Translations under genes and position numbers: made by a program | Source: Acinetobacter phage Ab15 | Length of the DNA stretch: 64,000 nt | Direction: 5' to 3' (one strand) | Sequence record: PP763259.1 | Notes under the pieces: model-generated | The model's input: only the letters and a program-made list of their open reading frames with translations | Database searches by the model: none | What the model was told of the DNA's origin: nothing | Shown: positions 1-64,000 of the stretch, piece by piece | Numbering within the stretch: position 1 is the first letter of the stretch | Layout: each line of letters opens with the position of its first letter

Positions 1-1
1 T

Positions 2-1147
2 ATTTCAGAAGTATCAACAATGAACCAATATGGACATTCTGTTCATGAGATTGTTTTAAGATACAGAAGATTTGAGGAAGGTTCACGATACAATGATGGT
101 AAGATCGGACTAAAATATTTACCAATCAGATCACAACACAGTATTGCTGAATGGGTTTATGACCCTAATGGTAGAACCTTGCTAGGTATTACTCAGAAGA
201 TTCCTCAAACTAAAAAATATATGGGTTATAAAGAAAAAGAAATCTTTATCCCTATTGAAAGTCTCTTAATTTTCAGAGTCAATCCTCAAGATGGTAGCCC
301 TATTGGGACAAGCCCTTTAGATGGATGTTATAGTGCTTGGAGATACTTGGTAACTTATCAAGAAATTGAAGGTACAACTGTTAGTAAAAACCTTAACGGT
401 GTGGGTATTTTTAAAATCCCATCTAAGTATATGGCTGAGCATGCCACTCCAGCAGACCGAAAGGTTTATGAGAATGCAAAACGTATTGTTTCTAATGTGA
501 ACAATGGTGAGCAAGCTGGTATGGTTATCCCTTCAGATTTTGATGAAGTTAGTGGTAAGCCTTACTTTGGTTTTGAAGTTATTAACTCTACAGCATCTAA
601 TACATCTGTTACAGGTGAGATTGTTAAAAGATACACCAATGAAATTCTTCAATGCTTGAGTGCAGATTTATTACAACTTGGTTCTACCAATACTGGTTCT
701 TACTCTCTTGCCGATAGTAAAACTTCTCTAGTAGAAACTGTAGTTGAATCTCGTATGATGGTTATTAAAGAATTAATGAATAGGAAGTTAATTCCAATCA
801 TTGCAGAAGCTAATGGTATGGATTTAGAAAGACTACCTAAATTTGAATTTGGTGATATCTCTAGACCAGACCTTGAGACTTTCGCTAAGGCAATCCAACA
901 ACTTACTGCTGTTAATATGGTATATCGCTCAGCACGTAATGTCAACAGAATTGCAGAGATTCTAAGTCTTCCTGACATGGTTGACCCTGATATCTCTAAA
1001 GAGGAACTTGACAAGTTACTTGGTGTTGACCAAGAAATGCAAAGTAAGAGTGGTAAAGGTTACGCTTCTGATACTGGTGGACTTAATGGAACATCAAATA
1101 AAGTAGCTAAGAAGGATAACTCAGCAAATAATTTACAAAATAAGTGA
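2..1147 (+). CDS. portal protein (5'-partial; reading frame open to window edge)
   Basis: 375-aa ORF whose frame has no stop upstream of the first ATG back to position 2. It lies immediately upstream of the protease-decoration-major capsid block. Call is by synteny and size only. Confidence 0.45.
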   Translation: MSEVSTMNQYGHSVHEIVLRYRRFEEGSRYNDGKIGLKYLPIRSQHSIAEWVYDPNGRTLLGITQKIPQTKKYMGYKEKEIFIPIESLLIFRVNPQDGSPIGTSPLDGCYSAWRYLVTYQEIEGTTVSKNLNGVGIFKIPSKYMAEHATPADRKVYENAKRIVSNVNNGEQAGMVIPSDFDEVSGKPYFGFEVINSTASNTSVTGEIVKRYTNEILQCLSADLLQLGSTNTGSYSLADSKTSLVETVVESRMMVIKELMNRKLIPIIAEANGMDLERLPKFEFGDISRPDLETFAKAIQQLTAVNMVYRSARNVNRIAEILSLPDMVDPDISKEELDKLLGVDQEMQSKSGKGYASDTGGLNGTSNKVAKKDNSANNLQNK

Positions 1148-1154
1148 GGTACTA

Positions 1155-2729
1155 ATGTCAAGAGCACACAGTATTATGCGCTTGAGTGAATCTGTTTTCA
1201 ATACCCCACAATACATGCTTCCAGAGCACTTTGAAAAGCTTACCAGTTATATGATTGATCGTAACACTGGTAAGTTAGCTTGGCAAGTAGATATTGGTGC
1301 TGAAAAAGAAAGAGCAGCAAAAGAAAAAGCTGAAAAGGATAAAGACAAGGTTTTAGCCTTAGATCCAGTTAAAGCAAATTCATTCAAACGACCTGACTTC
1401 TCACAGTATCCAGAAGAAACTCGTGAGCAAGCTCGACAAGATTATTATGACTTCATTCAATATGACCCTAAGAATAAATTAGGTGTTTTAAATATTGAAG
1501 GTACTACTGTTTACAGAAGTACCCCCTTCGAGGCTATGTGTGGGATGACCTCTTACCAAAGACTCGAACGTACTATCAAGGCACAAATAGCAGAGGGTGC
1601 TAAAACCATCCTCATGTATGTTGATAGTGGAGGTGGTGAAGCATTCGGAAATATTGAAACAGCAGTTAACTTGAGAAATATTGCAGATGCATCTGGGGCT
1701 AAATTAATAGCCTATATCGATGGTAAATCTGCTTCAGCAGCTTATGCTTTATCAGTAGTAGCTCATACAGTGGTAGCAAATCCAGACTCAGAAGTGGGTT
1801 CAATTGGGGTTGTTGCTTCACTGATTGAGGATACCACAAAAGAAGAAGGTATACAAACAATCACACTCTTTAGAGGTGATAACAAAGTAGCAACTGATGA
1901 TGAAGGACGTTTTAAAGAAGGCTTCATTCAAAGAATCAACAACACACTTGATCGTTTATATGGTGTATTCACAGGTCACGTAGCTAAGTACAGAAACATG
2001 GATGTCAAGGATGTTGTAGCAACACAAGCTTCTATGTATACCGCAGAGAAAGCCCTAGAGGTTGGCTTGGTGGATGTATTAATGACTCGTGCAGATTTCT
2101 TTGGTGATTACCTTCCAAGACAAACCCAAAGAGTTAACTCTTTAAGTTTCAGTCCGTTTGCTGAAACTACCAAGTTCAAAACAACATGTGAGGATGTAAA
2201 ACAAATGGACGTAAAAGATTTAGATTTAAACCAAAAAGATAATCCAGAAGTAGTAACCCTGCAAAAATCTGAATATGAAGATTTGATGACTAAGGTTTCT
2301 GCTACTGATGAACAAATTAAATTGGCTATTGATGCTGCATTAGCTGAACAAGCTGATACACACCAACAAGCACTTCAAGCATTACAAGCTGATATTGCAC
2401 AAAAAGAAGTTGACTTACAAGCTTTAACTGAACGTGCACAACTAGCTGAACAAAGTTTAATTGATCTAAAACATGAAACTTTAATGGCTGACCGCAGAGA
2501 AAAACTTGAGAAAGTTCTTGCAGTTGACCAAGTAGAAGGTGCAATGCAACTGGCTGCTACATTTAGTGATGAGCAATTCGAAGCTTATCATGCAACACTT
2601 TCAAGTGTTTACCAAAAATCAAAAGACAGTCTTAAAGAGAAGGGTACAAAGGCAAATGATGAAGAGCCTACCAAAGACTATTCTTCTATTTTAGGTGCTG
2701 CAATTCAAAAACACAATCAATCTCGATAA
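1155..2729 (+). CDS. prohead protease (S49/ClpP-like) with C-terminal coiled-coil scaffold-like domain
   Basis: SGGGEAF...GKSASAAYAL...SIGVV block typical of SppA/ClpP-fold head maturation proteases. C-terminal about 150 aa is Q/A/L/E-rich heptad coiled coil (QQALQALQADIAQKEVDLQALTERAQLAEQ). Confidence 0.65.
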   Translation: MSRAHSIMRLSESVFNTPQYMLPEHFEKLTSYMIDRNTGKLAWQVDIGAEKERAAKEKAEKDKDKVLALDPVKANSFKRPDFSQYPEETREQARQDYYDFIQYDPKNKLGVLNIEGTTVYRSTPFEAMCGMTSYQRLERTIKAQIAEGAKTILMYVDSGGGEAFGNIETAVNLRNIADASGAKLIAYIDGKSASAAYALSVVAHTVVANPDSEVGSIGVVASLIEDTTKEEGIQTITLFRGDNKVATDDEGRFKEGFIQRINNTLDRLYGVFTGHVAKYRNMDVKDVVATQASMYTAEKALEVGLVDVLMTRADFFGDYLPRQTQRVNSLSFSPFAETTKFKTTCEDVKQMDVKDLDLNQKDNPEVVTLQKSEYEDLMTKVSATDEQIKLAIDAALAEQADTHQQALQALQADIAQKEVDLQALTERAQLAEQSLIDLKHETLMADRREKLEKVLAVDQVEGAMQLAATFSDEQFEAYHATLSSVYQKSKDSLKEKGTKANDEEPTKDYSSILGAAIQKHNQSR

Positions 2730-2747
2730 TTAGAGGAAGTTCAACAT

Positions 2748-3212
2748 ATGGCAACTTTAGATTTAAATGCATTGTTTAATCTTGGTCACACCGAGTTTTC
2801 TGATGTTTTCCAGACTGAAGCTGGTACAACTATTGGTTATGTTCGTAAGAACATCACAGTAACAGGTACGGCTGGTACAACTTTACAAATCGGTCACATC
2901 TTACAAGATAATGGAGATGGTACTGCCACAATCCCTGCAACTACAGCTTCAATTACAAACCCTGTAATTTACTGTGGTGATGACCCTTACAAACAACAAG
3001 CTGATGGTAAGCGTGACTGGAATTCAAATACAACTGTATTCACAGCAGATAACCTTACACAAGATGTTGTAGTTGTTTATCGTGGTCGTGTTGGTGTAGG
3101 TACATCTTACCTAGTATTCCCTGCCGATGTAACTCCAACTACTCGTGCAGCAGTTTACAAAGCTCTTGACGACAAAGGCTTCAAGATCATCAGACAAATC
3201 GCTAAATACTAA
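2748..3212 (+). CDS. head decoration protein (lambda gpD-like)
   Basis: 154-aa Gly/Thr-rich beta protein directly upstream of the major capsid gene. Position and size match a gpD-like decorator. Confidence 0.5.
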   Translation: MATLDLNALFNLGHTEFSDVFQTEAGTTIGYVRKNITVTGTAGTTLQIGHILQDNGDGTATIPATTASITNPVIYCGDDPYKQQADGKRDWNSNTTVFTADNLTQDVVVVYRGRVGVGTSYLVFPADVTPTTRAAVYKALDDKGFKIIRQIAKY

Positions 3213-3317
3213 TTTTAAGATATTTACGAAAAATAGTCAAAAGGAATTGATGGTGGGTGGGATGAATTTGTTTCGCCACTCATCCCATAACACTTTCAAA
3301 TATGAGGAATTTATAAT

Positions 3318-4388
3318 ATGCCAACTATTCGCAATCCATTAGATTTCAGCACTACTCTTGATCTTACTGATGCTATTAATGAGATCGTACCAGAGTATGG
3401 TGCTTTTAACAACTCTGGATTATTTAATAAACGTGGTACAACTCAGGAAGCTGTACTTTACGAAATCAACCAAGGCGCTCGTAGCTCAATGGTTGGTACA
3501 ACTTCTCGTAGAGAACGTAACACTGTTAAAGACGCTCGTGGGCGTGTTAAACAACAAGCTCTCTACATTCCTTACATCAAACACAGCGCACAAATCGCTC
3601 GTGAAGATGTAGCGTATGTTGTACGTGACTGGAAAGAGCTTACTGTTGAATCAGTAACAGAGTTATACGTAGACAAGCTTGCAAGCTTACGTAGAAACTT
3701 AGAGCAATCTCATGAATATATGGCTGTAACAGCTACACAAGGTATCACTCGTGATCCTCTAGATGGTTCTGTGATTGTTGACATGTTCGCTATCAATGGC
3801 GTTACACAAACAGTTCATACTTGGAACTTCACTGACCCTAACTTCGACCTTATTGGTGCGATTCGTAAGTTAAAAACTGACTTAACTCGTGCCAACCTTT
3901 GGGGTGGTGTGATTCAGTCAGTGGACGTACCAGTAGGTGAAGCGTTGTTTAATGCTATCGTAACACACCCTCAATTAGCTGAACTTTATGTTCTTGCTAT
4001 GACTGGTCGTGGTCAAGAAGCAATCAACAACTCTCGTCCTTGGGCGACAGAAACAATGACTCGTTACGGTATTGCTTCTACGTTTACATTTGATGGTGTA
4101 CGTTTCATGACTTACCCTTCAACATTCCGTACAGAGCAAGGTGACTTGATTGAACCTATCGCTAATAACGAAGGTCACACAATTGTACGTGGTTTATCTG
4201 GTATGTATGAAGCTCGCTTCGCTCCAGACAACAACCTTGACACAATTGGTCAAGTAGGTCAAGAGATTTTCGCATGGCGTACTCCATTGATCGAACGTCA
4301 CCACTTCGAAATCATCACTGAAACAAGCCCAATCTACTTCGCTACACATCCTGAATTAATCTTCAAGATCGTAGGTACATTGGCTTAA
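3318..4388 (+). CDS. major capsid protein (lambda gpE-like)
   Basis: 356 aa, highly expressed-type codon usage (cgt, ggt, gct). Follows the decoration gene and is followed by a strong hairpin. Call rests on module order. Confidence 0.6.
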   Translation: MPTIRNPLDFSTTLDLTDAINEIVPEYGAFNNSGLFNKRGTTQEAVLYEINQGARSSMVGTTSRRERNTVKDARGRVKQQALYIPYIKHSAQIAREDVAYVVRDWKELTVESVTELYVDKLASLRRNLEQSHEYMAVTATQGITRDPLDGSVIVDMFAINGVTQTVHTWNFTDPNFDLIGAIRKLKTDLTRANLWGGVIQSVDVPVGEALFNAIVTHPQLAELYVLAMTGRGQEAINNSRPWATETMTRYGIASTFTFDGVRFMTYPSTFRTEQGDLIEPIANNEGHTIVRGLSGMYEARFAPDNNLDTIGQVGQEIFAWRTPLIERHHFEIITETSPIYFATHPELIFKIVGTLA

Positions 4389-4408
4389 TCAGTCAAATGA
4401 ATAACCTT

Positions 4409-4434
4409 CTAGGCTATCTTTCTAGGTAGCCTAG
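4409..4434 (+). terminator. hairpin after major capsid gene (ctaggcta / tagcctag stem)
   Basis: 8-bp perfect inverted repeat with 10-nt loop, 20 nt after the capsid stop codon. Weak T tract. Confidence 0.35.
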
Positions 4435-4505
4435 ATAACTTTATCTAAAGGCATTTCATAAGGTTTAGAGATGTTTTTACATAAAGTTATTTCTAGGAGA
4501 ATGTA

Positions 4506-5054
4506 ATGGCATTTACATATACAGGCGATCCATCAAACAATAAAATCGATGAGCTTAGATTACTCTTAGGTGACTTAGATGAAAGACAACCAATCTACCA
4601 AGATGAAGAGATTCAATACTTTTTAGATCAAGCTGATGGTAACGTGAAGGTAGCCTTCTACTTAGCTATTGGTGCTATGATTCCAAAGTTTACCCGAATG
4701 GCTAGAGAAAGGGCTGGACAAATCGAAGTTTATGCTGGTGATTACTTCAACCACTACTTACAGTGGATTAAGATGTTAATGAAGCCAACTTCACCATCAT
4801 TCCAGTTAAGAGAAGACGCTCTTTTTTACGGTGGTATTGAGAAGGCTCAGTCACAGCAATACTTCCTAGACCCTTCTATTGTTGCACAACCATTCTATAG
4901 AGGACAATTCTTCAGAATGCCAACTATGATGGGATATCGTAGATTAACCCCTACGGGATTCGCTGAGGTTGATGAAAGTGGAAGACTTTTAGGTTTTGTG
5001 AGGGATGTAGCACTACCAGCAGTTATTGATGATTCTGATGTGCCAAATCCTTAA
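4506..5054 (+). CDS. head-tail connector / head completion protein (hypothetical)
   Basis: 182-aa ORF in head-tail joining position. Confidence 0.35.
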   Translation: MAFTYTGDPSNNKIDELRLLLGDLDERQPIYQDEEIQYFLDQADGNVKVAFYLAIGAMIPKFTRMARERAGQIEVYAGDYFNHYLQWIKMLMKPTSPSFQLREDALFYGGIEKAQSQQYFLDPSIVAQPFYRGQFFRMPTMMGYRRLTPTGFAEVDESGRLLGFVRDVALPAVIDDSDVPNP

Positions 5055-5063
5055 GGAGTAAGT

Positions 5064-5669
5064 ATGGCTAGGGGTGGATTACCTGAATGGCAAAAGGCCA
5101 GATACAGAACAACATATGCTGGAAAGAAAGCCTATACGGTTAGACATAAGAACCTAACCATGCATGTGAATACTGAAAAGTTAGAAGCTCTGAAAGGTGA
5201 ACTTGTTAACCTATCTCTTCAACATTTACGTTACGGCATTGTAGATGACAATAGATATCCTACAAGTGACCCTAGAGGTAGAGGTGGGATGTATGTAGCA
5301 ACCATTTGGAAGCGTCTTGAGTTTGGTTCAGTAGATGAGATCAATGGTAAAGCCAGAGTTATTCCACCACGACCAACATTTACACAACATGTGCACACTG
5401 GTGGTAAAGGGACAGCAAAACTTGTAATGATGGATATCATGCACGATGTCTTTACAGGTAAATCTGTTAGGGATAAAGCATGGGTGAAGTTAGGTTTAGC
5501 AATGCAATCTCGTCTTAAATTCGATGTAATGACTCAGAAAGGTTTTGTTCCATTGAAGTTACCTAGTTGGTCCGATAGATCCCCAACAGACTTCTATAAT
5601 GATACAGGTCATTTAATTAGAAGTATTTCTTATCGAATTATGCCTATAGGTTTAGATTTTAGCAAGTGA
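5064..5669 (+). CDS. hypothetical structural protein
   Basis: 201-aa ORF, RBS ggagtaag upstream, in head-tail joining block. Confidence 0.35.
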   Translation: MARGGLPEWQKARYRTTYAGKKAYTVRHKNLTMHVNTEKLEALKGELVNLSLQHLRYGIVDDNRYPTSDPRGRGGMYVATIWKRLEFGSVDEINGKARVIPPRPTFTQHVHTGGKGTAKLVMMDIMHDVFTGKSVRDKAWVKLGLAMQSRLKFDVMTQKGFVPLKLPSWSDRSPTDFYNDTGHLIRSISYRIMPIGLDFSK

Positions 5670-5687
5670 TTTAGTGGAGATTAAAAT

Positions 5688-6098
5688 ATGGAAATTATGC
5701 CACTATCATCACCTACGGGGCGTGTCAATTTAAAAGTATTGAGACATGTTGGTGGGTATTACGATGAAGATGGGATGTGGGTTGGTGGTCAATATCAAGA
5801 GATCTCTGTTATTGCCAATGTTCAACCAGCTAACAGATGGAACGTACAACAACAATTAAAAGAAGGGGACAGACAGAAAGATACAATCTTAGTTCTCTGT
5901 TACGACAATCTTGTCAAAGCAGATGACAGGGCTGATCCTTCAGGGAATCCTCAAGTTAAAACCAAAGCTGATATTGTTGTCTGGAAAGATAAATACTATG
6001 AGGTAAAAACAGCAGAACCTTATGAAATGGGTGTGCTCAATCACTGTGAATGTATTTGTGTAAGGCTAGATGATGAATCACCATTTATTGGAGGTTGA
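5688..6098 (+). CDS. head-tail adaptor-like protein (hypothetical)
   Basis: 136-aa ORF, synteny. Confidence 0.3.
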   Translation: MEIMPLSSPTGRVNLKVLRHVGGYYDEDGMWVGGQYQEISVIANVQPANRWNVQQQLKEGDRQKDTILVLCYDNLVKADDRADPSGNPQVKTKADIVVWKDKYYEVKTAEPYEMGVLNHCECICVRLDDESPFIGG

Positions 6099-6667
6099 TC
6101 ATGCAAGACAGAAGACAATTCTCAAGAGCATTTAGAGAGTTGATGCCAGATGTACAGTTCTACTGGTCTGGACAAGAAGGTGTAAAACTAACTCCCCCAA
6201 TGGTTCTATTTGATGTTTTAGCTGATGAAATTGTTGGTATGGGTGAAAAACCAACCTCAACCGCACCAAGAGATGTAGCTGGTGATACTGACTATGTTGG
6301 ACGTTATGGGGAAACTAGAGAGGTAGTCGTTCGGGTTTCCTTTATAGGTAAATTTACTGATAGCACATATGCTAATTCCAGAAAGTTTATGGCAATCGTA
6401 AAAAGTTTTCAAGGAAGAAGTGCATTTTACCGACAGGGATTGTCTTTAGCAGGTGTCTCTCCGATGAGGCCAGTTGATGTTTCTACAGAGACTACAGCCT
6501 ATACAAACAACTATGTGGATCTTACCCTTAGATATAAATCAATCTTTGAATTTAATTTAGAGCCTATTGAAGAAGTAGAAGTGAGCCATGTTCTCACTAT
6601 TGACGAAGATTTAGGGACTCCAGAACCTGACTACACAATAACAGGTACAAACACTATCACCAGATAA
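6095..6667 (+). CDS. tail completion-like protein (hypothetical)
   Basis: 190-aa ORF overlapping the previous stop (ATGA coupling). Confidence 0.3.
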   Translation: MIMQDRRQFSRAFRELMPDVQFYWSGQEGVKLTPPMVLFDVLADEIVGMGEKPTSTAPRDVAGDTDYVGRYGETREVVVRVSFIGKFTDSTYANSRKFMAIVKSFQGRSAFYRQGLSLAGVSPMRPVDVSTETTAYTNNYVDLTLRYKSIFEFNLEPIEEVEVSHVLTIDEDLGTPEPDYTITGTNTITR

Positions 6668-6680
6668 AAGAGGAAGAAAA

Positions 6681-7709
6681 ATGGCTTCAAAACTTTCTGA
6701 AGTAGTGAATGTTGTTATTAGAAGAGAGACTAGTTTCATCCGTGAAGCTGATTTAAACACAATGGCTATTGTCTCAAATAACACAACATTTACAGATGCA
6801 TACCGCATCTACACTAATATTGATCAAATTTTAGATGATGGCTTTGATACAGATTCTTATGTTTATAAAGCAGCAGCAATGGCTTTTGGACAAGAAATTA
6901 AACCAGCTAAGATTGTTGTTACAGGTGGTGCTGTTGCAACTGGCGAGTATGTTACAAAGCTTACAAGTACATTAAGTGCATATAACCAATTTTTATACGT
7001 TGTCACAGATGCTACAGCAGATGCAGATATTCTTGCAATTGCAGCTTATGTGGAAACACAAGAGTTATTTTATGGAGTTACTATGACTGATATTACAGCA
7101 CAAGGCAACTTGATGACTCAGCTAAAAACTCTTGGCTACGATCGTACACTTGTTTTATTCAATGAAAATACTACAGGAACTATCCCAGAAGCTGGATGGA
7201 TTGCTAGATTCGGTTCTGAGCAAGCTGGAAGTATCACTTGGGTTCTTAAACCAGTCAAAGGTCTTTTACCATCAAAACTTTCTGAAACACAGAAAACATT
7301 CTTAGAGACTAACAACGTTTCATGGCTAGACAGTTATGAAGACGATGCAGTTATCTCTAATCGTGGTGGTAAGGTTGCTTCTGGTGAGTGGATCGATGTA
7401 ATGCTTGGGGTTCAGTGGATTATCACTCGCTTGAGAGAAGCAGTTTACAACGTTCTAAGAAACCAACGTAAAGTAGGTATGAGTAATGAAGGGGTTGCTT
7501 TAATTGAGGCACCAATTCGTAGAGTTTTAGAACAAGCTATCCTGTTTGGTATCTTGGCAAGAGAACCACAATATTCTCTTATCATGCCTGATGTTCTAGC
7601 ATTGACACCAGCAGAACGTAACTCTCGTAAACTTAAAGGCATCACTTTCAGAGCTAGACTTGAAGGTGCTATTCACTATGTTGACATTGAAGGTACTGTT
7701 TACCCTTAA
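6681..7709 (+). CDS. tail sheath-like structural protein (DUF3383-type)
   Basis: 342-aa protein directly upstream of three tube-like paralogs and the chaperone/tape-measure genes. Composition resembles short DUF3383 sheath homologs. Confidence 0.45.
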   Translation: MASKLSEVVNVVIRRETSFIREADLNTMAIVSNNTTFTDAYRIYTNIDQILDDGFDTDSYVYKAAAMAFGQEIKPAKIVVTGGAVATGEYVTKLTSTLSAYNQFLYVVTDATADADILAIAAYVETQELFYGVTMTDITAQGNLMTQLKTLGYDRTLVLFNENTTGTIPEAGWIARFGSEQAGSITWVLKPVKGLLPSKLSETQKTFLETNNVSWLDSYEDDAVISNRGGKVASGEWIDVMLGVQWIITRLREAVYNVLRNQRKVGMSNEGVALIEAPIRRVLEQAILFGILAREPQYSLIMPDVLALTPAERNSRKLKGITFRARLEGAIHYVDIEGTVYP

Positions 7710-7746
7710 TCCGAGGGTAAACTTACTTAAAATAAGGAGAGTTTAG

Positions 7747-8274
7747 ATGGCTGAACAAAACTTAGGTACATACAGTGCTGAAGAAGTTCAAGTAATTTTA
7801 GAGCAAGAAAGTACAGGTCTAGTTTATAGGGTTGTAGGTTTCATGGAAGATTCTATGGTTACTATAACACCTTCAGTAGATACATACACACCATACAATG
7901 GTGCAGATAATACTGGTGCCCGTATTCACAATGGTAACAGAAGTGCAAACGTGGTTTTATCTCTACAACAAACTTCACCTTCGAACGATGTCTTAACAAG
8001 ACTACTTCAAAAGGATGTTCGTTCACGTAGAAATGAAGGTCTCTTCTCAGTAATGATTAAAGATGCTTCTGGACGTACTGTTGCGACAGCACGACAAGCA
8101 TACATTACAAGACTACCAGAAATCACTTACACAAACAACATGTCAGTGCGTGAATGGAATATTTATGCATACAACTCAGAAATCTTCGTTGGTGGTAACG
8201 CTATGTTAGAACCAGAAGTTGTAGATGCTTTAACAACACTTGAAGCACCTATCGACAACACTTGGGTTGACTAA
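7747..8274 (+). CDS. tail tube protein paralog 1 (DUF3277-like)
   Basis: 175 aa. Shares ...VVLSLQQTSPSNDVLTRLLQ... motif with the next gene. Followed by a strong terminator. Confidence 0.5.
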   Translation: MAEQNLGTYSAEEVQVILEQESTGLVYRVVGFMEDSMVTITPSVDTYTPYNGADNTGARIHNGNRSANVVLSLQQTSPSNDVLTRLLQKDVRSRRNEGLFSVMIKDASGRTVATARQAYITRLPEITYTNNMSVREWNIYAYNSEIFVGGNAMLEPEVVDALTTLEAPIDNTWVD

Positions 8275-8279
8275 TGCTT

Positions 8280-8315
8280 GGGAGGGTTGGGTTTTCCTTC
8301 CCTCCCTTTTTGTTT
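8280..8315 (+). terminator. rho-independent terminator (gggaggg...ccctccc + T tract)
   Basis: 7-bp GC stem, loop, ccctcccttttt. Confidence 0.6.
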
Positions 8316-8330
8316 CTTTGAGAGGATATT

Positions 8331-8897
8331 ATGATCAATGAATTGATGTATTACTCACCAATGGATGTGCAATTCACCATTCTTGGAAAAACTATTTCAG
8401 GTTATGCTGAAGACAACTTCATTGTGATTGAGCCTCAAAATGACACATCAACCATGAAGGATTCTCTTGATGGTAGAGTGCAAATAACACAGAAACCTAA
8501 TGCAATGTATACTGTAACTCTTTCATTGCAGCAGACATCACCAGATAACACCTTATTGAGTGCACTACATACAATCTACAAGAGATTTGGTTCAACATTA
8601 AAACTTCCATTGATTATTAAAGATCATAACACAGGGACCACAATGTATGCAACTGATGTTTTCTTTAGAAGGGAACCTACAGTTACTTTTGGTTCAGCTA
8701 TGAATGTACTTAACTGGGAGTTTAATGTAAAGAATCCTTCTTTTGTCATTAGTGGTAACCCTATAGGTGATAATGATGATATTGAAAGAATGATCAACCA
8801 AGCTATTCAAATAGCTGGTTATTTAGATATTGACCTATCTTCAATTTTAGGAACTGTTAATAATCTTTTTGAAGATGTTAGAGACATATTTGTCTAG
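8331..8897 (+). CDS. tail tube protein paralog 2
   Basis: 188 aa with ...TVTLSLQQTSPDNTLLSALH..., paralogous to 7747..8274. Confidence 0.45.
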   Translation: MINELMYYSPMDVQFTILGKTISGYAEDNFIVIEPQNDTSTMKDSLDGRVQITQKPNAMYTVTLSLQQTSPDNTLLSALHTIYKRFGSTLKLPLIIKDHNTGTTMYATDVFFRREPTVTFGSAMNVLNWEFNVKNPSFVISGNPIGDNDDIERMINQAIQIAGYLDIDLSSILGTVNNLFEDVRDIFV

Positions 8898-8900
8898 GGA

Positions 8901-9515
8901 GTGAATTATATGGCTGATCTTGATTTTGATCAATACATCAAAGAAAACCCCGACATCTTAGGTCAAACAGTTGATAGAGATTCCTTACTAGGTCCACAAG
9001 CTACAAATACTGTTTTAAAGTCATCAACAAAGGCTTCTGAGAGCTTTGGTAACTTTGTTAAGCAAACCCAAAGTGTTCTTAACAGTAGAGTTTTTACAAC
9101 CCTTAAGAGGATTGCTGGAAAGATTATCTCTAATGGTGAGGGTTCTTATGACCCTTCAAAGCATATCTTTTATGTTGGTGATTTAAAATTAGAGGGTGTT
9201 GTTGAATGTAGAATCAACTACCCCGATGTTTTCAAAACTTACGAAAGTATGGCAATTGGTGGAAACCCTGTAACCAGAAAAAGAAATGGTGTAATTACTA
9301 TGGAGATTGTACTGCAAAGAACCTCCCCTAGTTGTAATGCACTTAATCAAGCATGGGATATCATGTATAGAACTGGTAGGGGAAAACTTAAAATCCACAT
9401 TGTCGATAATGGTGGTATTGGCCTAGATGGTGATGCCATTATTGTTAAAAAACCAGACAATACAATGGATATTGATGGTGCAGATTTTACATATACCTTT
9501 CAATTATTTAGATAA
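8901..9515 (+). CDS. tail tube protein paralog 3 (divergent)
   Basis: 204 aa with ...MEIVLQRTSPSCNALNQAWD..., same motif register as the two upstream paralogs. Confidence 0.4.
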   Translation: MNYMADLDFDQYIKENPDILGQTVDRDSLLGPQATNTVLKSSTKASESFGNFVKQTQSVLNSRVFTTLKRIAGKIISNGEGSYDPSKHIFYVGDLKLEGVVECRINYPDVFKTYESMAIGGNPVTRKRNGVITMEIVLQRTSPSCNALNQAWDIMYRTGRGKLKIHIVDNGGIGLDGDAIIVKKPDNTMDIDGADFTYTFQLFR

Positions 9516-9534
9516 TATCTTTGTTATATAAGGA

Positions 9535-9966
9535 GTGAATATGACACAAGAACTACAACGAGTTGTTACTGTTAACGACAAAGAATACACAATTCAAATC
9601 TTCAAGGGTGAAACCTCAATGGTTATCTTCCATGAGTTAAGCCGTGTAATCATCCCCTTCATTAAGGATTTACAGGATGCCTTCACAACTGAAGATGAAG
9701 CAGAAAAAAGTAAAATGATTTTAAGTGCTCTAGAGAAAGTATTCACTACAGTGGATTATAACACAGCACTCAAACTCTTAAAAACTCTGGTAAGTCAAGT
9801 ATATGGTGCCAATGGCCGTGTAATTGTTCCTAATGATGAATTCGCTAAGAACATTACTTCATGGTACTTGTTAGCTTGGGAAGTTATCTCATTCAACTAC
9901 GCTGATGTTTTTTCCTTTCTCGGTTCAGGAGAGACAGCAGCAGACCTGAAACGAGACTTAATCTAA
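9535..9966 (+). CDS. tail assembly chaperone (G-like)
   Basis: 143-aa acidic protein immediately before the tape measure gene. A -1 frame ORF continues past its stop (see next feature). Confidence 0.55.
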   Translation: MNMTQELQRVVTVNDKEYTIQIFKGETSMVIFHELSRVIIPFIKDLQDAFTTEDEAEKSKMILSALEKVFTTVDYNTALKLLKTLVSQVYGANGRVIVPNDEFAKNITSWYLLAWEVISFNYADVFSFLGSGETAADLKRDLI

Positions 9967-10175
9967 AATTAAGGGCTGAACTTGACAAATTAGATGAAGA
10001 GTTCAGCATGCCTCATGAATGGCTGCAAATACTTAGTGCTAAAAAACCTTTGGTTACCTATATGGAATTAAGGAATATGACATGCTCTGAAGTATACGAT
10101 ATTCTTGAGTTGCAAGATAGTTTAGACCTCTACAGGGATGTTGCTGAATATATCCAAGAGCAAAATAAAAAATAA
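9906..10175 (+). CDS. -1 frame extension of tail assembly chaperone (GT-like frameshift product C-terminus)
   Basis: Frame -1 relative to 9535..9966 is open from 9906 to the TAA at 10173..10175. It encodes ...KLRAELDKLDEEFSMPHEWLQILSAKKPLVTYMELRNMTCSEVYDILELQDSLDLYRDVAEYIQEQNKK. Not in the ORF track because it lacks a canonical start. Position mirrors the lambda G/GT arrangement. Confidence 0.45.
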   Translation, partial: CFFLSRFRRDSSRPETRLNLKLRAELDKLDEEFSMPHEWLQILSAKKPLVTYMELRNMTCSEVYDILELQDSLDLYRDVAEYIQEQNKK

Positions 10176-10190
10176 TTGTGAGGTAATATA

Positions 10191-12314
10191 ATGGAAATTG
10201 CTAAGCTGTTTGCCTCTGTCGGCTTCCGAGTTGACACAACAAACCTTGAAAAGTTCGAAAGCAAATTGGGCCAAGTACAGACTAAGTTTGTAGGTTTTAG
10301 CCAAACAATTAGTGCTGTTGGTACACAAGCATCTACAGCAATTGTCCCTGTAAATAACTTACTTAAAGCTTTAGATTTTAAAGGTAAAAGTACAGGTATT
10401 ACCCCTTTAGTTACTGCTTTAGGGAGATTATCTACCACAGTAAATGCAATGAATACTTCTGAGTTCCACTTAAAGATTCAAAAAATTACATTAGCACTAG
10501 AAGAATCTAGACCTAGTATTTGGAAAAGTAAAAATGCTTGGGAAGCATACGCTAAAGCTGTAGCAGAAGCAAGGGCTGCCTTAACAGGAAACTGGGGAAG
10601 AATGCCCCCTAGCCCAAGAACTGCTGCTAGTGGTGCTGCTGGGGTAGCTGGAGGTATGGCTTTAGGGTCAACTATGAGAGGAGGTGGTGGTTATGTATCA
10701 TCACCTCACTACACACCAGCAAGTAGACTTTTAGCACCAATGGTTGGCTCTCACTTAGCTTATTTAGGTTCTGGTGGCGTTATGGCTGGGGTTGGTGCTA
10801 TCTATGCCACTAAAGCCACTCTAGATAGAGCACAAGAGAACGTAACCGCAGAGAACTTTGTAAAGATGGCCTCTAAAGATGATGACGAGTTCAAACAAAA
10901 CCGAGATTGGTTGTGGGAAAGATCACAGTACTATGGTACTGACATCAATGCCAACATGGAAGGTTTTGGTAAAATCTACATGAACACCATTGATTCTCTA
11001 GGAAGAAAAGCTTCTTTAAATGTTATTGAAGACATTATGAAGTATAACACTGCTATGCACACTTCTAGGGAAGCTCAGAAGTTTATTAACAAGTCATTGT
11101 ACCAAATGGCAGGTACAGCCCAAGTAAACGCTCAAGACTATAACCAATGGGAAGAACACGTAGCTGGTGGTAACAAAGTGGCTTCTGCTGCTCTTGATAT
11201 CTTAGCACGACAAGGTAAAATCCAAAAAGATTGGAGAGAATTAGGAACCGCCAAAAAAGCTATTTCCGAATTAAAACTCCAAGGTAAGGATTTAGTACCA
11301 GCCTTGACACAAGCTATGGCTAATGCTTCTGCTAAAGGTCTAGAAACTGGTCGTACTGGTTACCAAGCCCAACAAACAAGATTCCAAAACCAAGTAACAC
11401 AATTTGCTAGGGATCTTGCTGATGGTGGCTTGTTCGATATGGCTAAGAATTTCTTTAAGTTACTATCAACCATTATGGATGTCATGAAGGCAATGATGCC
11501 AATATGGACTGGTTTAGCTAAGGTTATGGGATTCTTCTTTGAGAATTTAGCTTTAGGCATTGAAGCCATTAAGGAATTTTTGAAGTATGGTCTAGATTTT
11601 ATATCATTCTTATATGAAACACGTACTGGTGCTCTTATTGCCAATGCTGGTATTGCTTTACTTCTTATTGGACTTTGGAGATTCTTCAATGGCTTCAAGA
11701 AGTTTATGACTGCTGTTAAATTATTAATGGCTTCAAACCCAATCCTATTAGCATTAATGGCAATCATTACTATTCTAGGTTTCCTATATGGTCAATGGAA
11801 AGCACAACAAGAAGGTTTAGATAACTGGTTAGATGTCTTTACGGATGTTCTAACAATTGCCAAATATTCATTCTTAGAGTTTGTCTACAATGTACAATCA
11901 TACTTCTTTATGATGATTTCGTCAATTGTCTCTAAAGGCATGGAAATCAAAACTTGGTTGTCTGATGTAATTGAAGAAATGAGGGAGATGAGTAAAGTTG
12001 TTGACTTGATTGTTACTGGTTTTGAGAAAGTTGAAGAGTTGAGACAAAGAAACAAAAAGAACCGAGAGGAACTTGATGGAGTATTTGAAAAATATGGAAT
12101 CAACAGAAATAGTTTCTGGTCACCAATGGCTAAACCTATTCAACAACCAACTACACCAAGTCCTTCTAAGAATGCTTTTGGTAATGGCTTAAGTGGCTTT
12201 ACTGGTGCTGACTTCAGAATCAAAACTGAAGGTCAATTCACACTGGTTGACCAAAAAGGAAAACCTCTGGGTAATGCTGAGAATATTAATTCTCAAGTTG
12301 CTTATGGTGTTTAG
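10191..12314 (+). CDS. tail tape measure protein
   Basis: 707 aa, Ala/Gly/Met-rich with hydrophobic transmembrane-like segments (ALIANAGIALLLIGLW, ILLALMAIITILGFLYG). Follows the chaperone pair. Confidence 0.75.
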   Translation: MEIAKLFASVGFRVDTTNLEKFESKLGQVQTKFVGFSQTISAVGTQASTAIVPVNNLLKALDFKGKSTGITPLVTALGRLSTTVNAMNTSEFHLKIQKITLALEESRPSIWKSKNAWEAYAKAVAEARAALTGNWGRMPPSPRTAASGAAGVAGGMALGSTMRGGGGYVSSPHYTPASRLLAPMVGSHLAYLGSGGVMAGVGAIYATKATLDRAQENVTAENFVKMASKDDDEFKQNRDWLWERSQYYGTDINANMEGFGKIYMNTIDSLGRKASLNVIEDIMKYNTAMHTSREAQKFINKSLYQMAGTAQVNAQDYNQWEEHVAGGNKVASAALDILARQGKIQKDWRELGTAKKAISELKLQGKDLVPALTQAMANASAKGLETGRTGYQAQQTRFQNQVTQFARDLADGGLFDMAKNFFKLLSTIMDVMKAMMPIWTGLAKVMGFFFENLALGIEAIKEFLKYGLDFISFLYETRTGALIANAGIALLLIGLWRFFNGFKKFMTAVKLLMASNPILLALMAIITILGFLYGQWKAQQEGLDNWLDVFTDVLTIAKYSFLEFVYNVQSYFFMMISSIVSKGMEIKTWLSDVIEEMREMSKVVDLIVTGFEKVEELRQRNKKNREELDGVFEKYGINRNSFWSPMAKPIQQPTTPSPSKNAFGNGLSGFTGADFRIKTEGQFTLVDQKGKPLGNAENINSQVAYGV

Positions 12315-12351
12315 GTAGCAGAATACAGGAGAATAAAATGAGGGATCATGA

Positions 12352-13245
12352 ATGAGATATCACCTATATTCAATCAACACGGGAGAGGTAATCTCTCTCG
12401 ATGCTACCACAAGCTTTAGTGAAAGCCATAAGGCCAATGTCACAGAGCATCCTGTGGAAATGGGCACACCAATTAGTGACCATGTGTTCTTATCCAACCC
12501 AACACTTAACCTGAAGGGTATCGTGACAGATTATGATGTAGTTAATAGTGAATATATTGACTTGTCAAGCTTCTCGGTATCCTCAATAGTTCAAGATGTA
12601 ATTAGTCTTTTTAAGGACCCTACAGATGTTGATAATATTTCAACACAGGATGACACTAAGTTAGACTTTAGGTCAATTGCTGTTGCAAACGCCTTAAAGA
12701 AAGCTTTCTATGATCGCCATGTTTTCTCTTTGTTTGTTTTAGATGACACAGAAGATGCACCACCTATTGATCACTACAACACAGTGGTAATCGATGGTCT
12801 AACCTTCACTAGAAGTGCTGACAATGGTGGTGAAATGATTGAGGTTGATATTGCACTCAAGCAAATACGATTAGCCAAAATCAGAAGATCTGAAGTGACA
12901 AAAGCCGAGAAGGATGCCTTAGATAAAGCTGTTTCTCAGACAGCTAAATCAAACGCTACTAAAGATAGTACTAGTGGTTCATCTAAGAGTACTAAAGATG
13001 GTAAAGGTACTAAAACAAGTGGTGATGGTGCCTTTTCGGATCCTTCAGATATTAGCAAACAATTTGATGTTGGTGCTAAAGAAGGCGAAGGTGCTGGAAG
13101 TTTAGTTGGTAAGGTTAGATCCAAGACAGCAGCTATGGCTAAACAAAAGATGGTAGATGCAGAAGATGCTAGAAAGTTAGCCGAAAGAAACCGAGCAGGT
13201 ATCTCTGAAGGTAAAACTTACGGAACTACTTATGGTGGTAGATAA
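12352..13245 (+). CDS. tail protein following tape measure (distal tail / XkdP-position), Ser/Thr/Lys-rich C-terminus
   Basis: 297-aa ORF by position. C-terminal low-complexity KDSTSGSSKSTKDGKGTKTSGDG. Confidence 0.35.
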   Translation: MRYHLYSINTGEVISLDATTSFSESHKANVTEHPVEMGTPISDHVFLSNPTLNLKGIVTDYDVVNSEYIDLSSFSVSSIVQDVISLFKDPTDVDNISTQDDTKLDFRSIAVANALKKAFYDRHVFSLFVLDDTEDAPPIDHYNTVVIDGLTFTRSADNGGEMIEVDIALKQIRLAKIRRSEVTKAEKDALDKAVSQTAKSNATKDSTSGSSKSTKDGKGTKTSGDGAFSDPSDISKQFDVGAKEGEGAGSLVGKVRSKTAAMAKQKMVDAEDARKLAERNRAGISEGKTYGTTYGGR

Positions 13246-13259
13246 TTTAAGGAGTATGT

Positions 13260-13607
13260 ATGGAGCAATTAAAATATTATGGTTGTAGGGTAGCACTTTA
13301 TAACGATAAAAATTACACATGCTTTATCAAGCTCTCGGATTTTACCTACCACTTAGCCTTTAGGTACAACACCTTTGCTGGTGCATATATGTTAACTGTA
13401 TATGATGCCAATGGTAATACTCTAATATCAAACAAAATGGTCAAACCTGACAGGATGTTTGATATTAGACCTAGAGAGAATTCTGTAGAATCTTTGAACT
13501 TGGTATTTAACAAAATATTCCCAAATGCTGATGTAAATTATGACAAATGGGATGACAACATGATGTGCACAGCCTATCTTACACGATGGGAGAATGTAGA
13601 GCAATAG
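13260..13607 (+). CDS. hypothetical tail protein
   Basis: 115-aa ORF. Confidence 0.3.
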   Translation: MEQLKYYGCRVALYNDKNYTCFIKLSDFTYHLAFRYNTFAGAYMLTVYDANGNTLISNKMVKPDRMFDIRPRENSVESLNLVFNKIFPNADVNYDKWDDNMMCTAYLTRWENVEQ

Positions 13608-13620
13608 GAAAGGAGGGTTT

Positions 13621-14817
13621 ATGTCTGAATATTTATGGGACAGGAAGATCAGGGTTACAGTTTACAAACAAGGCTTGACAACTGATGAAATCACCCAAAT
13701 CCTTGCAAGCACAGATGATGGTCTTGAAGAGGGTTTCGATAGAAGCCCAACTCAGACAGGTATTTTAAAGTTTGAAATTGATCAAGAGTTACCTATTGAG
13801 TTTGAGATTACAAAAACTCTAGACAATAGTGGAAAGAATAACTCTGCAAGTTTAAGAATATACAATATTAGTGAAGATACTGCAAAAACTATGGGCCACC
13901 AAATGCTCACAGTTAAAATTGAAGTAGCTTATAGAGGTATGCCTCTTACACCAATCTTCCTAGGGGATGTTATTAGTGCATCCTACAAGAGAGGTAAAGA
14001 AGGAAACTATGCTGACTTTGAGATGAGTCAATCATACCTAATACAAAATACAGGAATTAAATTCTCTGCTACATTCCCTGCTGGGATGACCTATGCGGAA
14101 GCTGTGTTTTTTGTTTTAGATTTTTATAGTTTTGCTGGTGAGTTTTACTCTGCCAAAGAAGATGAAATTGCCATGTTCCAAAAGCCATTACCTTATGGTT
14201 TAAGCTTAGAGGGAAACATGGCTGAATGTTTAGCAAAGCTTTTAAAGCCTATAGGTATGAATTGGCACATTACTCAAGCTAACACTATTCAAATTTTTAC
14301 TGATAGGGTTTTTGAGGAAGGTGGTACTAGTGGAACAATCTCAAAACAAGGTCTAGTTCCAAATAAAACACAATCAAGTGATGTTACAACAAGCACTGGT
14401 TTAACAATATACTCATTCGATGCTGATAGTGGTTTGATTGAAAAACCATACCTAAAAACTGAGACAGTTACGAAAAGAATGGGTGAGGTAGCCAATAATG
14501 AAACATTCATTGCAGTAAAACCTACAAAGTCAAAAGCTAAATCTACAAGTGAAGCAGTTGGTACAAATAAAAAGAAAACCAAAAAAGCTGTAAAGACACC
14601 AAACAAACCGAAGATCACTGTAGCTCGACAAGTTGTTGAGTTTAAAACCTTACTATTACCTCAGATAGAACCAAAAACGGTTGTTGATATTGTTTCCAAA
14701 ACACAGGAAAACATTAGTGGTCGTTACGGAATTTTAGAGGTTAAATATACAGGTGCCAGCTATGATGATAAATGGTACTGTGAATGCATCGGAGTTGCAA
14801 CCAGTAAGATAGATTAA
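13621..14817 (+). CDS. baseplate hub-like protein (XkdQ position)
   Basis: 398-aa ORF between the tape measure and baseplate genes. Lys-rich linker KSKAKSTSEAVGTNKKKTKKAVKTPNKPK. Confidence 0.35.
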   Translation: MSEYLWDRKIRVTVYKQGLTTDEITQILASTDDGLEEGFDRSPTQTGILKFEIDQELPIEFEITKTLDNSGKNNSASLRIYNISEDTAKTMGHQMLTVKIEVAYRGMPLTPIFLGDVISASYKRGKEGNYADFEMSQSYLIQNTGIKFSATFPAGMTYAEAVFFVLDFYSFAGEFYSAKEDEIAMFQKPLPYGLSLEGNMAECLAKLLKPIGMNWHITQANTIQIFTDRVFEEGGTSGTISKQGLVPNKTQSSDVTTSTGLTIYSFDADSGLIEKPYLKTETVTKRMGEVANNETFIAVKPTKSKAKSTSEAVGTNKKKTKKAVKTPNKPKITVARQVVEFKTLLLPQIEPKTVVDIVSKTQENISGRYGILEVKYTGASYDDKWYCECIGVATSKID

Positions 14818-14821
14818 AGGA

Positions 14822-15571
14822 GTGAACATGAACACAGATTTTATCACAGCACTAAAGAAAGGTGCACAAACCCAGACTGAGAACAGGTACTATTGTTTAC
14901 CAGCCGAGGTTGTTGGTGTTGCCAATCTTGATAAGGGTGTAATTGATGTAAAACCAATTATTGAACGAGTGTATGATGATGGATCTGTAAATGAAGTTCC
15001 TACCATATTATCTGTGCCAATAGCACACCCACACACAAGAAATAGTGCCATAATGTTACCAGTAAATCAAGGTGACAGTGTACTTTTAGTTTTCTCTCAG
15101 AGGGATATTTCTGCATTTAAAGGTGGAGCAAGAAGTTCTCATGAACCAGAAACAAGAAGAGTTCATGATTTAAATGATGCCTTTGCCATTCTTGGAATTA
15201 GTCCCCTAGAGGAAAGCCCTTATGCATCACAGCAGCATTCCTTGCCACACTCCACAAGTGATGTTGTTGTGGTGCATAATTTAGGTTCTTCAAATGAAAA
15301 TGAAGTAAGACTAAAACGCAATGGAGACATTGAGTTAACTACACCAAATAATTTCGTAGTTAATGCAAAAACAGCACAATTTAATGTTGACAAATTGATA
15401 AATACGGGTGATAATATTGTAGAGGGAGACTCTACTGTAAATAGCAACCAGACAGTTAATGGAATGACTAATCTTGTTGGTGGTGGTGTTGCCAAGGGAA
15501 TCTCTCTAGAACAACATAGACACCATTACACCGATGATGGTAACGATATGATTACAGACCCTCCACAATAG
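14822..15571 (+). CDS. baseplate spike / gpV-like protein
   Basis: 249 aa, N-terminal OB-like region (CLPAEVVGVANLDKGVIDVKPI) reminiscent of P2 gpV and Mu gp45-type spikes. Call by position. Confidence 0.35.
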   Translation: MNMNTDFITALKKGAQTQTENRYYCLPAEVVGVANLDKGVIDVKPIIERVYDDGSVNEVPTILSVPIAHPHTRNSAIMLPVNQGDSVLLVFSQRDISAFKGGARSSHEPETRRVHDLNDAFAILGISPLEESPYASQQHSLPHSTSDVVVVHNLGSSNENEVRLKRNGDIELTTPNNFVVNAKTAQFNVDKLINTGDNIVEGDSTVNSNQTVNGMTNLVGGGVAKGISLEQHRHHYTDDGNDMITDPPQ

Positions 15572-15591
15572 TGAGGGTTTATTTTTAAGGG

Positions 15592-16008
15592 GTGTATATG
15601 GACATACTATTAGTAAATGGGAAGGTTTCCATTACAGGAAATCAACTCCATCCAACAACAGACCTTGCCAGTAAAGTTTCCCAAAGAATCTACGTAAGAC
15701 TTAAAAGCAACAAAGGTTACTGGTTTCTTGACACTACCTTTGGGGTTGCTTGGCTTGATGAAATCTTTGGAAAAAGAAGAACTAAAGCTGCAATCGATAC
15801 TCGACTTCAACAAGAAATCTTGAAAGACACTTATATTGAAAGAATTAGTTCTTGGTCATCTAACATTGATGGCCGTTCCTATAGTTGTCAATTTACCATA
15901 CAGGTTATAAGAAGTCAAGATGAGGATAACACAATTACCATGAGGTTAGTTGGTAACGAATCTGGTCTTATCCTTCAAGATAGTCTAGGTAATGTATATG
16001 AAATATAG
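15592..16008 (+). CDS. baseplate wedge protein, gp25/GPW-like (XkdS/DUF2634-like)
   Basis: 138 aa directly upstream of the J-like gene. Size and order match the PBSX xkdS-xkdT-xkdU cassette. Confidence 0.45.
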   Translation: MYMDILLVNGKVSITGNQLHPTTDLASKVSQRIYVRLKSNKGYWFLDTTFGVAWLDEIFGKRRTKAAIDTRLQQEILKDTYIERISSWSSNIDGRSYSCQFTIQVIRSQDEDNTITMRLVGNESGLILQDSLGNVYEI

Positions 16009-16017
16009 GAGGCTTAA

Positions 16018-17481
16018 ATGGCTAGAACTGTAAATGGAGTTTTACAAAGAGATTCTTTATCAGATATTAGAACAAAGCTAAGAACCAAAGCTGTTGAGAT
16101 TTTCCAAGAAGTTACACCTTATGGTCAATCAGTTGATACAGACCCAGCTTCTATTTTAGGTAGGTGGATTGATATTAATGCTGAAGCAAAATACGACCTT
16201 GAAGAAATAACTGAGTATCTTATTAATATGGCTGACTTAGACACAGCCGAAGGTAACAAACTTGAAGACATTACCAGTTTAGGTGGTATTGATAGACTAC
16301 AGTCAACAGCTTCTCAGGTTTTACTTGTTGTTGTAGCTAAACCATATACAGTTATCCCAGCAGGTTCATTCATTAAGAGTGCTTACACTAACGACACTTT
16401 CTCAACCGACTATGAAATTCAAATCCAATCGACACAAGGAGAAGGCGGTGTTTTTGGTTATGACCTCAATGTTGCTGACTCTAGTGATCCAAACTTTAAC
16501 TACGTCTTCACATGGCAACGAGATTCATCTCCGAGCACAAACATTAATGTTAATGTACAACGTGGCACTGGTTCTTTTGACTCTTTTCTACAACTACTTG
16601 TAGATACAATCAATCAAACAACCAATGATGTATTTGCTGAGATATCTTCAGATGGATACCTTAAGATCACTACAACAGATTACAATGAGACAATATCATT
16701 AAGATTAACAGCGAGTCAAGTTGTTAATGTTTACCAAGGTGTTGAAGCAACCTGTACTAACTTAGGTGCTGTATCGGCTGATGCTGGTACTTTAACTTCA
16801 ATTCAAAGTCCTGTTAATGGTTGGTTATCAGTTAATAACCCTTTTGATGCTTCGATTGGTTCAGAAATTCAAACCGATGAAGAATTGAGAGATTACTACA
16901 AAGCAGCTAAAAACTTTGGTGGGTCAAGTACTTTGAATGCTCTTCAAGCTTCCTTGTACAGAGTCTCAGGAGTTAAATACGTCTATATCAGTGAGAATAC
17001 ATCTAACATTACCACAACAATGCCATCACACTCATTCAGTGCTGTAGTCCTTGGTGGAAGGAGAGATGATATCGCACAGGTTATCTTCGAAAATAAACCT
17101 CTTGGTATTAACTCTTTTGGTTCTTCTGAAGGTAATGCTGTTGATATCAACGGAAACAACTACACTGTTAATTTTAGTCGCCCTGAGTTTGTTCCTATTG
17201 CTATCAGAATTAGTCTTACACAACAAGCTGGTTTCGAAAATAGTAACTACGATCAAATTAGACAGAATATTATCAACTATCTAAACAGTATGCAATATGG
17301 TGGAGGGGTTGTTTCAATATCAAGACTTTATACACCAATTAATGCGGTGCCAAACCACTATATTAATAGTTTGGAAATTGGTCGAATAGTGAATGGTGTA
17401 CCTGAATATGGAACATCAAACATTACCCTTCAGTATAATGAGATACCAACAATCAATCCAGAAAACATCCAATTCTACTAG
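16018..17481 (+). CDS. baseplate J-like protein (XkdT-like)
   Basis: 487 aa in canonical position between gp25-like and XkdU-like genes. Confidence 0.5.
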   Translation: MARTVNGVLQRDSLSDIRTKLRTKAVEIFQEVTPYGQSVDTDPASILGRWIDINAEAKYDLEEITEYLINMADLDTAEGNKLEDITSLGGIDRLQSTASQVLLVVVAKPYTVIPAGSFIKSAYTNDTFSTDYEIQIQSTQGEGGVFGYDLNVADSSDPNFNYVFTWQRDSSPSTNINVNVQRGTGSFDSFLQLLVDTINQTTNDVFAEISSDGYLKITTTDYNETISLRLTASQVVNVYQGVEATCTNLGAVSADAGTLTSIQSPVNGWLSVNNPFDASIGSEIQTDEELRDYYKAAKNFGGSSTLNALQASLYRVSGVKYVYISENTSNITTTMPSHSFSAVVLGGRRDDIAQVIFENKPLGINSFGSSEGNAVDINGNNYTVNFSRPEFVPIAIRISLTQQAGFENSNYDQIRQNIINYLNSMQYGGGVVSISRLYTPINAVPNHYINSLEIGRIVNGVPEYGTSNITLQYNEIPTINPENIQFY

Positions 17482-17489
17482 GAGGTTAT

Positions 17490-18116
17490 ATGATAGATCA
17501 TAGCTTCACAGAAAAAGCTCGATCAAGATATACAGGAACCTTTAAGGGTGATGGTGTTTTTGATTGTGCAGTTAGAACTGGTATTGCATATGAACAAGAT
17601 TGCTTAGATCAGTTTGATGACTTTGTTGATAAGCTTTTTAACATTGACAAATCTTCTGGTTTGATGTTAGACCTTATAGGGAAAATTGTAGGTCAGGATA
17701 GGGTTTTAATTTCTTACACTGACCAAAATAATTTTGGTTTCTTAGGTCACCCCTTGGCAGAATCCTTTGGTACAAAAGCAAATCCAAATATTGGTGGTTA
17801 TTGGAAGAGTTCTTCGTCTTCCAGCACTATTTATAGGAAGATGGCTGATGATACTTACAGGACTGTCTTGAAGGCAAGAATTGCATCAAATATCTCTAGA
17901 GGAACTATCAATGACTTCCTCAGAGTTATAAATATTCTTACTGGTCACACTAGATCTCAAATTATTGAGGGTCCTGAAAGCGGTAGTGTCACTTTGGTAA
18001 TCCCTTCGGGTAATGCAACATTAGTTCAATATTATTATACACGTATAGGACAATCAGATCAAATTCTGCCAATTCCTGTAGGTGTTAGTTTAAAAGTTAT
18101 TATTGTAGAGGAATAA
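17490..18116 (+). CDS. XkdU-like tail protein (DUF2313-type)
   Basis: 208 aa by position after the J-like gene. Confidence 0.4.
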   Translation: MIDHSFTEKARSRYTGTFKGDGVFDCAVRTGIAYEQDCLDQFDDFVDKLFNIDKSSGLMLDLIGKIVGQDRVLISYTDQNNFGFLGHPLAESFGTKANPNIGGYWKSSSSSSTIYRKMADDTYRTVLKARIASNISRGTINDFLRVINILTGHTRSQIIEGPESGSVTLVIPSGNATLVQYYYTRIGQSDQILPIPVGVSLKVIIVEE

Positions 18117-18117
18117 A

Positions 18118-19182
18118 ATGGCAAGAATGAACAAGCCCAACGACTACAATGTTATTTGGGCACAATCAGGTGGTAAATCTGATATTACAGCTAAGATTCC
18201 TGAAGGTTGGGTTGTTGAGATTCCTGACTTTGAAGATATGAACGCCCTTCAGTACAGACAAGATAGAGCCATTGCTTATCTTCTACAAGTTGGCGTTCCT
18301 GAGTGGGATTCTAGCAGTGTTTACTATGTAAGTCAGATTGCAAACAGAAGCGGTGTATTGTACAGAGCTATCCAAGAAAACCAAGGAAGAGACCCTTCGA
18401 CCTCAGTTGCTAATGGTTATTGGGAAAAATTATCACCTTCTTATGCTGAGTTCACAACACTTCAAAATAGGATAAACTCAACAGACCCATTCTCACAGTA
18501 TATTCTTAAAACTCAACCAGTAGTTTCTGTCACTATGGGTGCTACTGGTTATCGGTCCAATATTGAGCCAACTACAGGTATGTTCTTTAATGGTACTGAA
18601 ATGGAGTTTAGAAAGTCAGGTACAACTACAGCAGTTATCCCTCCACAAACCTTAAGTATTGAAGACAACAGTAAAAACCTAGCAACTACAGCTTGGGTAA
18701 AATCGTTGATTGCTGATGAGATTGCTAAAGTTACTACTAAGTTCCAAGTTGGGATTGGTGAATCAATTATCAGTAACAACCCTCAAAATCCAGCTACAAC
18801 CAAAGGTTATGGTGTTTGGGCTTTAGATTGCCAAGGTAGAACAATTGTAGGTGTTTCTCAAAACACACCAGACCCTACTTGGACTAAAACTGTGAATAGT
18901 TTATTTGGTGCTTATACACATACGTTAAGTACCGCAGAAATGCCTAAACATAAACACAGAGGGGCTGGTTCACCAGATGGTAGTGGCACTAGCGTTGTTG
19001 GTTGGGATTCTAGCACAAAGGTTATCGACCCTACAATGGCACTTGTGATGAAGTCAGATTACGGTACCTTACAAGATAACTACACTATTTACCCTCTAGA
19101 TTGGGGTGAAGAGGGTGGTAGCCAACCTCACAATAACGTTCAACCATCACAAACAAAGTATATCTGGACAAGAATTGCTTAA
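18118..19182 (+). CDS. tail fiber protein with phage tail-collar domain
   Basis: C-terminal ...AYTHTLSTAEMPKHKHRGAGSPDGSG... matches the tail-collar (T4 gp12-type) HxH motif. ATGA coupling to the upstream gene. Confidence 0.55.
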   Translation: MARMNKPNDYNVIWAQSGGKSDITAKIPEGWVVEIPDFEDMNALQYRQDRAIAYLLQVGVPEWDSSSVYYVSQIANRSGVLYRAIQENQGRDPSTSVANGYWEKLSPSYAEFTTLQNRINSTDPFSQYILKTQPVVSVTMGATGYRSNIEPTTGMFFNGTEMEFRKSGTTTAVIPPQTLSIEDNSKNLATTAWVKSLIADEIAKVTTKFQVGIGESIISNNPQNPATTKGYGVWALDCQGRTIVGVSQNTPDPTWTKTVNSLFGAYTHTLSTAEMPKHKHRGAGSPDGSGTSVVGWDSSTKVIDPTMALVMKSDYGTLQDNYTIYPLDWGEEGGSQPHNNVQPSQTKYIWTRIA

Positions 19183-19197
19183 TTAGGAGTAGGAGCG

Positions 19198-19581
19198 ATG
19201 GAGATATTTTCAATTAGTACAGCCATTGCCTTCATCAAACCTATAATTCCAAATATCATCGGTGGTGCTTTATCTATTAAGGATGAGATAACAAGTGGTG
19301 CTAAAGAACAATCTTTTAAGAAATACTTTGTTCTTTTCACTATGTTTATCTTGGCAGTATCTTTTGGGTACTACCTTGGTGGCTTTATTATTGAGTATTT
19401 GAAGATAGAGAAATGGAGTGGTGACTTGCCCACATTCTCTTATGCAATGATCATGATATTAGCTACAGCATCGAGTCTAAGGTTTATTAAGAAATTCACA
19501 AGCCGTATCGAAGAAATATTGGATTTAATCTTTGATGGTTTTATCGGCTTGATCAAAACCATATTTAAGATGGATAAGTGA
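19198..19581 (+). CDS. membrane protein (holin candidate)
   Basis: 127 aa with 3 predicted hydrophobic helices. Confidence 0.3.
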   Translation: MEIFSISTAIAFIKPIIPNIIGGALSIKDEITSGAKEQSFKKYFVLFTMFILAVSFGYYLGGFIIEYLKIEKWSGDLPTFSYAMIMILATASSLRFIKKFTSRIEEILDLIFDGFIGLIKTIFKMDK

Positions 19582-19602
19582 TAGCCATGAAGGAGTTATC
19601 GA

Positions 19603-19929
19603 ATGAATAACATTATCGACAGTATTACTGCATCTTTTGTTGGAATAGCTTTGTTGCTAACCCCAACAGTTGTATTCCAAGGGGTGATGGTTGCACTTGT
19701 CGCCTTTTTCATTTGGATTGAGTATTTCTCAAAGAAATTTGATAAGAATGGTTTTATGTATGTGATGTTCACATTTATAGGAATGTCAGCATCCATACTC
19801 TATTACTATGCCCCTAGTATTCAGACCGATTTTGGTTGGACTATAGCGTTAATTACATTTAGTTTATACACAATATACTTCTTAAAGTATATCTGGAGAA
19901 TGAGAAAAGATAATCGCACAGGAGATTAG
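19603..19929 (+). CDS. membrane protein (holin candidate)
   Basis: 108 aa with 3 hydrophobic helices and a charged C-terminus (RMRKDNRTGD). Confidence 0.3.
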   Translation: MNNIIDSITASFVGIALLLTPTVVFQGVMVALVAFFIWIEYFSKKFDKNGFMYVMFTFIGMSASILYYYAPSIQTDFGWTIALITFSLYTIYFLKYIWRMRKDNRTGD

Positions 19930-19930
19930 A

Positions 19931-21175
19931 ATGGAACAACTTGTTTTAAATATTAATAAAGTCCCTGTTGTGGAAGCATCTCAATTTAAATACTCAGACC
20001 ATATTTTTGTTTCAGTTAATGGTCAATTTAAAAGAATGAAAAGAACTGATCTCATTACCTTATTGAGTGCTGATGTTAAGGGTGAAAAAGGTGAGAGAGG
20101 TCCGATTGGTTTACAAGGTAGGACTGGAGCTACAGGTGCAACTGGTGCCACAGGAGCTACAGGTGCAACTGGAGATAAAGGCGATAAGGGAGATCGTGGA
20201 GATCGTGGTTTCCGAGGATGGTCACCAGTCTTCAAATCAGTGGCTGAAGATGGTTCTATTTACCTATACTTAAGTGATTGGGTTGGTGGTGAAAATACAA
20301 AACCTGATGTTCTAGGTTATATCTCACCTACAGGGATTGTAAACTATATCACTGAGGGCGCAACTGCAATCAACACTGACTTTGCACCACAAATCAATGA
20401 CCTTCAAGCAAATAAACTAGACGTTGGCTCTACAACTAGTGCTATCCCTGAAGGTTCAAACTTGTATTATACAGATGCAAGAGTTCGTGATGTAATCCTT
20501 ACAGATCTCTCTACAGCGACCTCTACAGCTATTGTAGCGACAGATACTGTATTAAGTGCATTTGGCAAGGCACAGGCTCAACTTAACCTTAAACAGAACA
20601 GTTCAAGCTTAGGAACAGATGTACAAGCTACAGTTCTATCTACTTACACCGTTGGTGGTAATACAGAAATTGCCAACACTGACACCATAGCAGCAGCTTT
20701 TGGTAAAGCTCAAGGGCAAATTAATGCTAGACAACTTTCAGCCAATCTTTCATCTGATGTTCAGGCTTTAGTACTTTCAGGTTATGTTGTTGGTTCTAAC
20801 ACAGCTTTAGCCAATACAGATACTTTCATTGCTGCTCTTGGCAAGTTGCAAGGTCAGATCAATGCCAGAGAGGTAGCTGCCAATGTACCAGCAGATGTTA
20901 GGGCAACAGTTCTTACAGGTCTTTCTACAGCAAGTTCTACAGCAATTACTGCTACAGATACTGTCTTGTCAGCCTTCGGGAAATTACAAGCCCAAGTCAA
21001 CTTGAAACAAGACTCATCTACCCTAGCTGCAAATGTAAGATCAACAACCCTTACAGGTTTCTCTGCTACACCAAACTCAGCAGTAGTTGCAGCAGACACT
21101 ATATTGGCAGCAATAGGAAAATTACAGGCTCAAGTTGATAGTTTATCTTCTAGAGTAACAGCACTAGGAGGATAA
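19931..21175 (+). CDS. collagen-like tail fiber protein with internal ~42-aa repeats
   Basis: Gly-X-Y run GEKGERGPIGLQGRTGATGATGATGATGATGDKGDKGDRGDRGFRG (nt 20081..20218). C-terminal 2/3 consists of at least 5 divergent repeats ...TDTVLSAFGKAQAQLNLKQ... Confidence 0.6.
   Translation: MEQLVLNINKVPVVEASQFKYSDHIFVSVNGQFKRMKRTDLITLLSADVKGEKGERGPIGLQGRTGATGATGATGATGATGDKGDKGDRGDRGFRGWSPVFKSVAEDGSIYLYLSDWVGGENTKPDVLGYISPTGIVNYITEGATAINTDFAPQINDLQANKLDVGSTTSAIPEGSNLYYTDARVRDVILTDLSTATSTAIVATDTVLSAFGKAQAQLNLKQNSSSLGTDVQATVLSTYTVGGNTEIANTDTIAAAFGKAQGQINARQLSANLSSDVQALVLSGYVVGSNTALANTDTFIAALGKLQGQINAREVAANVPADVRATVLTGLSTASSTAITATDTVLSAFGKLQAQVNLKQDSSTLAANVRSTTLTGFSATPNSAVVAADTILAAIGKLQAQVDSLSSRVTALGG
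20081..20218 (+). repeat. 9-bp (GGn-GCn-ACn) collagen-like tandem repeat inside tail fiber gene
   Basis: ggtgcaactggtgccacaggagctacaggtgcaactgga... encoding (G-A-T)n and G-D-K / G-D-R triplets. Confidence 0.7.
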
Positions 21176-21176
21176 T

Positions 21177-21743
21177 ATGGCAACAACTTTTCTAGAGGAA
21201 ACTGTAGAAGTTTCAATTTCTCGTGAAGAGGCACCAACAACCTCTTCAGGGGTTGACCTAAGAAATATTTTAATTGTTAGCGACAACCCTAGATATTCAG
21301 ATAGTCATCGAGTCTACTCATCTGTTTCTGAAATGAAAATGGATGGTTTTACCAGTGATGACTTCGCTTTAAAATTTGCTGCTCTTTACTTCCCAAATAC
21401 AACAATACCTTACGATAGACCAAAGCTTATTGTATCTGGTGGTGCTCTTCTAACAGATTACCATGAATATATTAACAAGATATCTCAAGTATTGCAATCA
21501 ACAGATAACTTTGGATTGATTGTTACTGATGGTTTATATAGAGGCTTAACTGAGGAACAAGGTGCCAACTTTGTAATTAATGTTGCCCAGTATGTTGAAA
21601 CTACTGAGAAGTTTTATGCAGTTTTTCTCGACAATAGATTTATGCCTGAATACAAACAATTCATCCATGCAGCTAGTGATGATGTTGTACTAACAGAATC
21701 ACCTGAAGGATTATTGACAGAGAGTTCCTTTGTCAAAGAATAA
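21177..21743 (+). CDS. hypothetical protein (tail fiber assembly/chaperone position)
   Basis: 188-aa ORF overlapping the fiber stop (TAATATG). Confidence 0.3.
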   Translation: MATTFLEETVEVSISREEAPTTSSGVDLRNILIVSDNPRYSDSHRVYSSVSEMKMDGFTSDDFALKFAALYFPNTTIPYDRPKLIVSGGALLTDYHEYINKISQVLQSTDNFGLIVTDGLYRGLTEEQGANFVINVAQYVETTEKFYAVFLDNRFMPEYKQFIHAASDDVVLTESPEGLLTESSFVKE

Positions 21744-21769
21744 TTCAAGGCAGTTAAAAGGAGTTTAAC

Positions 21770-22444
21770 ATGGACATTTTAAAATTTAACTCTCGTGGTG
21801 ATTTAGTAGTTCACCTACAGAAAAAACTTGCATCATTAGGCTATAAGTTAAACCCAGATGGAATCTTTGGAAAGGCCACACAAGAAGCTGTTATTCATTT
21901 CCAAAGACAAAATGGCTTAACTTCTGATGGTATCGTTGGCAAGTTAACTTGGTCTATGTTGGACTCTAAAACTTCATCAATAGGTAAAACTAGAACAATT
22001 AGCCAAAACGGTATTGACTTTATAAAAAGTTTTGAGGGCTTAAGACTGCGTGCTTATGACGATGGTGTTGGGGTGATAACTATTGGTTATGGCACAACCC
22101 GTTATCCAAATGGTCATAAAGTTCAATTAGGCGATACCTGCACTGAAAAACAGGCAGAACAATACTTAGCCAATGATTTAGTCAAGTTTGAAAAAGCTGT
22201 TAATGAACTGGTAAAAGTCCCAGTCAATCAAAACCAATATGATGCACTTGTTAGCTTCACATATAATGTTGGAGTAGGTGCACTATCCACAAGTAAGGCT
22301 TTAAAGCTTCTAAATGCTGGTGATTACACTGGTTGTGCTAAAGCTATGCTTTCTTGGAATAAAGGTCGTGTTGGTGGAAAACTTGTTGAAATTGGTGGTC
22401 TAACCAGAAGAAGAAATGCAGAAAAGGATTTATTTTTAAAATAA
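21770..22444 (+). CDS. endolysin: N-terminal PG_binding_1 domain + GH24 (T4-lysozyme-like) muramidase
   Basis: N-terminal LQKKLASLGYKLNPDGIFGKATQEAVIHFQRQNGLTSDGIVGKLTW (peptidoglycan-binding repeat). Catalytic region FEGLRLRAYDDGVGVITIGYGTT (T4L Glu11/Asp20 register). Confidence 0.8.
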   Translation: MDILKFNSRGDLVVHLQKKLASLGYKLNPDGIFGKATQEAVIHFQRQNGLTSDGIVGKLTWSMLDSKTSSIGKTRTISQNGIDFIKSFEGLRLRAYDDGVGVITIGYGTTRYPNGHKVQLGDTCTEKQAEQYLANDLVKFEKAVNELVKVPVNQNQYDALVSFTYNVGVGALSTSKALKLLNAGDYTGCAKAMLSWNKGRVGGKLVEIGGLTRRRNAEKDLFLK

Positions 22445-22465
22445 AAAGGATACAAGGAGAGATTT

Positions 22466-22747
22466 ATGGCTGATGTTTTAGTATCAGGTATCAAAATTTC
22501 AGAAATGGAATTAGTTAACGATGTAACAGGCGCTGAGAAAGTACCTACAGATCAAACAGGTGATAAAGCTATTAATATTGACCAGATATTAGCTTATGTT
22601 AATAGTAAGGTTAAACCTGTTTGGGGAAACATTCAAGGTGATATTGATCAGCAAACTGACTTGATTGACATCATAACTGCTCAAAATGCCACATTGATAA
22701 ATGAAATTGAACAGCTTAAACTTAGAGTTACACAACTAGAAACTTAA
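22466..22747 (+). CDS. hypothetical protein with C-terminal coiled coil
   Basis: 93-aa ORF, RBS aaggagag upstream. Last gene of the plus-strand late block. Confidence 0.4.
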   Translation: MADVLVSGIKISEMELVNDVTGAEKVPTDQTGDKAINIDQILAYVNSKVKPVWGNIQGDIDQQTDLIDIITAQNATLINEIEQLKLRVTQLET

Positions 22748-22751
22748 AAAG

Positions 22752-22784
22752 AAACCCCTGAAGGAATTCCTTCAGGGGTTTTTC
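22752..22784. terminator. bidirectional intrinsic terminator (aaacccctgaagg aatt ccttcaggggttt)
   Basis: 13-bp perfect palindrome around an EcoRI-like AATT centre. Flanked by A-run on the left and T-run on the right. Sits between convergent genes. Confidence 0.8.
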
Positions 22785-22804
22785 TATGGCTAAAAATTTA
22801 TGAT

Positions 22805-25576
22805 TTATTGACAGTTATCACATTCTTCATGTCGCTTAATATCACCAGATCCCCTCATAGAGTAGATGTAGTATAAAGCTAAGATACCTGCATTTTCCAA
22901 AGCATATTTGTGAACCTTCATAATATACTCTGGAGTGTCATTACTTGTAAAATACAAGTTGATTGACTGTTGCTGATCAATATATTGTTGTCGTTGTGCA
23001 CACAAATCCAAATGTTTGATCATGTCAATCTCAAAGGCAGTTCTAAAGACATCCTTCTCATGCTGAGTCAACCAGTGAACATGTTGTACAGAACCTTTAT
23101 GCTTATTGATGTCATTGATTACGTCTTCATTGTAAACACCACGTTCCTTCATGATCTCTAGAAGGACCTTATTAACCCTCCAGATATCTCCTCCAGCACT
23201 CTGCTTAACGAACACCATAGCAACATCTAAACCAATACCTTCAGAAGCACCAGCCATAATCTCTGCTGTTGACTTTGTAGGTGGCATCATCATCGTTGTT
23301 GCATTACGGATTCCTAAATGAGCGCACCCTTCAGGCATACCAACTTCACGAGCCAACCACTTAGAAGCAGCTAAGGTTTGATCTCTCATACCCTTAAAGA
23401 TTTCTTCATTTAACCAGAAGCTCTCAAGGCTACCTACCACAATTCTACGTTTTTGTAGTAGTGTGTGGAAACCTAATACACCTGTACCAACTGCACGGAA
23501 TCTCTTGGTGAAGGCTAAGATTTTTCTAAATGCCAAGGCATCCTCTTTACCTTGCTTAGTTCGGTTTTCCATAAACTCGATGTAGTCACTCACATTACAA
23601 TCTTGCATTACATGTGCAATAAATGCTAAGTGAGGACATCTCGATTTCCACTCATCGTATAAGTCAAGGTTCAAGTTCAGAATTACACAAGAGAATGTAT
23701 GCTTCTCATCACTACCAAGTAACACTTCTTGGCAATTCATAGTATTCAAACCATTGAACATCAACATGTTACGTTTTGGCTCAAGTGCACAATATGTATC
23801 ATCAAATCTTCCTTGGTCGATCACTTCATCAACACATACAAATCTTTCAGCAGAACGTTGAGGTTTTCTTTCACTCCATTTTAGGCGGTGTGTTTTTAAA
23901 CCTAACTGACTCAACTTAAAGAGACCTGTACTCGATACAAGAAGACGATAAGCATCTTGGCATTCAAACAGTCCTTTATCACCCGTACCATTATTGAGAG
24001 GTAATTCTTTTAGACCACCTACATCCCTCAAGACAACCTTTGAAGAAACACCAAGTGTTTGTAACATCAATTGCACATCTTGTAAGAATGTCTTGTGAAT
24101 GCTTACCACTTGGATAGATTCATTTTCACCATTACGAGCAATAGTTCCATCTGAATCTAGGAGTCCAGCAAACCATTCCAATCGGCTTTCAACAGTGTAC
24201 TCAGATGTTGGTACAAAGAATTTATCCTTAAGTCCTTCACTGTGAGTAAGCTTAATACGATCACCACCTTGAAGTCCTGACACTGAAGAAACGCAAGTTA
24301 TATTTTCAAGTAACTCCTTCTTCTTACCATACAAGTATGTGTGTTTTTTACCTTTGTATTCAAAACCATCACCAGTGAAGAATCCATTAGTGTAAGCATG
24401 TTCGAGGGTCTTGTCACCTAAAATAACTGGTAGATCAAATTTAGATAGTCGATCACCAGACTTCAACTCGTAGGCACGTTTAATGACCTCATTGCCATCC
24501 TCACCAACAACCTTAAAGCGGTGATACTCTGTGCAATCTAATTCATACCCTGAATCAGTTACCACTTTAACTAACTTCTGATTTTCACCAGTTTTGATAA
24601 TTGTCACTTCAGACCATTCAAAACCATTCCACACCTCGACCTGTTGTCCCTCAAGGTCAGAAATCGTTTGATATCCACTTTTAGTTAAGATTAATGTCTC
24701 AGGTGAAACACACAAATTAGAAGCTTTCGCTGTCATACCTGCATCTTTAAATGCCTGAGCTAAGTGGCGGTTCATTTCATCAATCTTAGTGAAGTAACCC
24801 TTACCACGTTGCATCTTGATAGCAATAGCTTTAGCTAATAGGGCAACTGCTTCTGGGTCATCCTTGACTAACTTCTCAATGTACTCGTCCTTACATAACC
24901 ATGCTGGGTTATTACTTTCAGGTCGTTTGAATAAGTACTTTAAAACTTCCTCAAACTCGGGATGTTCAATACTTACAGCATAAGATAAACTACCTCTACG
25001 GCTACCTTGAACAACCTCATCCATACAGTTGATTAAGTCACGGATAAGAGGCATAACCCCACCACTGTAACCACCACGAGGTAGTTTCTTACCTTTATAG
25101 GCCCAATCATCAATTGAGTAAGATGTACCATGTGAGTGCTTAGTTAGGATAGCTGCTTCAGTCACACAATCATAACGAGAGAACAAGTCATCACCAACAT
25201 AACCGCTAGCACAACTTACTGTTGATCCCCTTTCAGGTAAACCACTGTTCGCCAATAAAGGAGTTGAACAAGACACATAACCATCCCAAAGTACGTCAAA
25301 AAACACCTCCTCCCAAGTTTTACCAGCCGTATAAGTATCCACATTCCACCAAGAAGGGTACTTATCTGGTGCATGTTTAGCTAAAGTCTTAGCAATCATT
25401 TTATAGCGAGCTTTTACAGTCTCACCATTCCACGAATACTTTTCAAAGAACAACTGAGTCCCACCAGTGGTAAACCATTTAGGGATCTCTCCATGTTCTT
25501 GTAGTTTTTTTCGAAGTTGACTGTAACTGTCAACCCCGTATAATTCCAATGTCTCTAAATAAGATAAAACAGCCAC
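22805..25576 (-). CDS. nrdA: ribonucleotide reductase large subunit (class I NrdA-like) interrupted by an intein
   Basis: Extein motifs VSCSTPLLANSG, SNL-[intein]-CQEVLL...FSCVILNLNL match the NrdA SNLCxEI...LCxLxxxNL active-site region. Mature extein length about 597 aa, no ATP cone. Confidence 0.8.
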   Translation of the reverse strand: MAVLSYLETLELYGVDSYSQLRKKLQEHGEIPKWFTTGGTQLFFEKYSWNGETVKARYKMIAKTLAKHAPDKYPSWWNVDTYTAGKTWEEVFFDVLWDGYVSCSTPLLANSGLPERGSTVSCASGYVGDDLFSRYDCVTEAAILTKHSHGTSYSIDDWAYKGKKLPRGGYSGGVMPLIRDLINCMDEVVQGSRRGSLSYAVSIEHPEFEEVLKYLFKRPESNNPAWLCKDEYIEKLVKDDPEAVALLAKAIAIKMQRGKGYFTKIDEMNRHLAQAFKDAGMTAKASNLCVSPETLILTKSGYQTISDLEGQQVEVWNGFEWSEVTIIKTGENQKLVKVVTDSGYELDCTEYHRFKVVGEDGNEVIKRAYELKSGDRLSKFDLPVILGDKTLEHAYTNGFFTGDGFEYKGKKHTYLYGKKKELLENITCVSSVSGLQGGDRIKLTHSEGLKDKFFVPTSEYTVESRLEWFAGLLDSDGTIARNGENESIQVVSIHKTFLQDVQLMLQTLGVSSKVVLRDVGGLKELPLNNGTGDKGLFECQDAYRLLVSSTGLFKLSQLGLKTHRLKWSERKPQRSAERFVCVDEVIDQGRFDDTYCALEPKRNMLMFNGLNTMNCQEVLLGSDEKHTFSCVILNLNLDLYDEWKSRCPHLAFIAHVMQDCNVSDYIEFMENRTKQGKEDALAFRKILAFTKRFRAVGTGVLGFHTLLQKRRIVVGSLESFWLNEEIFKGMRDQTLAASKWLAREVGMPEGCAHLGIRNATTMMMPPTKSTAEIMAGASEGIGLDVAMVFVKQSAGGDIWRVNKVLLEIMKERGVYNEDVINDINKHKGSVQHVHWLTQHEKDVFRTAFEIDMIKHLDLCAQRQQYIDQQQSINLYFTSNDTPEYIMKVHKYALENAGILALYYIYSMRGSGDIKRHEECDNCQ
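23735..24712 (-). mobile_element. intein (326 aa) with LAGLIDADG homing-endonuclease domain inside nrdA
   Basis: Begins CVSPETLILTKSGYQ (block A). LAGLIDADG-type motifs NGFFTGDGF and LEWFAGLLDSDGTI. Ends ...MLMFNGLNTMN followed by +1 Cys, which is the catalytic Cys of the NLC(x)E motif. Penultimate His replaced by Met. Confidence 0.8.
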
Positions 25577-25586
25577 AAATACCTCC

Positions 25587-26150
25587 TTACTTACTTCCTT
25601 GTAATCCTTTATTCTCTTCTGAATCTTCCATGATCAGCTTCAAGAGTTCTTCTTGTTCCTCTTGTTCTTTCTTCCTCATATTATTCCAAGCTTCTACAAA
25701 CATAGCCTCAGACCAGTTACTTTCATACTCTCGGTTTTGACCCTTAGTGAAGAAATCTGGCATCTGGTAACCGTATGTATTTAAGTTAAACATCTTAGCC
25801 ACTTTAGAATCCTTCTGAGTAACTTGAAACTCTTTAGGGATTTTATCTACAGGAACCTGCAAACGAGTCAAGAAAGTAAAGATTCGGAAGCGCACAAAAT
25901 CAATGTACTCGGCTGTTGTATACCCATTAAGTGAACCTGAAGGGATTGCCATATCAATGATTCGCTTCTCATGCTCTAACACGTAGTGGCAAGCTTGTAG
26001 TAACTTTCCAAACATTTCTTCATGCTCATGTAGAGGTTTCCCTACTTCATGGAAATAGGTGTTAAAATGTTCTGCGGCGTAAATTCCATGCAACATGGGT
26101 TGTTCAGGTGTGCTCGTTACACACACCCCGTAGAGTACTTCACCACTCAA
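25587..26150 (-). CDS. nrdB: ribonucleotide reductase small subunit, C-terminal exon (exon 2)
   Basis: 187-aa ORF with no ATG at its 5' end (track start is TTG). In-frame stop 13 codons upstream. Continues the ferritin-like fold begun in 26539..27306. Confidence 0.65.
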   Translation of the reverse strand: MSGEVLYGVCVTSTPEQPMLHGIYAAEHFNTYFHEVGKPLHEHEEMFGKLLQACHYVLEHEKRIIDMAIPSGSLNGYTTAEYIDFVRFRIFTFLTRLQVPVDKIPKEFQVTQKDSKVAKMFNLNTYGYQMPDFFTKGQNREYESNWSEAMFVEAWNNMRKKEQEEQEELLKLIMEDSEENKGLQGSK

Positions 26151-26538
26151 GTACTCACAGCTTACACTTTCATGTAAGATCAGACTATATCATCACCACA
26201 AGGTTTTACTTGTTGTGGTGCTTCCCACTTCGGTCTTACTTAAGACCTACTCCCCGAAGGGATAGTCGTTGAGGATTCTAAACCTAATTCCAACCACAAA
26301 GCTTTCCAACGTTTTTTATGCCTAATTAACGAAACATATCTAATGTATCCAGAAAATTTTGGATGTTTAAATTTTTCCATAATTACCTCCATAATAAGAG
26401 GTTGGAATTAGGTTTAGCTTTCCTGCTGATTGCCCAATACTTTAGATTTTTACTCAGTGTTTAAATTTTTCAACACTTCAGTACTAAAGTCTCTAAGGGG
26501 TTTCCAGCATTTCAAGAAGTTTATTGAGGACTTGCAAA
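26151..26538 (-). ncRNA. group I self-splicing intron (ORF-less) in nrdB; boundaries approximate to within 40 nt
   Basis: Minus-strand RNA contains R-like element CAACGACUAUC (fwd 26261..26271) and S-like element GAUAUAGUCUG (fwd 26181..26191), able to form P7 (GACUA/UAGUC). Also a CCCUUCGGGG tetraloop hairpin, a GGUCUUAAGUAAGACC hairpin, and a P9-like CUUACA-UGAAAG-UGUAAG hairpin just before exon 2. No ORF of 60 aa or more on either strand. Confidence 0.65.
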
Positions 26539-27306
26539 TTAATCCTCATCTAGTGCACTCTGGTTAGCAATTTGGGCAATAACTTTAATTAAGTTAAAAC
26601 CATTTGTCTGGAAGCTCTTAAGGATAGCAAAACTAGAGAACAACAAAGCTGTCTCTGTTAAAGAGAAGCACAAGCATGCAAGCATCTTGTTTTCATCTCG
26701 CATTAAACCATCTAACCATTCCATACGTTCATTGAGTACAGGGTCATCAATGTATGATGTGTAGTAATCATCAGTATCTAGTCCAAGTACAATGTTAATC
26801 TCATTGTACGTTCGTGCATGGACCATCAACTCAATCATTGCTAAAGCAGAAGCACCAGCACGGGATTCATGTCGAGGGAATACTTTAATGAATAATCCAT
26901 TCCAGAATTCATCACCAACAATTAATTCATACTGTAAGAATAAGTGTAGAACTGTTTTTACTGCATGTAGTTGCTCTTTAGTTAGCACATACTCAAGTTC
27001 CATCTGGTCATTCTTGACTTCCATTTCACTCTTAAACCACATCTGCTCTTCAAGCTGCTGGTCAGCAATCTCAAGAATCTTTGGGTACTTAATCTCATAG
27101 CCACTATTGGGTGATGTAATACGGGTTTGCACTAATCCAGTTTTCTCTGAATTTAATGTTTTGTTTATTGTCACATAAACGAATTTCCCTTCAGGGTTTT
27201 TCTCATCCTTGACATTGATGATAACCTTTCCAGCCGGTGGTGGTAAAAATCTAATCTTCTCAACCTGACCTTCGGTTAAATCCACCTCAATATTAATTTT
27301 AGACAT
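26539..27306 (-). CDS. nrdB: ribonucleotide reductase small subunit, N-terminal exon (exon 1; stop codon lies just inside intron)
   Basis: Contains di-iron/tyrosyl-radical region ...SALAMIELMVHARTYNEI... (Ex2H + Tyr register of NrdB) and ...CLCFSLTETALLFSSF... (second Glu ligand helix). ORF ends where the NrdB helix with the RDExxH ligands should follow. Confidence 0.7.
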   Translation of the reverse strand: MSKINIEVDLTEGQVEKIRFLPPPAGKVIINVKDEKNPEGKFVYVTINKTLNSEKTGLVQTRITSPNSGYEIKYPKILEIADQQLEEQMWFKSEMEVKNDQMELEYVLTKEQLHAVKTVLHLFLQYELIVGDEFWNGLFIKVFPRHESRAGASALAMIELMVHARTYNEINIVLGLDTDDYYTSYIDDPVLNERMEWLDGLMRDENKMLACLCFSLTETALLFSSFAILKSFQTNGFNLIKVIAQIANQSALDED

Positions 27307-27385
27307 CTTAACTCCTTTTAATTTTTAAAATTATAAATCATAAACTCCATGTAAAAGTAAGGCCACTCAATGGTGGCCTCTTCTG

Positions 27386-27862
27386 TTATTTACGTTTAAT
27401 TCTTGCACTGGTAATTCGAGGTTTATCTGAAGAGCGATGATACTCAATTTCAAAACCCAACTCATTTAAGATGTCTGAAAATTCACGAGAGGTTAAATTG
27501 GAGTCAAACAATGGTACATCCTCACCATAATTCTTGACAACTTTAATACCTTGAATTTCCTTACGAGATACCTTTTCCAAGATTTCTTCACAAAATAACT
27601 TAGCGAATAAGTCACACAGTGTTTGTACTGCTGGTCGTTTCTCTGGGGTTCGAAAACCGTTCTGGTCCTCTAATGAGTGCCAACCCCACCAACGACCTTC
27701 ACCAATATCTGTTTGTGCGAATAAACTTCGAGTATTTCTTTTGTGATCCTGATAATGCCCAAGTCGCACAATAAAGTTATCTAGAGTATTCCCTGTCATG
27801 TCTACATAATTAGGACGTTTGGTAGGGTCTTTCTCTTGGACTTGGTTTACTGTTTCAATCAT
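27386..27862 (-). CDS. hypothetical protein, first gene of the minus-strand nrd transcription unit
   Basis: 158-aa ORF (…DIGEGRWWGWHSLEDQNGF…) with RBS. Function not recognised. Confidence 0.4.
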   Translation of the reverse strand: MIETVNQVQEKDPTKRPNYVDMTGNTLDNFIVRLGHYQDHKRNTRSLFAQTDIGEGRWWGWHSLEDQNGFRTPEKRPAVQTLCDLFAKLFCEEILEKVSRKEIQGIKVVKNYGEDVPLFDSNLTSREFSDILNELGFEIEYHRSSDKPRITSARIKRK

Positions 27863-28287
27863 ATAGTCTCCTTATGAATTGTTTACATAATATGTAGGGA
27901 TGTTATCTGGCACCTCTACAAGTTGAAGGTATTGTAGTATGAATTAAATTTATAAAACACCCCACACCTTTAGAAATTCTTAAAAGTTTACCTTGTTTGG
28001 TTGTTTGTTAAACACAACACAAAATAAAGGTAGAACCTAGAGGTTATCTTTAAATTTGTCACTAGGGGAAATCCTTCAGGGAATAAAAAAGGGCACCACC
28101 TTGAAGTAGTGCCCTAAAAAGTACCCTAGGGAATATTAATATATTAACCCCTGAGGAAAATTTTTTAAGTATCCTCTTATATTTATAGTACCCCAAAAAG
28201 TCATTTTGTCAAGCTAAAACCATGCCAATTAATCATTGGAAATTTCGATTAAAAATTAAATATTAGTAAATTCTGTAAAAAATACAT

Positions 28288-28307
28288 CAGACCGATTTGA
28301 TCAAATG
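28288..28307. promoter_or_regulatory. 20-bp direct repeat copy 1 (cagaccgatttgatcaaatg) containing palindrome ATTTGATCAAAT
   Basis: Identical copy at 28351..28370. Internal 12-bp perfect palindrome with central GATC. Confidence 0.6.
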
Positions 28308-28350
28308 CATTTTTTAAAAGTGAAAATAACCAGTTCAAAATGGTTTTAAC

Positions 28351-28370
28351 CAGACCGATTTGATCAAATG
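28351..28370. promoter_or_regulatory. 20-bp direct repeat copy 2 (operator/iteron candidate)
   Basis: Perfect repeat of 28288..28307, 63 bp centre-to-centre. Lies 47 bp upstream of the TTGACA at 28417. Confidence 0.6.
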
Positions 28371-28416
28371 TTCTAATAAGGTAATAAATAGGGTTTTAAA
28401 TATGTTTCTTTTTAAG

Positions 28417-28443
28417 TTGACAGAGAAAAAATTTTTTTATAAA
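28417..28443 (+). promoter_or_regulatory. sigma70-like promoter (TTGACA, 15-nt spacer, TATAAA) for 28493 gene
   Basis: gTTGACAgagaaaaaattttttTATAAAg, 50 bp upstream of the ATG. Confidence 0.45.
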
Positions 28444-28492
28444 GTTATCCACATCCAAAGATGGTTGATTGGTATAAGTAAGGAGAATTTTT

Positions 28493-29209
28493 ATGTTTAA
28501 AGGTTTTTTAACAGATGTAGCAAAAGAAGCTGGTGTTGGTCCTGCAATTCTTTTAAATCAGTTGCACCAATGGGTTAAGTCTACTGGAAACCAGAAGATT
28601 TACCGTTCTAATGCTCAATTATCTGAAGACCTTGATGGAGTTCTTTCAGTAGCAGCTATTCAACGTCATAAGGTAAAACTGATTGAATGTGGATACATTA
28701 TCGTTTCTCACGATAAAGGAACTATTCGTACTACTACTTACCAATTAACTGAGAAAGCTTTGAAATCTTTAGGTGCTTTCTTTGACAAAGCTAAAGACAA
28801 AGTTAAACAAGCCTTCCAACCTAAAAAACCTAAACAACAAGTTCCAGCACAACCTAAAGAGGAACCAGTAAAGCAAAGCACTGAGAAACCAACCTCTATG
28901 GAAGAAGAGTTTAAGAAAGCTGGTCAAGAACGTAAGGACCTCCCTAGAGGTTGCCCTAAAGAACTTCTTAAAGGTATCTTTATGAGTGCTAAGAAAGAAG
29001 AGGAAAAACAAGAAGATGTTGTTTATGAGGACAATTCTGAAGAGTTATTTGGAAAGAAATTCGAAAGTGAAGACTTGAGTGATGAAGAAATCTTTGATAA
29101 AATGAGTAAAACTCTTGGTGGTTTATTTAAGACTATCCCTAATGTGGATAAAAGAAATTCAAACCTTCAATCTATGACTAACTTTGGTAACTTTCGAGAA
29201 GAGTACTAA
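28493..29209 (+). CDS. putative winged-helix DNA-binding protein (replication initiator/early regulator candidate) with acidic/Lys-rich C-terminal half
   Basis: N-terminal 90 aa look like a wHTH fold (…KIYRSNAQLSEDLDGVLSVAAIQRHKVKLIECGYIIVSHDKG…). Positioned right after the repeat-containing control region. C-terminus low complexity. Confidence 0.35.
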   Translation: MFKGFLTDVAKEAGVGPAILLNQLHQWVKSTGNQKIYRSNAQLSEDLDGVLSVAAIQRHKVKLIECGYIIVSHDKGTIRTTTYQLTEKALKSLGAFFDKAKDKVKQAFQPKKPKQQVPAQPKEEPVKQSTEKPTSMEEEFKKAGQERKDLPRGCPKELLKGIFMSAKKEEEKQEDVVYEDNSEELFGKKFESEDLSDEEIFDKMSKTLGGLFKTIPNVDKRNSNLQSMTNFGNFREEY

Positions 29210-29241
29210 GGCTTATTGATTAATAATCGGAGAAATCGATA

Positions 29242-29865
29242 ATGACTAAACATAAAATCGGAAAACCTGATTTCTGTCAGAATTATCCTGAATTAAATAA
29301 AGCTTTTGAGGAAGAGCTTCAGAGTCTATGCCGTGAAGAAGACGAACAGACTGTGAACATTAGGAAAGCTTTCGAAAATTTCAAACAATTCCTAACACAA
29401 GCTATTTATGGGACCACTGAGTGTGTAGACCCTAGAGTTCGTGTGTTGGCACAGGCTGGATATGGTTTTGGTACTAAGAATTGGCGTTTTTATTATGAAG
29501 ATATTTTAGAAAATGCTCTTGAGTATGCCCGTGAAAAACTGAGTGCTGATGAGTATGAAGATGTTCGTGCAATGAAGGAAACTTTCTTAGGTGAGGACTT
29601 GATAGAGCAGCACTGTCAAGATATGCTAAGAGAATTTTACGGATATGATTACAAAGTTTATTGTTCAGAGTTTTACCGCTACTTTATACGAGATATGAGT
29701 TTAGTTGAAGAGGCTTATTTCTTTACTTTTGCAAATGTTGCTGGTTGGGGTGTTTGGTTTATTGTTAAATTACTTATTGGTATTCCTTGGGCAATTCTAG
29801 TTTTTGTACTTTATGTAGTTTTTGGAGGCTTGGAAAGGATTTATAATATTCTTTTTAAAAAGTAG
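29242..29865 (+). CDS. hypothetical protein with C-terminal transmembrane segment
   Basis: 207 aa. C-terminal WGVWFIVKLLIGIPWAILVFVLYVVFGG. Confidence 0.4.
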   Translation: MTKHKIGKPDFCQNYPELNKAFEEELQSLCREEDEQTVNIRKAFENFKQFLTQAIYGTTECVDPRVRVLAQAGYGFGTKNWRFYYEDILENALEYAREKLSADEYEDVRAMKETFLGEDLIEQHCQDMLREFYGYDYKVYCSEFYRYFIRDMSLVEEAYFFTFANVAGWGVWFIVKLLIGIPWAILVFVLYVVFGGLERIYNILFKK

Positions 29866-29894
29866 TTGACATTATTTTCTACCTGATCTAATAT
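29866..29894 (+). promoter_or_regulatory. sigma70-like promoter (TTGACA-17-TAATAT)
   Basis: agTTGACAttattttctacctgatcTAATATac upstream of 29963 gene. Confidence 0.55.
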
Positions 29895-29962
29895 ACACAC
29901 ATCAGGTAGAAGGTATAGATACCTAAAAATTAATAAACGAGATATCCTAAGAGGAAACTTAA

Positions 29963-30454
29963 ATGAAAGCGATTGTTAGTTCATCTTTAAAGGCACAAGA
30001 AGTTCGCTCTAAGCGTGAAAACTTGGAGTTTAAATCAAATGGGACTACGTTGTATCGTTCACTTGAAAAAATGTTCAAGATTCGTGATGCACTTGCTGAT
30101 GCTAAAGCAACTATTGCTGAAGTAACTGGTGAGAAATACATGATCGTTACAGCCGATGAAGCGATCAGTATTTATGAAAATAACAAATCATCATTTACAA
30201 GTTTTACTTTTGTAAAGATTTCTGATTGCACATTACGTACAATTTCTACTCGACAAACTGATATTGGTGTGTCTGGCACTGCTCGTCCAAGTAAAAACAA
30301 AGATCAATATAATGTCTTTGATACTAACTTGGCTAAGAAAATGATCAAAGAAGGTCGTAAAGAAGAAGTTGAAAGTGGTGGTGCATGGCGTTCATTTAAC
30401 AAGAAATCACTTGTTAGTATGCGACACAATGGTATAACTTATTTGATTGCATAA
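29963..30454 (+). CDS. hypothetical protein
   Basis: 163 aa, RBS gaggaaac. Confidence 0.4.
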   Translation: MKAIVSSSLKAQEVRSKRENLEFKSNGTTLYRSLEKMFKIRDALADAKATIAEVTGEKYMIVTADEAISIYENNKSSFTSFTFVKISDCTLRTISTRQTDIGVSGTARPSKNKDQYNVFDTNLAKKMIKEGRKEEVESGGAWRSFNKKSLVSMRHNGITYLIA

Positions 30455-30533
30455 GTTAAAGAATCAATTAAAACTTAGAAATTAATTTAACAAGAGTCAT
30501 CCAAAAGGTGCTCTTGTTTTTCGTCTTTATAAA

Positions 30534-30833
30534 ATGGAGAAAAAGATGGTATTTGAAATTGGAATTCTTAGAGAAGCTTTGCAAGGTATCAGGAAGGCAA
30601 AAATGAAAGTGAGACTTGATCCGTATATTAGCGAGGAAGAGTGCATCGAAATTCTTGAGGAACTTAATCTTGCAGAGATGGTGCACATGTCTCTCATTGC
30701 AACAATGCATGAGCAGCAACAAGTTGTGTCTGGAAAAGGAATTATAAAAGGGACTAAGACACCAAAAGAAATTTTAGATCAACTTCGAGAGAAATCACCA
30801 GAGGATTCTAAAGTAATTTTACCAGATAATTAA
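30534..30833 (+). CDS. hypothetical protein
   Basis: 99 aa, same orientation as flanks. Opposite-strand 84-aa ORF rejected. Confidence 0.4.
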   Translation: MEKKMVFEIGILREALQGIRKAKMKVRLDPYISEEECIEILEELNLAEMVHMSLIATMHEQQQVVSGKGIIKGTKTPKEILDQLREKSPEDSKVILPDN

Positions 30834-30846
30834 AAGGAGGAAAACT

Positions 30847-32883
30847 GTGCAATATGAAGGATTCAAAATAAAAGGTGGAACTTACCAAAATTTTGATGTG
30901 AGTGATTTAGATTTTAGCCATGAACACAAAACAACCTGCCCTAAATGTAAATCTAAAGGTAAGGACCGTTCTGGGAATAACTTTCATATTTACTCTCCAG
31001 ATGAATTAGGTAGACCGAGTGGTGGTAAGTGTTGGGCTGCTGGTTGTGGATTTCGTATCTTAAGCGCTGAAATTATCGGTGAGCTAGAGGCTACAGGAAA
31101 TGGTCATGGTAAATATGAGTTAACAGAAGAGGAAAAAGCTGAATTAAAGACACAACAGCTTTTAAGGAAATCTCAAAGGAATAAGGAGAAGGCATTGGAA
31201 AAGGCATTATCTAGGGAAGATTTTTTGTCGATTTGGCAAAGCACTGGATCTGACCCTAAAGGTTGGAGAGGTTTGACAAAAGAAACCTGTGATGATTTAA
31301 AAATCCGATTCCGATATAATGAGGATGATGGTAAGCCAAACTCAATGTTGGTCCCAACCTTTATGCCTATGGAGGATGGCGCTAAGGCTGTACCAGTGGG
31401 TTATAAGATTCGAGTATTCCCTAAAGACTTCTCTCATTCAGTTGGTGCTTTTGGTAAAGCTACTGATTTGATTGGTATGGCAAAATTCCACAGCCATAAC
31501 AAAACTTTAGTGATTACTGCTGGTGAAGTTGACTGGGCTTCAGCTTATCAGATGTACAAGGCTAAGAAACCTGAACGTTATATTCCAGCTATTGCAACCT
31601 CACCACTGGGTGAAGAGGGAACCTTACAGCACTTCTTGGAGAACCCTAGAAACTATGAGTTCTTCATGCAGTTTGATAAGGTTATCTTGTGCTTAGACTC
31701 TGATGATGCTGGCTTAAAGGCTATGGAATCATTTGCCGAGAAGATGCCTAGAGAGAAGCTTTGGAAGGTTCAACTACGTTACAAAGATGTAAATGAGTAT
31801 CTTGTACAAGGTAAGTATCAAGAGTTTGTCGATGATGTTGAGTTTAAGGCCAAACCATGTCATGATTCCTTGATCATTGGTTCTGGTGGTTGGCAAGTTG
31901 CCATTAAGCGTGAAATTAGTGTGGAGAAGTTGCAATTACCTCCAATGTTGTGTAGACTAGAGAAATCTATAAAAGGTGGTTTCCCAATGGGTCGTATTGT
32001 AACCATTGGTGCAGCAAGTTCTGCTGGTAAAACCACCTTAGTAAACTCGATGATTTATTACTGGTTGGGTTTAAGAACACATAAAATCGGTATTGTATCT
32101 TTGGAGTTAACCTTTGGTCAATACTGTATGGATATGCTGTCACGACATGTTGGTAGAAAAATTGATGCATTTGAGACAGTTAAGGAACAACAAGATTTCT
32201 TAAATCGTCCAGATGTGATTGATGCTGCAAATGATTTCTTCTACAATGAAGATGGAAGTGATAGATTCTGGGTGGTTGATAACCGAGATTCAAACATTGC
32301 AGAGATTCAACGTCTGTGTGAACAGATGGTTATCCAACATGGAATTAATGTTCTTATCTTAGACCCAGTTTCAGACTTAACACAAAAACTTGATAAAGAA
32401 AAACAAGTTGAGTTTGCTTCTTGGCAAAAGAGTTTTGTTAAGAAACATAATGTCTTGATGATTCAAATTTCACACGTTCGTAAAACAGGAAATGGTCAAA
32501 AGAGTTATGCTGAAGGTGCTGTACCTACAGAAGATGACTTGATTGGATCATATGCTGTTGGTTCATCTAGTGCGTGTACCATTATGCTTGCACGTAATAA
32601 GATGAGTGATAACCCACGTGTACGTAATACCACAGGTGTTTATGTTCCAAAGTGTCGTTGGAGTCCAGTTACAGGTCACTTGGATGATATTTACTACGAT
32701 CTAGAGACACACCGATTGCACAATCTAGAGCAATGGGATTTGGGTATTGTCGATACTGGACAGAAGCTCTTGTTAGATGAAGACCTAGATACAAAAGGTG
32801 ATGATCAAGATCATGTTTGTGCTGATGAGCAGGAATCTGTGTATGCATCATCAAGTGATGTAACTCAATTGTTTAGTGAGTAA
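30847..32883 (+). CDS. DNA primase/helicase (T7 gp4-like: zinc-ribbon + TOPRIM + DnaB-family helicase)
   Basis: GTG start after aaaggagg. Cys4 zinc ribbon CPKCKS...GGKCWAAGCGF. Walker A GAASSAGKTT in C-terminal RecA-like domain. Confidence 0.8.
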   Translation: MQYEGFKIKGGTYQNFDVSDLDFSHEHKTTCPKCKSKGKDRSGNNFHIYSPDELGRPSGGKCWAAGCGFRILSAEIIGELEATGNGHGKYELTEEEKAELKTQQLLRKSQRNKEKALEKALSREDFLSIWQSTGSDPKGWRGLTKETCDDLKIRFRYNEDDGKPNSMLVPTFMPMEDGAKAVPVGYKIRVFPKDFSHSVGAFGKATDLIGMAKFHSHNKTLVITAGEVDWASAYQMYKAKKPERYIPAIATSPLGEEGTLQHFLENPRNYEFFMQFDKVILCLDSDDAGLKAMESFAEKMPREKLWKVQLRYKDVNEYLVQGKYQEFVDDVEFKAKPCHDSLIIGSGGWQVAIKREISVEKLQLPPMLCRLEKSIKGGFPMGRIVTIGAASSAGKTTLVNSMIYYWLGLRTHKIGIVSLELTFGQYCMDMLSRHVGRKIDAFETVKEQQDFLNRPDVIDAANDFFYNEDGSDRFWVVDNRDSNIAEIQRLCEQMVIQHGINVLILDPVSDLTQKLDKEKQVEFASWQKSFVKKHNVLMIQISHVRKTGNGQKSYAEGAVPTEDDLIGSYAVGSSSACTIMLARNKMSDNPRVRNTTGVYVPKCRWSPVTGHLDDIYYDLETHRLHNLEQWDLGIVDTGQKLLLDEDLDTKGDDQDHVCADEQESVYASSSDVTQLFSE

Positions 32884-32923
32884 TTGAATGCATATCTATT
32901 AAAGAATTAATTAGGAGGTAATT

Positions 32924-35428
32924 TTGACAGACCAAAAGAAATATCACGTTTTTGCAGCAGACTTAGAAAGTACAGGTTTGCTTCATCATCTTGAAGAACA
33001 GGGTGAGAATGCCCGATTACACAACTTTGGTCTGTTATCTACCAAAAGTGATTCTTATGCCATTCTACATCCAATGGAACAAGAAGACCGTGAGAAACTT
33101 CAAAAGGTTTTAGATCGTGAAGATACTGTTTTGGTTATCCATAATGGTATCTGCTATGATATAGAAGCTTTAAAACATTTTAAATTTGATACTTCAAAAG
33201 TTAAAGTAATTGATACTTTATATCTTGCTTGGTACTTAGATTTCTTTAAGGAAGGTCGTTATGGCTTAGAGGCTTATGGTGAGTTGTTAGGATTTCCTAA
33301 GCCACCTATTGAAGATTGGGAGAATCTAACCCAAGAGGATTATGACCACCGTGTTTATGGGGATATTAAAATCCAGAAAGCACTTTGGTTAAAGCTTTGT
33401 AAGCAATTTGCAGAACTGTACAACATTCCAAATGATGAGTACATGGAGTCCCGTGTCATTGATCATTATGCAATGAAGTACATTATGTGGAAGGGTGAAC
33501 AGATGCGTATTCAACAAGAGAATATGTGGAAGTTCGACTATGAAAAAGCTGCACCAATGCTTAAGAAAATTGAGTTTCAAATCAATGAAAAGATTGAAGC
33601 TCTCACAAGTGTAATGCCGAAGGTTCCAGTCTATGCAACAAGAAAGCGTCCAGCTAAACCTTTCAAGCAAAATGGTGAGTTAAGCTCTACAGGTTTAAAA
33701 TGGAAGGAACTCACAGAGGAAATGAACCTGCCTTTTGAACATGCAGATGAAATCCGAGTGATTACTAAATATAATCCACCAAACCCAGCTTCACCAGCAC
33801 AGGTTAAAGATTGGCTGTTTGATTTAGGGTGGGTGCCACAAACCTACGAGTTTAAGAAAGATGACAGTGGTGAAAGGAAAATCCCTCAGATTTATGTAAA
33901 AGGATCTGGTGGTGAGGTTTGCCCATCTGTACAAGAGCTTGCAGAGCGATACCCAGAGGTTGGTCACTTGGTTGGCCTTGGTGTATTAAAGCACCGAAAA
34001 GGAATGGTAGCTAACTGGCTCAACAACCATAGAAATGGATACCTAACAGCCCGTGCTGCTGGGTTTACTAACACCTTACGCTTGAAGCATGCAGAGTTGG
34101 TAAATATTCCTTCTGGTCGTGTTTTCTTAGGTTCACAAGTACGTGCACTATTAACGGTGCGTGATGATGCTAACATTTTGTTAGGTTCAGACTTAAGTTC
34201 TTTAGAAAACCGATTGAAGTTCCACTTCCAGATGCCTCTTGACCCTGACTATGTTAAGGCCCAGATGTCTAAAGACTTCGATCCTCACTTATCCCTAGCT
34301 CTTCTTGCTGGACTACTCACAGAGGATGAAGTCAACTTCTACAAGATAGAAGAAAAAGGCTTTGACATGCCTGATGAAGTGTACACTGATGATCTCAAGG
34401 AGATGCTTGCTAAGAGTGATGATTGGAAACATACTGAATTGGCTCGTATTGAGAAGATACGTGGTATGGGTAAAGCTGGTAACTATGCTTGTTTGCCAAT
34501 GGATACTCAAGTTGCAATTATTGATACAAATAATTTTGGTTATGTGAAGTATGTCACATTTGATGATTTAAAAGATACGGACCGAATTGTTCAGTATTGG
34601 TCTGATTCTGGAGAATATACAGCAAGTCCTTATAAGTACAAACACTTCTATAAGGATGCAGAGGTTGTGACTGTAAAAATTAAACCTGATGGGATTGTGA
34701 CATTTAAATGCACTATGAACCACCGTTGGTTGGTGAGGTTTGATAATGGTCGTGAAGGTTTTGCTGAACTTTCAGATATCATTTCAAATAACTACGAAAT
34801 GAATTATGCTGGCGTGTGGGTAAAGGGTTCCGACTTAGAAATTATAGAAGTTACAAAAGAGGACGTTTTTTGTTTGACTACTGAAAGTTCATCATTCTTG
34901 ATTAAACAGGGTAGGTATTATTCGATTACTGGTAACTGTCAGTATGGCGCTGGAGCTAAAACTGTGGCACGTACAGCGAAGGTATCTTTAGATGTTGGTC
35001 AACAGATTGTTGAAGGTTATCGAATGATGAATTGGTCCATTGATGTTATTGCTTCTAATACATCAATTAAAAAGACATCCTTTGGTGATTTCCAGTTAAA
35101 CCCAATCAATAAGATGTACTATCCTCTCAAGACAGCTAAGGATAGATTCTCAACATTAATTCAAGGTAGTGGTGCCTATGTACTTGATCTTTGGTTGATG
35201 TTTATTTTTAAACGCTTGAAGTTAGCTCATCAAGTTGGTATTATGAAGGATGTTAAACTTCTAGGACAATTTCATGATGAAATAATCTTAGAATTCAATG
35301 AGTTACAGAAATCAGAAGTTGAAAAGTTGGTTAATGACGCTATGGGTGATGTTAATAACGCTTTAAAACTTCATGTAGATTTAGCATGTGATATTAAGTT
35401 TGGTAAAAACTACTCTGATATTCACTAA
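32924..35428 (+). CDS. family A DNA polymerase with 3'-5' exonuclease domain, interrupted by a mini-intein
   Basis: TTG start after aggaggt. Exo I motif FAADLESTG. Pol motif A LLGSDLSSLENR, motif C GQFHDEIILE. Motif B split as GKAGNYA-[intein]-CQYGAGAKT. Confidence 0.85.
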   Translation: MTDQKKYHVFAADLESTGLLHHLEEQGENARLHNFGLLSTKSDSYAILHPMEQEDREKLQKVLDREDTVLVIHNGICYDIEALKHFKFDTSKVKVIDTLYLAWYLDFFKEGRYGLEAYGELLGFPKPPIEDWENLTQEDYDHRVYGDIKIQKALWLKLCKQFAELYNIPNDEYMESRVIDHYAMKYIMWKGEQMRIQQENMWKFDYEKAAPMLKKIEFQINEKIEALTSVMPKVPVYATRKRPAKPFKQNGELSSTGLKWKELTEEMNLPFEHADEIRVITKYNPPNPASPAQVKDWLFDLGWVPQTYEFKKDDSGERKIPQIYVKGSGGEVCPSVQELAERYPEVGHLVGLGVLKHRKGMVANWLNNHRNGYLTARAAGFTNTLRLKHAELVNIPSGRVFLGSQVRALLTVRDDANILLGSDLSSLENRLKFHFQMPLDPDYVKAQMSKDFDPHLSLALLAGLLTEDEVNFYKIEEKGFDMPDEVYTDDLKEMLAKSDDWKHTELARIEKIRGMGKAGNYACLPMDTQVAIIDTNNFGYVKYVTFDDLKDTDRIVQYWSDSGEYTASPYKYKHFYKDAEVVTVKIKPDGIVTFKCTMNHRWLVRFDNGREGFAELSDIISNNYEMNYAGVWVKGSDLEIIEVTKEDVFCLTTESSSFLIKQGRYYSITGNCQYGAGAKTVARTAKVSLDVGQQIVEGYRMMNWSIDVIASNTSIKKTSFGDFQLNPINKMYYPLKTAKDRFSTLIQGSGAYVLDLWLMFIFKRLKLAHQVGIMKDVKLLGQFHDEIILEFNELQKSEVEKLVNDAMGDVNNALKLHVDLACDIKFGKNYSDIH
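34490..34936 (+). mobile_element. mini-intein (149 aa, no endonuclease domain) in DNA polymerase motif B
   Basis: Starts CLPMDTQVAIIDTNNFGY (block A), TMNHRWLV (block B, TxxH), ends ...FLIKQGRYYSITGN + Cys. Splicing it restores KAGNYACQYGAGAKT, equivalent to the RRxAKxxNFGxxYG O-helix. Confidence 0.8.
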
Positions 35429-35439
35429 TTGGAGGTTGT

Positions 35440-35685
35440 ATGAGAGATTTCTTAGGAGTTTTACTTGAGGTTGATGACGATGTTGTTTTGTTAAAAACAC
35501 CAATCGTTGGTGAGCACACATTTAAAATTGGAAAAGTTAAAAAGATTTCTTCTAAAAAAGTTTTGGTGGAAATCAAAGGTCGTCCTTATCGTTGGAGTGA
35601 TGAGGAATGTATTCATGAGGTTTGGAGATACCCAGAGCAATTAATTCAAGTAGATATTGAGGTACATAGAAATGAAGAGCATTAA
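35440..35685 (+). CDS. hypothetical small protein
   Basis: 81 aa, RBS ggaggt. Confidence 0.35.
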   Translation: MRDFLGVLLEVDDDVVLLKTPIVGEHTFKIGKVKKISSKKVLVEIKGRPYRWSDEECIHEVWRYPEQLIQVDIEVHRNEEH

Positions 35686-35911
35686 TGGTTATGAACTGAA
35701 GGTTGGTCAATTGGTTATCTGTGCAGAACAGAAGACAGCAGATTTCTTTCATGGTAAAATTACACAGATTAACGAAAAGACTGTTATTGTAGAAACACAT
35801 CGGGAAAACTACAAGTACCACAAATACTCTAAACCAGTGACTGGCTATGTAACTCACCCAAGACGACCTGAACAAGTATTTGTTTTAGGAAGCCCTAAAG
35901 AATTAAATTAA
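35657..35911 (+). CDS. hypothetical small protein
   Basis: 84 aa, overlaps previous gene. Confidence 0.35.
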   Translation: MRYIEMKSINGYELKVGQLVICAEQKTADFFHGKITQINEKTVIVETHRENYKYHKYSKPVTGYVTHPRRPEQVFVLGSPKELN

Positions 35912-35940
35912 AAATTCTTTAAAATATTTTATAAAAGTAG

Positions 35941-35969
35941 TTGACATGGTGTTTTAATTATGATTTAAT
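35941..35969 (+). promoter_or_regulatory. sigma70-like promoter (TTGACA-17-TTTAAT)
   Basis: agTTGACAtggtgttttaattatgaTTTAAT in 250-bp AT-rich gap before the SSB gene. Confidence 0.45.
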
Positions 35970-36167
35970 TAGCACAATAAATTAATAATAAATATATTAC
36001 CTACCTTAGATGTGCAACACATCATATTTTTAGGAAGCCTCTAGGCAAGCCAGAAAGAAAAATGGAGAAGACAAGTTTTATTTAAGTCAGGACGACTATA
36101 ATTAAGCGACTTTACGTCTTTTTCGCAAAACATATCTTAAAAGTATTTACTAAAAGGAGTTTACTAA

Positions 36168-36827
36168 ATGGCTAATACAAGTCTAGTTGATGGTGTTGTT
36201 TTATTTAATTCTTTGAAAAACCCAAAGTTTAAATTCGAAAGTCAAACTCGCCGAGAGTTTACAATCGATTTGATTGTGAGTAAGAAAGATGCTATCGCTT
36301 GGAATAAACGTTTCAAGAAACAGCAAGCTGAAATTATTGACAACCAAGACTTTGTGGCAAAGTTTGAGATGGAAGTACCGTTCCCTGAGCAAGATGAACA
36401 GTATAAAATCAAAGTAAAACGCCCAGCAGATTATGAAGAAAAGGATCCAACAACCCTTCAGAAAACTGGTCGAATCTTACCAATTCCAGATAAGTATCGC
36501 CCTCGTGTTCTACAGTTGGTTGACCCAGAAACACGTAAATGTGTTGATATTACCTTCAAGGATTTTGGTGTAGGTCGTGGATCTAAAGTAACTGTTCAGT
36601 ATGAAGAACGTGATAATGGTTCTTTTGGGACTACAGCACGTTTATCTAACGTTCGTGTTAACGAGTTGGTGAAGTTTGAGACAGGAAACTCATTTGATCA
36701 ACTTGGTGAGGTGGAAGAGGTTATGGAAAACCCTTACGCACAAAAAGCAACTCCAGCGCCAGCAGCTAATGAAGGCGGTGCCACTGGTGGTGACCCAAGC
36801 CAATCAGAAGTTGAAGATCTCTTTTAA
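36168..36827 (+). CDS. single-stranded DNA-binding protein (T7 gp2.5-like)
   Basis: 219 aa. Acidic C-terminal tail ending SEVEDLF (aromatic terminal residue as in gp2.5). Located among replisome genes. Confidence 0.5.
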   Translation: MANTSLVDGVVLFNSLKNPKFKFESQTRREFTIDLIVSKKDAIAWNKRFKKQQAEIIDNQDFVAKFEMEVPFPEQDEQYKIKVKRPADYEEKDPTTLQKTGRILPIPDKYRPRVLQLVDPETRKCVDITFKDFGVGRGSKVTVQYEERDNGSFGTTARLSNVRVNELVKFETGNSFDQLGEVEEVMENPYAQKATPAPAANEGGATGGDPSQSEVEDLF

Positions 36828-36841
36828 TTGGTGAGGTAGAT

Positions 36842-37387
36842 ATGAGTGCAAGAAATCCGAAAAGGAAAGTTTATAAAACAAACCCAAAAATAACAATTTC
36901 TGTAGAGAAGGACCTTCGTTGGAGAGATGTTAAGGATATGGTTTTTGATTCGATAGAACAGGGAGTTCCTTCGGATTTTGAATCTAAAAAACTTGCACAA
37001 CTATCTATCAAGTTACTAGCTGAGAAACAAGGACGTTCTCAGTTAAACTTGAGTTTTTATCCAGTTGTTCGTAGTACCCTTGAACATTTAACCCCTGATG
37101 AACTTAGAAAGATAGCCATTCAGTGTATTGTGAAATGTACTGAGACAGAAGAAACCAGTGAGAACATTGTACCTATTGCTAATAAGGTTGGTGTTATTTA
37201 TGGAAGATTCTTTGATTATCGCTATAAGGGAAAACCTTATGTGGTATCTAAGCAAGCTGATCTTTTAGAAGAAGAAGTGGGTGTTGCAAATTTACCTAAA
37301 GATGGTGATCTGGAAGAAAACCAACTGGAGGAAGATGAGCAGTATGACATCATGGGGGCATTAGGACATATCCCTATAGATTTGTAG
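36842..37387 (+). CDS. hypothetical protein
   Basis: 181 aa, acidic C-terminus. Confidence 0.4.
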   Translation: MSARNPKRKVYKTNPKITISVEKDLRWRDVKDMVFDSIEQGVPSDFESKKLAQLSIKLLAEKQGRSQLNLSFYPVVRSTLEHLTPDELRKIAIQCIVKCTETEETSENIVPIANKVGVIYGRFFDYRYKGKPYVVSKQADLLEEEVGVANLPKDGDLEENQLEEDEQYDIMGALGHIPIDL

Positions 37388-37409
37388 TTCATAGGTTTTT
37401 ACAAGGAAT

Positions 37410-38663
37410 TTGCATAAGGAGTTGTGCATGAGTTGTTATGATGGAATTGGTGAGAAGTTGCCAATTGTCACTGACTTAGGTGTTATTGAATATGAATTAC
37501 CAGTTTATGGCTCTAAGGATGTTGTTGCAGTTTTTGACTTAGACTTTATTGTGTACTCTTCTGCATGTATGGCTGATCACACATCAATTAAGGTGACATC
37601 GAAAAAGAAAGGTGTTGTCAAGTACTTCAAAAGTAGAACTGAATTTAATGAATTGCTGAGAGGGTTTAATGAAAAGAACCCTGAAGGTAAACTCACTAAA
37701 GCGGATTTTATTATTGAAGATATTGTTGTTCCCCAGCCTGTATCACATGCCTTAAGAAGTATTAAAGCACGAATTCAAGGTATTATGGAAGTCCTTGGTG
37801 CAAATAAAGCTGAGTATTATGTTGGTGGTGAGGATAATTTCAGGATGAGATTGCCATTGCCAGTACCATACAAAGGTAACCGAAAGGAAATGAGGAAGCC
37901 TACTCATTTAGCAGAAAGTAAAAAGTATGCTATTGAGGTTATTGGTGCCAAGAGTGTCTACGGTAGGGAGGCTGACGATGTGGTAACACAACGAGCCGTT
38001 CAGATTAGAAAGCAAGGAGCTAAAGCTATTCTGATTGGCGAGGATAAAGATGCTTATGGTACATTTAATATCTACACTTATAACCCAAAAAAGGATTTTG
38101 AGCCTTTCTTCATAGGTGAATCCCCTTCTGTTTGGAGCACAAGTTTCATTGGTCACATAGACACAATTGAAAAGGTATCCATAGATAAGAATACAGGGAA
38201 AGAAAAAATCACTTACGATTATAAAGGTTGTGGCCTAGCATGGAAATGCTATCAGATTGCCACAGGGGATGATGCAGATGGTTACCACTTCTTAGATATT
38301 GCCAAGAGATTATATTGTGATAAACATGGAGTCAGTCTAATGGCAGCAGCTAAGAAGATTCAACTCGATAGGGTGGGTTTAGTGGAAAAACTAAACAATG
38401 CCAAGGAAGAAAAAGAGTTGTGGGAAATTCTCTTAGAGCATTCAAAAAAATATTATGGGGAAGAGCCTTTCGAATATACAGACCACAATGGTATTAAACA
38501 CACAACAGATTATATAGGTGTTCTTAACTTATACTATCACTGTGTGCATATGAGATTGTCAGTCGCTGATGACAATACCTTCTACACCATCTTGAGAAAA
38601 CATGGATTGTATGATGGTCCGTTTAATCCAGAAGTTGAATATTGTTATTTGTTCGAAAAGTAA
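37410..38663 (+). CDS. 5'-3' exonuclease / flap endonuclease (T5 D15 / T4 RNase H family)
   Basis: GGEDNFRMRLPLPVPYKGNRK matches the FDG..FR.ELYP.YKANR motif. YGREADDVV matches the GYEADDVI metal-binding motif. Confidence 0.65.
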   Translation: MHKELCMSCYDGIGEKLPIVTDLGVIEYELPVYGSKDVVAVFDLDFIVYSSACMADHTSIKVTSKKKGVVKYFKSRTEFNELLRGFNEKNPEGKLTKADFIIEDIVVPQPVSHALRSIKARIQGIMEVLGANKAEYYVGGEDNFRMRLPLPVPYKGNRKEMRKPTHLAESKKYAIEVIGAKSVYGREADDVVTQRAVQIRKQGAKAILIGEDKDAYGTFNIYTYNPKKDFEPFFIGESPSVWSTSFIGHIDTIEKVSIDKNTGKEKITYDYKGCGLAWKCYQIATGDDADGYHFLDIAKRLYCDKHGVSLMAAAKKIQLDRVGLVEKLNNAKEEKELWEILLEHSKKYYGEEPFEYTDHNGIKHTTDYIGVLNLYYHCVHMRLSVADDNTFYTILRKHGLYDGPFNPEVEYCYLFEK

Positions 38664-38702
38664 TCTTTCAGTAATTATTCAGTTCAAATTAACAAAAATT
38701 TG

Positions 38703-38731
38703 TTGACTTGGTGTTTGCATAGTTCTAATAT
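38703..38731 (+). promoter_or_regulatory. sigma70-like promoter (TTGACT-17-TAATAT)
   Basis: tgTTGACTtggtgtttgcatagttcTAATATacaaggaatagttATG. Confidence 0.6.
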
Positions 38732-38744
38732 ACAAGGAATAGTT

Positions 38745-39419
38745 ATGGTTGCAAGACATTCAAGAACTAAGTTAAATATATCTAACATTGATACATCAAA
38801 TATGAAACCTTCGGAGAAAGTTCAACATATACTTGAGCTTAATCCAGAGGTTTTCCCTTCTAAGGCTTCTTATATTGACCTCTTAAGGAAGTGTATTCGT
38901 GCAGGTTGGGTAAAACACCCAGTTAAGCAAGCTTACAAAGAGTCAAAAAAGAAGAAGATCAAAAACCCAAACCCATATCACCAGAAAAGATTTGAGTATG
39001 TTTGGGGTTACACATGTGAAATTTGTGGTGAAGATTATGTCGAAAAGGATATCGAAGTAGACCACAAAGTAGGAAACATTAGATTTACCGAAATAGAGGA
39101 CTTTGAGAGTTATGCTCTTGCAATTTTACATATTGCACCAGAGGACTTGCAAATACTTTGTGCTTATCGGGACACTGATGTTAGATCAAGGAAGAAACAT
39201 TCTTGTCACCATATCAAAACACTAGCAGAAAAGAATGGAATATCTTTTGAAGAGGCTAAAGTTTTGAAAAAGGTTATTCAGGTGGAGAAGTCTGGTGAAG
39301 GTGCTGTTGTAAAGATGTTGACTAGTTTAGGTGTGTCTGCTAAGGATATTCCAAAAACAAAGTCAGGTAAAAATAAATTATTAAGGGAGGTTGCTCTAAG
39401 TCAAGTTAAGGCTAAGTAA
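38745..39419 (+). CDS. HNH endonuclease
   Basis: CEICGEDYVEKDIEVDHKVGN...H...CHHIKT (HNH Cys/His core). Start moved to ATG at 38745, downstream of the promoter and aagga RBS. Confidence 0.65.
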   Translation: MVARHSRTKLNISNIDTSNMKPSEKVQHILELNPEVFPSKASYIDLLRKCIRAGWVKHPVKQAYKESKKKKIKNPNPYHQKRFEYVWGYTCEICGEDYVEKDIEVDHKVGNIRFTEIEDFESYALAILHIAPEDLQILCAYRDTDVRSRKKHSCHHIKTLAEKNGISFEEAKVLKKVIQVEKSGEGAVVKMLTSLGVSAKDIPKTKSGKNKLLREVALSQVKAK

Positions 39420-39432
39420 CCTTGGAGGTAAA

Positions 39433-40404
39433 ATGTCAAAACAAAATTTAGAGTATAATCTCGAAATGGTTGAGCCTAGAGCTTGGCATGCTAAAGCTGT
39501 AGAAATGAGTCTGCAAGGTAAATCTTCAAGTGATATTGCTGAGGCTTTACTTGGCAGACGTACTCAAGGAAGTACGGTTCGAGATTTTCTTCGGAAGGTT
39601 AGTATCAGTAAGGCTGCTATTGAAGAGGTTGAGCCTGTAGAGATTCAGGAAAAGAACCCAACTATTTTAATCATTGCTGATACACAGTGTAAACCAGATG
39701 AGAGCCTTGAATATATGTTGTGGGTTGGGCACTATATTGCCGAGACAAAACCTGATGTTATTGTGCATATTGGTGACCATTTTGACTTCCCAAGTTTGTC
39801 GAGTTACGATAAAGGGAAAGCAAGTTCTGAGGGGCGTAGACTCTCTGATGACATTGAGGCTGGTTGTTTAGGGTTTGAGTATTTAAATTTACCTATGAAG
39901 AAGTACCCTGAATATAAACCACGTAAAATATTCTGTCTAGGTAACCATGAAGAGCGTCTTGATCGTTATGTGAATGATAACCCTGAGTTGGTTGGGACAC
40001 TAGGTACAGACAAGTTACCATTCAAGGAACATGGTTGGGAGGTTCACCCTTTCTTGAAACCTGTAGAGGTTAATGGGATTCACTTTGTACACTACTTGGC
40101 TAATCCATTTACAGGGAAACCTTATGGTGGTACTGCAAACAGCATCTTGAAAACAGTGGGTCGATCTTTTGTGGTTGGTCATAAACAGTGTTTAGATGTT
40201 GCTATCAGACCTGTTATTGATGGAACACAACAAATTGGTATTATCAATGGTGCTTGCTACTCATTTGATGAATCTTACAAGGGTTACCAAGGCAATAACC
40301 ACTTCAGAGGTATTACTGTTTTGACAGATGTTGAAAATGGTTTTGGTTGCCCATCATTTATATCGTTAGAACAAATGAGAAAAATATACTATTCAGAAAT
40401 TTAG
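39433..40404 (+). CDS. calcineurin-like metallophosphoesterase with N-terminal HTH-like segment
   Basis: Motifs IADTQ, GDHFDFP, GNHEERL, GHKQ (phosphoesterase signature D-x-H...GD...GNHE...H). N-terminus SSSDIAEALLGRRTQGSTVRDFLRK. Confidence 0.6.
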   Translation: MSKQNLEYNLEMVEPRAWHAKAVEMSLQGKSSSDIAEALLGRRTQGSTVRDFLRKVSISKAAIEEVEPVEIQEKNPTILIIADTQCKPDESLEYMLWVGHYIAETKPDVIVHIGDHFDFPSLSSYDKGKASSEGRRLSDDIEAGCLGFEYLNLPMKKYPEYKPRKIFCLGNHEERLDRYVNDNPELVGTLGTDKLPFKEHGWEVHPFLKPVEVNGIHFVHYLANPFTGKPYGGTANSILKTVGRSFVVGHKQCLDVAIRPVIDGTQQIGIINGACYSFDESYKGYQGNNHFRGITVLTDVENGFGCPSFISLEQMRKIYYSEI

Positions 40405-40413
40405 GAGGAGATT

Positions 40414-41328
40414 ATGGAAGATAAAGATTTAGGTGAAGTTAAAGAGGTTTTACAAGAAGTGAGCACACAAATTCAGAACGTATCAAATGATGCTCAGAGT
40501 GCTGCTATTGAGTTGGCTCATAGCGAGGTTGAACAGCTAGAGATTTCACCTGAAGAACAAGCTCGACAGGACCGTGTTGTAGCTTGTGTTCGTAAGATTG
40601 TACTATTGAATACAATCATGGGCAACAACCCTGTGTACGGTGTTCTACCAAGTGAGCATTTGAAAATTTTATCTGCTCAAGAAAAAGTATTCTTGGAAGA
40701 ACGTAATGAAGCCTTAGCTGCAATCCATTCTAAATACCTTATTGAAGTATTAGATGGTTTAGCTGATATGTTTGTTGTACAGACTGGCTACCAACATTTA
40801 AACGCACCAATTCCAGAAGAGTTAATTGCTGAAGGTCGTTTCTCAGAACAATTTGCAGGGCATGTCGGCTCAGCTTTAATGGGTCCAGAGATTGGTGCTC
40901 TATCAAATAGTGTATTTGCAGGTATGGCTGATGCATTCCATATTGCACGTATTGCCTCAGAACAGCTTTTTATTGATAAGATTGGGGTGAGCCAAGAACG
41001 ATACCTTGAGGGTTGTATTCGAGCGCTAGAGCTTGTCTGTGATAACAACTTAGCTAAAGCTACAAAAGACAAAGATGTGGCTGCACATTGGTACAAGAAA
41101 CTTGGTAAAAAGTTAGTCGAGAAAGAAGGATGGCATATCCGTGCAGTCGAAGTCAATGGTGAAACTTGGTACTCACTTTTTGATGGCAATGGTAAGTTCC
41201 GTAAACACAAAGACTTTGTTGGTGTAGATTTGCAACCTGTTTTAGATTATATGCTTGAGGGTATTGACAAAGAGTTAATTCCAGATCAAGATAATGCTAA
41301 GTTACTATTCGAACAAGCGAGAGGTTAG
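40414..41328 (+). CDS. hypothetical protein
   Basis: 304-aa ORF, RBS ggaggag. Confidence 0.4.
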   Translation: MEDKDLGEVKEVLQEVSTQIQNVSNDAQSAAIELAHSEVEQLEISPEEQARQDRVVACVRKIVLLNTIMGNNPVYGVLPSEHLKILSAQEKVFLEERNEALAAIHSKYLIEVLDGLADMFVVQTGYQHLNAPIPEELIAEGRFSEQFAGHVGSALMGPEIGALSNSVFAGMADAFHIARIASEQLFIDKIGVSQERYLEGCIRALELVCDNNLAKATKDKDVAAHWYKKLGKKLVEKEGWHIRAVEVNGETWYSLFDGNGKFRKHKDFVGVDLQPVLDYMLEGIDKELIPDQDNAKLLFEQARG

Positions 41329-41370
41329 TATTATGTGTCGAAGTGCTAAGTATTTTGAAGGGGGTGATGA

Positions 41371-42402
41371 TTGAGTTTAACAAAAGATTTTTTTGAAAGA
41401 GATACAAACATCACTGCTAAGGTTATTGCTGACAGCATTTCCCCTTCAGGAAATCGTATCACGACCTTTGAGATTGAATATCCACGATTTATTCTTGCTG
41501 AATTAAACACCCACAAGATGTTGGAAAAGAATTCTTCTAGTTCTCGTGCTATTCCCATCACTAAAATGATTGAGCAGATTCAAAACAATATGGCTCTACC
41601 TTTGTATTGGGGTTCTAAGCAAGCTGGTATGCAAGCTGGAGCAGAAATAACCAATGCTCAAGACTTTGGGCAAGGAGCTTATCAGTGGTGTGGTGCTGCC
41701 AAGGATGTTGAAGCAAGAGTATTGGTTCTTGATAAACAAGGTTACCATAAACAAGTTGTTAATCGTTTGCTTGAACCTTTTCAGATGATGAAGACTGTCA
41801 TCACTGGCACTGACTGGGATAACTTCTTTAACTTACGTATTCATCCAGATGCTCAACCTGAATTCTGTATGTTGGCTTACAAGATGTATATGGCTATGCA
41901 AGAGAGTACTCCTGTAAAATTAGTTGCTGGTCAATGGCATTTACCATTTGTTCACACTTTTATTAGTAAAGAGGGTGTTCAATATTATAGTGATGGTATT
42001 AATCCTCTGAGTGGTGGTAAACAACTTTCACTTGAAGAAGCTATTCGTGTATCTGCATCGTGTTGTGCTCAAACATCATACCGTAAGAGTGATGATTCAT
42101 TAGAGAAAGCTGATAAGATTTTCGACATGTTGATCAAGGCAGATGTGCTTCATGCTTCACCTTTTGGGCACTTAGCTACACCAATTGTATCTGTAAATGA
42201 CACTGTTAATGAAATCTATAAAAATCTGACAGACGATTTTACTTGGGAACTTGGTGTAACTCATATGAGACGTGGTGGTATATTGTGTTCAGGTAATTTA
42301 ACTGGTTGGATTTCATATCGACATCTTATTCCAAACAATACATGTTATGAATTTGATTTTGAAGAACGTATGAAGCTCTTCTCAGATGGAAGTGTTTCTT
42401 AA
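41371..42402 (+). CDS. ThyX-like (flavin-dependent thymidylate synthase fold) protein with degenerate RHR motif
   Basis: ...RITTFEIEYPRFILAELNTHKMLEKNSSSSRAIP... aligns to ThyX ...FTFhvkaPiFvarqwfRHRiasyNElSgRYs. ...TDWDNFFNLRIHPDAQPEF aligns to ThyX [21 protein letters not shown]. 343 aa, about 100 aa longer than canonical ThyX. Confidence 0.55.
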   Translation: MSLTKDFFERDTNITAKVIADSISPSGNRITTFEIEYPRFILAELNTHKMLEKNSSSSRAIPITKMIEQIQNNMALPLYWGSKQAGMQAGAEITNAQDFGQGAYQWCGAAKDVEARVLVLDKQGYHKQVVNRLLEPFQMMKTVITGTDWDNFFNLRIHPDAQPEFCMLAYKMYMAMQESTPVKLVAGQWHLPFVHTFISKEGVQYYSDGINPLSGGKQLSLEEAIRVSASCCAQTSYRKSDDSLEKADKIFDMLIKADVLHASPFGHLATPIVSVNDTVNEIYKNLTDDFTWELGVTHMRRGGILCSGNLTGWISYRHLIPNNTCYEFDFEERMKLFSDGSVS

Positions 42403-42412
42403 GGAGGTGTAC

Positions 42413-42802
42413 ATGGCTTATGTACGAGCAAGCCACAAGGATGTGGTAGAGTTACTTACACAGGGAAACTATGAAGTAACCAAGGAAAATATTTATAAAG
42501 CATTACATTTGGTTTTTGGTTTTGATAGAACTCGTAGGGGTGAGTTTGGAATTGAAGATTCTGAAACGGCTTTATCGGAGAGTGATATTGGCAAAAAGCG
42601 TTGGTTTAGTGTAGATGCATACCAACACAAAACCTTGGATGGTGAAGTTGTGGTTGGGTTAATGTATATTGGCTACGAACGTAAGGATGAGGATTGGATT
42701 CAAAATGGACGACCTTCAGAGGAAGTTAAAATGGAAATTCGAAATGATCCATCTTACAATGCTTTAATTGCTGGTTTGAGTCGAAGACGACCTGTTAGTT
42801 AA
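42413..42802 (+). CDS. hypothetical protein
   Basis: ORF 42386..42802. Likely start at ATG 42413 after ggaggtg RBS. Confidence 0.4.
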   Translation: MAYVRASHKDVVELLTQGNYEVTKENIYKALHLVFGFDRTRRGEFGIEDSETALSESDIGKKRWFSVDAYQHKTLDGEVVVGLMYIGYERKDEDWIQNGRPSEEVKMEIRNDPSYNALIAGLSRRRPVS

Positions 42803-42891
42803 CGATTAAAATTTGAAGTGTTTCTTTATAGAGGCAAACCTAAAGGCTCACCTCTGGTGGGCTTTATTTGTATGTGCAGAAGGAGTTTTAA

Positions 42892-43671
42892 ATGGGAAAA
42901 AATATTACCCGTAAAAGAGAGGATGGCCGTAACACCCGTAACCGTGACTACAGACAAGAAATTGGAGAAAGAGATTTATACATCAGTGAGAAGCACAAAC
43001 AACAACGTGAAGAGTATATTAAGCAAAACCCAATTGTTCCATTAAACCCTAAACAACGTAGATATATGGAACTCTTAGATGAGAAGAAGTGTATCATTGC
43101 TACAGGCTTTGCAGGTACATCTAAAACATATATCCCCACAGCTATCTTTGCAGATTTATACCGTACAGGAAAGCTTAAGAAAATTGTTTTAATTCGACCA
43201 GCCGTGTCTAATTCTAAGAGTTTAGGTTACTTTGCAGGGACTATCGAGCAAAAGAGTTCTGTTTGGTTGGCACCTGTTATTGATGTGCTATACAAACGTC
43301 TAGGTCGTCCAGCAGCCCTACAGGCTATCGCTAATGGTGACATTGAGTTTGTTCCTATGGAAACAGTTAAAGGTAGAAGCTTTGATGAAGACACAGCAGT
43401 TATTGTTACGGAAGCTGAAGATTGTACCAAAGAGGAAATCATGTCTCTACTAACCCGACAAAATGGTTGTAAGATGGTCATTGAAGGTGATGTTCGACAA
43501 AGTGCACTCCGAGAGGAAAGTGGTTTGAAGTTGGCTATTGATCTTTACTCTAAGCACAAATCCCTTCAGGAAACTATGGGGTTAATTAACTTTGATGATG
43601 TACAGGATATTGTTCGAAGCAAGGAATGCCGTGAGTGGATTAAAGTGTTTGTGAAAGAGAGGTTGATGTAA
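42892..43671 (+). CDS. phoH: PhoH-like ATPase
   Basis: Walker A ATGFAGTSKTY. Overall PhoH register (…IVLIRPAV…GDVRQ…). Confidence 0.7.
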   Translation: MGKNITRKREDGRNTRNRDYRQEIGERDLYISEKHKQQREEYIKQNPIVPLNPKQRRYMELLDEKKCIIATGFAGTSKTYIPTAIFADLYRTGKLKKIVLIRPAVSNSKSLGYFAGTIEQKSSVWLAPVIDVLYKRLGRPAALQAIANGDIEFVPMETVKGRSFDEDTAVIVTEAEDCTKEEIMSLLTRQNGCKMVIEGDVRQSALREESGLKLAIDLYSKHKSLQETMGLINFDDVQDIVRSKECREWIKVFVKERLM

Positions 43672-44057
43672 TGTCTGAGGATGTACATACACGTTCTTAT
43701 AGTGATGCAGTAGAGCACATGCATAAGTGTGAGAATGCTCTACTGGAGGCCATTAACAATGTATTTGAAGAGTACTCCAAGATGAATTACTTCTTGGATT
43801 CCTATTTGAATATGTCAGAGGCATTGAAACAAATTAAGAGTGATTTCAATGTCTTAATTGATAAGGTAAATAATTTTAACTTTTCTTTTGAAAAAGTGTT
43901 GACAAAGAATTTTTCTATTGGTAAAGTATGCTACATATTAAGGGCGAAAGCCAAAATAGATAAGACATCTGGTTTAACAAAGATTGACACTTTCAGTGTT
44001 TTTAAGATAAACTTGGATGGTTCTCAGTCGATAGTTTTAGCGGGAGATTGGTTATGA
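43671..44057 (+). CDS. hypothetical protein
   Basis: 128 aa, ATGTAATG coupling with phoH. Confidence 0.4.
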   Translation: MSEDVHTRSYSDAVEHMHKCENALLEAINNVFEEYSKMNYFLDSYLNMSEALKQIKSDFNVLIDKVNNFNFSFEKVLTKNFSIGKVCYILRAKAKIDKTSGLTKIDTFSVFKINLDGSQSIVLAGDWL

Positions 44058-44070
44058 AAAACTTTTAAAT

Positions 44071-44310
44071 TTGGAGATTTATGTGAACATTACGCAAGCA
44101 CAACTTGATCATTTAGGAACTTTGCATACATTAATGATTTCTTCTAAAGAATCTTATGATGAAGCAGTTAAGAAAATTGCTGAAGATAATGGTGTTGATG
44201 CATCAGTACTAAAATCCTTTGTAGGTAAGTATGAAGGTGATCGTGAAAAACTAAGCAAAGAGATTGATAAAAAACAACAGTTTATTGATCTTGCTGAAAA
44301 ATTTAATTAG
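44071..44310 (+). CDS. hypothetical protein
   Basis: 79 aa. Confidence 0.35.
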   Translation: MEIYVNITQAQLDHLGTLHTLMISSKESYDEAVKKIAEDNGVDASVLKSFVGKYEGDREKLSKEIDKKQQFIDLAEKFN

Positions 44311-44320
44311 GAGAATTAAT

Positions 44321-44746
44321 TTGGAAAATGTAGAAGATATGTTAAAAGCCCTTAAAGAAATCGTTGAAACACGAGTTAAGATGGCTGAACTTGCTGAAAT
44401 CATGGAGCGTAAAACACCTTTAGAAGTTGCTCGTGCTTGGTACAGTACTCAAAAAGGTAATTACATGATTACCAAACAGTCTTATGAAGACGATGAAGAA
44501 GTTGATGAAGTTAAATTAAAACTCGTTGGTTTCGTTGAAGATGGTGACAATTACAAGTTTGAATTTGAAACAGTACTTGGTGATACAATTCAACTTGGCG
44601 GTAATCTTCATAGTGACTACGTGCTTGTTGCAGAAGCGGTTGAAGTTTCAGCACTTGATCAAATGAATGCAATTATTGCCATTCTTGAACCTGACAATCA
44701 AGTTGTAGAAATTGAAAAATCCACAATTGGTCACTTGTTAAATTAA
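44321..44746 (+). CDS. hypothetical acidic protein
   Basis: ORF 44264..44746. In-frame TTG at 44321, 7 nt after aggag RBS, avoids overlap with upstream gene. Confidence 0.35.
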   Translation: MENVEDMLKALKEIVETRVKMAELAEIMERKTPLEVARAWYSTQKGNYMITKQSYEDDEEVDEVKLKLVGFVEDGDNYKFEFETVLGDTIQLGGNLHSDYVLVAEAVEVSALDQMNAIIAILEPDNQVVEIEKSTIGHLLN

Positions 44747-44826
44747 TTTTTAGCATAAACATAAAATATTAATTAAGGTTGTGCACGAGGTGTGCACTTC
44801 CGATAGAAATTTAGGAGAAAATATTT

Positions 44827-45399
44827 ATGACACGTTTAAATACTCAATATGTTGAAACTGAAAACACTGGTAAGTTAAAAGTTGGTGATGTTGTTGAAAT
44901 CTTAAATACAGAAGAATTCCATGATGGTGCAAAAGTTGGTGATCGTGCTGTTGTTCTACAAATTCGAACTATGCCAATCATGGGATTACGATTCGCTGTA
45001 TTAGGTTATGAAGTGGAAGGTTTTGACCACCTTGTATTCCGAAACATTGATTTTGAAGACTTTGAAGATGAAGTTAAATTCTTAGGTCGTCAAACAGATG
45101 CACATGAATTCCAAACCAAATACCTTGAAAAGTTAGGTGCTACAAACATCCGTGTTCTTGATCTTGCAGGTTTTGCCGAAGATTATGTAGAGCAAAATGC
45201 TGTTTACCCTCTAGTTGGTGCTGCATTGAAACCTACAATCAAGTGGGTTGAAAGCGAAGATAAAGGTCTTGTTGATGCTGTAACTGGTTGGGAAGCTGAT
45301 ACTGATGAAGATGGTGATGTTCTTGTGTTCCAACTTGAAGATGGTAACATCCAGTACACTCAGTTAGATGGAGGTGTTGAGTTAGCTTTAGCTAGTTAA
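44827..45399 (+). CDS. protein with N-terminal KVGD-repeat small-barrel domain (same family as the 56-64 kb array) plus acidic C-terminal domain
   Basis: N-terminus KLKVGDVVEILNTEEFHDGAKVGDRAVVLQI shares the double KVGD motif. Confidence 0.45.
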   Translation: MTRLNTQYVETENTGKLKVGDVVEILNTEEFHDGAKVGDRAVVLQIRTMPIMGLRFAVLGYEVEGFDHLVFRNIDFEDFEDEVKFLGRQTDAHEFQTKYLEKLGATNIRVLDLAGFAEDYVEQNAVYPLVGAALKPTIKWVESEDKGLVDAVTGWEADTDEDGDVLVFQLEDGNIQYTQLDGGVELALAS

Positions 45400-45426
45400 T
45401 TCAATTAAATAACTGATTAAAGAATG

Positions 45427-45451
45427 CCCCAACATTGTTTGGGGTTTTCTT
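45427..45451 (+). terminator. rho-independent terminator (ccccaa cattgt ttgggg ttttctt)
   Basis: 6-bp GC-rich stem + T tract, 28 nt after stop of 44827..45399. Confidence 0.65.
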
Positions 45452-45477
45452 GTAGTTTAACTTGACAGGAGGTCATT

Positions 45478-45882
45478 ATGGAAGTACGTGTAAAAAGCTC
45501 TTTGGCGCCTAGCTTTGGTGTTAAAGATACCAGTGGGTCTGTGGGTTGTGAAGCTCCAGTAGCAATAGGCAATGGTTTAAGTGGGGGTACAATTAAATCT
45601 GATGGGGGTTCCTCAACATATTACGACATTGCATTGCCTGATGGATTACTCGATGAGCTAATTCGAAGAAAGCAAGATGAAGGACAATCTTATATTAAAA
45701 CTGAAGAGATCATCGAACTAGGTCTTGGAAATGATTTTGATGCTGGAAATATCTTCAAGTGTTTAATTCGAATGCAATCCTTAAAGAATGGTAAAGGTAA
45801 GGCTGGAAATGACTTAGAGTATGATGCTAACAAAGTTGTTTATTCTGCCAAAAAAATAGCAAAACGCTATTCTAAAAAATGA
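45478..45882 (+). CDS. hypothetical Gly/Ser-rich protein
   Basis: 134 aa, RBS caggaggt. Confidence 0.4.
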   Translation: MEVRVKSSLAPSFGVKDTSGSVGCEAPVAIGNGLSGGTIKSDGGSSTYYDIALPDGLLDELIRRKQDEGQSYIKTEEIIELGLGNDFDAGNIFKCLIRMQSLKNGKGKAGNDLEYDANKVVYSAKKIAKRYSKK

Positions 45883-46232
45883 TTTCACATGTTATTATCT
45901 CTCAAAAGATAACCTTTGAGAGATTTTTTATGACTATGCGAAAAGAAGATGGTGGGATTGACTACCTACTTGCCTCTTTGTTTTTATTATTGGGGTTTGT
46001 TTTAGGTGCTCTATTTCTTGCCTACCAAAACACTCAGTTTATGAAGAATGAGATGTATACAGATTGTGCTAAGGTAGGATTTTATGAGATCTATCCAGAT
46101 AAGGGTAAAGGTGTATACTGTACCATAGCAAAGTACGAGAAAGAGCACACTGAATACACTACTTACAAGGTTTTTAAAGATGATGGTGAGTTGTTTGCTA
46201 CCCTTCGTGAAGATTTAGGAGAGAAGAAATGA
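45879..46232 (+). CDS. hypothetical membrane protein
   Basis: 117 aa with one TM helix (LLASLFLLLGFVLGALFLAY). Confidence 0.4.
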   Translation: MISHVIISQKITFERFFMTMRKEDGGIDYLLASLFLLLGFVLGALFLAYQNTQFMKNEMYTDCAKVGFYEIYPDKGKGVYCTIAKYEKEHTEYTTYKVFKDDGELFATLREDLGEKK

Positions 46233-46711
46233 AAGTTTATCACAGCAGTAAAGATCACACTTGGGAAACACCTCAAGAATTATTTGACAAGTTGAATAAT
46301 GTGTTTAACTTTAAAACGGATGTGTGTGCATTACCTGAAACAGCTAAGTGTAATGAATACTTCACACCCGAAGTGGATGGGTTAAAACAAGATTGGGTTG
46401 ATGTTTGCTGGTGTAATCCTCCTTATGGTAGGATGCAAAAAGACTGGATTAAAAAGGCTCGTGATGAAGCCTTGAAAAACGATGCAACCGTTGTGATGTT
46501 GATTCCAGCTAAACCAGATACAAAGATTTGGCACGATGTAATCTTTAAGGATTATTCAGCAGTTTGTTTTATTAAGGGAAGATTGCGTTTTGGTAGTGCT
46601 AAAGAAAATGCACCTTTTCCATCTGCTATTGTTGTTTTTGGAAATGTTACTAGCAAGCAAATAGAAACATTAAGCAGTTTTGGTTACACAATAATTAAGG
46701 AGAAACATTAA
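46229..46711 (+). CDS. small DNA N6-adenine methyltransferase (phage Dam family, NPPY motif)
   Basis: WCNPPYG catalytic motif IV. 160 aa is typical of the minimal phage Dam (PF05869-type) enzymes. Confidence 0.55.
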   Translation: MKVYHSSKDHTWETPQELFDKLNNVFNFKTDVCALPETAKCNEYFTPEVDGLKQDWVDVCWCNPPYGRMQKDWIKKARDEALKNDATVVMLIPAKPDTKIWHDVIFKDYSAVCFIKGRLRFGSAKENAPFPSAIVVFGNVTSKQIETLSSFGYTIIKEKH

Positions 46712-47226
46712 TGCACATTCAGAAAGGTAAACTTCGCTTTAATAAGCGAGAGTTGTGGAACTTAGATAAACACCTTGCTAAAGTTATTGTTCAGGGGTTA
46801 CAACAGTTCAAGAGTGTCCACAAGAACACCATCCCACCACACTTAGTCACTGAGGATATTAACCCTGAAACTGGTAGAGAGGTTTATTGGGATTATTCGA
46901 GTGAGTATTGTGATGAACAATGGCAAGAGTTATTAGATAAGATGATCTTTGCGTTTACAGAGCATCCCACATACTTTGATATTGAACCTTATGATTTCCA
47001 CTATGATGATTTAACACACCCTGAAAAGTTTCCTGAGCAAGTGTGGGAAGAGCATCCTGTTTATGGTAAGATAACAGAGTGGAGACAGGTGCTAAAAGAA
47101 GGTGTTACACAAGAAGATGTAGATGCTTGGTGGGAACGTAGTCGAGCTTACGATGCTGAGATTAAACGCAAAGTGGATGAAGGGCGAGAGTTATTCATTA
47201 AACATTTTGATAGCTTGTGGGACTGA
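46711..47226 (+). CDS. hypothetical protein
   Basis: 171 aa, ATG overlapping upstream stop. Confidence 0.4.
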   Translation: MHIQKGKLRFNKRELWNLDKHLAKVIVQGLQQFKSVHKNTIPPHLVTEDINPETGREVYWDYSSEYCDEQWQELLDKMIFAFTEHPTYFDIEPYDFHYDDLTHPEKFPEQVWEEHPVYGKITEWRQVLKEGVTQEDVDAWWERSRAYDAEIKRKVDEGRELFIKHFDSLWD

Positions 47227-47256
47227 GATATACAACACTATTGAGGAGGGTCAAGA

Positions 47257-47460
47257 ATGAATTTTGGTTGGTATGAAATTATGGATCGTATTTCTGTTAT
47301 TCAGAATGCGTTAGAAGATAATGTAAGAAATCATCAAGAAGTTGATGAAAAGTTACAAGAGTTAGTTGATTCTGCACAAGAGATGTTATGTAAAGCATAT
47401 CAACATGCTGCGAGTCAATGGGATGAGAGTTGTAGAGATTTTGAGGATGGGTGTAAATGA
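47257..47460 (+). CDS. hypothetical small acidic protein
   Basis: 67 aa. Confidence 0.3.
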   Translation: MNFGWYEIMDRISVIQNALEDNVRNHQEVDEKLQELVDSAQEMLCKAYQHAASQWDESCRDFEDGCK

Positions 47461-47762
47461 GTAAGAAAATTCCATGTGAAGAAATTCAGAGGTTAAAACG
47501 AGCTAACTTTTGGTTGTGTAGAGATAGAGTTAAAGTTAAGAATCTTATGAGAGAGAAACTTGCTCGTGTTGTTGAGTTAAACAAGTCAATGCAACAGATG
47601 GCTTATAGTTCTCTTAAAGAATGTACAAAACAAAGAAACAAACTTATTGATGAACACTCTTTGCTGATTGATTTGTATGTGAGGATTAACCAAGATATTT
47701 ATGACAATGGTGTTAAGATTATGAAGCTCAGAAATGGTCTAAACAAGGACGTGTCTAAATAA
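47457..47762 (+). CDS. hypothetical protein
   Basis: 101 aa. Confidence 0.35.
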   Translation: MSKKIPCEEIQRLKRANFWLCRDRVKVKNLMREKLARVVELNKSMQQMAYSSLKECTKQRNKLIDEHSLLIDLYVRINQDIYDNGVKIMKLRNGLNKDVSK

Positions 47763-47782
47763 CTCTTGATTGTATTCACACT

Positions 47783-48112
47783 TTGGTTAGCACTCTGTTT
47801 AAATTTTTATCTGGAGAAATGTATATGAGTAGTCATTGGTACGAGGCGGTTATTAATGAATTTGGCACAGCAGAGAACTTTATTGAGGAGGTTTGTAAGA
47901 AACAAGGTGTTGCAGATGAAGATATTAATCATCAAGTTAGTCAGCGACAACCTAAAAACACTTGTTTAACTGTGGATGAGCTTATTGCTAAACTTGAGGA
48001 AATTAGAGAAAAACAGGGTGGTGGTGCTTTAGTTTGCTTTCAGGATTCTAGTGGATATGACGCGGATTGTGTTGGTGTAACTGTTGATAACGATACTGTC
48101 GTAATTTTTTAA
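47783..48112 (+). CDS. hypothetical protein
   Basis: 109 aa. Confidence 0.35.
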   Translation: MVSTLFKFLSGEMYMSSHWYEAVINEFGTAENFIEEVCKKQGVADEDINHQVSQRQPKNTCLTVDELIAKLEEIREKQGGGALVCFQDSSGYDADCVGVTVDNDTVVIF

Positions 48113-48150
48113 CTTTTAAATAGGAGAAATAAATGAGTAAGGGGATTTAA

Positions 48151-48825
48151 ATGTTTAGAGTTGCGTTAATAGGAAGTCGTGAGCTTGAGAAAAACCCTAA
48201 GTATCATGATCAAATAAAATTCTGTTGGAATGTGTGTTTGGCTTGTGCTCAACAAGGATATACATTCACATCAGGTCTGTGTGAGTTGGGTATGGATGGT
48301 ATTGCACAGAAAGCTTATAGTAAAGCAATGGAAAATGGATGGGTGACTGAAAAGAACTTCGAAGTTTATGTTGCTACACAGAAAAACATTGATCGAAGTT
48401 GTTTACCTAATAAACATTTAGCTGTTGTAAGAAATCCAGACTTAATTAAAAAGTCTGAGGAGATTGCTAAATCTGTTATGGGTGAATCGCATTGGTCTAG
48501 ATGTAATGAATGGGCTAGAGGGATGCATAGTCGTAATTGTCATCAGATTCTTGGTTATGATTTAGAAAGTCCAGTTGATTGTGTTATCTGTTGGACACCA
48601 GAAGGTAAGATACAAGGTGGTACTGCTACAGCAATTAAACTTGCAATGAAATATAACATCCCTGTATTTAATCTTGGTATTTCTGACAAAGAAAAGGTAG
48701 TTCAGGACATTATTGAATTTTTGAAAGGAAAAGGTGTTTATGAATTTAAGGAGAGAAAATGTGTCTCCATCAATCTCAAAAACTTGTTGACAAACCTTCC
48801 GAATACCCCTAAGATTCAACCATAA
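48151..48825 (+). CDS. DprA/Smf-like (SLOG superfamily) Rossmann-fold protein
   Basis: VALIGSR...SGLCELGMDGIAQKAY...HSRNCHQILG...GGTATAIKLAMKYNIPVFNL follows the DprA register (SGxAxGiD...RNRii...SGsLxTA...PvfavP). Confidence 0.45.
   Translation: MFRVALIGSRELEKNPKYHDQIKFCWNVCLACAQQGYTFTSGLCELGMDGIAQKAYSKAMENGWVTEKNFEVYVATQKNIDRSCLPNKHLAVVRNPDLIKKSEEIAKSVMGESHWSRCNEWARGMHSRNCHQILGYDLESPVDCVICWTPEGKIQGGTATAIKLAMKYNIPVFNLGISDKEKVVQDIIEFLKGKGVYEFKERKCVSINLKNLLTNLPNTPKIQP
48787..48815 (+). promoter_or_regulatory. sigma70-like promoter (TTGACA-17-TAAGAT) inside 3' end of upstream gene
   Basis: tgTTGACAaaccttccgaataccccTAAGAT, 36 bp before 48851 ATG. Confidence 0.45.
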
Positions 48826-48850
48826 GATAAACACTTAGTTTGGAGTTAAA

Positions 48851-49678
48851 ATGTTAAAAAAGATTGCTTTAGTTGGTATCATGGTTGCTTCTGCAATTTC
48901 ATTCACAGGTTGTACACGAGTTACTGATGCAGAAGTTGGTGTAAAGACTAGTTTCACTGGTAAAATTTCTGATACACCACAATATCAAGGGTTGTACTTC
49001 CCTTGGGTATATAGCTTAGATAAATTCTCTACACGTAACCTGATTATTGATGTTTCTGGTCAGCCTATTGTTGAGAATGTGCAGATGGATGGTATGACAA
49101 TTCGGGTAAACTACTCAATCAAACCTGAACTTGCACCTGAAATGTGGAAAACACAGAAGGCACAACATATGGTTCGTGGAGGTGGTGAAGGAGATGAAAA
49201 ACGTGAGATATTCCTCATGGGTTTATATGTTGAGACAATCTCTCGTAATGTCATGATGGATGTGGTTAAGAACTACAAAGCCTTAGAGGTAAACTCTAAG
49301 CGTACAGAGATTGAGCCAATCTTAAAATCTCAGATTGTGAAGACAATCAATGCCAACGGTCGTGGTAAGTATGTAAATATTAATGAGGTGGTTATTATTA
49401 ATTCACAACCACCGAAATCTGTAATGGATTCCGCTAAGCGTTACTTGACATCACTAAACGACTTACGCACAAAGCAGAATGAAGTAGAGATTGCTAAGCA
49501 AGAATCTGAGCGATTAAAAGCTTTGGCTTCGCAAGCCAATGAAACCACTCTAGACTACATGCGAGCACAAGCCCAATTGAATAACTCAGAGGCAATGATG
49601 GAAATGGCTCGTAATAAGAGTGCCAATAAGTTGATCATTGCACCAATGAATATTACTTCATTAGGTAAGTTGGACTAA
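48851..49678 (+). CDS. SPFH/Band-7 (prohibitin/flotillin-like) lipoprotein
   Basis: Signal peptide + lipobox MLKKIALVGIMVASAISFTG-C. Central beta/alpha SPFH-like region and C-terminal E/A/Q-rich helix (EVEIAKQESERLKALASQANE...AQAQ). Confidence 0.5.
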   Translation: MLKKIALVGIMVASAISFTGCTRVTDAEVGVKTSFTGKISDTPQYQGLYFPWVYSLDKFSTRNLIIDVSGQPIVENVQMDGMTIRVNYSIKPELAPEMWKTQKAQHMVRGGGEGDEKREIFLMGLYVETISRNVMMDVVKNYKALEVNSKRTEIEPILKSQIVKTINANGRGKYVNINEVVIINSQPPKSVMDSAKRYLTSLNDLRTKQNEVEIAKQESERLKALASQANETTLDYMRAQAQLNNSEAMMEMARNKSANKLIIAPMNITSLGKLD

Positions 49679-49685
49679 TTGATTT

Positions 49686-49714
49686 GGGGAGGGAGACTTC
49701 CCCTTGTTTATTTT
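49686..49714 (+). terminator. probable intrinsic terminator (ggggag...cttcccc + ttgtttatttt)
   Basis: Imperfect GC hairpin followed by T-rich tract between SPFH gene and next gene. Confidence 0.4.
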
Positions 49715-49724
49715 GGAGGCTGGC

Positions 49725-50195
49725 ATGTCGTGGTTTAAGCGATTGTTTGGCACAAAGATTGTACAACAACATAACATTGTTTCTGGTGGATCAGTAGTTG
49801 CTGGAGACTATGTTGGGAGAAATAATAAAGGGGGTGGTTCGATGGGTTTTAGTGTAAGTATGTCTGGTGGTTCTGTTAATGTAAATGGCAAAACATACAC
49901 AGGAAAGAATATCCAAATCAACGGTGATCAAGTTATCATTGATGGAGTTGTGCAAGAAGGTGCACCTTTGGTTGGTCCTATTAATGTCACTGTCAATGGT
50001 GATGTGGAATCACTTCGAACTGTTTCTGGTGACATTACTGTAAATGGTTCTACAGGTTCAATTCAAAGTACATCAGGAGATGTTCAAGTAGGTGGTGATG
50101 TGTCTGGAAATGTGCAAACAGTCTCTGGTGATGTATCGTGCAAGAAAATTGAAGGGGATGCACGTACAGTATCTGGCGATATAAAAACCCGTTAA
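49725..50195 (+). CDS. beta-repeat protein (bactofilin-like V-x-G-D-[VI] repeats)
   Basis: Start at ATG 49725 (MSWFKRLFG) after ggagg. About 7 repeats of T/VxSGDVxVxG every 12-14 residues. Confidence 0.45.
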   Translation: MSWFKRLFGTKIVQQHNIVSGGSVVAGDYVGRNNKGGGSMGFSVSMSGGSVNVNGKTYTGKNIQINGDQVIIDGVVQEGAPLVGPINVTVNGDVESLRTVSGDITVNGSTGSIQSTSGDVQVGGDVSGNVQTVSGDVSCKKIEGDARTVSGDIKTR

Positions 50196-50388
50196 GGAGT
50201 TATTAAGTGAATGCATTTATCTTGTGGTTTATGGTATTTATGCTTTACCTTTTGGTATGGCGTGTGGTAAAATTGTATAAAGAAGATAAGGTTGGGGAGT
50301 TCTTTACAATGATGTGCATTGTAATGCTGCCAATACTAACAACTGTTATCTCTAAAGCTGTATTAAGTAGTTAATTAGGAGAAAATAT

Positions 50389-50736
50389 ATGTCAAAAAAT
50401 TCACATGTGAATACATTGGAAGTTGTAAATGGTGGTAATCCTGTCGTTAGTATTCAAGATTTGAACACTGCACGTAAAAACAAGTTGTTCCATGATGGTT
50501 TACAACGTGTATATGAAAAGATGTACCGTAGTGGTTTTATGAAAGATACCACACCAAAACAACAAAAGATGATTGAGGAAGAACCAATCATGATGTTATC
50601 TCGTGAGCTATATCCATCACGACAAGCGTACCGACATGCATTACGTAGTTGGGCTAAGCAGAAAGAGCGCTTTGCTAAAGCTGACTCTCGTGGATTGCTT
50701 CCAGAGCACTTAAAGGTTCACTTAACTGGACTTTAA
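50389..50736 (+). CDS. hypothetical protein
   Basis: 115 aa, RBS aggagaaaa. Confidence 0.4.
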   Translation: MSKNSHVNTLEVVNGGNPVVSIQDLNTARKNKLFHDGLQRVYEKMYRSGFMKDTTPKQQKMIEEEPIMMLSRELYPSRQAYRHALRSWAKQKERFAKADSRGLLPEHLKVHLTGL

Positions 50737-50758
50737 GACTTACCTTAAAGGACCATAT

Positions 50759-51388
50759 ATGGTCCTTTTTGATTTAAAGGTGATAGAAATGAAAAAACGA
50801 GTTTATGGTGTAGGAATCAATGATTCTACTTTGCAAGTATGTCAGAGTAAAAAGAAACTTCCAGAATATAGGTTGTGGTGTAAGATGCTGGAGAGATGTT
50901 ACAGTGATTTTTATCACAAAGAGCATCCAACCTACAAGGGATGTGAAGTGGAACCCTTTCTCCTATCCTTCACAAACTTCTATAATTTCGTAAGAAGTTT
51001 AAAGGGTTTTGGTGAGGTTGATGAGAAAGGTAGACCCTTCCAGATGGATAAGGATATTTTAGTTAAAAGGAATAAAACTTATGGGGTTGACACTATTTGT
51101 TTTGTACCACAAGAGATAAATCTATTTCTTGTCAATGCTAAACTGCTTAGAGGTGAACTCCCAGTTGGTGTTGATTATTGTGAAGGGAATGGTAAATATC
51201 GTTCTAGGTTGAGGGTGTTTAATAAGAAAAAGCATCTAGGGTATTTTTCTTCTGTTGAAGAAGCGTTTGCTGCATATAAAGTTGCAAAAGAGCGACACGC
51301 TAAAGTTTTAGCTTTAAAATGGAAAGACAAAATAGACCCTAGAGTATATAACGCACTTATGAAATACGAGGTGAGTATAGATGACTAA
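50759..51388 (+). CDS. AP2-domain endonuclease-like protein (homing-endonuclease-associated DNA-binding domain)
   Basis: C-terminal KHLGYFSSVEEAFAAYKVAKERHA is an AP2/HNH_3-associated DNA-binding motif. N-terminal YGVGINDS...EYRLWCKMLERCYS. Start uncertain (50759 or ATG 50789). Confidence 0.4.
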   Translation: MVLFDLKVIEMKKRVYGVGINDSTLQVCQSKKKLPEYRLWCKMLERCYSDFYHKEHPTYKGCEVEPFLLSFTNFYNFVRSLKGFGEVDEKGRPFQMDKDILVKRNKTYGVDTICFVPQEINLFLVNAKLLRGELPVGVDYCEGNGKYRSRLRVFNKKKHLGYFSSVEEAFAAYKVAKERHAKVLALKWKDKIDPRVYNALMKYEVSIDD

Positions 51389-51581
51389 ATACAAAGTTGG
51401 TGATAAAATAAAGGTGGTAGCTACCAAGTTACAACAACGAGATATAGGAATTACATCAGTAAATTTGAAAGGTGAGATTGGGGTTGTGAAATCAATCTGT
51501 AGTGATGGGGTTACTGCAAATTTTAAGAAAGGTGGCGACTGGTCCTTACGCTTTAGTGATATCCAAAAAGTGGTTGAGTAA
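51381..51581 (+). CDS. small KVGD-family protein (divergent member)
   Basis: YKVGDKIKVV...GEIGVVKSI...DIQKVVE. Confidence 0.4.
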   Translation: MTKYKVGDKIKVVATKLQQRDIGITSVNLKGEIGVVKSICSDGVTANFKKGGDWSLRFSDIQKVVE

Positions 51582-51604
51582 TTGTTGTGCAAGTGTAAAT
51601 TAAT

Positions 51605-51633
51605 TTGACAATAATAACTTTTGATGATATACA
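51605..51633 (+). promoter_or_regulatory. sigma70-like promoter (TTGACA-17-TATACA)
   Basis: aatTTGACAataataacttttgatgaTATACAt, 34 bp before 51668. Confidence 0.5.
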
Positions 51634-51667
51634 TAAAGAACTATTAAACTTTTAAGAGGAATATTTT

Positions 51668-52099
51668 ATGGATCATCAAGAAAAATTTGATCAAAATCAA
51701 CCAGAAACTTCAAAACACAAGGGAACACCTTGGTTAGATTGGCTTCGTGGTACTATTGGCACCCTGTTAATTGTTATTGCAGTTGGTGCTTTTGTTGCGA
51801 ATAATCAACAACAACAATCCAACTCTATTGTAACTGCTATTCAAGCTTTGAACAAGGATAAAATTCGAGAAACATACTCTTCAAGTAACTATAATATTGC
51901 CATGACATGTGGCATGGATGGTAACTACCAAACTGCCTCTAATGTTTTAGAGCTAAGTGATGTCAAAGTTAAAACCCTTAATAGTATTGTGCTGTACGAT
52001 ACTGGTATTGTAATGGCAAACTTTAGTGACAACACAAAGTTTATCACAGATATTAAAAACTGCACAATAAATGTTCAGAAACTAACTAAGGAGTCGTAA
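51668..52099 (+). CDS. hypothetical membrane-anchored protein
   Basis: 143 aa, one TM helix (GTIGTLLIVIAVGAFVA). Confidence 0.4.
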   Translation: MDHQEKFDQNQPETSKHKGTPWLDWLRGTIGTLLIVIAVGAFVANNQQQQSNSIVTAIQALNKDKIRETYSSSNYNIAMTCGMDGNYQTASNVLELSDVKVKTLNSIVLYDTGIVMANFSDNTKFITDIKNCTINVQKLTKES

Positions 52100-52249
52100 T
52101 ATGAGGGAAATTTCTAAAGAGGGTATCAAAAGAAAAGTTAAAGATTGGTATAACCTAGCAGCAACACATCCAAGGATTACCTATGCGATATTCTTGGTGG
52201 TTGTTTTTTCTTTAATACTTTTAAATGCTGAATAATAACAGGAGGTTAT

Positions 52250-52816
52250 ATGGGGATCAGGGGGACTGGTGACTATATTCGTGTGGCTGTTTCTCAAGAG
52301 GCAAAAGCTGCACTTGCTCGGAAGTTATTGCCTTTAGAGAATGTCAAAGATAAATATAGTGCATCAGCACAAACACAACTAGGTTTTCCTTTTGGGGGTA
52401 ACCTAGGGATTCCCTACACCTTAGAAACTATGAAGAGGCGCTATGTAGATTTCCTTGGTGAGAATGAGATTAAGATTCTTAGGTATATGATGCGGATATC
52501 TTTATCCTCAATTAAGTATGGAATGTATACCAAGCAAGATTACGCTATGGTGAACTTCACAAGCTCTATTGTATCACCTTATCTCTGGGATGTGTTTAAA
52601 GAGTGGCTAATCTCATGTGGATTTACTGTACGAGAGGATATTCGAGAGACAGTACTAATTCAAGATTCTTACAATCAAGGGTCTGGAAGGTTTAAACTAA
52701 TGTACGGTGCAAAAATCTTTTGGTCAAAAAAATCTGAAGAAAATGTTGACTTGTTAGCTAAGATTGGTGTAGGATTAGGTATCAAAAATGGTTATGACCT
52801 AGAGGAAATCTTATGA
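52250..52816 (+). CDS. hypothetical protein
   Basis: 188 aa, RBS caggaggt. Confidence 0.4.
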   Translation: MGIRGTGDYIRVAVSQEAKAALARKLLPLENVKDKYSASAQTQLGFPFGGNLGIPYTLETMKRRYVDFLGENEIKILRYMMRISLSSIKYGMYTKQDYAMVNFTSSIVSPYLWDVFKEWLISCGFTVREDIRETVLIQDSYNQGSGRFKLMYGAKIFWSKKSEENVDLLAKIGVGLGIKNGYDLEEIL

Positions 52817-53199
52817 CCGAATTAGTTAAACAAGAAGAGAAAACTTCTGAAGATGAAATCATAAAAGTTAAAAAGAGTGTTGTTGTAGAGTATATCCTGA
52901 AGGATAGAAAGCGACATATGAAAATGCAACAAGAACGTTACCGACATATGCGTGAAGTTGATAAAATTAACATGCGTATCTTATTAGGTCATGGTGCAAT
53001 GTGTTTCCTTTTAGTTTTAATTTTTCTTTGGAATGTCATCGACATTATTGCAACACGAGACTTTTCAGCAGTCCTTTTGGGTGCATTTAATGTAATAACC
53101 TTGTTTATGTTTGCTACTCAAATCGATAGTGCATTACACTGGTGGGATGAAGAAGAGGAAAGAACAGGAGGGTATCTTGCCGACACAGAAACAGACTGA
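52813..53199 (+). CDS. hypothetical membrane protein
   Basis: 128 aa, two TM helices. Confidence 0.4.
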   Translation: MTELVKQEEKTSEDEIIKVKKSVVVEYILKDRKRHMKMQQERYRHMREVDKINMRILLGHGAMCFLLVLIFLWNVIDIIATRDFSAVLLGAFNVITLFMFATQIDSALHWWDEEEERTGGYLADTETD

Positions 53200-53662
53200 T
53201 TCACTATACGTTGAAATGCTAGAACCCCTGAAGAAACGCTCTCATGGGGTTAGAGCTAAAGTTGGAGCAATCTTGGTGACCCAACAAGGTAACCTTCTGG
53301 TTGGAATTAATGGGCTACCTAAACAGCTTGGAAACAAGTTGGAAATTGAAGAGGTGGTTCTAGAAAGTCTGTTCGGACAGTCACCTAGATGGGTTCTCAC
53401 AGGTGAGTTAATAACTAAACCTACAGTTATCCATGCAGAGATGAACTGCATTTTAAAGGCTGCTAGAGAAGGAGTTAGCACAGTTAATTCTACTGTCTAT
53501 GTAACGCTATCACCATGTGCTCATTGTGCCTCTATGCTTGTTTCTGCTGGTGTAAAGCGGTTGGTTTATGTTGAGGATTATCGTGATCCTTCTGGGTTGG
53601 ATGTTTTAAGACGATGCGATGTGGAGGTGGTTAAGTATGAGCCTGAAAAGAAAAATGGCTAG
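53147..53662 (+). CDS. dCMP deaminase (CDA-fold zinc deaminase)
   Basis: HAEMNCI (His/Glu zinc-catalytic motif) and PCAHCAS (Cys-x-x-Cys). ORF opens at 53111. Likely start ATG 53147. Overlaps upstream gene. Confidence 0.7.
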   Translation: MKKRKEQEGILPTQKQTDSLYVEMLEPLKKRSHGVRAKVGAILVTQQGNLLVGINGLPKQLGNKLEIEEVVLESLFGQSPRWVLTGELITKPTVIHAEMNCILKAAREGVSTVNSTVYVTLSPCAHCASMLVSAGVKRLVYVEDYRDPSGLDVLRRCDVEVVKYEPEKKNG

Positions 53663-53930
53663 AAAGGCCCTAGAGGATTGGTCAGAGAAGACAACTCCAG
53701 AGCAATTTGTTAAAGAACATGAAGGTATTATTTTTGTGGAGAAAGAACCTACAAGATGCTTGAGGTGTCAAATTGGATGCTATGTTCACGATGAATGGCA
53801 AGAGGAAATAGGTAGAGGTAGAACAGTAACAATAGTTAGTGAAATTTGTGAAAGTTGTGGACATAATTACTATAGTGAAATGGCTAGGTTAGCTGAAGAA
53901 TGTTACCAAGCAAGTGAGAAAGAGGTGTGA
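53619..53930 (+). CDS. hypothetical zinc-ribbon protein
   Basis: CLRCQIGC...CESCGH four-Cys arrangement. Confidence 0.35.
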   Translation: MWRWLSMSLKRKMARKALEDWSEKTTPEQFVKEHEGIIFVEKEPTRCLRCQIGCYVHDEWQEEIGRGRTVTIVSEICESCGHNYYSEMARLAEECYQASEKEV

Positions 53931-53933
53931 TGT

Positions 53934-54263
53934 ATGAATATGTTGGAAGGGTATCTGAAAAAGAGAATGTTGGGTTGTGCTTTTAAAGGTATTATCCACC
54001 AAGGTCCTAGCAAAGAAAAATTTCAGGATGCTGAATTTCTACTTACAAGAATTTCAAATCGCTATGTTTGGGGACATCCTGTAGGGCATCCAAAGAAGAA
54101 ATTCTGCTTTAAATTGTCCGAAGTTAGATTTTACTTTGATGATCAACAATTGGAACCACATCAATCATTTATGTGTAAGTTGATGGAATCTCTATCTGAT
54201 GTTGAAGATGATCTTGAAAGTGGCTTTCTAGGTTCCCTTATGGGCAAAACAAACCAAACTTAA
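53934..54263 (+). CDS. hypothetical protein
   Basis: 109 aa. Confidence 0.35.
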   Translation: MNMLEGYLKKRMLGCAFKGIIHQGPSKEKFQDAEFLLTRISNRYVWGHPVGHPKKKFCFKLSEVRFYFDDQQLEPHQSFMCKLMESLSDVEDDLESGFLGSLMGKTNQT

Positions 54264-54286
54264 AATTTAAATTAGAAATTTACCAA

Positions 54287-54319
54287 CCCCTAGTGCTTGA
54301 CATTAGGGGTATTTTTTTT
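54287..54319 (+). terminator. intrinsic terminator (ccccta ... tagggg + tattttttttg)
   Basis: 6-bp stem, 11-nt loop that itself contains TTGACA, 9-T tract. Confidence 0.6.
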
Positions 54320-54360
54320 GCTTAAATTAAACTTAGTAGATAACCTAAAGGTTAATTTTT

Positions 54361-54801
54361 ATGACAACTTATGTATATGTTGAAATGTCTGAGGGATTGA
54401 AATCCCCAGTGGGTAAACTCCACGAGGTTGATACCTCAATGATTTGTATCCATAAAGATACACTATTTGAGGGATTTCCAGAAGTAAACTTCGACATGTT
54501 GATGGAAACCTTGAAAGAACACCTCAATGAATTTGAAGAGTCAACCTTCTTGAAAAACTGGCAGGGTGTGGGTTATATGAAAAATATACCACAACATCAA
54601 TTTGCACTCAGAATGGTTGAGAAGTATAAATTATTTCAAGCTCTTGATGAAATGGAACTTGATGGTTTTGAATATGATGAATACGCTAATGGTGTTGTTC
54701 AAAGTATGCTGGCACTGTTAGATGATTTATTCAATTATGGGGATACCATTGAAGTGGTCAAGATTATTTACGCTGGTGAAGTTAATAACCTGTTTGGGTG
54801 A
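54361..54801 (+). CDS. hypothetical acidic protein
   Basis: 146 aa. Confidence 0.4.
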   Translation: MTTYVYVEMSEGLKSPVGKLHEVDTSMICIHKDTLFEGFPEVNFDMLMETLKEHLNEFEESTFLKNWQGVGYMKNIPQHQFALRMVEKYKLFQALDEMELDGFEYDEYANGVVQSMLALLDDLFNYGDTIEVVKIIYAGEVNNLFG

Positions 54802-54811
54802 GGGTTTTTAA

Positions 54812-55021
54812 ATGAAAGAGAAATGGACTATTGCTGCTGCTGTGGCTTGTAGCATCTTAATCCTGTACTTCTGTGCACTATCACAAAATAAAGCTAAAGA
54901 GGCTCAGTGTGATGGAGAAACGCGATTTTATGCAAGTGGTGGGAGAATTTATGCTTGTGACAACTACAAGAAAACACCTCAAGGTCAGCAACAGGAATCC
55001 AGTAAATGGACAAACAATTAG
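54812..55021 (+). CDS. small secreted/membrane protein
   Basis: 69 aa, N-terminal hydrophobic segment IAAAVACSILILYFCAL. Confidence 0.35.
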   Translation: MKEKWTIAAAVACSILILYFCALSQNKAKEAQCDGETRFYASGGRIYACDNYKKTPQGQQQESSKWTNN

Positions 55022-55209
55022 TTTTGAACTATTTAAGGACCTGTAGTTTTTCTTACATAAGACCTATGTATCGATCCCTACAGGTCAGATCTAAAGAAAT
55101 GTCTTTGAATAAATTTAGAAAGTTTTTAAAAGATATGGAAAAAGAAGGGTTAATTGAAGAGGTTGAGATACTTCCTCACCATGACTTTCCTTGCTGGAGA
55201 TTAAAATGA
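55006..55209 (+). CDS. hypothetical small protein
   Basis: 67 aa. Confidence 0.3.
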   Translation: MDKQLVLNYLRTCSFSYIRPMYRSLQVRSKEMSLNKFRKFLKDMEKEGLIEEVEILPHHDFPCWRLK

Positions 55210-55424
55210 CATTCTTTAATGAAGGGCGTATTGGTGGAAAAGATGAGGTAGAGTTGGGAACTAGGGTAATATCAAGTCTCAATGTGCACAGTTTCAATAA
55301 AGTCACCTACGAGTTTTCCTTCTTGATTTTTGGTGATGAGTTTGATAAAACTATCTACACACGCTTTGATATAGATTTTAATATCGAAGACCATGAAGAA
55401 TTTATCTGGAGAGATGATGGGTAG
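55191..55424 (+). CDS. hypothetical small protein
   Basis: 77 aa. Confidence 0.3.
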   Translation: MLEIKMTFFNEGRIGGKDEVELGTRVISSLNVHSFNKVTYEFSFLIFGDEFDKTIYTRFDIDFNIEDHEEFIWRDDG

Positions 55425-55698
55425 ATTTCAAATAGGTGAGGTTGCTATACTGGAAACCATCCCTGAAATTTTAAAAAGGGATTTAGCCATTTGTAAAATT
55501 CATGAAGGTGCAGTATGCAAAATTCTTGATATTATTGGTGATGGTAAAACACTGGTTATTGGAAATGAGAAATGGGACTGTTCTCAAGAGGTTGATGTTA
55601 TGAGACGTGCCAAAATTAAACCGCCAGAGAAATATTCTACATATAATGGTAAAGCTATACGTATTAACACTTTATTTTTAGGAAAAATTTATGGATAA
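55393..55698 (+). CDS. small-barrel family member (divergent; ...IGEVAIL...GAVCKILDI...GNEKWDC)
   Basis: 101 aa. Loose match to the KVGD/NPxW family. Confidence 0.3.
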   Translation: MKNLSGEMMGRFQIGEVAILETIPEILKRDLAICKIHEGAVCKILDIIGDGKTLVIGNEKWDCSQEVDVMRRAKIKPPEKYSTYNGKAIRINTLFLGKIYG

Positions 55699-55757
55699 TA
55701 TGAGCAGTAGAGATGTCATTTTTACAGTGGCAGCTATAGGAATATTTTTCTATATGT

Positions 55758-56174
55758 TTGGATTTTGGTCAGCTTACTTTATTTTTACCTAATAGGATTC
55801 CTATGAAACAAATTATTTTTCTAGATGATGAAAGAGTTATCCAAGACGTAACTTGGATAGACTACTCTCAATGGTCAGGTGCTTATGTTATTTCTCAAAG
55901 TTCAGCTTCTCGTTTAATTTCGTACATTAAACATTATGGGAAATACTTTGACTGGGAAAATACTTTGTTTTCCTTAGACCATGACCTTCAGGATTTTGAT
56001 GGGGAGGAAGAGTCTACAGGTTATACTTTCATTAAATGGTTGGTTGACTTTATGGTTGAGAACGAAATTTCTTTAAAGTACCTCCATGTAGTTGTGCACT
56101 CACAAAACCCTATTGGCAAAGAAAACATTGAAAAATATATCAGTAATGCTAAACTACACTATTTAGAATTCTAG
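55758..56174 (+). CDS. hypothetical protein
   Basis: 138 aa. Confidence 0.35.
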   Translation: MDFGQLTLFLPNRIPMKQIIFLDDERVIQDVTWIDYSQWSGAYVISQSSASRLISYIKHYGKYFDWENTLFSLDHDLQDFDGEEESTGYTFIKWLVDFMVENEISLKYLHVVVHSQNPIGKENIEKYISNAKLHYLEF

Positions 56175-56180
56175 GAGATT

Positions 56181-56399
56181 TTGATGGGATATTACAAAGT
56201 AGGTGATGTAGTTGAAATTACCAAACTAATAGCTTTAGATGAAGAACTTGGTATAAAAGTTGGGGATATTGCGAAGGTCCAACGAGTAAAAGATTACGAT
56301 GATGGTGATCATCATATCATCTGTTATAATCCAAAATGGGATAGATTAACTGATAGATTAAGACGAATGGTCCCCCGACAGTTAAAAAAGGTGAAGTGA
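56181..56399 (+). CDS. KVGD/NPxW small-barrel family paralog
   Basis: YYKVGDVVEI...GIKVGDIAKV...ICYNPKWD. Confidence 0.55.
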   Translation: MMGYYKVGDVVEITKLIALDEELGIKVGDIAKVQRVKDYDDGDHHIICYNPKWDRLTDRLRRMVPRQLKKVK

Positions 56400-56629
56400 T
56401 GAGGGATCGTCTACATGTTGATATAAAACTTGGTGACAAAGTAGTCGTATACTTTGCTATGGGTATTGACAAAAGGTACAACATAAAAGATGGAGATGTT
56501 GCCAAGGTGATACTAACTGATCAAGATGGTGCTTGGTGTTATAACCCTAATTGGAAAGTTGTAGAAGGTCAAGACCTTAAGATTAAAGCTAACTATATGT
56601 CATCTACACAAATAGAAAAGGTAAAGTAA
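56396..56629 (+). CDS. KVGD/NPxW small-barrel family paralog
   Basis: KLGDKVVV...IKDGDVAKV...WCYNPNWK...QIEKVK. ATGA overlap. Confidence 0.55.
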   Translation: MMRDRLHVDIKLGDKVVVYFAMGIDKRYNIKDGDVAKVILTDQDGAWCYNPNWKVVEGQDLKIKANYMSSTQIEKVK

Positions 56630-56631
56630 AT

Positions 56632-56862
56632 ATGAGTTACGATGCTGATAAATTCGAATATGGCGATAAGGTTGAAGTTATGCAGCTTTGCACATTTGAT
56701 GCAACGTACAACATTAAAGTTGGTGATGTAGCCAAAGTAAGATTTGTTCAAACTACATTTAGTGGTGAACAATATATTGAGTGCTACAACCCTGAGTGGG
56801 ACCATGAGGGTATTGGTGGTGATCGGAACATGCTGGCTTGGCAAATTAAGAAGGTAGGCTAA
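56632..56862 (+). CDS. KVGD/NPxW small-barrel family paralog
   Basis: YGDKVEV...IKVGDVAKV...ECYNPEWD...QIKKVG. Confidence 0.55.
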   Translation: MSYDADKFEYGDKVEVMQLCTFDATYNIKVGDVAKVRFVQTTFSGEQYIECYNPEWDHEGIGGDRNMLAWQIKKVG

Positions 56863-56873
56863 GGAGGTGATTA

Positions 56874-57095
56874 GTGGGAAAATATAAAGTTGGGACTAAG
56901 GTTAAAGTTGTGAAACTAACTCAGGGCGACTTTGATAGGGGTGTTCGAGTAGGACATATTGCTAAAGTTCTTGAAGTAAGGGGTTTAGATGGGGCTGCCT
57001 ATTGTCACAACCCCGAATGGGATTATAGAGGGTTACAACGTCAAAGTAGGACAATGTTACCCCACCAAATTGAAAAATGTGAGGTGCACAAGTGA
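56874..57095 (+). CDS. KVGD/NPxW small-barrel family paralog
   Basis: YKVGTKVKV...VRVGHIAKV...YCHNPEWD...QIEKC. Confidence 0.55.
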   Translation: MGKYKVGTKVKVVKLTQGDFDRGVRVGHIAKVLEVRGLDGAAYCHNPEWDYRGLQRQSRTMLPHQIEKCEVHK

Positions 57096-57325
57096 GTGTA
57101 GATTTTAGTCAAGATAAAAGTAAAGGCAAAGGTTTACCAATTGAGGAAATTCGTTATCGTGCACCAAAATATGCTACACATTATGAAATTCAAGGAAATG
57201 AGGTGGTATACTACGCTAAGGACCAAATAGGTCGTTGGTGCTATGTCGATGATGAAAGTGGTGGAGGTTGGCCTACACATTCTTGTGAATGGGATCGTCT
57301 GGATAATGAACTGAAGCCACTTTAA
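57092..57325 (+). CDS. small protein, divergent family member (C-terminal CEWDRL)
   Basis: 77 aa. Only the C-terminal half resembles neighbours. Confidence 0.35.
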   Translation: MSVDFSQDKSKGKGLPIEEIRYRAPKYATHYEIQGNEVVYYAKDQIGRWCYVDDESGGGWPTHSCEWDRLDNELKPL

Positions 57326-57326
57326 T

Positions 57327-57548
57327 GTGGTTTTACTTTTTGGAGATTATGTGATGTTGAAAGTTGGTGATAAAGTAGAGGTGATAGAGGTTTTAGCTGC
57401 CGATGAGTGGGCTAATATTAAAGTAGGTGATGTTGCAAAAGTCACTGTGGTGAGAGGTCCTTTTTGGATTCAATGTGAAAATCCTGAATGGGTAGACGGT
57501 TTCATGCCTATGAGAGAATACCAAATCAAAAAGGTAGGTAATTTATGA
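57327..57548 (+). CDS. KVGD/NPxW small-barrel family paralog
   Basis: LKVGDKVEV...IKVGDVAKV...CENPEWV...QIKKVGNL. Confidence 0.55.
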   Translation: MVLLFGDYVMLKVGDKVEVIEVLAADEWANIKVGDVAKVTVVRGPFWIQCENPEWVDGFMPMREYQIKKVGNL

Positions 57549-57739
57549 GTTACCATTTAAAGGTTGGAGATAAGGTGGAGATCACGTGGATTCACCAACT
57601 TGATGACTGCGATGGAATTAAGGTTGGTGATGTTGCAAAGATTGTTTGCGTGATTAATGAAAGGTGGTACATCTGTGCTAATCCTAACTGGTTGGCTGGA
57701 AAAATGCCAATGAAAGACTACCAAATCAAAAAACTTTAA
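57545..57739 (+). CDS. KVGD/NPxW small-barrel family paralog
   Basis: LKVGDKVEI...IKVGDVAKI...CANPNWL...QIKKL. Confidence 0.55.
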   Translation: MSYHLKVGDKVEITWIHQLDDCDGIKVGDVAKIVCVINERWYICANPNWLAGKMPMKDYQIKKL

Positions 57740-57758
57740 AAATTATTTTAAAAAGTTG

Positions 57759-57787
57759 TTGACAGGAAAATTAAATACCACTAACAT
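57759..57787 (+). promoter_or_regulatory. sigma70-like promoter (TTGACA-17-TAACAT) before AAA ATPase gene
   Basis: gtTTGACAggaaaattaaataccacTAACATaag. Confidence 0.45.
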
Positions 57788-57875
57788 AAGCATCATAGAG
57801 AACAAGCAAACAAAGTTCTTAGTGAAATACTTGAATAAACAGCACATTGGTGCACAAACTATCTAGGAGATATTA

Positions 57876-59069
57876 ATGGATTTACTTATTGGTCATTCTT
57901 ACCAGTTAATCAACACTAAAGATCCAGCTTTCATGTTCACAACTGGTTTTAGTGACCCTAAGACAAATAAAGTCATTAAAGATGCTGTTATTAAACCATA
58001 CAGCAAAGATGATGATGGTGATGTTTTTGCTTATGCATACTTCCCAGATCGTCAAGACACTATTATCAATCCAGATCACAATGTGTTGATCATTCGAAGT
58101 GAATTTGATTTGTTTAAAGAAGTTGGTGCTGGTGATCAATCTCAACCAGAAGTGGATGGAATTGAAGAAAGTGAAGTATTCTCTCACAATCTTAAGAAGA
58201 TGTTCCAAGAGATGGTTGATAAAAACCTAGGCTCTGAAGAGATGCAAGCGAAGATCACTGAAACTATCCGTGAAACTGTGCTAGAGCAAGCTCCACGACC
58301 ACTTGAGGTTAAATTTGGTGAGAAGACAACTGTAATTGGTACTGCTCACGTAATGCTTGAAGAAGCTTTAAAACGCTTGAATGCAACAAAGAACATTATG
58401 TTGGTTGGTCCTGCTGGTTCTGGTAAGACTTACCTTGCAGCACAACTTGCAGAGTCTTTACAGCTTGACTTCTCATCAATTTCTTGTAGCTCTGGTATGT
58501 CTGAATCAGTAATTACTGGTTGGTTGTTACCTGTTGATGGTGGTGCATTTGAATACCATGAAAGTGACTTTATTCGAATTTACGAAAATGGTGGTGTGTT
58601 CTTGTTTGATGAAATGGATGCTGCTGACCCATCTATCCTATTGATCATCAACCAAGCATTAGCTAATGGTAAAATTACAGTTCCACAGCGTAAAGGTAAT
58701 ACAGAAGTTAAACGACATAAAGACTTCATTTGTGTGGGTGCATGTAACACATTTGGTCGTGGTTCTAACTTGATGTACTCTGGTCGTGAACGTTTAGATG
58801 AATCAACCCTTGACCGTTTCCGTTTAGGTTTGATGGAAATGGATTACGACAAGCTCCTTGAAGAAAAAGTTGTTGATAAAGCTGTTCGTGAATGGGCTTG
58901 GCAAGTACGTGCTCGAATTCAGGAAAGTGGTTTACGCCGAGTGATGTCAACACGTTTCATGATCGATGCAACTAAGTTGTTACAAAATACTGATGCAACA
59001 ATGCAGAAAGTAAAAGATATCTTCTTTGTTGGTTGGTCTGATGACGAGAGACATAAAACTGATTTATAA
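57876..59069 (+). CDS. AAA_5 family ATPase (MoxR/CobS/NorQ-like) with about 150-aa N-terminal extension
   Basis: Walker A MLVGPAGSGKTYLA. Walker B VFLFDEMDAADP. Sensor region and ...STLDRFRLGLMEMDY (arginine-finger/LDRF motif typical of CobS/MoxR). Confidence 0.7.
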   Translation: MDLLIGHSYQLINTKDPAFMFTTGFSDPKTNKVIKDAVIKPYSKDDDGDVFAYAYFPDRQDTIINPDHNVLIIRSEFDLFKEVGAGDQSQPEVDGIEESEVFSHNLKKMFQEMVDKNLGSEEMQAKITETIRETVLEQAPRPLEVKFGEKTTVIGTAHVMLEEALKRLNATKNIMLVGPAGSGKTYLAAQLAESLQLDFSSISCSSGMSESVITGWLLPVDGGAFEYHESDFIRIYENGGVFLFDEMDAADPSILLIINQALANGKITVPQRKGNTEVKRHKDFICVGACNTFGRGSNLMYSGRERLDESTLDRFRLGLMEMDYDKLLEEKVVDKAVREWAWQVRARIQESGLRRVMSTRFMIDATKLLQNTDATMQKVKDIFFVGWSDDERHKTDL

Positions 59070-59084
59070 CAAAAACTTCCCAAG

Positions 59085-59120
59085 AAACCCCTAAAGGAAT
59101 TCCTTTAGGGGTTTTATTTT
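59085..59120 (+). terminator. intrinsic terminator (aaacccctaaagg aatt cctttaggggttt + tattttg), near-copy of 22752..22784
   Basis: 13-bp palindrome differing from the 22752 element by one complementary pair (tgaagg to taaagg). Confidence 0.75.
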
Positions 59121-59134
59121 GCATAAATTTTACT

Positions 59135-59162
59135 TGATTTAAAAATAGAATTTGTTTAGAAT
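59135..59162 (+). promoter_or_regulatory. sigma70-like promoter (TTGATT-16-TAGAAT)
   Basis: acTTGATTtaaaaatagaatttgttTAGAATc, 36 bp before 59199. Confidence 0.45.
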
Positions 59163-59198
59163 CTACTTAGTTATTAAGCTCAATAAGAGGATATCTCA

Positions 59199-60092
59199 AT
59201 GTATAAATCTGTTGAAAATGTTAAAGGTTTGCACGGTAAAGTGGCGATCGTTAAATATAGAAATGTTTCTGATGCTATGGACCACTATAAAAAATATGAT
59301 GTGGACATCCCTTTCAAGCACAATAAAGGTAAGGTTTCAGAGTATCGTGGTGGTCATCATAGTACTGATTGGACAGGTTTTAGTGATCAACGTCACTTTG
59401 AACAAACTATGCTTCATGGTGATAAAATCAAAGCGATTGAGATTGAAGAAATTCAAGCACCAGAAGTTAAGGTTGAGTCACGTAAACGTAAACGCCATAA
59501 AGGGCCTATCGGTGATACTTTAGATATTCATGCAGTATATCGTGGTGAATTGGATCGTGCATGGACCTATACCAAACGTGATATGCATGATGGTGGTATG
59601 AAAAACATCACCCTCCTAATTAACATTGGTGATAACTGTGGTATTTCCTCACAGGCATTAGGGTGGCGTGGTGCAGTGGCATTGAAAGTCTGTGATGTGA
59701 TGACTGAAGCTGGCTACAATGTTCGAATCATTGCTAACCAAATGACTGAAGATTTAACCCGTGATGACGATGGTTATGGCTACAATTGCACAACTGTTAA
59801 GGACTTTGATGAATACTTGGATGTGCCTAAGCTTGCTGCAATCTTCTGCCGTGCAGGTTTCTTCCGTTCAGTAATCTTCACCACAATTGTTTATGAAGCT
59901 GAATTACTGGGGAAACGTGTAGGTTACGGTTTAGGTCGATCTATCAAGTCACACAGTGAGGAAGGTAAGAAGCTAATCGAACATGTGCACCAAGATGAAG
60001 GATATATGGTGGTATTCCCTTCGGTGAATGGTAAAGAGGATGCTTTAAATGCCATGAAGGAGATCTTAAAGCCTTATTTAATTGAGGAATAA
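59199..60092 (+). CDS. partner protein of the AAA_5 ATPase (CobT/VWA-position; no clear MIDAS motif)
   Basis: 297 aa immediately downstream of the AAA_5 gene with its own RBS (agaggat). Lys/Arg-rich linker KVESRKRKRHKG. Confidence 0.35.
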   Translation: MYKSVENVKGLHGKVAIVKYRNVSDAMDHYKKYDVDIPFKHNKGKVSEYRGGHHSTDWTGFSDQRHFEQTMLHGDKIKAIEIEEIQAPEVKVESRKRKRHKGPIGDTLDIHAVYRGELDRAWTYTKRDMHDGGMKNITLLINIGDNCGISSQALGWRGAVALKVCDVMTEAGYNVRIIANQMTEDLTRDDDGYGYNCTTVKDFDEYLDVPKLAAIFCRAGFFRSVIFTTIVYEAELLGKRVGYGLGRSIKSHSEEGKKLIEHVHQDEGYMVVFPSVNGKEDALNAMKEILKPYLIEE

Positions 60093-60094
60093 TC

Positions 60095-60388
60095 ATGGAT
60101 CGTCAAGAGATGATTAAGAAGTACCCTATCGGCTCTAAGCTGGTAGGGAGGTATCTAGGACACAAAAAGTCTTCAAGTGAAATGATTTGTAAGGTTGTTG
60201 GTTATTCTGCTTTCAGAACTTCGATTTTAGTCTATAATCCAGAAATAATTGGTCATACTGGTACTGGAAGATGTGTAGATCAAACAGGATCTAGAATTTC
60301 TGGGGAAAAGATAAAAGATTTTTATGGTAACCATTGTTGGTATATAGATAGTGAGACCTTATCTGGGTATAGATTATGCAAAAGATAA
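60095..60388 (+). CDS. FPIG/HCWW subfamily small protein paralog
   Basis: KYPIGSKLV...VVGY...YNPEIIGHTG...GNHCWYIDS. Confidence 0.5.
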   Translation: MDRQEMIKKYPIGSKLVGRYLGHKKSSSEMICKVVGYSAFRTSILVYNPEIIGHTGTGRCVDQTGSRISGEKIKDFYGNHCWYIDSETLSGYRLCKR

Positions 60389-60705
60389 ATCCTAAATTAA
60401 AAGAATTAGTCAAAAGATTTCCCATAGGTAGTAAGGTGGTAGCAGACAAAAATCATACCTCATCAGAAATATTTGATGAGTGTGGTTATGCCTACGTGGT
60501 TGGATATGGTTGTGATACCAAGCTAACATATGATGAATTTGGTTGGTTATTGTTGCACCACCCAGACTTTGATGGTCATAGTGGTAATTCTTATGGAATT
60601 CTTGGTGCTAATTTTGAGTTGTACCATGAGGGTGAAATTCAAAAGAAATATGGTTGTACCTGTTGGTGGGATACTGGAGGTCATTGTCAGTTATTGAAGG
60701 AGTGA
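60376..60705 (+). CDS. FPIG/HCWW subfamily small protein paralog
   Basis: KRFPIGSKVV...VVGYG...HHPDFDGHSG...KKYGCTCWWDT. Confidence 0.5.
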   Translation: MQKINPKLKELVKRFPIGSKVVADKNHTSSEIFDECGYAYVVGYGCDTKLTYDEFGWLLLHHPDFDGHSGNSYGILGANFELYHEGEIQKKYGCTCWWDTGGHCQLLKE

Positions 60706-60711
60706 GTTCAC

Positions 60712-61023
60712 GTGTCGGAAGAAAATGAAGTGGAAATTGTGAAAGAATTGGCGAAAAGGTTCCCCATAGGATGTAAAGTTGCCAAAGGTGATGTATACAA
60801 TTCCTCTATATTTCACTATGTAGATTTTGCATATGTCATTGGTTATAATATTTATGGTAATGATCACTGGTTACTTCTCTACAATGAAGATTTTGAGGGT
60901 CATTCATCAATTCATGGTGCACTAGTACACAACCATAAAAAATGCTCTATGGCTGAGATTAAAAAGAAGTACGGAAGGCATTGCTGGTGGGCTGATTCAA
61001 AATTAGTAAAAAGGGTGGGATAG
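60712..61023 (+). CDS. FPIG/HCWW subfamily small protein paralog
   Basis: KRFPIGCKVA...VIGYN...YNEDFEGHSS...KKYGRHCWWADS. Confidence 0.5.
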   Translation: MSEENEVEIVKELAKRFPIGCKVAKGDVYNSSIFHYVDFAYVIGYNIYGNDHWLLLYNEDFEGHSSIHGALVHNHKKCSMAEIKKKYGRHCWWADSKLVKRVG

Positions 61024-61027
61024 TAAT

Positions 61028-61309
61028 ATGCAGAAAGTTTCCAGTGATTTAGTTGATAAATTCCCTATTGGATGTAAAGTAATGGTGATTATTGGAGATG
61101 GTAGGTGGAAAACTGGAGATATTGGCAAGGTTATAGGTTATGGTGATACAGATGAGGTTGTTGTACATAATCCAAGTATAGAAGGGCATAGTGCAGCAAC
61201 TTCCTGTTTTGATGAGAATGGTTGTAGGATCAAAGATGAAGTAAGGTTAAAATATGCAGGTCATTTATGGTACATCCATATAAGAAGTGTAGAAAGAATT
61301 GGAGGTTAG
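61028..61309 (+). CDS. FPIG/HCWW subfamily small protein paralog
   Basis: DKFPIGCKVM...VIGYG...HNPSIEGHSA...KYAGHLWYIH. Confidence 0.5.
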   Translation: MQKVSSDLVDKFPIGCKVMVIIGDGRWKTGDIGKVIGYGDTDEVVVHNPSIEGHSAATSCFDENGCRIKDEVRLKYAGHLWYIHIRSVERIGG

Positions 61310-61312
61310 GTT

Positions 61313-61774
61313 ATGAGTAAGCAAGTAGAAAACCCTAAGTACAAATCCTTAAAACAACCTACAGGTAATGGTTCATATCGCCCTAAAGGTTATGGCTGGG
61401 TGCAAGTTGATAAGTTAGTAGGTTCTGACAATCAGTATGGTATTGTAGAGAATGGTATCTATAAGGTTGTGGTTTACAATCCTTTAGGTGTAATTATTAT
61501 TACTCCAAATGCCCCGTATGGTGACAACACAAGAGAGCTAATTAAGGATCAATATCATTGGGTTTCATTTGATGATGTCTTTAATCCAATACCTGAAGAT
61601 GAAGAACTGAAGGTTGGTGATAGGGTAATGCTTAATCAAGACTACAACACCTATAAAAAAGGTTATGTTATGAAAGTAAAAGAAATCAGAAAAGATGGTG
61701 ACGAATTGCTTGTACAACTTTGTAATCCGAGTACATCCTTCTGGGCTTATTCTCATAGAATACGTAAATTCTAA
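61313..61774 (+). CDS. two-domain protein with C-terminal KVGD/NPxW-family domain
   Basis: ...LKVGDRVML...GYVMKVKEI...LCNPSTSFWAYS. Confidence 0.45.
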   Translation: MSKQVENPKYKSLKQPTGNGSYRPKGYGWVQVDKLVGSDNQYGIVENGIYKVVVYNPLGVIIITPNAPYGDNTRELIKDQYHWVSFDDVFNPIPEDEELKVGDRVMLNQDYNTYKKGYVMKVKEIRKDGDELLVQLCNPSTSFWAYSHRIRKF

Positions 61775-61858
61775 TTCAGTTTCCCTTGAAAACTTGCACA
61801 AACAATCAAGAAATGGTAATATGCACCTATTAATCAACCAAGCATTGTAGGTGCTAAA

Positions 61859-62323
61859 ATGGCTAAACATTTTAAGTATACTAAACATCTTGAATCACAA
61901 AATTCTCAAACAATGGCATCACCATTTAATAAAGTGACTACTTATGTAGCTCGCTTTTTTCGTGTTGCCTTTAAAAACTTCTCAAGTATGTTTGAGGGTG
62001 GAAGTCCTCAAGATATCGTGCGAGATAGATTTAAAGAGTGGCACGAAGATGTAAACCTTGCAAATAAGAAGGTGACTTATCAAGTTGGTCAGAGAGTTAC
62101 TATTAATGATGTTTCTTATTTTGAGAAATACAGAGGTTTTCATGCTGGTGATGTTGCAAAAATTACCAAATTGATTAATGAGGATGGTGTTGAGAAGTTA
62201 GCACTCTTCAATCCTAAATGGATTACTGCTAAAGATGAACTTGGTTTGGGTTGTGTAATTGTTGATCCTAAGAAATGCATGGTGGAGATTGTTGGTGTAA
62301 AATCTGGGGGTGTAAATGTATAA
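61859..62323 (+). CDS. KVGD/NPxW family protein (N-terminally extended)
   Basis: YQVGQRVTI...FHAGDVAKI...LFNPKWI. Confidence 0.45.
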   Translation: MAKHFKYTKHLESQNSQTMASPFNKVTTYVARFFRVAFKNFSSMFEGGSPQDIVRDRFKEWHEDVNLANKKVTYQVGQRVTINDVSYFEKYRGFHAGDVAKITKLINEDGVEKLALFNPKWITAKDELGLGCVIVDPKKCMVEIVGVKSGGVNV

Positions 62324-62564
62324 TGAAGGTCTACCTGTAGATGGTGCTAAAATAGTGGTTAACAACCCTGATGGCATATCCAGAAGCACCTACAACGTAA
62401 GAGAAAACGATGTGGCGAAAGTAGTGGGGAGAATTCATGGTTCTGGTTACAGTATACTAGCATACAATCCTGATTGGAAAAATAAAGAGAGGGATCACGA
62501 TGCATTTACATACAAGGGACCTTGTGTGGTATTGTGTCGCAGTGAGTATGAGGTAATTGAGTAA
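62316..62564 (+). CDS. KVGD/NPxW family paralog
   Basis: VDGAKIVV...VRENDVAKV...AYNPDWK. Confidence 0.45.
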   Translation: MYNEGLPVDGAKIVVNNPDGISRSTYNVRENDVAKVVGRIHGSGYSILAYNPDWKNKERDHDAFTYKGPCVVLCRSEYEVIE

Positions 62565-62887
62565 TGGAAATGTGGGATGGTTATGGTGTGTCAAGCTATG
62601 CAAAAGGTGAAGGTGAAAAGAAGTCTTCGGAAGTTTTTGTAGGTTCAAAGATAGTTATAACAAAACCTGACAGTGTTTCTATTGAAAGGAATGCTCTTAA
62701 TGGTGATATTGGGAAGATTGTGTGCATAGAAACTGGTGTTTTTGGAGTAACTAGGTATCTGGCATATAATCCAAAGTGGAAATGTCGTGACGATGGTATG
62801 CAGGAGGATTTTAGATATGATGGATTGTTCATCGTCCTTTCGAGAAGAGAGTTTGAGGTGATTCGATATGAAAACAAAAGTTGGTGA
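62564..62887 (+). CDS. KVGD/NPxW family paralog
   Basis: VGSKIVI...LNGDIGKIV...AYNPKWK. Confidence 0.45.
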   Translation: MEMWDGYGVSSYAKGEGEKKSSEVFVGSKIVITKPDSVSIERNALNGDIGKIVCIETGVFGVTRYLAYNPKWKCRDDGMQEDFRYDGLFIVLSRREFEVIRYENKSW

Positions 62888-63080
62888 TAAAATCAAAATA
62901 ACCTCTCTTGATAAGTACAGTTATGCTACAGGAGTAGAAATAGGACATATTGGTAAAGTTGTTGAGGTTTACCCTGCTGGGTGCTTTGCTGAGAATCCGT
63001 TGTGGGGTGAAGGTTCAACAGGATTCTTTAACAATGAATTTGAGGTCTTAAAGGAATCTGAGGGGTTAAACGATGGCTGA
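62868..63080 (+). CDS. KVGD/NPxW family paralog
   Basis: TKVGDKIKI...VEIGHIGKV...AENPLW. Confidence 0.45.
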   Translation: MKTKVGDKIKITSLDKYSYATGVEIGHIGKVVEVYPAGCFAENPLWGEGSTGFFNNEFEVLKESEGLNDG

Positions 63081-63342
63081 GTGTTATTATTGGGATGTAC
63101 CATCACAAGTTAAAGAGCCTACAATAAAAGTTGGCGATAAGGTTGAGATAGTTGATCCTTGGCAGCTTGACAAACGACTTGGAATTCAGGTTGGGGATGT
63201 GGCTAAAGTGGTTTATGTGGGAAATGATCACTTAAGGTGCAATAATCCAAGATGGAATATATGTGATCATAAGATCGGCAGGGTGATGGGCTTAAATCAA
63301 ATTAAGCTGATTGTGAATACTCATAAGGAAGAATATCTATGA
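63073..63342 (+). CDS. KVGD/NPxW family paralog
   Basis: IKVGDKVEI...IQVGDVAKV...CNNPRWN. Confidence 0.5.
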   Translation: MAECYYWDVPSQVKEPTIKVGDKVEIVDPWQLDKRLGIQVGDVAKVVYVGNDHLRCNNPRWNICDHKIGRVMGLNQIKLIVNTHKEEYL

Positions 63343-63596
63343 AAGAACCAGAAATTGGCACAAAAGTTGTAATTGTTAATCCTGATGACCGTTCTCGTGC
63401 AGAAGGTATTGTTGAAGGTGATGTTGCGAAGGTTGTTGGGGTGGAGGCTTCCATAAAAAGTTGTGATTTACTACTTCTCTTGCACAATCCTAAGTGGAAA
63501 AACATGCATGAAGATGTTCTAAGTTGTAACACACCTTGTCATCTTGTATACTTATCTGAATGTGATATTTACGAAGAATGCCTTAAGGGGGATTAG
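63339..63596 (+). CDS. KVGD/NPxW family paralog
   Basis: IGTKVVI...VEGDVAKV...LHNPKWK. Confidence 0.45.
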   Translation: MKEPEIGTKVVIVNPDDRSRAEGIVEGDVAKVVGVEASIKSCDLLLLLHNPKWKNMHEDVLSCNTPCHLVYLSECDIYEECLKGD

Positions 63597-63598
63597 TT

Positions 63599-63949
63599 AT
63601 GAGTGCTAAGATACCAGAAATACCACCTATACCAAAACCAGAGCCAGAAAAACCTTATGAAAGTTCTCCGATTGTATATAGTCGATTTAATCATCAAAAG
63701 TGTCAGTATGAAGTATTTTCTGTAGGTGAGAGGGTGAGAATATTCCTTTACGGATCTCAATTCCTGAATAATTATGGGATTTACGATGGTCAAGTAGGGA
63801 AAATTGTAGAGATAAAAAAGGTTGATATGGGGAATGGACGTGTTGTTGCTAAGATTTACATAAAAAACCCACTATGGCACTATAAATTACCCGACAAAGA
63901 CCCTACAATAATGGAGTTTTTGGATCATGAAGTTTCCAAGTTGGAGTAG
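63599..63949 (+). CDS. KVGD/NPxW family paralog (extended N-terminus)
   Basis: SVGERVRI...YDGQVGKIV...IKNPLWH. Confidence 0.45.
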   Translation: MSAKIPEIPPIPKPEPEKPYESSPIVYSRFNHQKCQYEVFSVGERVRIFLYGSQFLNNYGIYDGQVGKIVEIKKVDMGNGRVVAKIYIKNPLWHYKLPDKDPTIMEFLDHEVSKLE

Positions 63950-64000
63950 GGGATAAAGTAGGGAGTAGGGGTAGAGTAGTAATTAAAGTGTTAACTAAAG

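Follow-up and report, generated by a model that had tools for sequence, protein, structure and literature searches.

The family A DNA polymerase gene of Acinetobacter phage Ab15 (PP763259.1; "the window" below means the whole 64,000-nucleotide stretch that was analysed) is interrupted within motif B by an in-frame segment that very probably encodes an active, self-splicing cis mini-intein, i.e. a HINT domain without a homing endonuclease. We infer splicing from the insertion itself, homology, the predicted fold, conserved catalytic residues and the occurrence of alleles with an empty site.

Structure of the polymerase gene and its insertion site

The precursor gene, which matches the Pfam DNA_pol_A and RNase_H-like exonuclease domains, belongs to a myophage of A. 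baumannii and is 99.9% identical to the "DNA polymerase" gene of phage Herod. The translation of positions 34490-34936 reads CLPMDTQVAIIDT...TMNHRWLV...YYSITGN and is followed directly, in frame, by a Cys codon (34937-39) specifying the residue with which the C-extein begins (Cys+1, G:8). The following features were identified (a slash marks the splice junction here and below).

32924..35428, + strand: family A DNA polymerase precursor gene (834 aa, 96.1 kDa; TTG start, TAA stop; one ORF)
32924..34489, + strand: N-extein, aa 1-522 (3'-5' exonuclease, thumb, motif A, first half of motif B)
34184-34213, + strand: motif A, GSDLSSLENR, within the N-extein
34472-34489, + strand: first half of motif B, KAGNYA, at the end of the N-extein
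34490..34936, + strand: mini-intein, CLPMD...SITGN (149 aa, 17.2 kDa)
34490..34492, + strand: Cys1, block A:1, putative N-terminal nucleophile (Cys in 211/212 related N-terminal intein domains)
34508..34609, + strand: variable patch, intein residues 7-40 (codon differences, alignment gap, lower pLDDT)
34694..34735, + strand: block B, IVTFKCTMNHRWLV (Thr75 B:7, His78 B:10, Arg79 B:11, Trp80 B:12)
34862..34909, + strand: block F, DVFCLTTESSSFLIKQ (Cys128 at F:4, codon 34871-34873)
34916..34939, + strand: block G, YYSITGN/C (Thr147 G:5, Gly148 G:6, Asn149 G:7, Cys+1 G:8)
34937..35428, + strand: C-extein, aa 672-834 (second half of motif B, CQYGAG; motif C; stop codon)
35267-35284, + strand: motif C, QFHDEI, within the C-extein

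The insert splits motif B (the O-helix) between NYA and CQYG. Its virtual excision yields ...GKAGNYA-CQYGAGAKT..., a sequence that can be aligned over the junction to the motif B sequence RRRVKAMSYGLAYG of M. smegmatis Pol I (PDB 6vdc). With the insert removed, the Pfam DNA_pol_A match improves from 56.6 bits in two stretches to 68.9 bits in one. The closest other polymerases, those of Saclayvirus phages, lack the insert and are matched by tblastn in one piece (...GNYALQYG...); the intein-free site of Liucustia reads KIRGIGKSGNYALQYGSG. More than 200 other phage PolA genes likewise align without an insert. The cut in the O-helix falls between the equivalents of F762-G763 and L764-Y766 (Klenow numbering); the intein lies two residues past the Phe/Tyr-762-equivalent position. 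This position serves as a marker in phage PolA surveys.

An earlier note, made from the nucleotide sequence alone, had placed a mini-intein with blocks A, B, F and G and no endonuclease domain at exactly these coordinates, and had proposed that its excision restores the fingers motif; the junction alignment, together with the searches described below, bears out this description. An intron is ruled out, since reading frame and translation continue through the insert, and a structural insert of the thioredoxin-binding type is ruled out by place and fold.

Recognition of the insert and its relatives

As a single sequence, the insert matched no intein in Pfam, NCBIfam or PHROGs, and a phmmer search of PDB sequences gave no match, AceL NrdHF included. 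The intein HMM search that the earlier note had proposed thus fails in that form, whereas searches with profiles succeed. A family profile built from the insert and its phage relatives found the AceL NrdHF intein (6zgq) as the best PDB match (E=2.6e-11); over 40 more entries, all inteins, BIL or hedgehog domains, also matched, DnaX, NrdJ-1, DnaE and gp41-1 among them. With a profile of polymerase inteins only, 6zgq was again first (1.9e-7). A word-indexed protein search returned one match with the single sequence and six with the profile, and a related-locus search with the single protein found only YMC13/03/R2096, the same phage. Since no curated model matches the single sequence, recognition as an intein hangs on the custom-built profile.

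The AlphaFold2 model of the insert (pLDDT 80.2, pTM 0.75) was computed from an alignment of inteins picked with the family profile, so that a HINT model was favoured. When this model was compared with the PDB using Foldseek, the top 50 matches were all inteins or HINT domains, 6zgq ranking first; the canonical class 3 structures 6rix and 6bs8 were among the matches. Profile and fold statistics speak against a chance resemblance inside an ORF. A BIL domain, which has no +1 nucleophile and cleaves, is ruled out by Cys+1, the terminal Asn and the location in an essential motif.

Within the 149-aa insert no LAGLIDADG, HNH or PHROG match was detected; the spacing between blocks B and F is about 45 aa, and the mini-intein is gapped when aligned to the LAGLIDADG-bearing inteins of phages nieznany and KIL3. 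These two inteins and that of Vibrio phage vB_CoeS_P1, all located in PolA, share with the insert the termini C[LV]P[VM]D...T..H.W...DVFC[LI][ST]T...[IL]TGN/C. The insertion point is identical in Escherichia phage nieznany (KYG/CTYG) and vB_CoeS_P1 (NYA/CVYG), while the intein of Pseudomonas phage KIL3 lies 4 aa upstream. The phage PolA inteins of the motif B site are 26-33% identical to the insert overall and up to 69% in blocks F-G; that of vB_CoeS_P1 is also a mini-intein, whereas those of nieznany and KIL3 have kept a LAGLIDADG endonuclease. In SD2/phi92 an intein of this kind follows motif A, motif B being empty, and further related inserts occur in the polymerase of ME3 (at another site) and in RNR beta of a Vibrio phage. 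GenBank labels just one type of these phage PolA inteins as an intein, the SD2-type at motif A. The mini-intein is probably an endonuclease-less, degenerate descendant of LAGLIDADG inteins which, elsewhere among phages, target this polymerase site; with the endonuclease lost, the element would now be vertically inherited in this phage group.

Seven genomes of the group carry the intein, with catalytic residues identical in 7/7. The exteins are under purifying selection, the N-extein included (24 synonymous and 3 non-synonymous codon differences to AM24), and so are intein residues 41-149, with 3-5 synonymous differences versus 1 non-synonymous. This indicates that the polymerase is in use and that the intein core is constrained. 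By contrast with residues 41-149, in which only 4-6 of 109 codons differ from AM24 and Mithridates, the variable patch (residues 7-40) differs from them in 24/34 and 21/34 codons, respectively; it holds a loop insertion of about 7 aa relative to related inteins and was modelled with a pLDDT of 67-69.

These data bear on the view that the insert is a decayed, non-splicing intein or a structural element kept in the mature polymerase, which we regard as hardly credible. It would fit the missing endonuclease, the failure of every curated intein model with the single sequence, the lack of both a penultimate His and an Asp at F:4, and the precedent of one documented inactive intein pseudogene (PMC3196547). 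However, that pseudogene (PMC3196547) lacks His B:10 and Cys F:4, both of which are kept here, and no catalytic residue is lost or altered across seven plaque-forming phages that were isolated independently. Purifying selection on the exteins and the intein core argues in the same direction, and an insert retained in the O-helix would be incompatible with dNTP binding.

Catalytic signature and predicted splicing route

If the segment is an active intein, the 96-kDa precursor would be translated with the intein inside, which would then excise autocatalytically. Ligation of Ala522 to Cys672 would rebuild the O-helix (K-A-G-N-Y-A-C-Q-Y-G) and give a 79-kDa polymerase (685 aa) and a free 17-kDa intein; the spliced polymerase would contain the junction peptide ...AGNYACQYGAGAK (spanning ...GNYA-CQYGAGAK...). 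The predicted steps are (i) an N-S acyl shift by Cys1 at the Ala522-Cys1 bond, assisted by Thr75 and His78 of block B, (ii) transfer of the thioester to Cys+1, (iii) cyclization of Asn149 and (iv) an S-N shift that would form the peptide bond. Because the penultimate residue is Gly, Arg79 (B:11) probably stands in at step (iii) for the usual His, as demonstrated in AceL NrdHF, a homologous intein whose Arg B:11 touches the C-terminal scissile carbonyl and makes up for the missing His (PMC7891396). In place of Arg B:11, KIL3 has Lys, nieznany Met and CoeS_P1 Ser; as Arg is not universal among the polymerase-type relatives, such compensation may not be general.

The residues expected of an intein are present (Cys1, Thr75-x-x-His78, Asn149, Cys+1), and the N-terminal Cys with a TxxH block B (Cys1, Thr75, His78) corresponds to class 1. 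The Asp typical of class 1 at F:4 is absent, this position being occupied by Cys128. Together with Trp80 (B:12) and Thr147 (G:5), Cys128 completes the WCT triplet, accompanied by Cys1, Arg79 and Cys+1; the triplet positions B:12/F:4/G:5 define class 3 inteins (PMC2807308, PMC5050341). Class 3 inteins also have no Cys, Ser or Thr at position 1, where Cys1 is found here; Hoffmann et al. selected them by "no Cys at the N-end and Cys at C2:4" (PMC7891396). Cys128 thus sits at the position of the class 1 Asp and of the class 3 nucleophile, and is a conserved active-site residue. This combination of Cys128 with Trp80 and Thr147, the most distinctive feature of the intein, had been overlooked in the earlier note.

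An exhaustive profile search detected 3757 relatives. Residues were counted in 174 parsed N/C pairings (163 distinct metagenome inteins) from the 150 best-scoring proteins. In this sample, whose mild bias to the profile's own consensus affects the invariance of Cys1, Cys1, Thr B:7 and His B:10 each occur in 174/174 pairings, Cys F:4 in 172/174, Cys+1 in 170/174, Thr G:5 in 160/174 and Gly G:6 in 151/174. Position B:12 is Phe in 121 cases and Trp in 43, and the full WCT triplet occurs together with Cys1 in 40 of the 163 inteins.

The closest solved relative, AceL NrdHF, resembles the insert in size (about 146-149 aa), in lacking an endonuclease domain, in its phage-like source, and in several key residues: B:10-11 are His-Arg, F:4 is Cys, and the C-terminus is Thr-Gly-Asn, without a penultimate His. 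The Thr75/His78/Arg79/Trp80 region aligns to its S65/H68/R69/M70 (PMC7891396), and Cys128 to its catalytic C124. It differs in being naturally split and inserted in RNR beta, in starting with Ala1 and in being a proven class 3 intein in which C124 is essential; it has Ser B:7, Met B:12 and Ser+1, in contrast to Thr, Trp and Cys in the contiguous polymerase intein, which starts with Cys1. Canonical class 3 inteins (mycobacteriophage Bethlehem DnaB, M. smegmatis DnaBi1, M. chimaera DnaB1) share the WCT triplet, the phage association and the HINT fold. Unlike the insert, they have no position-1 nucleophile and no Thr B:7, usually carry Ser/Thr+1 and a penultimate His, and reside mostly in P-loop ATPases (PMC2807308, PMC6195587).

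On balance, Cys1 is probably, if with some reserve, the initiating nucleophile. A class 3 route or relay, in which Cys128 would attack the N-terminal junction or take the acyl group from Cys1, the branched thioester at block F then passing to Cys+1 and Cys1 being dispensable or auxiliary, is an arguable though doubtful alternative; the mini-intein would be active either way. Such a route is suggested by the full WCT triplet and by the nearest solved relative, in both profile and predicted fold, being a proven, atypical class 3 intein (PMC7891396) with the same H-R, Cys F:4 and T-G-N residues. Within the best-scoring sample, moreover, Cys F:4 is as invariant as Cys1. Some inteins were reportedly assigned to the class 3 route by Tori and Perler in 2011, which also counts in its favour.

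Yet 163/163 of the nearest metagenomic relatives begin with Cys, and all but one of the 212 related N-terminal domains do so, whereas accepted class 3 inteins vary at this position (Ala, Pro, Gly); this suggests that Cys1 is selected for as a nucleophile. The clade has mostly Phe rather than Trp at B:12, and its Thr B:7 follows the class 1 TxxH pattern, class 3 inteins being not conserved there (PMC7891396). The +1 residue is Cys here and Ser or Thr in nearly all class 3 inteins (PMC2807308), and transplanting the WCT residues into gp41-1, a class 1 intein, failed to turn it into one of class 3 (PMC7664689). That the acyl group would pass from Cys1 through Cys128 to Cys+1, or that Cys128 would initiate with Cys1 kept for another reason, is unlikely. 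If it were true, the AceL NrdHF-type class 3 mechanism would have arisen within the clade by loss of Cys1 alone, class 3 chemistry would have originated separately from the canonical class 3 clade, and the proposed convergence of class 3 inteins from a cysteine protease would be argued against (PMC7664689).

The polymerase intein ends, as the earlier note had stated, with Gly-Asn and not His-Asn; a penultimate His is common in inteins, although not obligatory. Since Gly is the usual penultimate residue in the related metagenome inteins, the Gly-Asn end is a trait of the lineage, neither a defect nor a sign of a switch. As the clade consensus, it is also ruled out as the mark of a crippled intein. 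Two Gly-penultimate inteins splice fast, and changing Gly to His slows or kills them: AceL NrdHF has a splicing half-time of about 3.8 min and is inactive as G145H (PMC7891396), and G316H slows splicing of the Bethlehem RDF intein (PMC5050341). The latter (gp51) resembles the insert as a phage class 1 intein with penultimate Gly and complete splicing in a DNA-metabolism protein (PMC5050341); it differs in having an endonuclease and in its unrelated host protein.

The conditional switch that had been read from the penultimate residue thus gains no support from the Gly. In a broader form, a redox or temperature switch, e.g. a disulfide among Cys1, Cys74 (B:6), Cys128 and Cys+1, would delay splicing and phage replication. 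All four cysteines lie at or beside catalytic positions, the phage has inteins with the same signature in two replication-linked enzymes, and in the class 3 M. smegmatis DnaBi1 a reversible disulfide of the F:4 Cys stops splicing under H2O2 (PMC6195587). We nevertheless consider a switch quite improbable: the non-His residue is the clade consensus, the tested Gly-penultimate inteins splice fast and completely (PMC7891396, PMC5050341), a lytic phage would gain little by delaying its own polymerase, and the intein-free sister phages do without the element.

The second intein of the window and implications

The other intein reported in the earlier note, located in RNR alpha and ending with Met-Asn, is real. 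It belongs to the inteins of the ribonucleotide reductase "SNL/C" site, which make up the bulk of the 3757 profile matches. These resemble the polymerase intein in having Cys1, TxxH-[KR]-[FW], Cys F:4, a Thr-Gly-[Asn/Gln] end and Cys+1, and differ in host protein and site, about half of them ending with Gln; they are about 17-24% identical to the polymerase intein. The RNR-alpha intein of the window differs further in its Met-Asn end and its retained LAGLIDADG domain.

The suggestion that both inteins of the window stem from a related lineage holds in part. Both have Cys1, TxxH-Arg, Cys F:4, Thr G:5, a non-His residue at G:6 and Cys+1, and a search with a profile of the two together brings up a large clade bearing this very signature. 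On the other hand, they are only about 16-24% identical, and profile-profile similarity is confined to the N-terminal half (hhalign 97%). AceL NrdHF is the best solved relative of the polymerase-type group only and was not found when an RNR-only profile was searched against solved structures. A specially close kinship of the polymerase and RNR-alpha inteins is therefore only partly supported by the sequence comparisons.

The polymerase intein is unannotated in GenBank, where all seven records of the phage group label the gene just "DNA polymerase", and it belongs to a large, mostly phage-borne known lineage; its identification is correct but fairly ordinary. The literature searched yielded no earlier description of inteins in AM24/Herod-like or phi92-like PolA. 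If the intein splices as predicted, the true enzyme has 685 and not 834 aa, and unexcised inteins, because they lie close to the 762-equivalent marker, would corrupt PolA alignments and trees. Compact at 149 aa and a relative of the fast AceL NrdHF, yet carrying Cys1 and Cys+1, this cis intein is also a candidate engineering tool. The clade, which abounds in metagenomes and joins a class 1 nucleophile with the full class 3 triplet, offers a convenient system for studying the evolution of class 3 splicing, a worthwhile but incremental question. For the phage itself, replication would require splicing, which makes the intein a potential vulnerability.

Polymerase gene and insertion site

The following features were analyzed:
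32924-35428 (+), family A DNA polymerase gene, a single ORF of 834 codons
34490-34936 (+), insert of 149 residues, in frame within this ORF and followed by a Cys codon

The polymerase gene, preceded by a primase-helicase gene, shows 99.9% DNA identity to the "DNA polymerase" gene of Acinetobacter phage Herod and 96.5-99% identity to those of the related phages Bestia, YMC13/03/R2096, P577, Mithridates and AM24 (~97-kb A. baumannii myophages). The product name in all records of this group is only "DNA polymerase". The translated insert matched exactly the 149 residues given in the earlier note.

Pfam analysis of the intact ORF revealed DNA_pol_A in two stretches (56.6 bits), while deletion of residues 523-671 generated one unbroken stretch (residues 510-682; 68.9 bits). 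In an alignment with Pol I of M. smegmatis (6vdc), the spliced sequence matches through the junction: iRGMGKAGNYACQYG versus lRRRVKAMSYGLAYG. As judged from these comparisons, the insertion site is motif B, the O-helix. In standard Klenow numbering this helix reads R754-R-S-A-K758-A-I-N-F762-G-L-I-Y766-G, and the insert lies between the equivalents of G763 and L764, with Cys+1 replacing L764.

When the spliced C-terminal half of the polymerase was used as a tblastn query, 261 phage records matched. In the seven phages of the window group the match was divided into two pieces, 447 nt apart, whereas the next-closest polymerases, those of Saclayvirus Acinetobacter phages (56-58% identity), were matched in a single piece, as were most other records among the matches listed. 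At the sequence level, this is the classic occupied-site/empty-site pattern. The empty site of phage Liucustia (KIRGIGKSGNYALQYGSG) contains Leu at the position of Cys+1 in the intein-bearing allele.

Identification of the insert as a mini-intein

Searches of Pfam, NCBIfam and PHROGs with the insert as a single sequence gave no match to an intein model, nor did phmmer find a sequence in the PDB. The intein HMM search suggested in the earlier note was thus unsuccessful with the insert alone, but profiles of its family matched solved inteins. The family was recognized by tblastn against phage genomes, which gave weak matches inside other phage PolA genes and one Vibrio phage RNR beta gene; when read through, these genes contain inserts with common ends.

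Related inserts in phage genes (slash, insert boundary)
vB_CoeS_P1, PolA: 133-aa mini-intein; identical site; NYA/C...LTGN/CVYG
Escherichia phage nieznany, PolA: 324 aa, LAGLIDADG motifs; identical site; KYG/C...LTGN/CTYG
Pseudomonas phage KIL3, PolA: 331 aa with LAGLIDADG; four residues upstream
SD2/phi92/KP13-16, PolA: 245 aa, directly after motif A; motif B unbroken (KSVKYGITYGAQ); annotated in SD2 as "intein-containing DNA polymerase precursor"
Acinetobacter phage ME3, PolA: another site
Vibrio phage C-ZP2022: RNR beta

Among solved structures, profile A1, built from eight splicing domains, matched AceL NrdHF best (6zgq; E=2.6e-11; positions 4-120 of 121), followed by Spl DnaX, NrdJ-1, DnaE, gp41-1, a BIL domain, RecA and hedgehog; 6zgq was again top (1.9e-7) with a profile of polymerase-type members only (A5). 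The AlphaFold2 model of the insert with its flanks (22-row alignment; mean pLDDT 80.2, pTM 0.75) is all-beta, with a core, from model residue 61 on, mostly above 90. All 50 best Foldseek matches of this model in the PDB are inteins or HINT domains, with 6zgq ranked first. The insert has only 149 residues and is gapped in alignment with its LAGLIDADG-bearing relatives, in agreement with the earlier observation that it lacks an endonuclease domain. Since predicted fold, homology and anatomy agree, the insert is identified as a mini-intein, as the earlier note had proposed.

Catalytic residues and predicted splicing mechanism

The closest solved relative, AceL NrdHF, originates from a phage-like Antarctic contig and has been proven by experiment to be a class 3 intein (PMC7891396). 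Residue frequencies among relatives were obtained by an exhaustive search of 1.84 billion representative proteins with a profile (A3) seeded by the two inteins of the window and three metagenomic relatives. This gave 3757 matches at E<=1e-3 (1343 at E<=1e-10), the window polymerase itself scoring 113 bits. Counts are from 174 N/C pairings (163 distinct inteins) in the best 150 of the 3757 proteins; this is the top of the ranking, with three of the five seeds RNR-type, and the counts describe that neighbourhood, not all relatives.

Residues at block positions, standard numbering (PMC2807308, PMC5050341): window intein; AceL NrdHF (PMC7891396); 174 pairings of the best 150 proteins
A:1: Cys1; Ala1; Cys 174/174 (211/212 under a looser criterion)
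B:7: Thr75; Ser65; Thr in all
B:10: His78; His68; His in all
B:11: Arg79; Arg69; Lys 121, Arg 27
B:12: Trp80; Met70; Phe 121, Trp 43
F:4: Cys128; Cys124 (essential); Cys 172/174
G:5: Thr147; Thr144; Thr 160/174
G:6: Gly148; Gly145; Gly 151/174, His only 5
G:7: Asn149; Asn146; Gln 91, Asn 83
+1: Cys; Ser; Cys 170/174

Common to the window intein and AceL NrdHF are His-Arg, Cys F:4 and Thr-Gly-Asn, whereas Cys1, Thr B:7, Trp B:12 and Cys+1 set the window intein apart. Forty of the 163 distinct inteins combine Cys1 and Cys+1 with the full Trp-Cys-Thr (WCT) triplet at B:12/F:4/G:5, and the host site of most inteins in the best 150 proteins is SNL/C of ribonucleotide reductase. These counts indicate that a Gly-Asn end, a block F Cys and even WCT with Cys1 are ordinary in a very large lineage. 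In some metagenomic proteins (P0069, residues 42-1224, and P0003) inteins of the Cys1/Cys-F:4 clade stand in direct tandem, a ...VTGN end being followed at once by Cys1 of the next; P0069 carries three consecutive copies.

The insert splits the O-helix between residues that bind the incoming nucleotide, so a polymerase retaining it should be inactive; we infer that the active enzyme must arise by splicing. The intein-bearing phages form plaques and were isolated independently, and the catalytic residues are identical in all seven genomes. Compared with AM24, the window has 24 synonymous versus 3 non-synonymous codon changes in the N-extein (aa 1-522) and 3 versus 1 in intein residues 41-149.

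Splicing would presumably follow the standard four steps. The WCT triplet, overlooked in the earlier note, is the signature of class 3 inteins, in which attack on the N-terminal junction comes from the block F cysteine and not from residue 1 (PMC2807308, PMC5050341). Initiation by Cys128, or a thioester relay, is a possible but less probable route for the window intein: the triplet is complete, Cys F:4 is as invariant as Cys1, and AceL NrdHF is the nearest relative. Initiation by Cys1 (class 1) is moderately favoured. Accepted class 3 inteins vary at position 1, whereas Cys1 is invariant among the relatives counted; block B shows the TxxH pattern, B:12 is Phe in most of the clade, and the +1 residue is Cys. 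The literature also recognizes "Class 1 inteins with Cys at F4" as a category (PMC3196547). In AceL NrdHF (wild-type splicing half-time ~3.8 min), Arg69 touches the C-terminal scissile carbonyl, R69A slows splicing, and G145H abolishes activity by a clash with Arg69 (PMC7891396). By analogy, Arg79 probably substitutes for the missing penultimate His.

From the non-canonical penultimate residues of both window inteins, the earlier note had suggested, as an alternative to a related lineage, conditional splicing as a regulatory switch. The Gly gives this idea no support: it is the clade consensus, and in Gly-penultimate inteins that have been tested, splicing is fast and replacement by His is detrimental (PMC7891396, PMC5050341). 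On the model of M. smegmatis DnaBi1, in which an inhibitory disulfide involves the F:4 cysteine (PMC6195587), a redox toggle via C1, C74, C128 and C+1 is conceivable, though speculative.

The second intein, neighbouring mobile elements and origin

The ribonucleotide reductase region contains the following features:
22805-25576 (-), RNR-alpha gene
23735-24712 (-), LAGLIDADG intein of 326 aa, residues 289-614 of RNR alpha
26539-27306 and 25587-26150 (-), RNR-beta ORFs
26161-26575 (-), group I catalytic intron (Rfam RF00028; 54.9 bits, E=3.3e-11) dividing RNR beta, annotated in GenBank records as two separate beta-subunit CDSs

The RNR-alpha intein (SNL/CVSPETL...TEYHRF...TYCALEP...LNTMN/CQE) matches Pfam LAGLIDADG_3 (1.8e-10) and, below the Pfam cut-off, Intein_splicing (1.2e-5). 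Its penultimate residue is Met, so both inteins are indeed non-canonical at this position. Of the related lineage suggested for them, a broad common ancestry is plausible from the shared residues (Cys1, His-Arg, Cys F:4, Thr G:5, non-His G:6, Cys+1) and an hhalign probability of 97% between polymerase-type and RNR-type profiles. A specially close kinship was not shown: identity is only ~16-24%, the hhalign match covers the N-terminal 71 columns only, and, among solved structures, the RNR-type profile best matches Tvo VMA and CDC21 rather than AceL NrdHF.

Within the polymerase intein, a sharply bounded mosaic patch (34508-34609 (+), residues 7-40) differs from AM24 in 24 of 34 codons and from Mithridates in 21 of 34, W37C among them; elsewhere in the gene, identity is 97-99%. 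The patch, which is the least confident region of the AlphaFold2 model, could reflect gene conversion by a different intein allele or rapid evolution of a surface loop.

In AM24 (KY000079) an HNH homing endonuclease gene (locus L011, 2552-3073), absent from the window, Herod and Mithridates, directly follows polA, whose 3' end is swapped for a divergent variant (whole C-extein 60% identical). This variant also occurs in a metagenomic fragment (P0001) bearing an identical intein C-terminus. Free-standing HNH genes lie directly 3' of polA in Liucustia (L009, 3405-3947), VH-8 (L010, 1223-1509), vB_CoeS_P1 (L005, 4231-5025) and SD2 (L002, 4615-5211), regardless of an intein in the polymerase; from this gene order, the polA 3' end looks like a homing endonuclease hotspot. 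In KIL3 (KU130128; L004, 819-4073) the polymerase and the adjoining primase/helicase are annotated as intron-style two-piece joins, but the polymerase ORF is continuous through its LAGLIDADG intein. The ME3 polymerase (KU935715; L006) is annotated as two CDSs (1356-4151 and 4445-4708), the first ending shortly past motif B, which suggests that another interruption, by an intron or a gene split, follows 3' of its intein.

Searches of phage, viral-contig and protein collections found the polymerase intein only in the small Herod-type group and one metagenomic fragment. Its G+C content (34.9%) is slightly lower than that of the exteins (38.4%). Since LAGLIDADG-bearing relatives occupy the same or an adjacent site, the sequences suggest that it is an endonuclease-less descendant, now vertically inherited.

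Inteins in DNA polymerase I and phage replication proteins are already known (PMC4760082, PMC5050341), as are non-His penultimate residues in phage inteins and block F cysteines. The novelty lies in recognizing this particular intein, which all seven records leave unannotated, and in placing it beside AceL NrdHF within a very large Cys1/Cys-F:4/TG[NQ] clade.

Follow-up and report, generated by a model that had tools for sequence, protein, structure and literature searches.

A tandem array of predicted SH3-like barrel proteins at the right end of an Acinetobacter baumannii myophage genome

Introduction

Why would a phage line the end of its genome with small proteins that are all variants of one another? 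The question is raised by a 64,000-nt stretch of Acinetobacter phage Ab15 (PP763259.1; hereafter the window), which belongs to an AM24/Herod-like Acinetobacter baumannii myophage and carries such an array at the genome's right end. A preliminary description had proposed a paralogue array diversifying in place, as expected of an arms-race locus serving host takeover, anti-defence or superinfection exclusion. The family, previously undescribed, is essentially limited to one phage group, and close relatives carry it in reshuffled form.

Results

A single family accounts for 18 of the 21 plus-strand genes between 56181 and 63949, comprising 14 F1 genes and four genes of a derived form, F2. An HMM built from seven core F1 copies and run against the 322 six-frame ORFs of the window retrieved, with E<1e-3, 13 members and the divergent gene at 44827. 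The score of every minus-strand or unrelated ORF was no better than E=0.28. The family noticed in the sequence is real. The iterated search converged on 17 members, the 14 array genes and the three divergent upstream copies (44827, 51381 and 55393) that had been picked out beforehand. The window total is 21 copies (17 F1 and four F2), so that the 'at least 20' originally counted holds only when F2 and the divergent copies are included. The statement that nearly every gene is a paralogue is similarly right but for three non-members (57092..57325, an AAA+ gene and a DUF7192 gene), and family genes cover 5.1 kb of an interval that had been taken as an array of about 8 kb. The array does run off the window, but by about one weak member, a 106-residue gene (L001 19807-20127 in Herod) after which that genome ends.

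The genes are tightly packed, as first described. Junctions measure -4, +2, +11, -4, +1 and -4 nt in the first run and -13, +6, +4, +3, +84, -8, -1, -20, -8, -4 and +2 nt in the second, with stop/start overlaps of 1-20 nt at nine of the 17. Reading frames are intact, and a Shine-Dalgarno-like purine run precedes nearly every start. The overlaps make the translational coupling suggested in the preliminary description plausible, but such overlaps are common in dense phage modules.

All F1 copies lie on the plus strand. Block A, upstream of the AAA+ gene, opens with a 72-residue copy of subgroup 1a ending in QLKKV (56181..56399; HMM E=3.7e-30, PHROG 5785 E=1.3e-24), whose sole orthologue among five relatives is in R2096 (93%; the other four reach 52-53% at best). 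The following copy (56396..56629, 77 residues, HMM E=7e-30) lacks an orthologue of more than 41% identity in all five. Next come an acidic copy of 76 residues (56632..56862, pI 4.6, HMM E=3.4e-35), with an orthologue in Mithridates only (86%), and a basic one of 73 residues (56874..57095, pI 9.6, HMM E=8.1e-30), with orthologues in Mithridates (93%) and R2096 (77%) only. The block closes with the 73-residue copy whose structure was modelled (57327..57548) and a 64-residue copy (57545..57739, HMM E=3.8e-30) for which none of the five relatives has an orthologue above 53%. Two larger proteins carry the domain in their C-terminal part, in agreement with the earlier reading. The 153-residue product of 61313..61774 (PHROG 28097; F1 domain at residues 99-144, with a possible degenerate N-terminal copy at 30-54) is 92-100% conserved among relatives; the 154-residue product of 61859..62323 (PHROG 34535) has its F1 domain at residues 73-125, with PHROG 5785 matching 72-128. 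Block C, which this second gene opens, continues with copies of 82 residues (62316..62564, a subgroup with an E(Y/F)EVI end; HMM E=3.1e-6, 7e-19 on iteration), 107 residues (62564..62887, F1 HMM match, PHROG 5785 E=4.3e-20), 70 residues (62868..63080, HMM E=1.5e-9), 89 residues (63073..63342, subgroup 1a, HMM E=4.6e-31), 85 residues (63339..63596, HMM E=2.8e-9) and 116 residues (63599..63949, with a proline-rich N-terminal extension and the domain at residues 40-102; HMM E=1e-5, 3.7e-19 on iteration). The 85-residue copy is mosaic, 92% identical to Bestia vs 76% to Herod. A C-terminal ending of the QIKKV type, described as frequent, does occur and is limited to a subgroup of seven copies.

The upstream copies, also on the plus strand, are more divergent. 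A 101-residue gene (55393..55698, orthologue in Herod only) joins the family only on iteration (E=1.5e-4), as does a 66-residue gene without NPxW (51381..51581, E=4.9e-4). The 190-residue product of 44827..45399 combines an N-terminal F1-like half-domain (residues 16-48, HMM E=1.5e-4) with a tail that is very acidic (net charge -22), and is 92-100% conserved in all relatives.

The second subfamily, recognized at the outset in 60095-61309, proved coherent in its own alignment and in PHROG 16588. Its four plus-strand genes encode proteins of 97 residues (60095..60388, F2 HMM E=1.3e-42), 109 residues (60376..60705, PHROG 16588 E=9e-9), 103 residues (60712..61023) and 93 residues (61028..61309, F2 HMM E=1.1e-41). 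The second and third have orthologues in Herod only, identity for the second being at most 33% elsewhere. The fourth is nearest to F1, with a marginal match at E=0.03. The link between F1 and F2 is weak (hhalign E=1e-4, probability 57%), and a few copies in relatives match both HMMs.

The array is interrupted by a plus-strand MoxR/CbbQ/CobS/midasin-type AAA+ ATPase gene (57876..59069; Pfam AAA_5 E=2.1e-17; PDB sequence matches to midasin, CbbQ and CobS) and a plus-strand DUF7192 gene (59199..60092; PF23822 E=6.6e-91). The former is 97-99% identical in relatives, with dN/dS of about 0.05-0.17, and the pair is far better conserved than the array. It stands between blocks A and B in all eight clade genomes or contigs examined, and the two genes adjoin in distant relatives without the array too. 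The 77-residue plus-strand gene 57092..57325 was rejected as a family member: it matches neither HMM, belongs to PHROG 6698, is 83-91% conserved in all relatives and is also represented by a homologue in the more distantly related L015. Directly upstream of the array lies a gene for a cREC domain protein, a domain for which a part in phage counter-defence, the processing of cyclic nucleotides or cADPR, has been predicted (PMC7824862).

Candidate transcription signals, all on the plus strand, fall around these genes. In the 136-nt gap that separates block A from the AAA+ gene, a consensus scan placed a sigma-70-like promoter (57759..57787, TTGACA-17-TAACAT); both hexamers are unchanged in seven of seven relatives and the spacer varies. 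A strong terminator-like hairpin (14 bp stem and T-run) follows the AAA+ gene (59084..59115), its stem conserved in five of seven. Read by eye, the 84-nt gap before block C contains a possible extended -10 promoter, TTGCAC-17-TGnTAATAT (61794..61822), which is missing from the scan because its -35 hexamer matches at only three of six positions. The site is found in six of seven relatives; all six retain the -35 hexamer and TGn, and five have an identical -10 hexamer, the exception being R2096 with TAGTAT. The region holds 54 promoter-consensus matches, fewer than the 70.6 of shuffled sequence, and the assignments are consensus matches only. Transcription of the array probably relies on host RNA polymerase acting at promoters of the sigma-70 type.

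The AlphaFold model of 57327..57548 (pLDDT 88) is a five-stranded SH3/KOW/Tudor-like barrel with a short helix within the long loop between strands 1 and 2, suggesting that F1 is a stand-alone SH3-like β-barrel domain of ~55 residues. That of the F2 copy 60712..61023 (pLDDT 85.8) has an N-terminal helix, an SH3-like core and then an inserted hairpin and helix. The scaffold is near-invariant: VGD lies in strand 1, GDVAKV leads into strand 2 and NPxW follows strand 3. Column entropies over 45 non-redundant copies give G and W as invariant, N, P and K as near-invariant and the loops as hypervariable; the RT and n-Src loops, the segment after W, the termini and the net charge are free to vary. The pI of the copies ranges from 4.3 to 9.6, and no conserved basic surface is seen across them. 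The near-invariant K, N and W need not be pure scaffold: they could mark a ligand site common to the copies, in which case a single partner, not many, would be shared.

None of the copies matches a Pfam or NCBIfam model, in line with the earlier failure to assign a described family. The copies fall in PHROG 5785 (F1; E 1e-24 to 8.5e-5) and PHROG 16588 (F2; E 8.8e-15 to 9e-9), both of unknown function: automatic clusters without description or fold. The PHROGs place the two-domain genes separately (28097, 34535) and record neither the kinship of the groups nor their arraying. Of 1.84 billion representative proteins, 214 reach E<=1e-3; the 65 named matches in a search of 5.8 billion are all hypothetical proteins of the same phage clade, and tblastn against 50,697 phage records matched six clade phages only. 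Sequence homologues are essentially confined to the AM24-like clade. The array is absent from the sister phage BS46, and distant relatives with the PhoH - Band7 - dCMP deaminase - AAA_5 - DUF7192 synteny gave no F1 or F2 match; L015, for which downstream sequence is available, has other small paralogue families at the locus. Some metagenomic homologues carry 3-7 tandem repeats of the domain per chain (e.g. P0001, P0003, P0013, P0015, P0023).

Among close relatives, 93-97% identical over the 8 kb region, both copy number (19-27 per phage; F1 15-24, F2 3-4) and cassette content vary, these phages otherwise being 93-99% identical. The array is the most variable of three window parts compared by megablast: coverage 63-88% at 92.6-96.9% identity, vs 80-97% at 94.5-97.9% for replication genes and 95-99% at 97.5-98.9% for structural genes. 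Across five relatives orthology is mosaic at single-gene resolution, cassettes being swapped gene by gene. Paralogues in the window are only 16-52% identical pairwise (median 26%), with no recent duplicates, and orthologue pairs mostly give dN/dS of 0.1-0.6, indicative of purifying selection; only 61028..61309 reaches about 0.8-1.7. With paralogues this old and orthologues mostly under purifying selection, the pattern is one of cassettes being turned over, not of continuing duplication under positive selection, and the differences between phages look like recombination replacing whole cassettes. The proposed diversification in place is not borne out, and the classical marks of an ongoing arms race, namely recent duplicates and positive selection throughout, are missing.

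Discussion

The data fit a set of host-binding accessory proteins, and we tentatively favour the reading that the right-end accessory region of AM24-like phages encodes a library of small binding modules that is specific to the lineage and directed at host factors. Each copy would be a small cytoplasmic module whose variable loops recognize a different partner. Transcription by host RNA polymerase together with replication and nucleotide-metabolism genes would imply early or middle expression. The set might act on host proteins or nucleic acids, in takeover, in neutralizing defence systems or in both, and recombination between co-circulating phages would swap cassettes to match the host strain. 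We found no functional or expression report on any copy in the literature.

It is rather unlikely that the copies are KOW-like (NusG/RfaH/Spt5, L24) or OapB-like binders of nucleic acid or of the transcription or translation machinery, a set of small regulators or mimics redirecting host gene expression by docking to RNA polymerase, Rho, ribosomal protein S10 or RNA. The array copies share the barrel in the models, but unlike KOW domains they have no Pfam KOW match, carry a helix in the strand 1-2 loop, lack a conserved basic surface and stand without an attached NGN domain or ribosomal context. The constant position of the far better conserved AAA_5 - DUF7192 pair, the near-invariant polar and aromatic scaffold residues and the multi-repeat distant homologues would also suit interchangeable substrate adaptors or cofactors of that pair, docking through the K/N/W face and selecting clients with their loops. 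We consider this improbable: L014 and L015 have the pair without a detectable F1 or F2 gene, so that pair and array are not obligately linked, and the predicted terminator and separate promoters distribute pair and blocks over several transcription units.

Equally little weight is given to a hetero-oligomer, a 'split' version of the metagenomic multi-repeat chains made in stoichiometric amounts by co-translation across the overlapping junctions. Each gene has its own Shine-Dalgarno-like site, and the number and identity of copies change freely among near-identical phages, which is hard to square with a fixed complex. Neutral, decaying duplicated DNA or an ORF-calling artefact might be suspected of copies annotated only as hypothetical proteins, but is effectively refuted by dN/dS below 1 for most orthologue pairs, intact frames with ribosome-binding sites, confident models and scaffold residues conserved over the 45 copies.

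Several known systems offer comparisons. The phage family can be linked, weakly and indirectly, to DUF4314 (PF14192), MIB_HERC2 (PF06701) and the Mind-bomb SH3 repeat (PF18346), all SH3-like small barrels and none with a known phage function. At a threshold as lax as E<=1 these models still miss every window copy. The MIB_HERC2-like genes of the phage itself carry V-x-W-(D/S)-N-G where the array has NPxW, and match the F1 HMM only at E=0.02-0.1. Poxvirus host-range families (K3L amplification, ankyrin/BTB) are likewise tandem paralogues at genome ends whose copy number varies between strains. Gene accordions consist of recent, near-identical duplicates under positive selection, unlike the 16-52% identical array paralogues with orthologues mostly under purifying selection. 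The expansion of a Zn-ribbon family to ~35 copies in Bacillus phage G (Iyer et al. 2021, PMC7824862) is similar in that many paralogues of a tiny domain, with a proposed binding or regulatory role, occur in one lineage. The array differs in fold, in its strictly tandem arrangement and in cassette exchange between close relatives; with a genome of ~97 kb, its 19-27 copies make up a larger fraction than the expansion in phage G.

Membership and layout of the array

The interval 56181–63949 is filled with densely packed plus-strand ORFs of 64–154 aa that bear the motifs (VGD, GDVAKV, NPxW) from which the preliminary description had proposed a large run of paralogues. We built an HMM from seven obvious copies of the main type (F1) and searched every six-frame ORF of 40 aa or longer in the window (322 in all). 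Thirteen members and the divergent copy at 44827 were recovered at E < 1e-3, and four further candidates at E = 1e-3 to 0.03; unrelated ORFs had E ≥ 0.28. Iteration converged on 17 F1 members, every one on the plus strand, and minus-strand members in the window were ruled out by the same search. The second subfamily recognized earlier at 60095–61309 (F2) is coherent, its four genes aligning well with one another. The interval holds 14 F1 and four F2 copies, and the three upstream genes described before as divergent copies (44827, 51381 and 55393) proved F1-like by HMM or iteration. The HMM and its iteration support a dense paralogue run with shared motifs, corrected for three plus-strand non-members: 57092–57325 (PHROG 6698), an AAA_5 ATPase (57876–59069) and a DUF7192 protein (59199–60092).

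Gene junctions range from −20 to +11 nt, with the exception of three larger gaps: 136 nt before the AAA+ (AAA_5) gene (57740–57875), 129 nt between the AAA+ and DUF7192 genes (59070–59198) and 84 nt before block C, the last of the three runs of copies (61775–61858). A GGAG/GAGG/AGGT-type run precedes almost all array gene starts. The interval corresponds to 88.4–96.2 kb of the 97.4-kb genome of the related phage Herod, i.e. the right genome end. The array does continue past the equivalent of the window end in Herod, as had been proposed, but by one weak member only, after which the genome ends.

Two genes associated with the array deserve separate mention. The Trp/Cys-rich product of 57092–57325 (+), inside block A (56181–57739), is kept in all relatives, and the distant relative L015 carries a homologue (12869–13219, E = 5e-6); these counterparts indicate that it is older than the array around it. 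The gene at 44827–45399 (+) encodes a 190 aa protein with an F1-like N-terminal half-domain and an extremely acidic tail (net charge about −22, pI 4.3), 92–100% conserved across all relatives. It is possibly a nucleic-acid mimic.

Fold and family assignment

F1 is modelled as an SH3-like small β-barrel, with five antiparallel strands forming a closed barrel and RT, n-Src and distal loops. Its fold neighbours include OapB (8.2), the KOW domains of Spt5, NusG and RfaH (6.5–8.1), Tudor domains, MIB1 and HERC2 (6.6–6.9), and YorP, NdhS and PsaE. They agree with the earlier guess of an SH3/KOW-like barrel without picking out a single family. The F2 model has the SH3-like core with an additional N-terminal helix and an inserted hairpin and helix, and its neighbours in BFVD overlap those of F1. 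Profile–profile comparison aligned F1 with F2 across strands 1–3 and the (Y/H)NP motif (E = 1e-4, probability 57%), and both HMMs match R2096 16438–16710, L006 6754 and 9003 and L013 10975 in the genomes and contigs compared. There is moderate support for F2 being a derived branch of the F1 family. Zn binding by F2 was rejected, because no position has an invariant Cys.

The window copies gave nothing above threshold in Pfam or NCBIfam. The KOW profile (PF00467, a 27-residue motif) had no match at E ≤ 1 in the 10 copies scanned, and KOW matches occurred solely in P0005, an unrelated giant protein from the database search. DUF4314 (PF14192) matched none of the window copies at the Pfam gathering cut-off of 27 bits, nor did MIB_HERC2 (PF06701) match any in Pfam, although structural similarity to the latter is present. 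F1 and F2 fall into PHROG 5785 and PHROG 16588 respectively, neither with known function. A profile search of PDB sequences gave marginal matches to an NfeD short homologue (E = 0.018) and HERC2 (E = 0.026).

With the F1 profile as query, HMMER found 214 matches at E ≤ 1e-3 among 1.84 billion representative proteins, 33 of them at E ≤ 1e-10. Close matches are proteins of phages of the same clade, and distant ones are metagenomic proteins with 3–7 tandem domain repeats. At the residues that F1 matches, Pfam assigns some of these repeats to DUF4314 or to the Mind-bomb SH3 repeat: P0013 and P0015 match both F1 and DUF4314, at residues 135–172 and 133–169 of P0015 respectively. Since the metagenomic repeats match both, we would place F1, on transitive evidence only, as an undescribed branch of a DUF4314/MIB-HERC2-like SH3 assemblage. 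A cluster look-up of the multi-repeat homologues returned neither taxonomy nor informative names, the matches of the 4-repeat protein P0001 in IMG/VR were confined to its unrelated C-terminus, and a literature search on DUF4314 found nothing.

In the metagenomic protein P0005 (1694 aa), at least seven repeats show a relationship to F1, KOW or DUF4314, and the C-terminus carries a sigma-70 region 1.1 domain. On visual inspection, a possible R-S-E ADP-ribosyltransferase-like motif is seen in its N-terminal region. Relatives of the phage also carry two adjacent small MIB_HERC2-like SH3 genes, located outside the window (L005 26778–27255 and L006 18024–18510, both on the minus strand). Their motif is V-H-W-S-N-G-K-Y-N; we take V-x-W-(D/S)-N-G to be typical of MIB_HERC2. 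They match the F1 HMM marginally (E = 0.017–0.096), which makes them a second, separate SH3-like mini-family of the phage.

Distribution across phages

The array interval matches six A. baumannii myophages, Herod, YMC13/03/R2096, P577, Bestia, AM24 and Mithridates, at 92.6–96.9% nucleotide identity. These form ‘cluster 13’, unclassified Caudoviricetes of about 97 kb, whose sister ‘cluster 14’ includes BS46, Phab24, TaPaz and B9 (2024 review, PMC11126041). When one F1 and one F2 copy were compared with 50 697 phage records by tblastn, only seven records matched, representing six phages of the clade. The whole genome of BS46 has no array; its one weak match lies in an unrelated DUF3310 protein.

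Two distant relatives, L014 and L015 (41–44% identity), came to light through homologues of the DUF7192 protein inside the array. Both keep the order PhoH – Band7 – dCMP deaminase – AAA_5 – DUF7192, and neither has F1 or F2 HMM matches at E ≤ 0.01, the L014 sequence stopping just past the DUF7192 gene. Downstream of the AAA_5–DUF7192 pair, L015 has about 25 other small genes, unrelated to F1/F2 (11004–20467), among them mini-families of 2–3 paralogues (15110/15456, and 16593/19010/19276, the latter sharing an NGAWWAFQ motif). The L015 locus marks the position as a hot spot where small accessory genes generally collect, and its own families suggest that this end of the genome commonly serves as a nursery of small gene families. 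The SH3-like expansion itself is specific to the AM24-like clade. It is real and previously undescribed, and in kind it is like other phage domain expansions limited to one lineage; literature searches for SH3-like paralogue expansions in phages found nothing.

The PhoH – SPFH/Band7 – dCMP deaminase module precedes the array in the window (48851–49678, 53111–53662 and upstream), and its order persists at protein identities of only about 41–44%.

Variation and mode of evolution

Copies were counted over the equivalent 21–30 kb of each relative. Herod has 15 F1 and four F2 copies, R2096 17 and three, Bestia 18 and three, AM24 18 and four, Mithridates 24 and three, and the window 17 and four. Copy number differs between relatives, a point raised in the preliminary description, and both it (19–27 per phage) and gene content are variable among these close phages, as would be expected of an arms-race or anti-defence accessory locus. 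Megablast coverage and identity are lowest in the array (63–88% and 92.6–96.9%), compared with replication genes (80–97% and 94.5–97.9%) and structural genes (95–99% and 97.5–98.9%).

Best hits show that the array is mosaic at single-gene resolution. The stretch 59199–63080 is virtually identical to Herod, and 63339 is closer to Bestia (92%) than to Herod (76%). The block A gene 56181 has its sole orthologue in R2096, 56632 is closest to Mithridates (86%), and 56874 is likewise closest to Mithridates (93%), with a weaker orthologue in R2096 (77%). Neither 56396 nor 57545 has an orthologue among the five relatives, and several window copies lack one above 60% identity in some or all of them.

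The paralogues of the window are 16–52% identical (median 26%), and repeats at the DNA level are confined to a stretch of about 25 nt encoding KVGDVAKV (72–84% identity); recent in-place duplication is therefore rejected. Pairwise dN/dS (NG86, orthologues from 6–8 genomes) is mostly 0.1–0.6 for array genes and lower for the AAA+ and DUF7192 genes (0.05–0.17). Only the F2 gene 61028–61309 has a ratio near or above 1, and the positive selection that an arms-race locus would lead one to expect was not seen across the array. The array had been described as diversifying in place, which the age of the paralogues and dN/dS values mostly below 1 contradict. It consists of old paralogues held by selection and swapped as cassettes, not of an accordion of fresh copies.

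Neighbouring genes and expression signals

The gap before the AAA+ gene contains a match to the sigma-70 promoter consensus (TTGACA-17-TAACAT) whose hexamers are the same in seven of seven relatives while the spacer drifts. Another match, TTGATT-17-TAGAAT, lies upstream of the DUF7192 gene. A possible extended −10 element in the gap before block C is found in six of seven relatives; all six retain the −35 hexamer and TGn, and five have the same −10 hexamer as the window. The array is co-oriented with the replication and nucleotide-metabolism genes. Judged from sequence, the consensus matches and co-orientation suggest early or middle expression by the host polymerase, in at least three units.

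Just upstream of the array, 55758–56174 (+) encodes a cREC_REC (PF20274) protein, 89–96% conserved in all relatives. Such proteins are predicted to process cyclic nucleotides, cADPR and 2',3'-cyclic RNA ends in phage–host conflicts, with a predicted use in phage counter-defence or RNA repair (Iyer et al., PMC7824862).

Within the array, AAA_5, of the MoxR/CbbQ/CobS/midasin type, and DUF7192, for which no solved homologue was found, form a conserved pair. The two genes are separated by a strong terminator-like hairpin (14 bp, GC-rich, with a T-run) 3' of the AAA+ gene, and Bestia and Mithridates have an extra gene there, on the minus strand and about 290 aa long. The idea that the pair and the array must go together is weakened by L014 and L015, which have the pair and no array.

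Possible functions of the copies

Comparison of 45 non-redundant copies, drawn from six phages, shows no variation at the Gly of VGD or the Trp of NPxW. The Asn and Pro and the Lys and Gly of GDVAKV are near-invariant, and hydrophobic strand positions are conserved. Highly variable are the RT-loop and helix (columns 11–20), the n-Src loop (32–40), alternate positions of strand 3 and everything C-terminal to the Trp; predicted pI ranges from 4.3 to 9.6. SH3 domains usually bind ligands through the RT-loop, the n-Src loop and the 3-10 helix between strands 4 and 5, and in the copies both loops fall within variable regions. A constant scaffold with variable loops is what one expects of a single scaffold with many specificities; alternatively, a site common to the copies might account for the conserved K, N and W.

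The copies could be small binding modules that would target host factors early in infection, a reading we favour tentatively and put somewhat short of an even chance. Literature searches found no report of such copies inhibiting a host defence or function. Alternatively, they might bind nucleic acid or the expression machinery in a KOW-like manner, or assemble with one another into a hetero-oligomer. They might also serve as adaptors of the embedded AAA+ machine, which sits poorly with the presence of the AAA_5–DUF7192 pair in distant relatives without an array. A more specific proposal, which we consider improbable, treats the array as a combinatorial library of SH3-like decoys or inhibitors that recombination shuffles, with each copy directed against its own immune sensor or effector in A. 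baumannii; in a more exotic version the copies would be client-selecting adaptors feeding host proteins to the midasin/MoxR-type AAA+–DUF7192 machine. Cassette turnover does occur between phages infecting different capsule types, and if the decoy library were real, host range would be set by cassette content in addition to capsule type.

About 5–6% of an AM24-like genome is given to one uncharacterised protein family whose content varies among phages with different hosts. Should the small modules be host-factor binders, they would provide roughly 45 naturally occurring variants of a single tiny scaffold, ready for use, and a route to new anti-defence or takeover activities, and could explain host-range differences that the tailspike leaves unexplained. 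If they have no such role, the array is a clean example of lineage-specific domain expansion and cassette exchange in a mid-sized phage. AM24-like phages are under development against carbapenem-resistant A. baumannii, and AM24 and R2096 have been tried in animal models (PMC11768871, PMC6444642).

One F1 copy, P0163, is encoded on a 97 154-bp ‘plasmid’ of an A. baumannii isolate (MGQ1358432.1, locus ACT414_18710). The PLSDB plasmid collection contained nothing matching the array or P0163. The ‘plasmid’ has the look of a complete AM24-like phage genome that was assembled along with the bacterial isolate, which could reflect a carrier state, pseudolysogeny or contamination.
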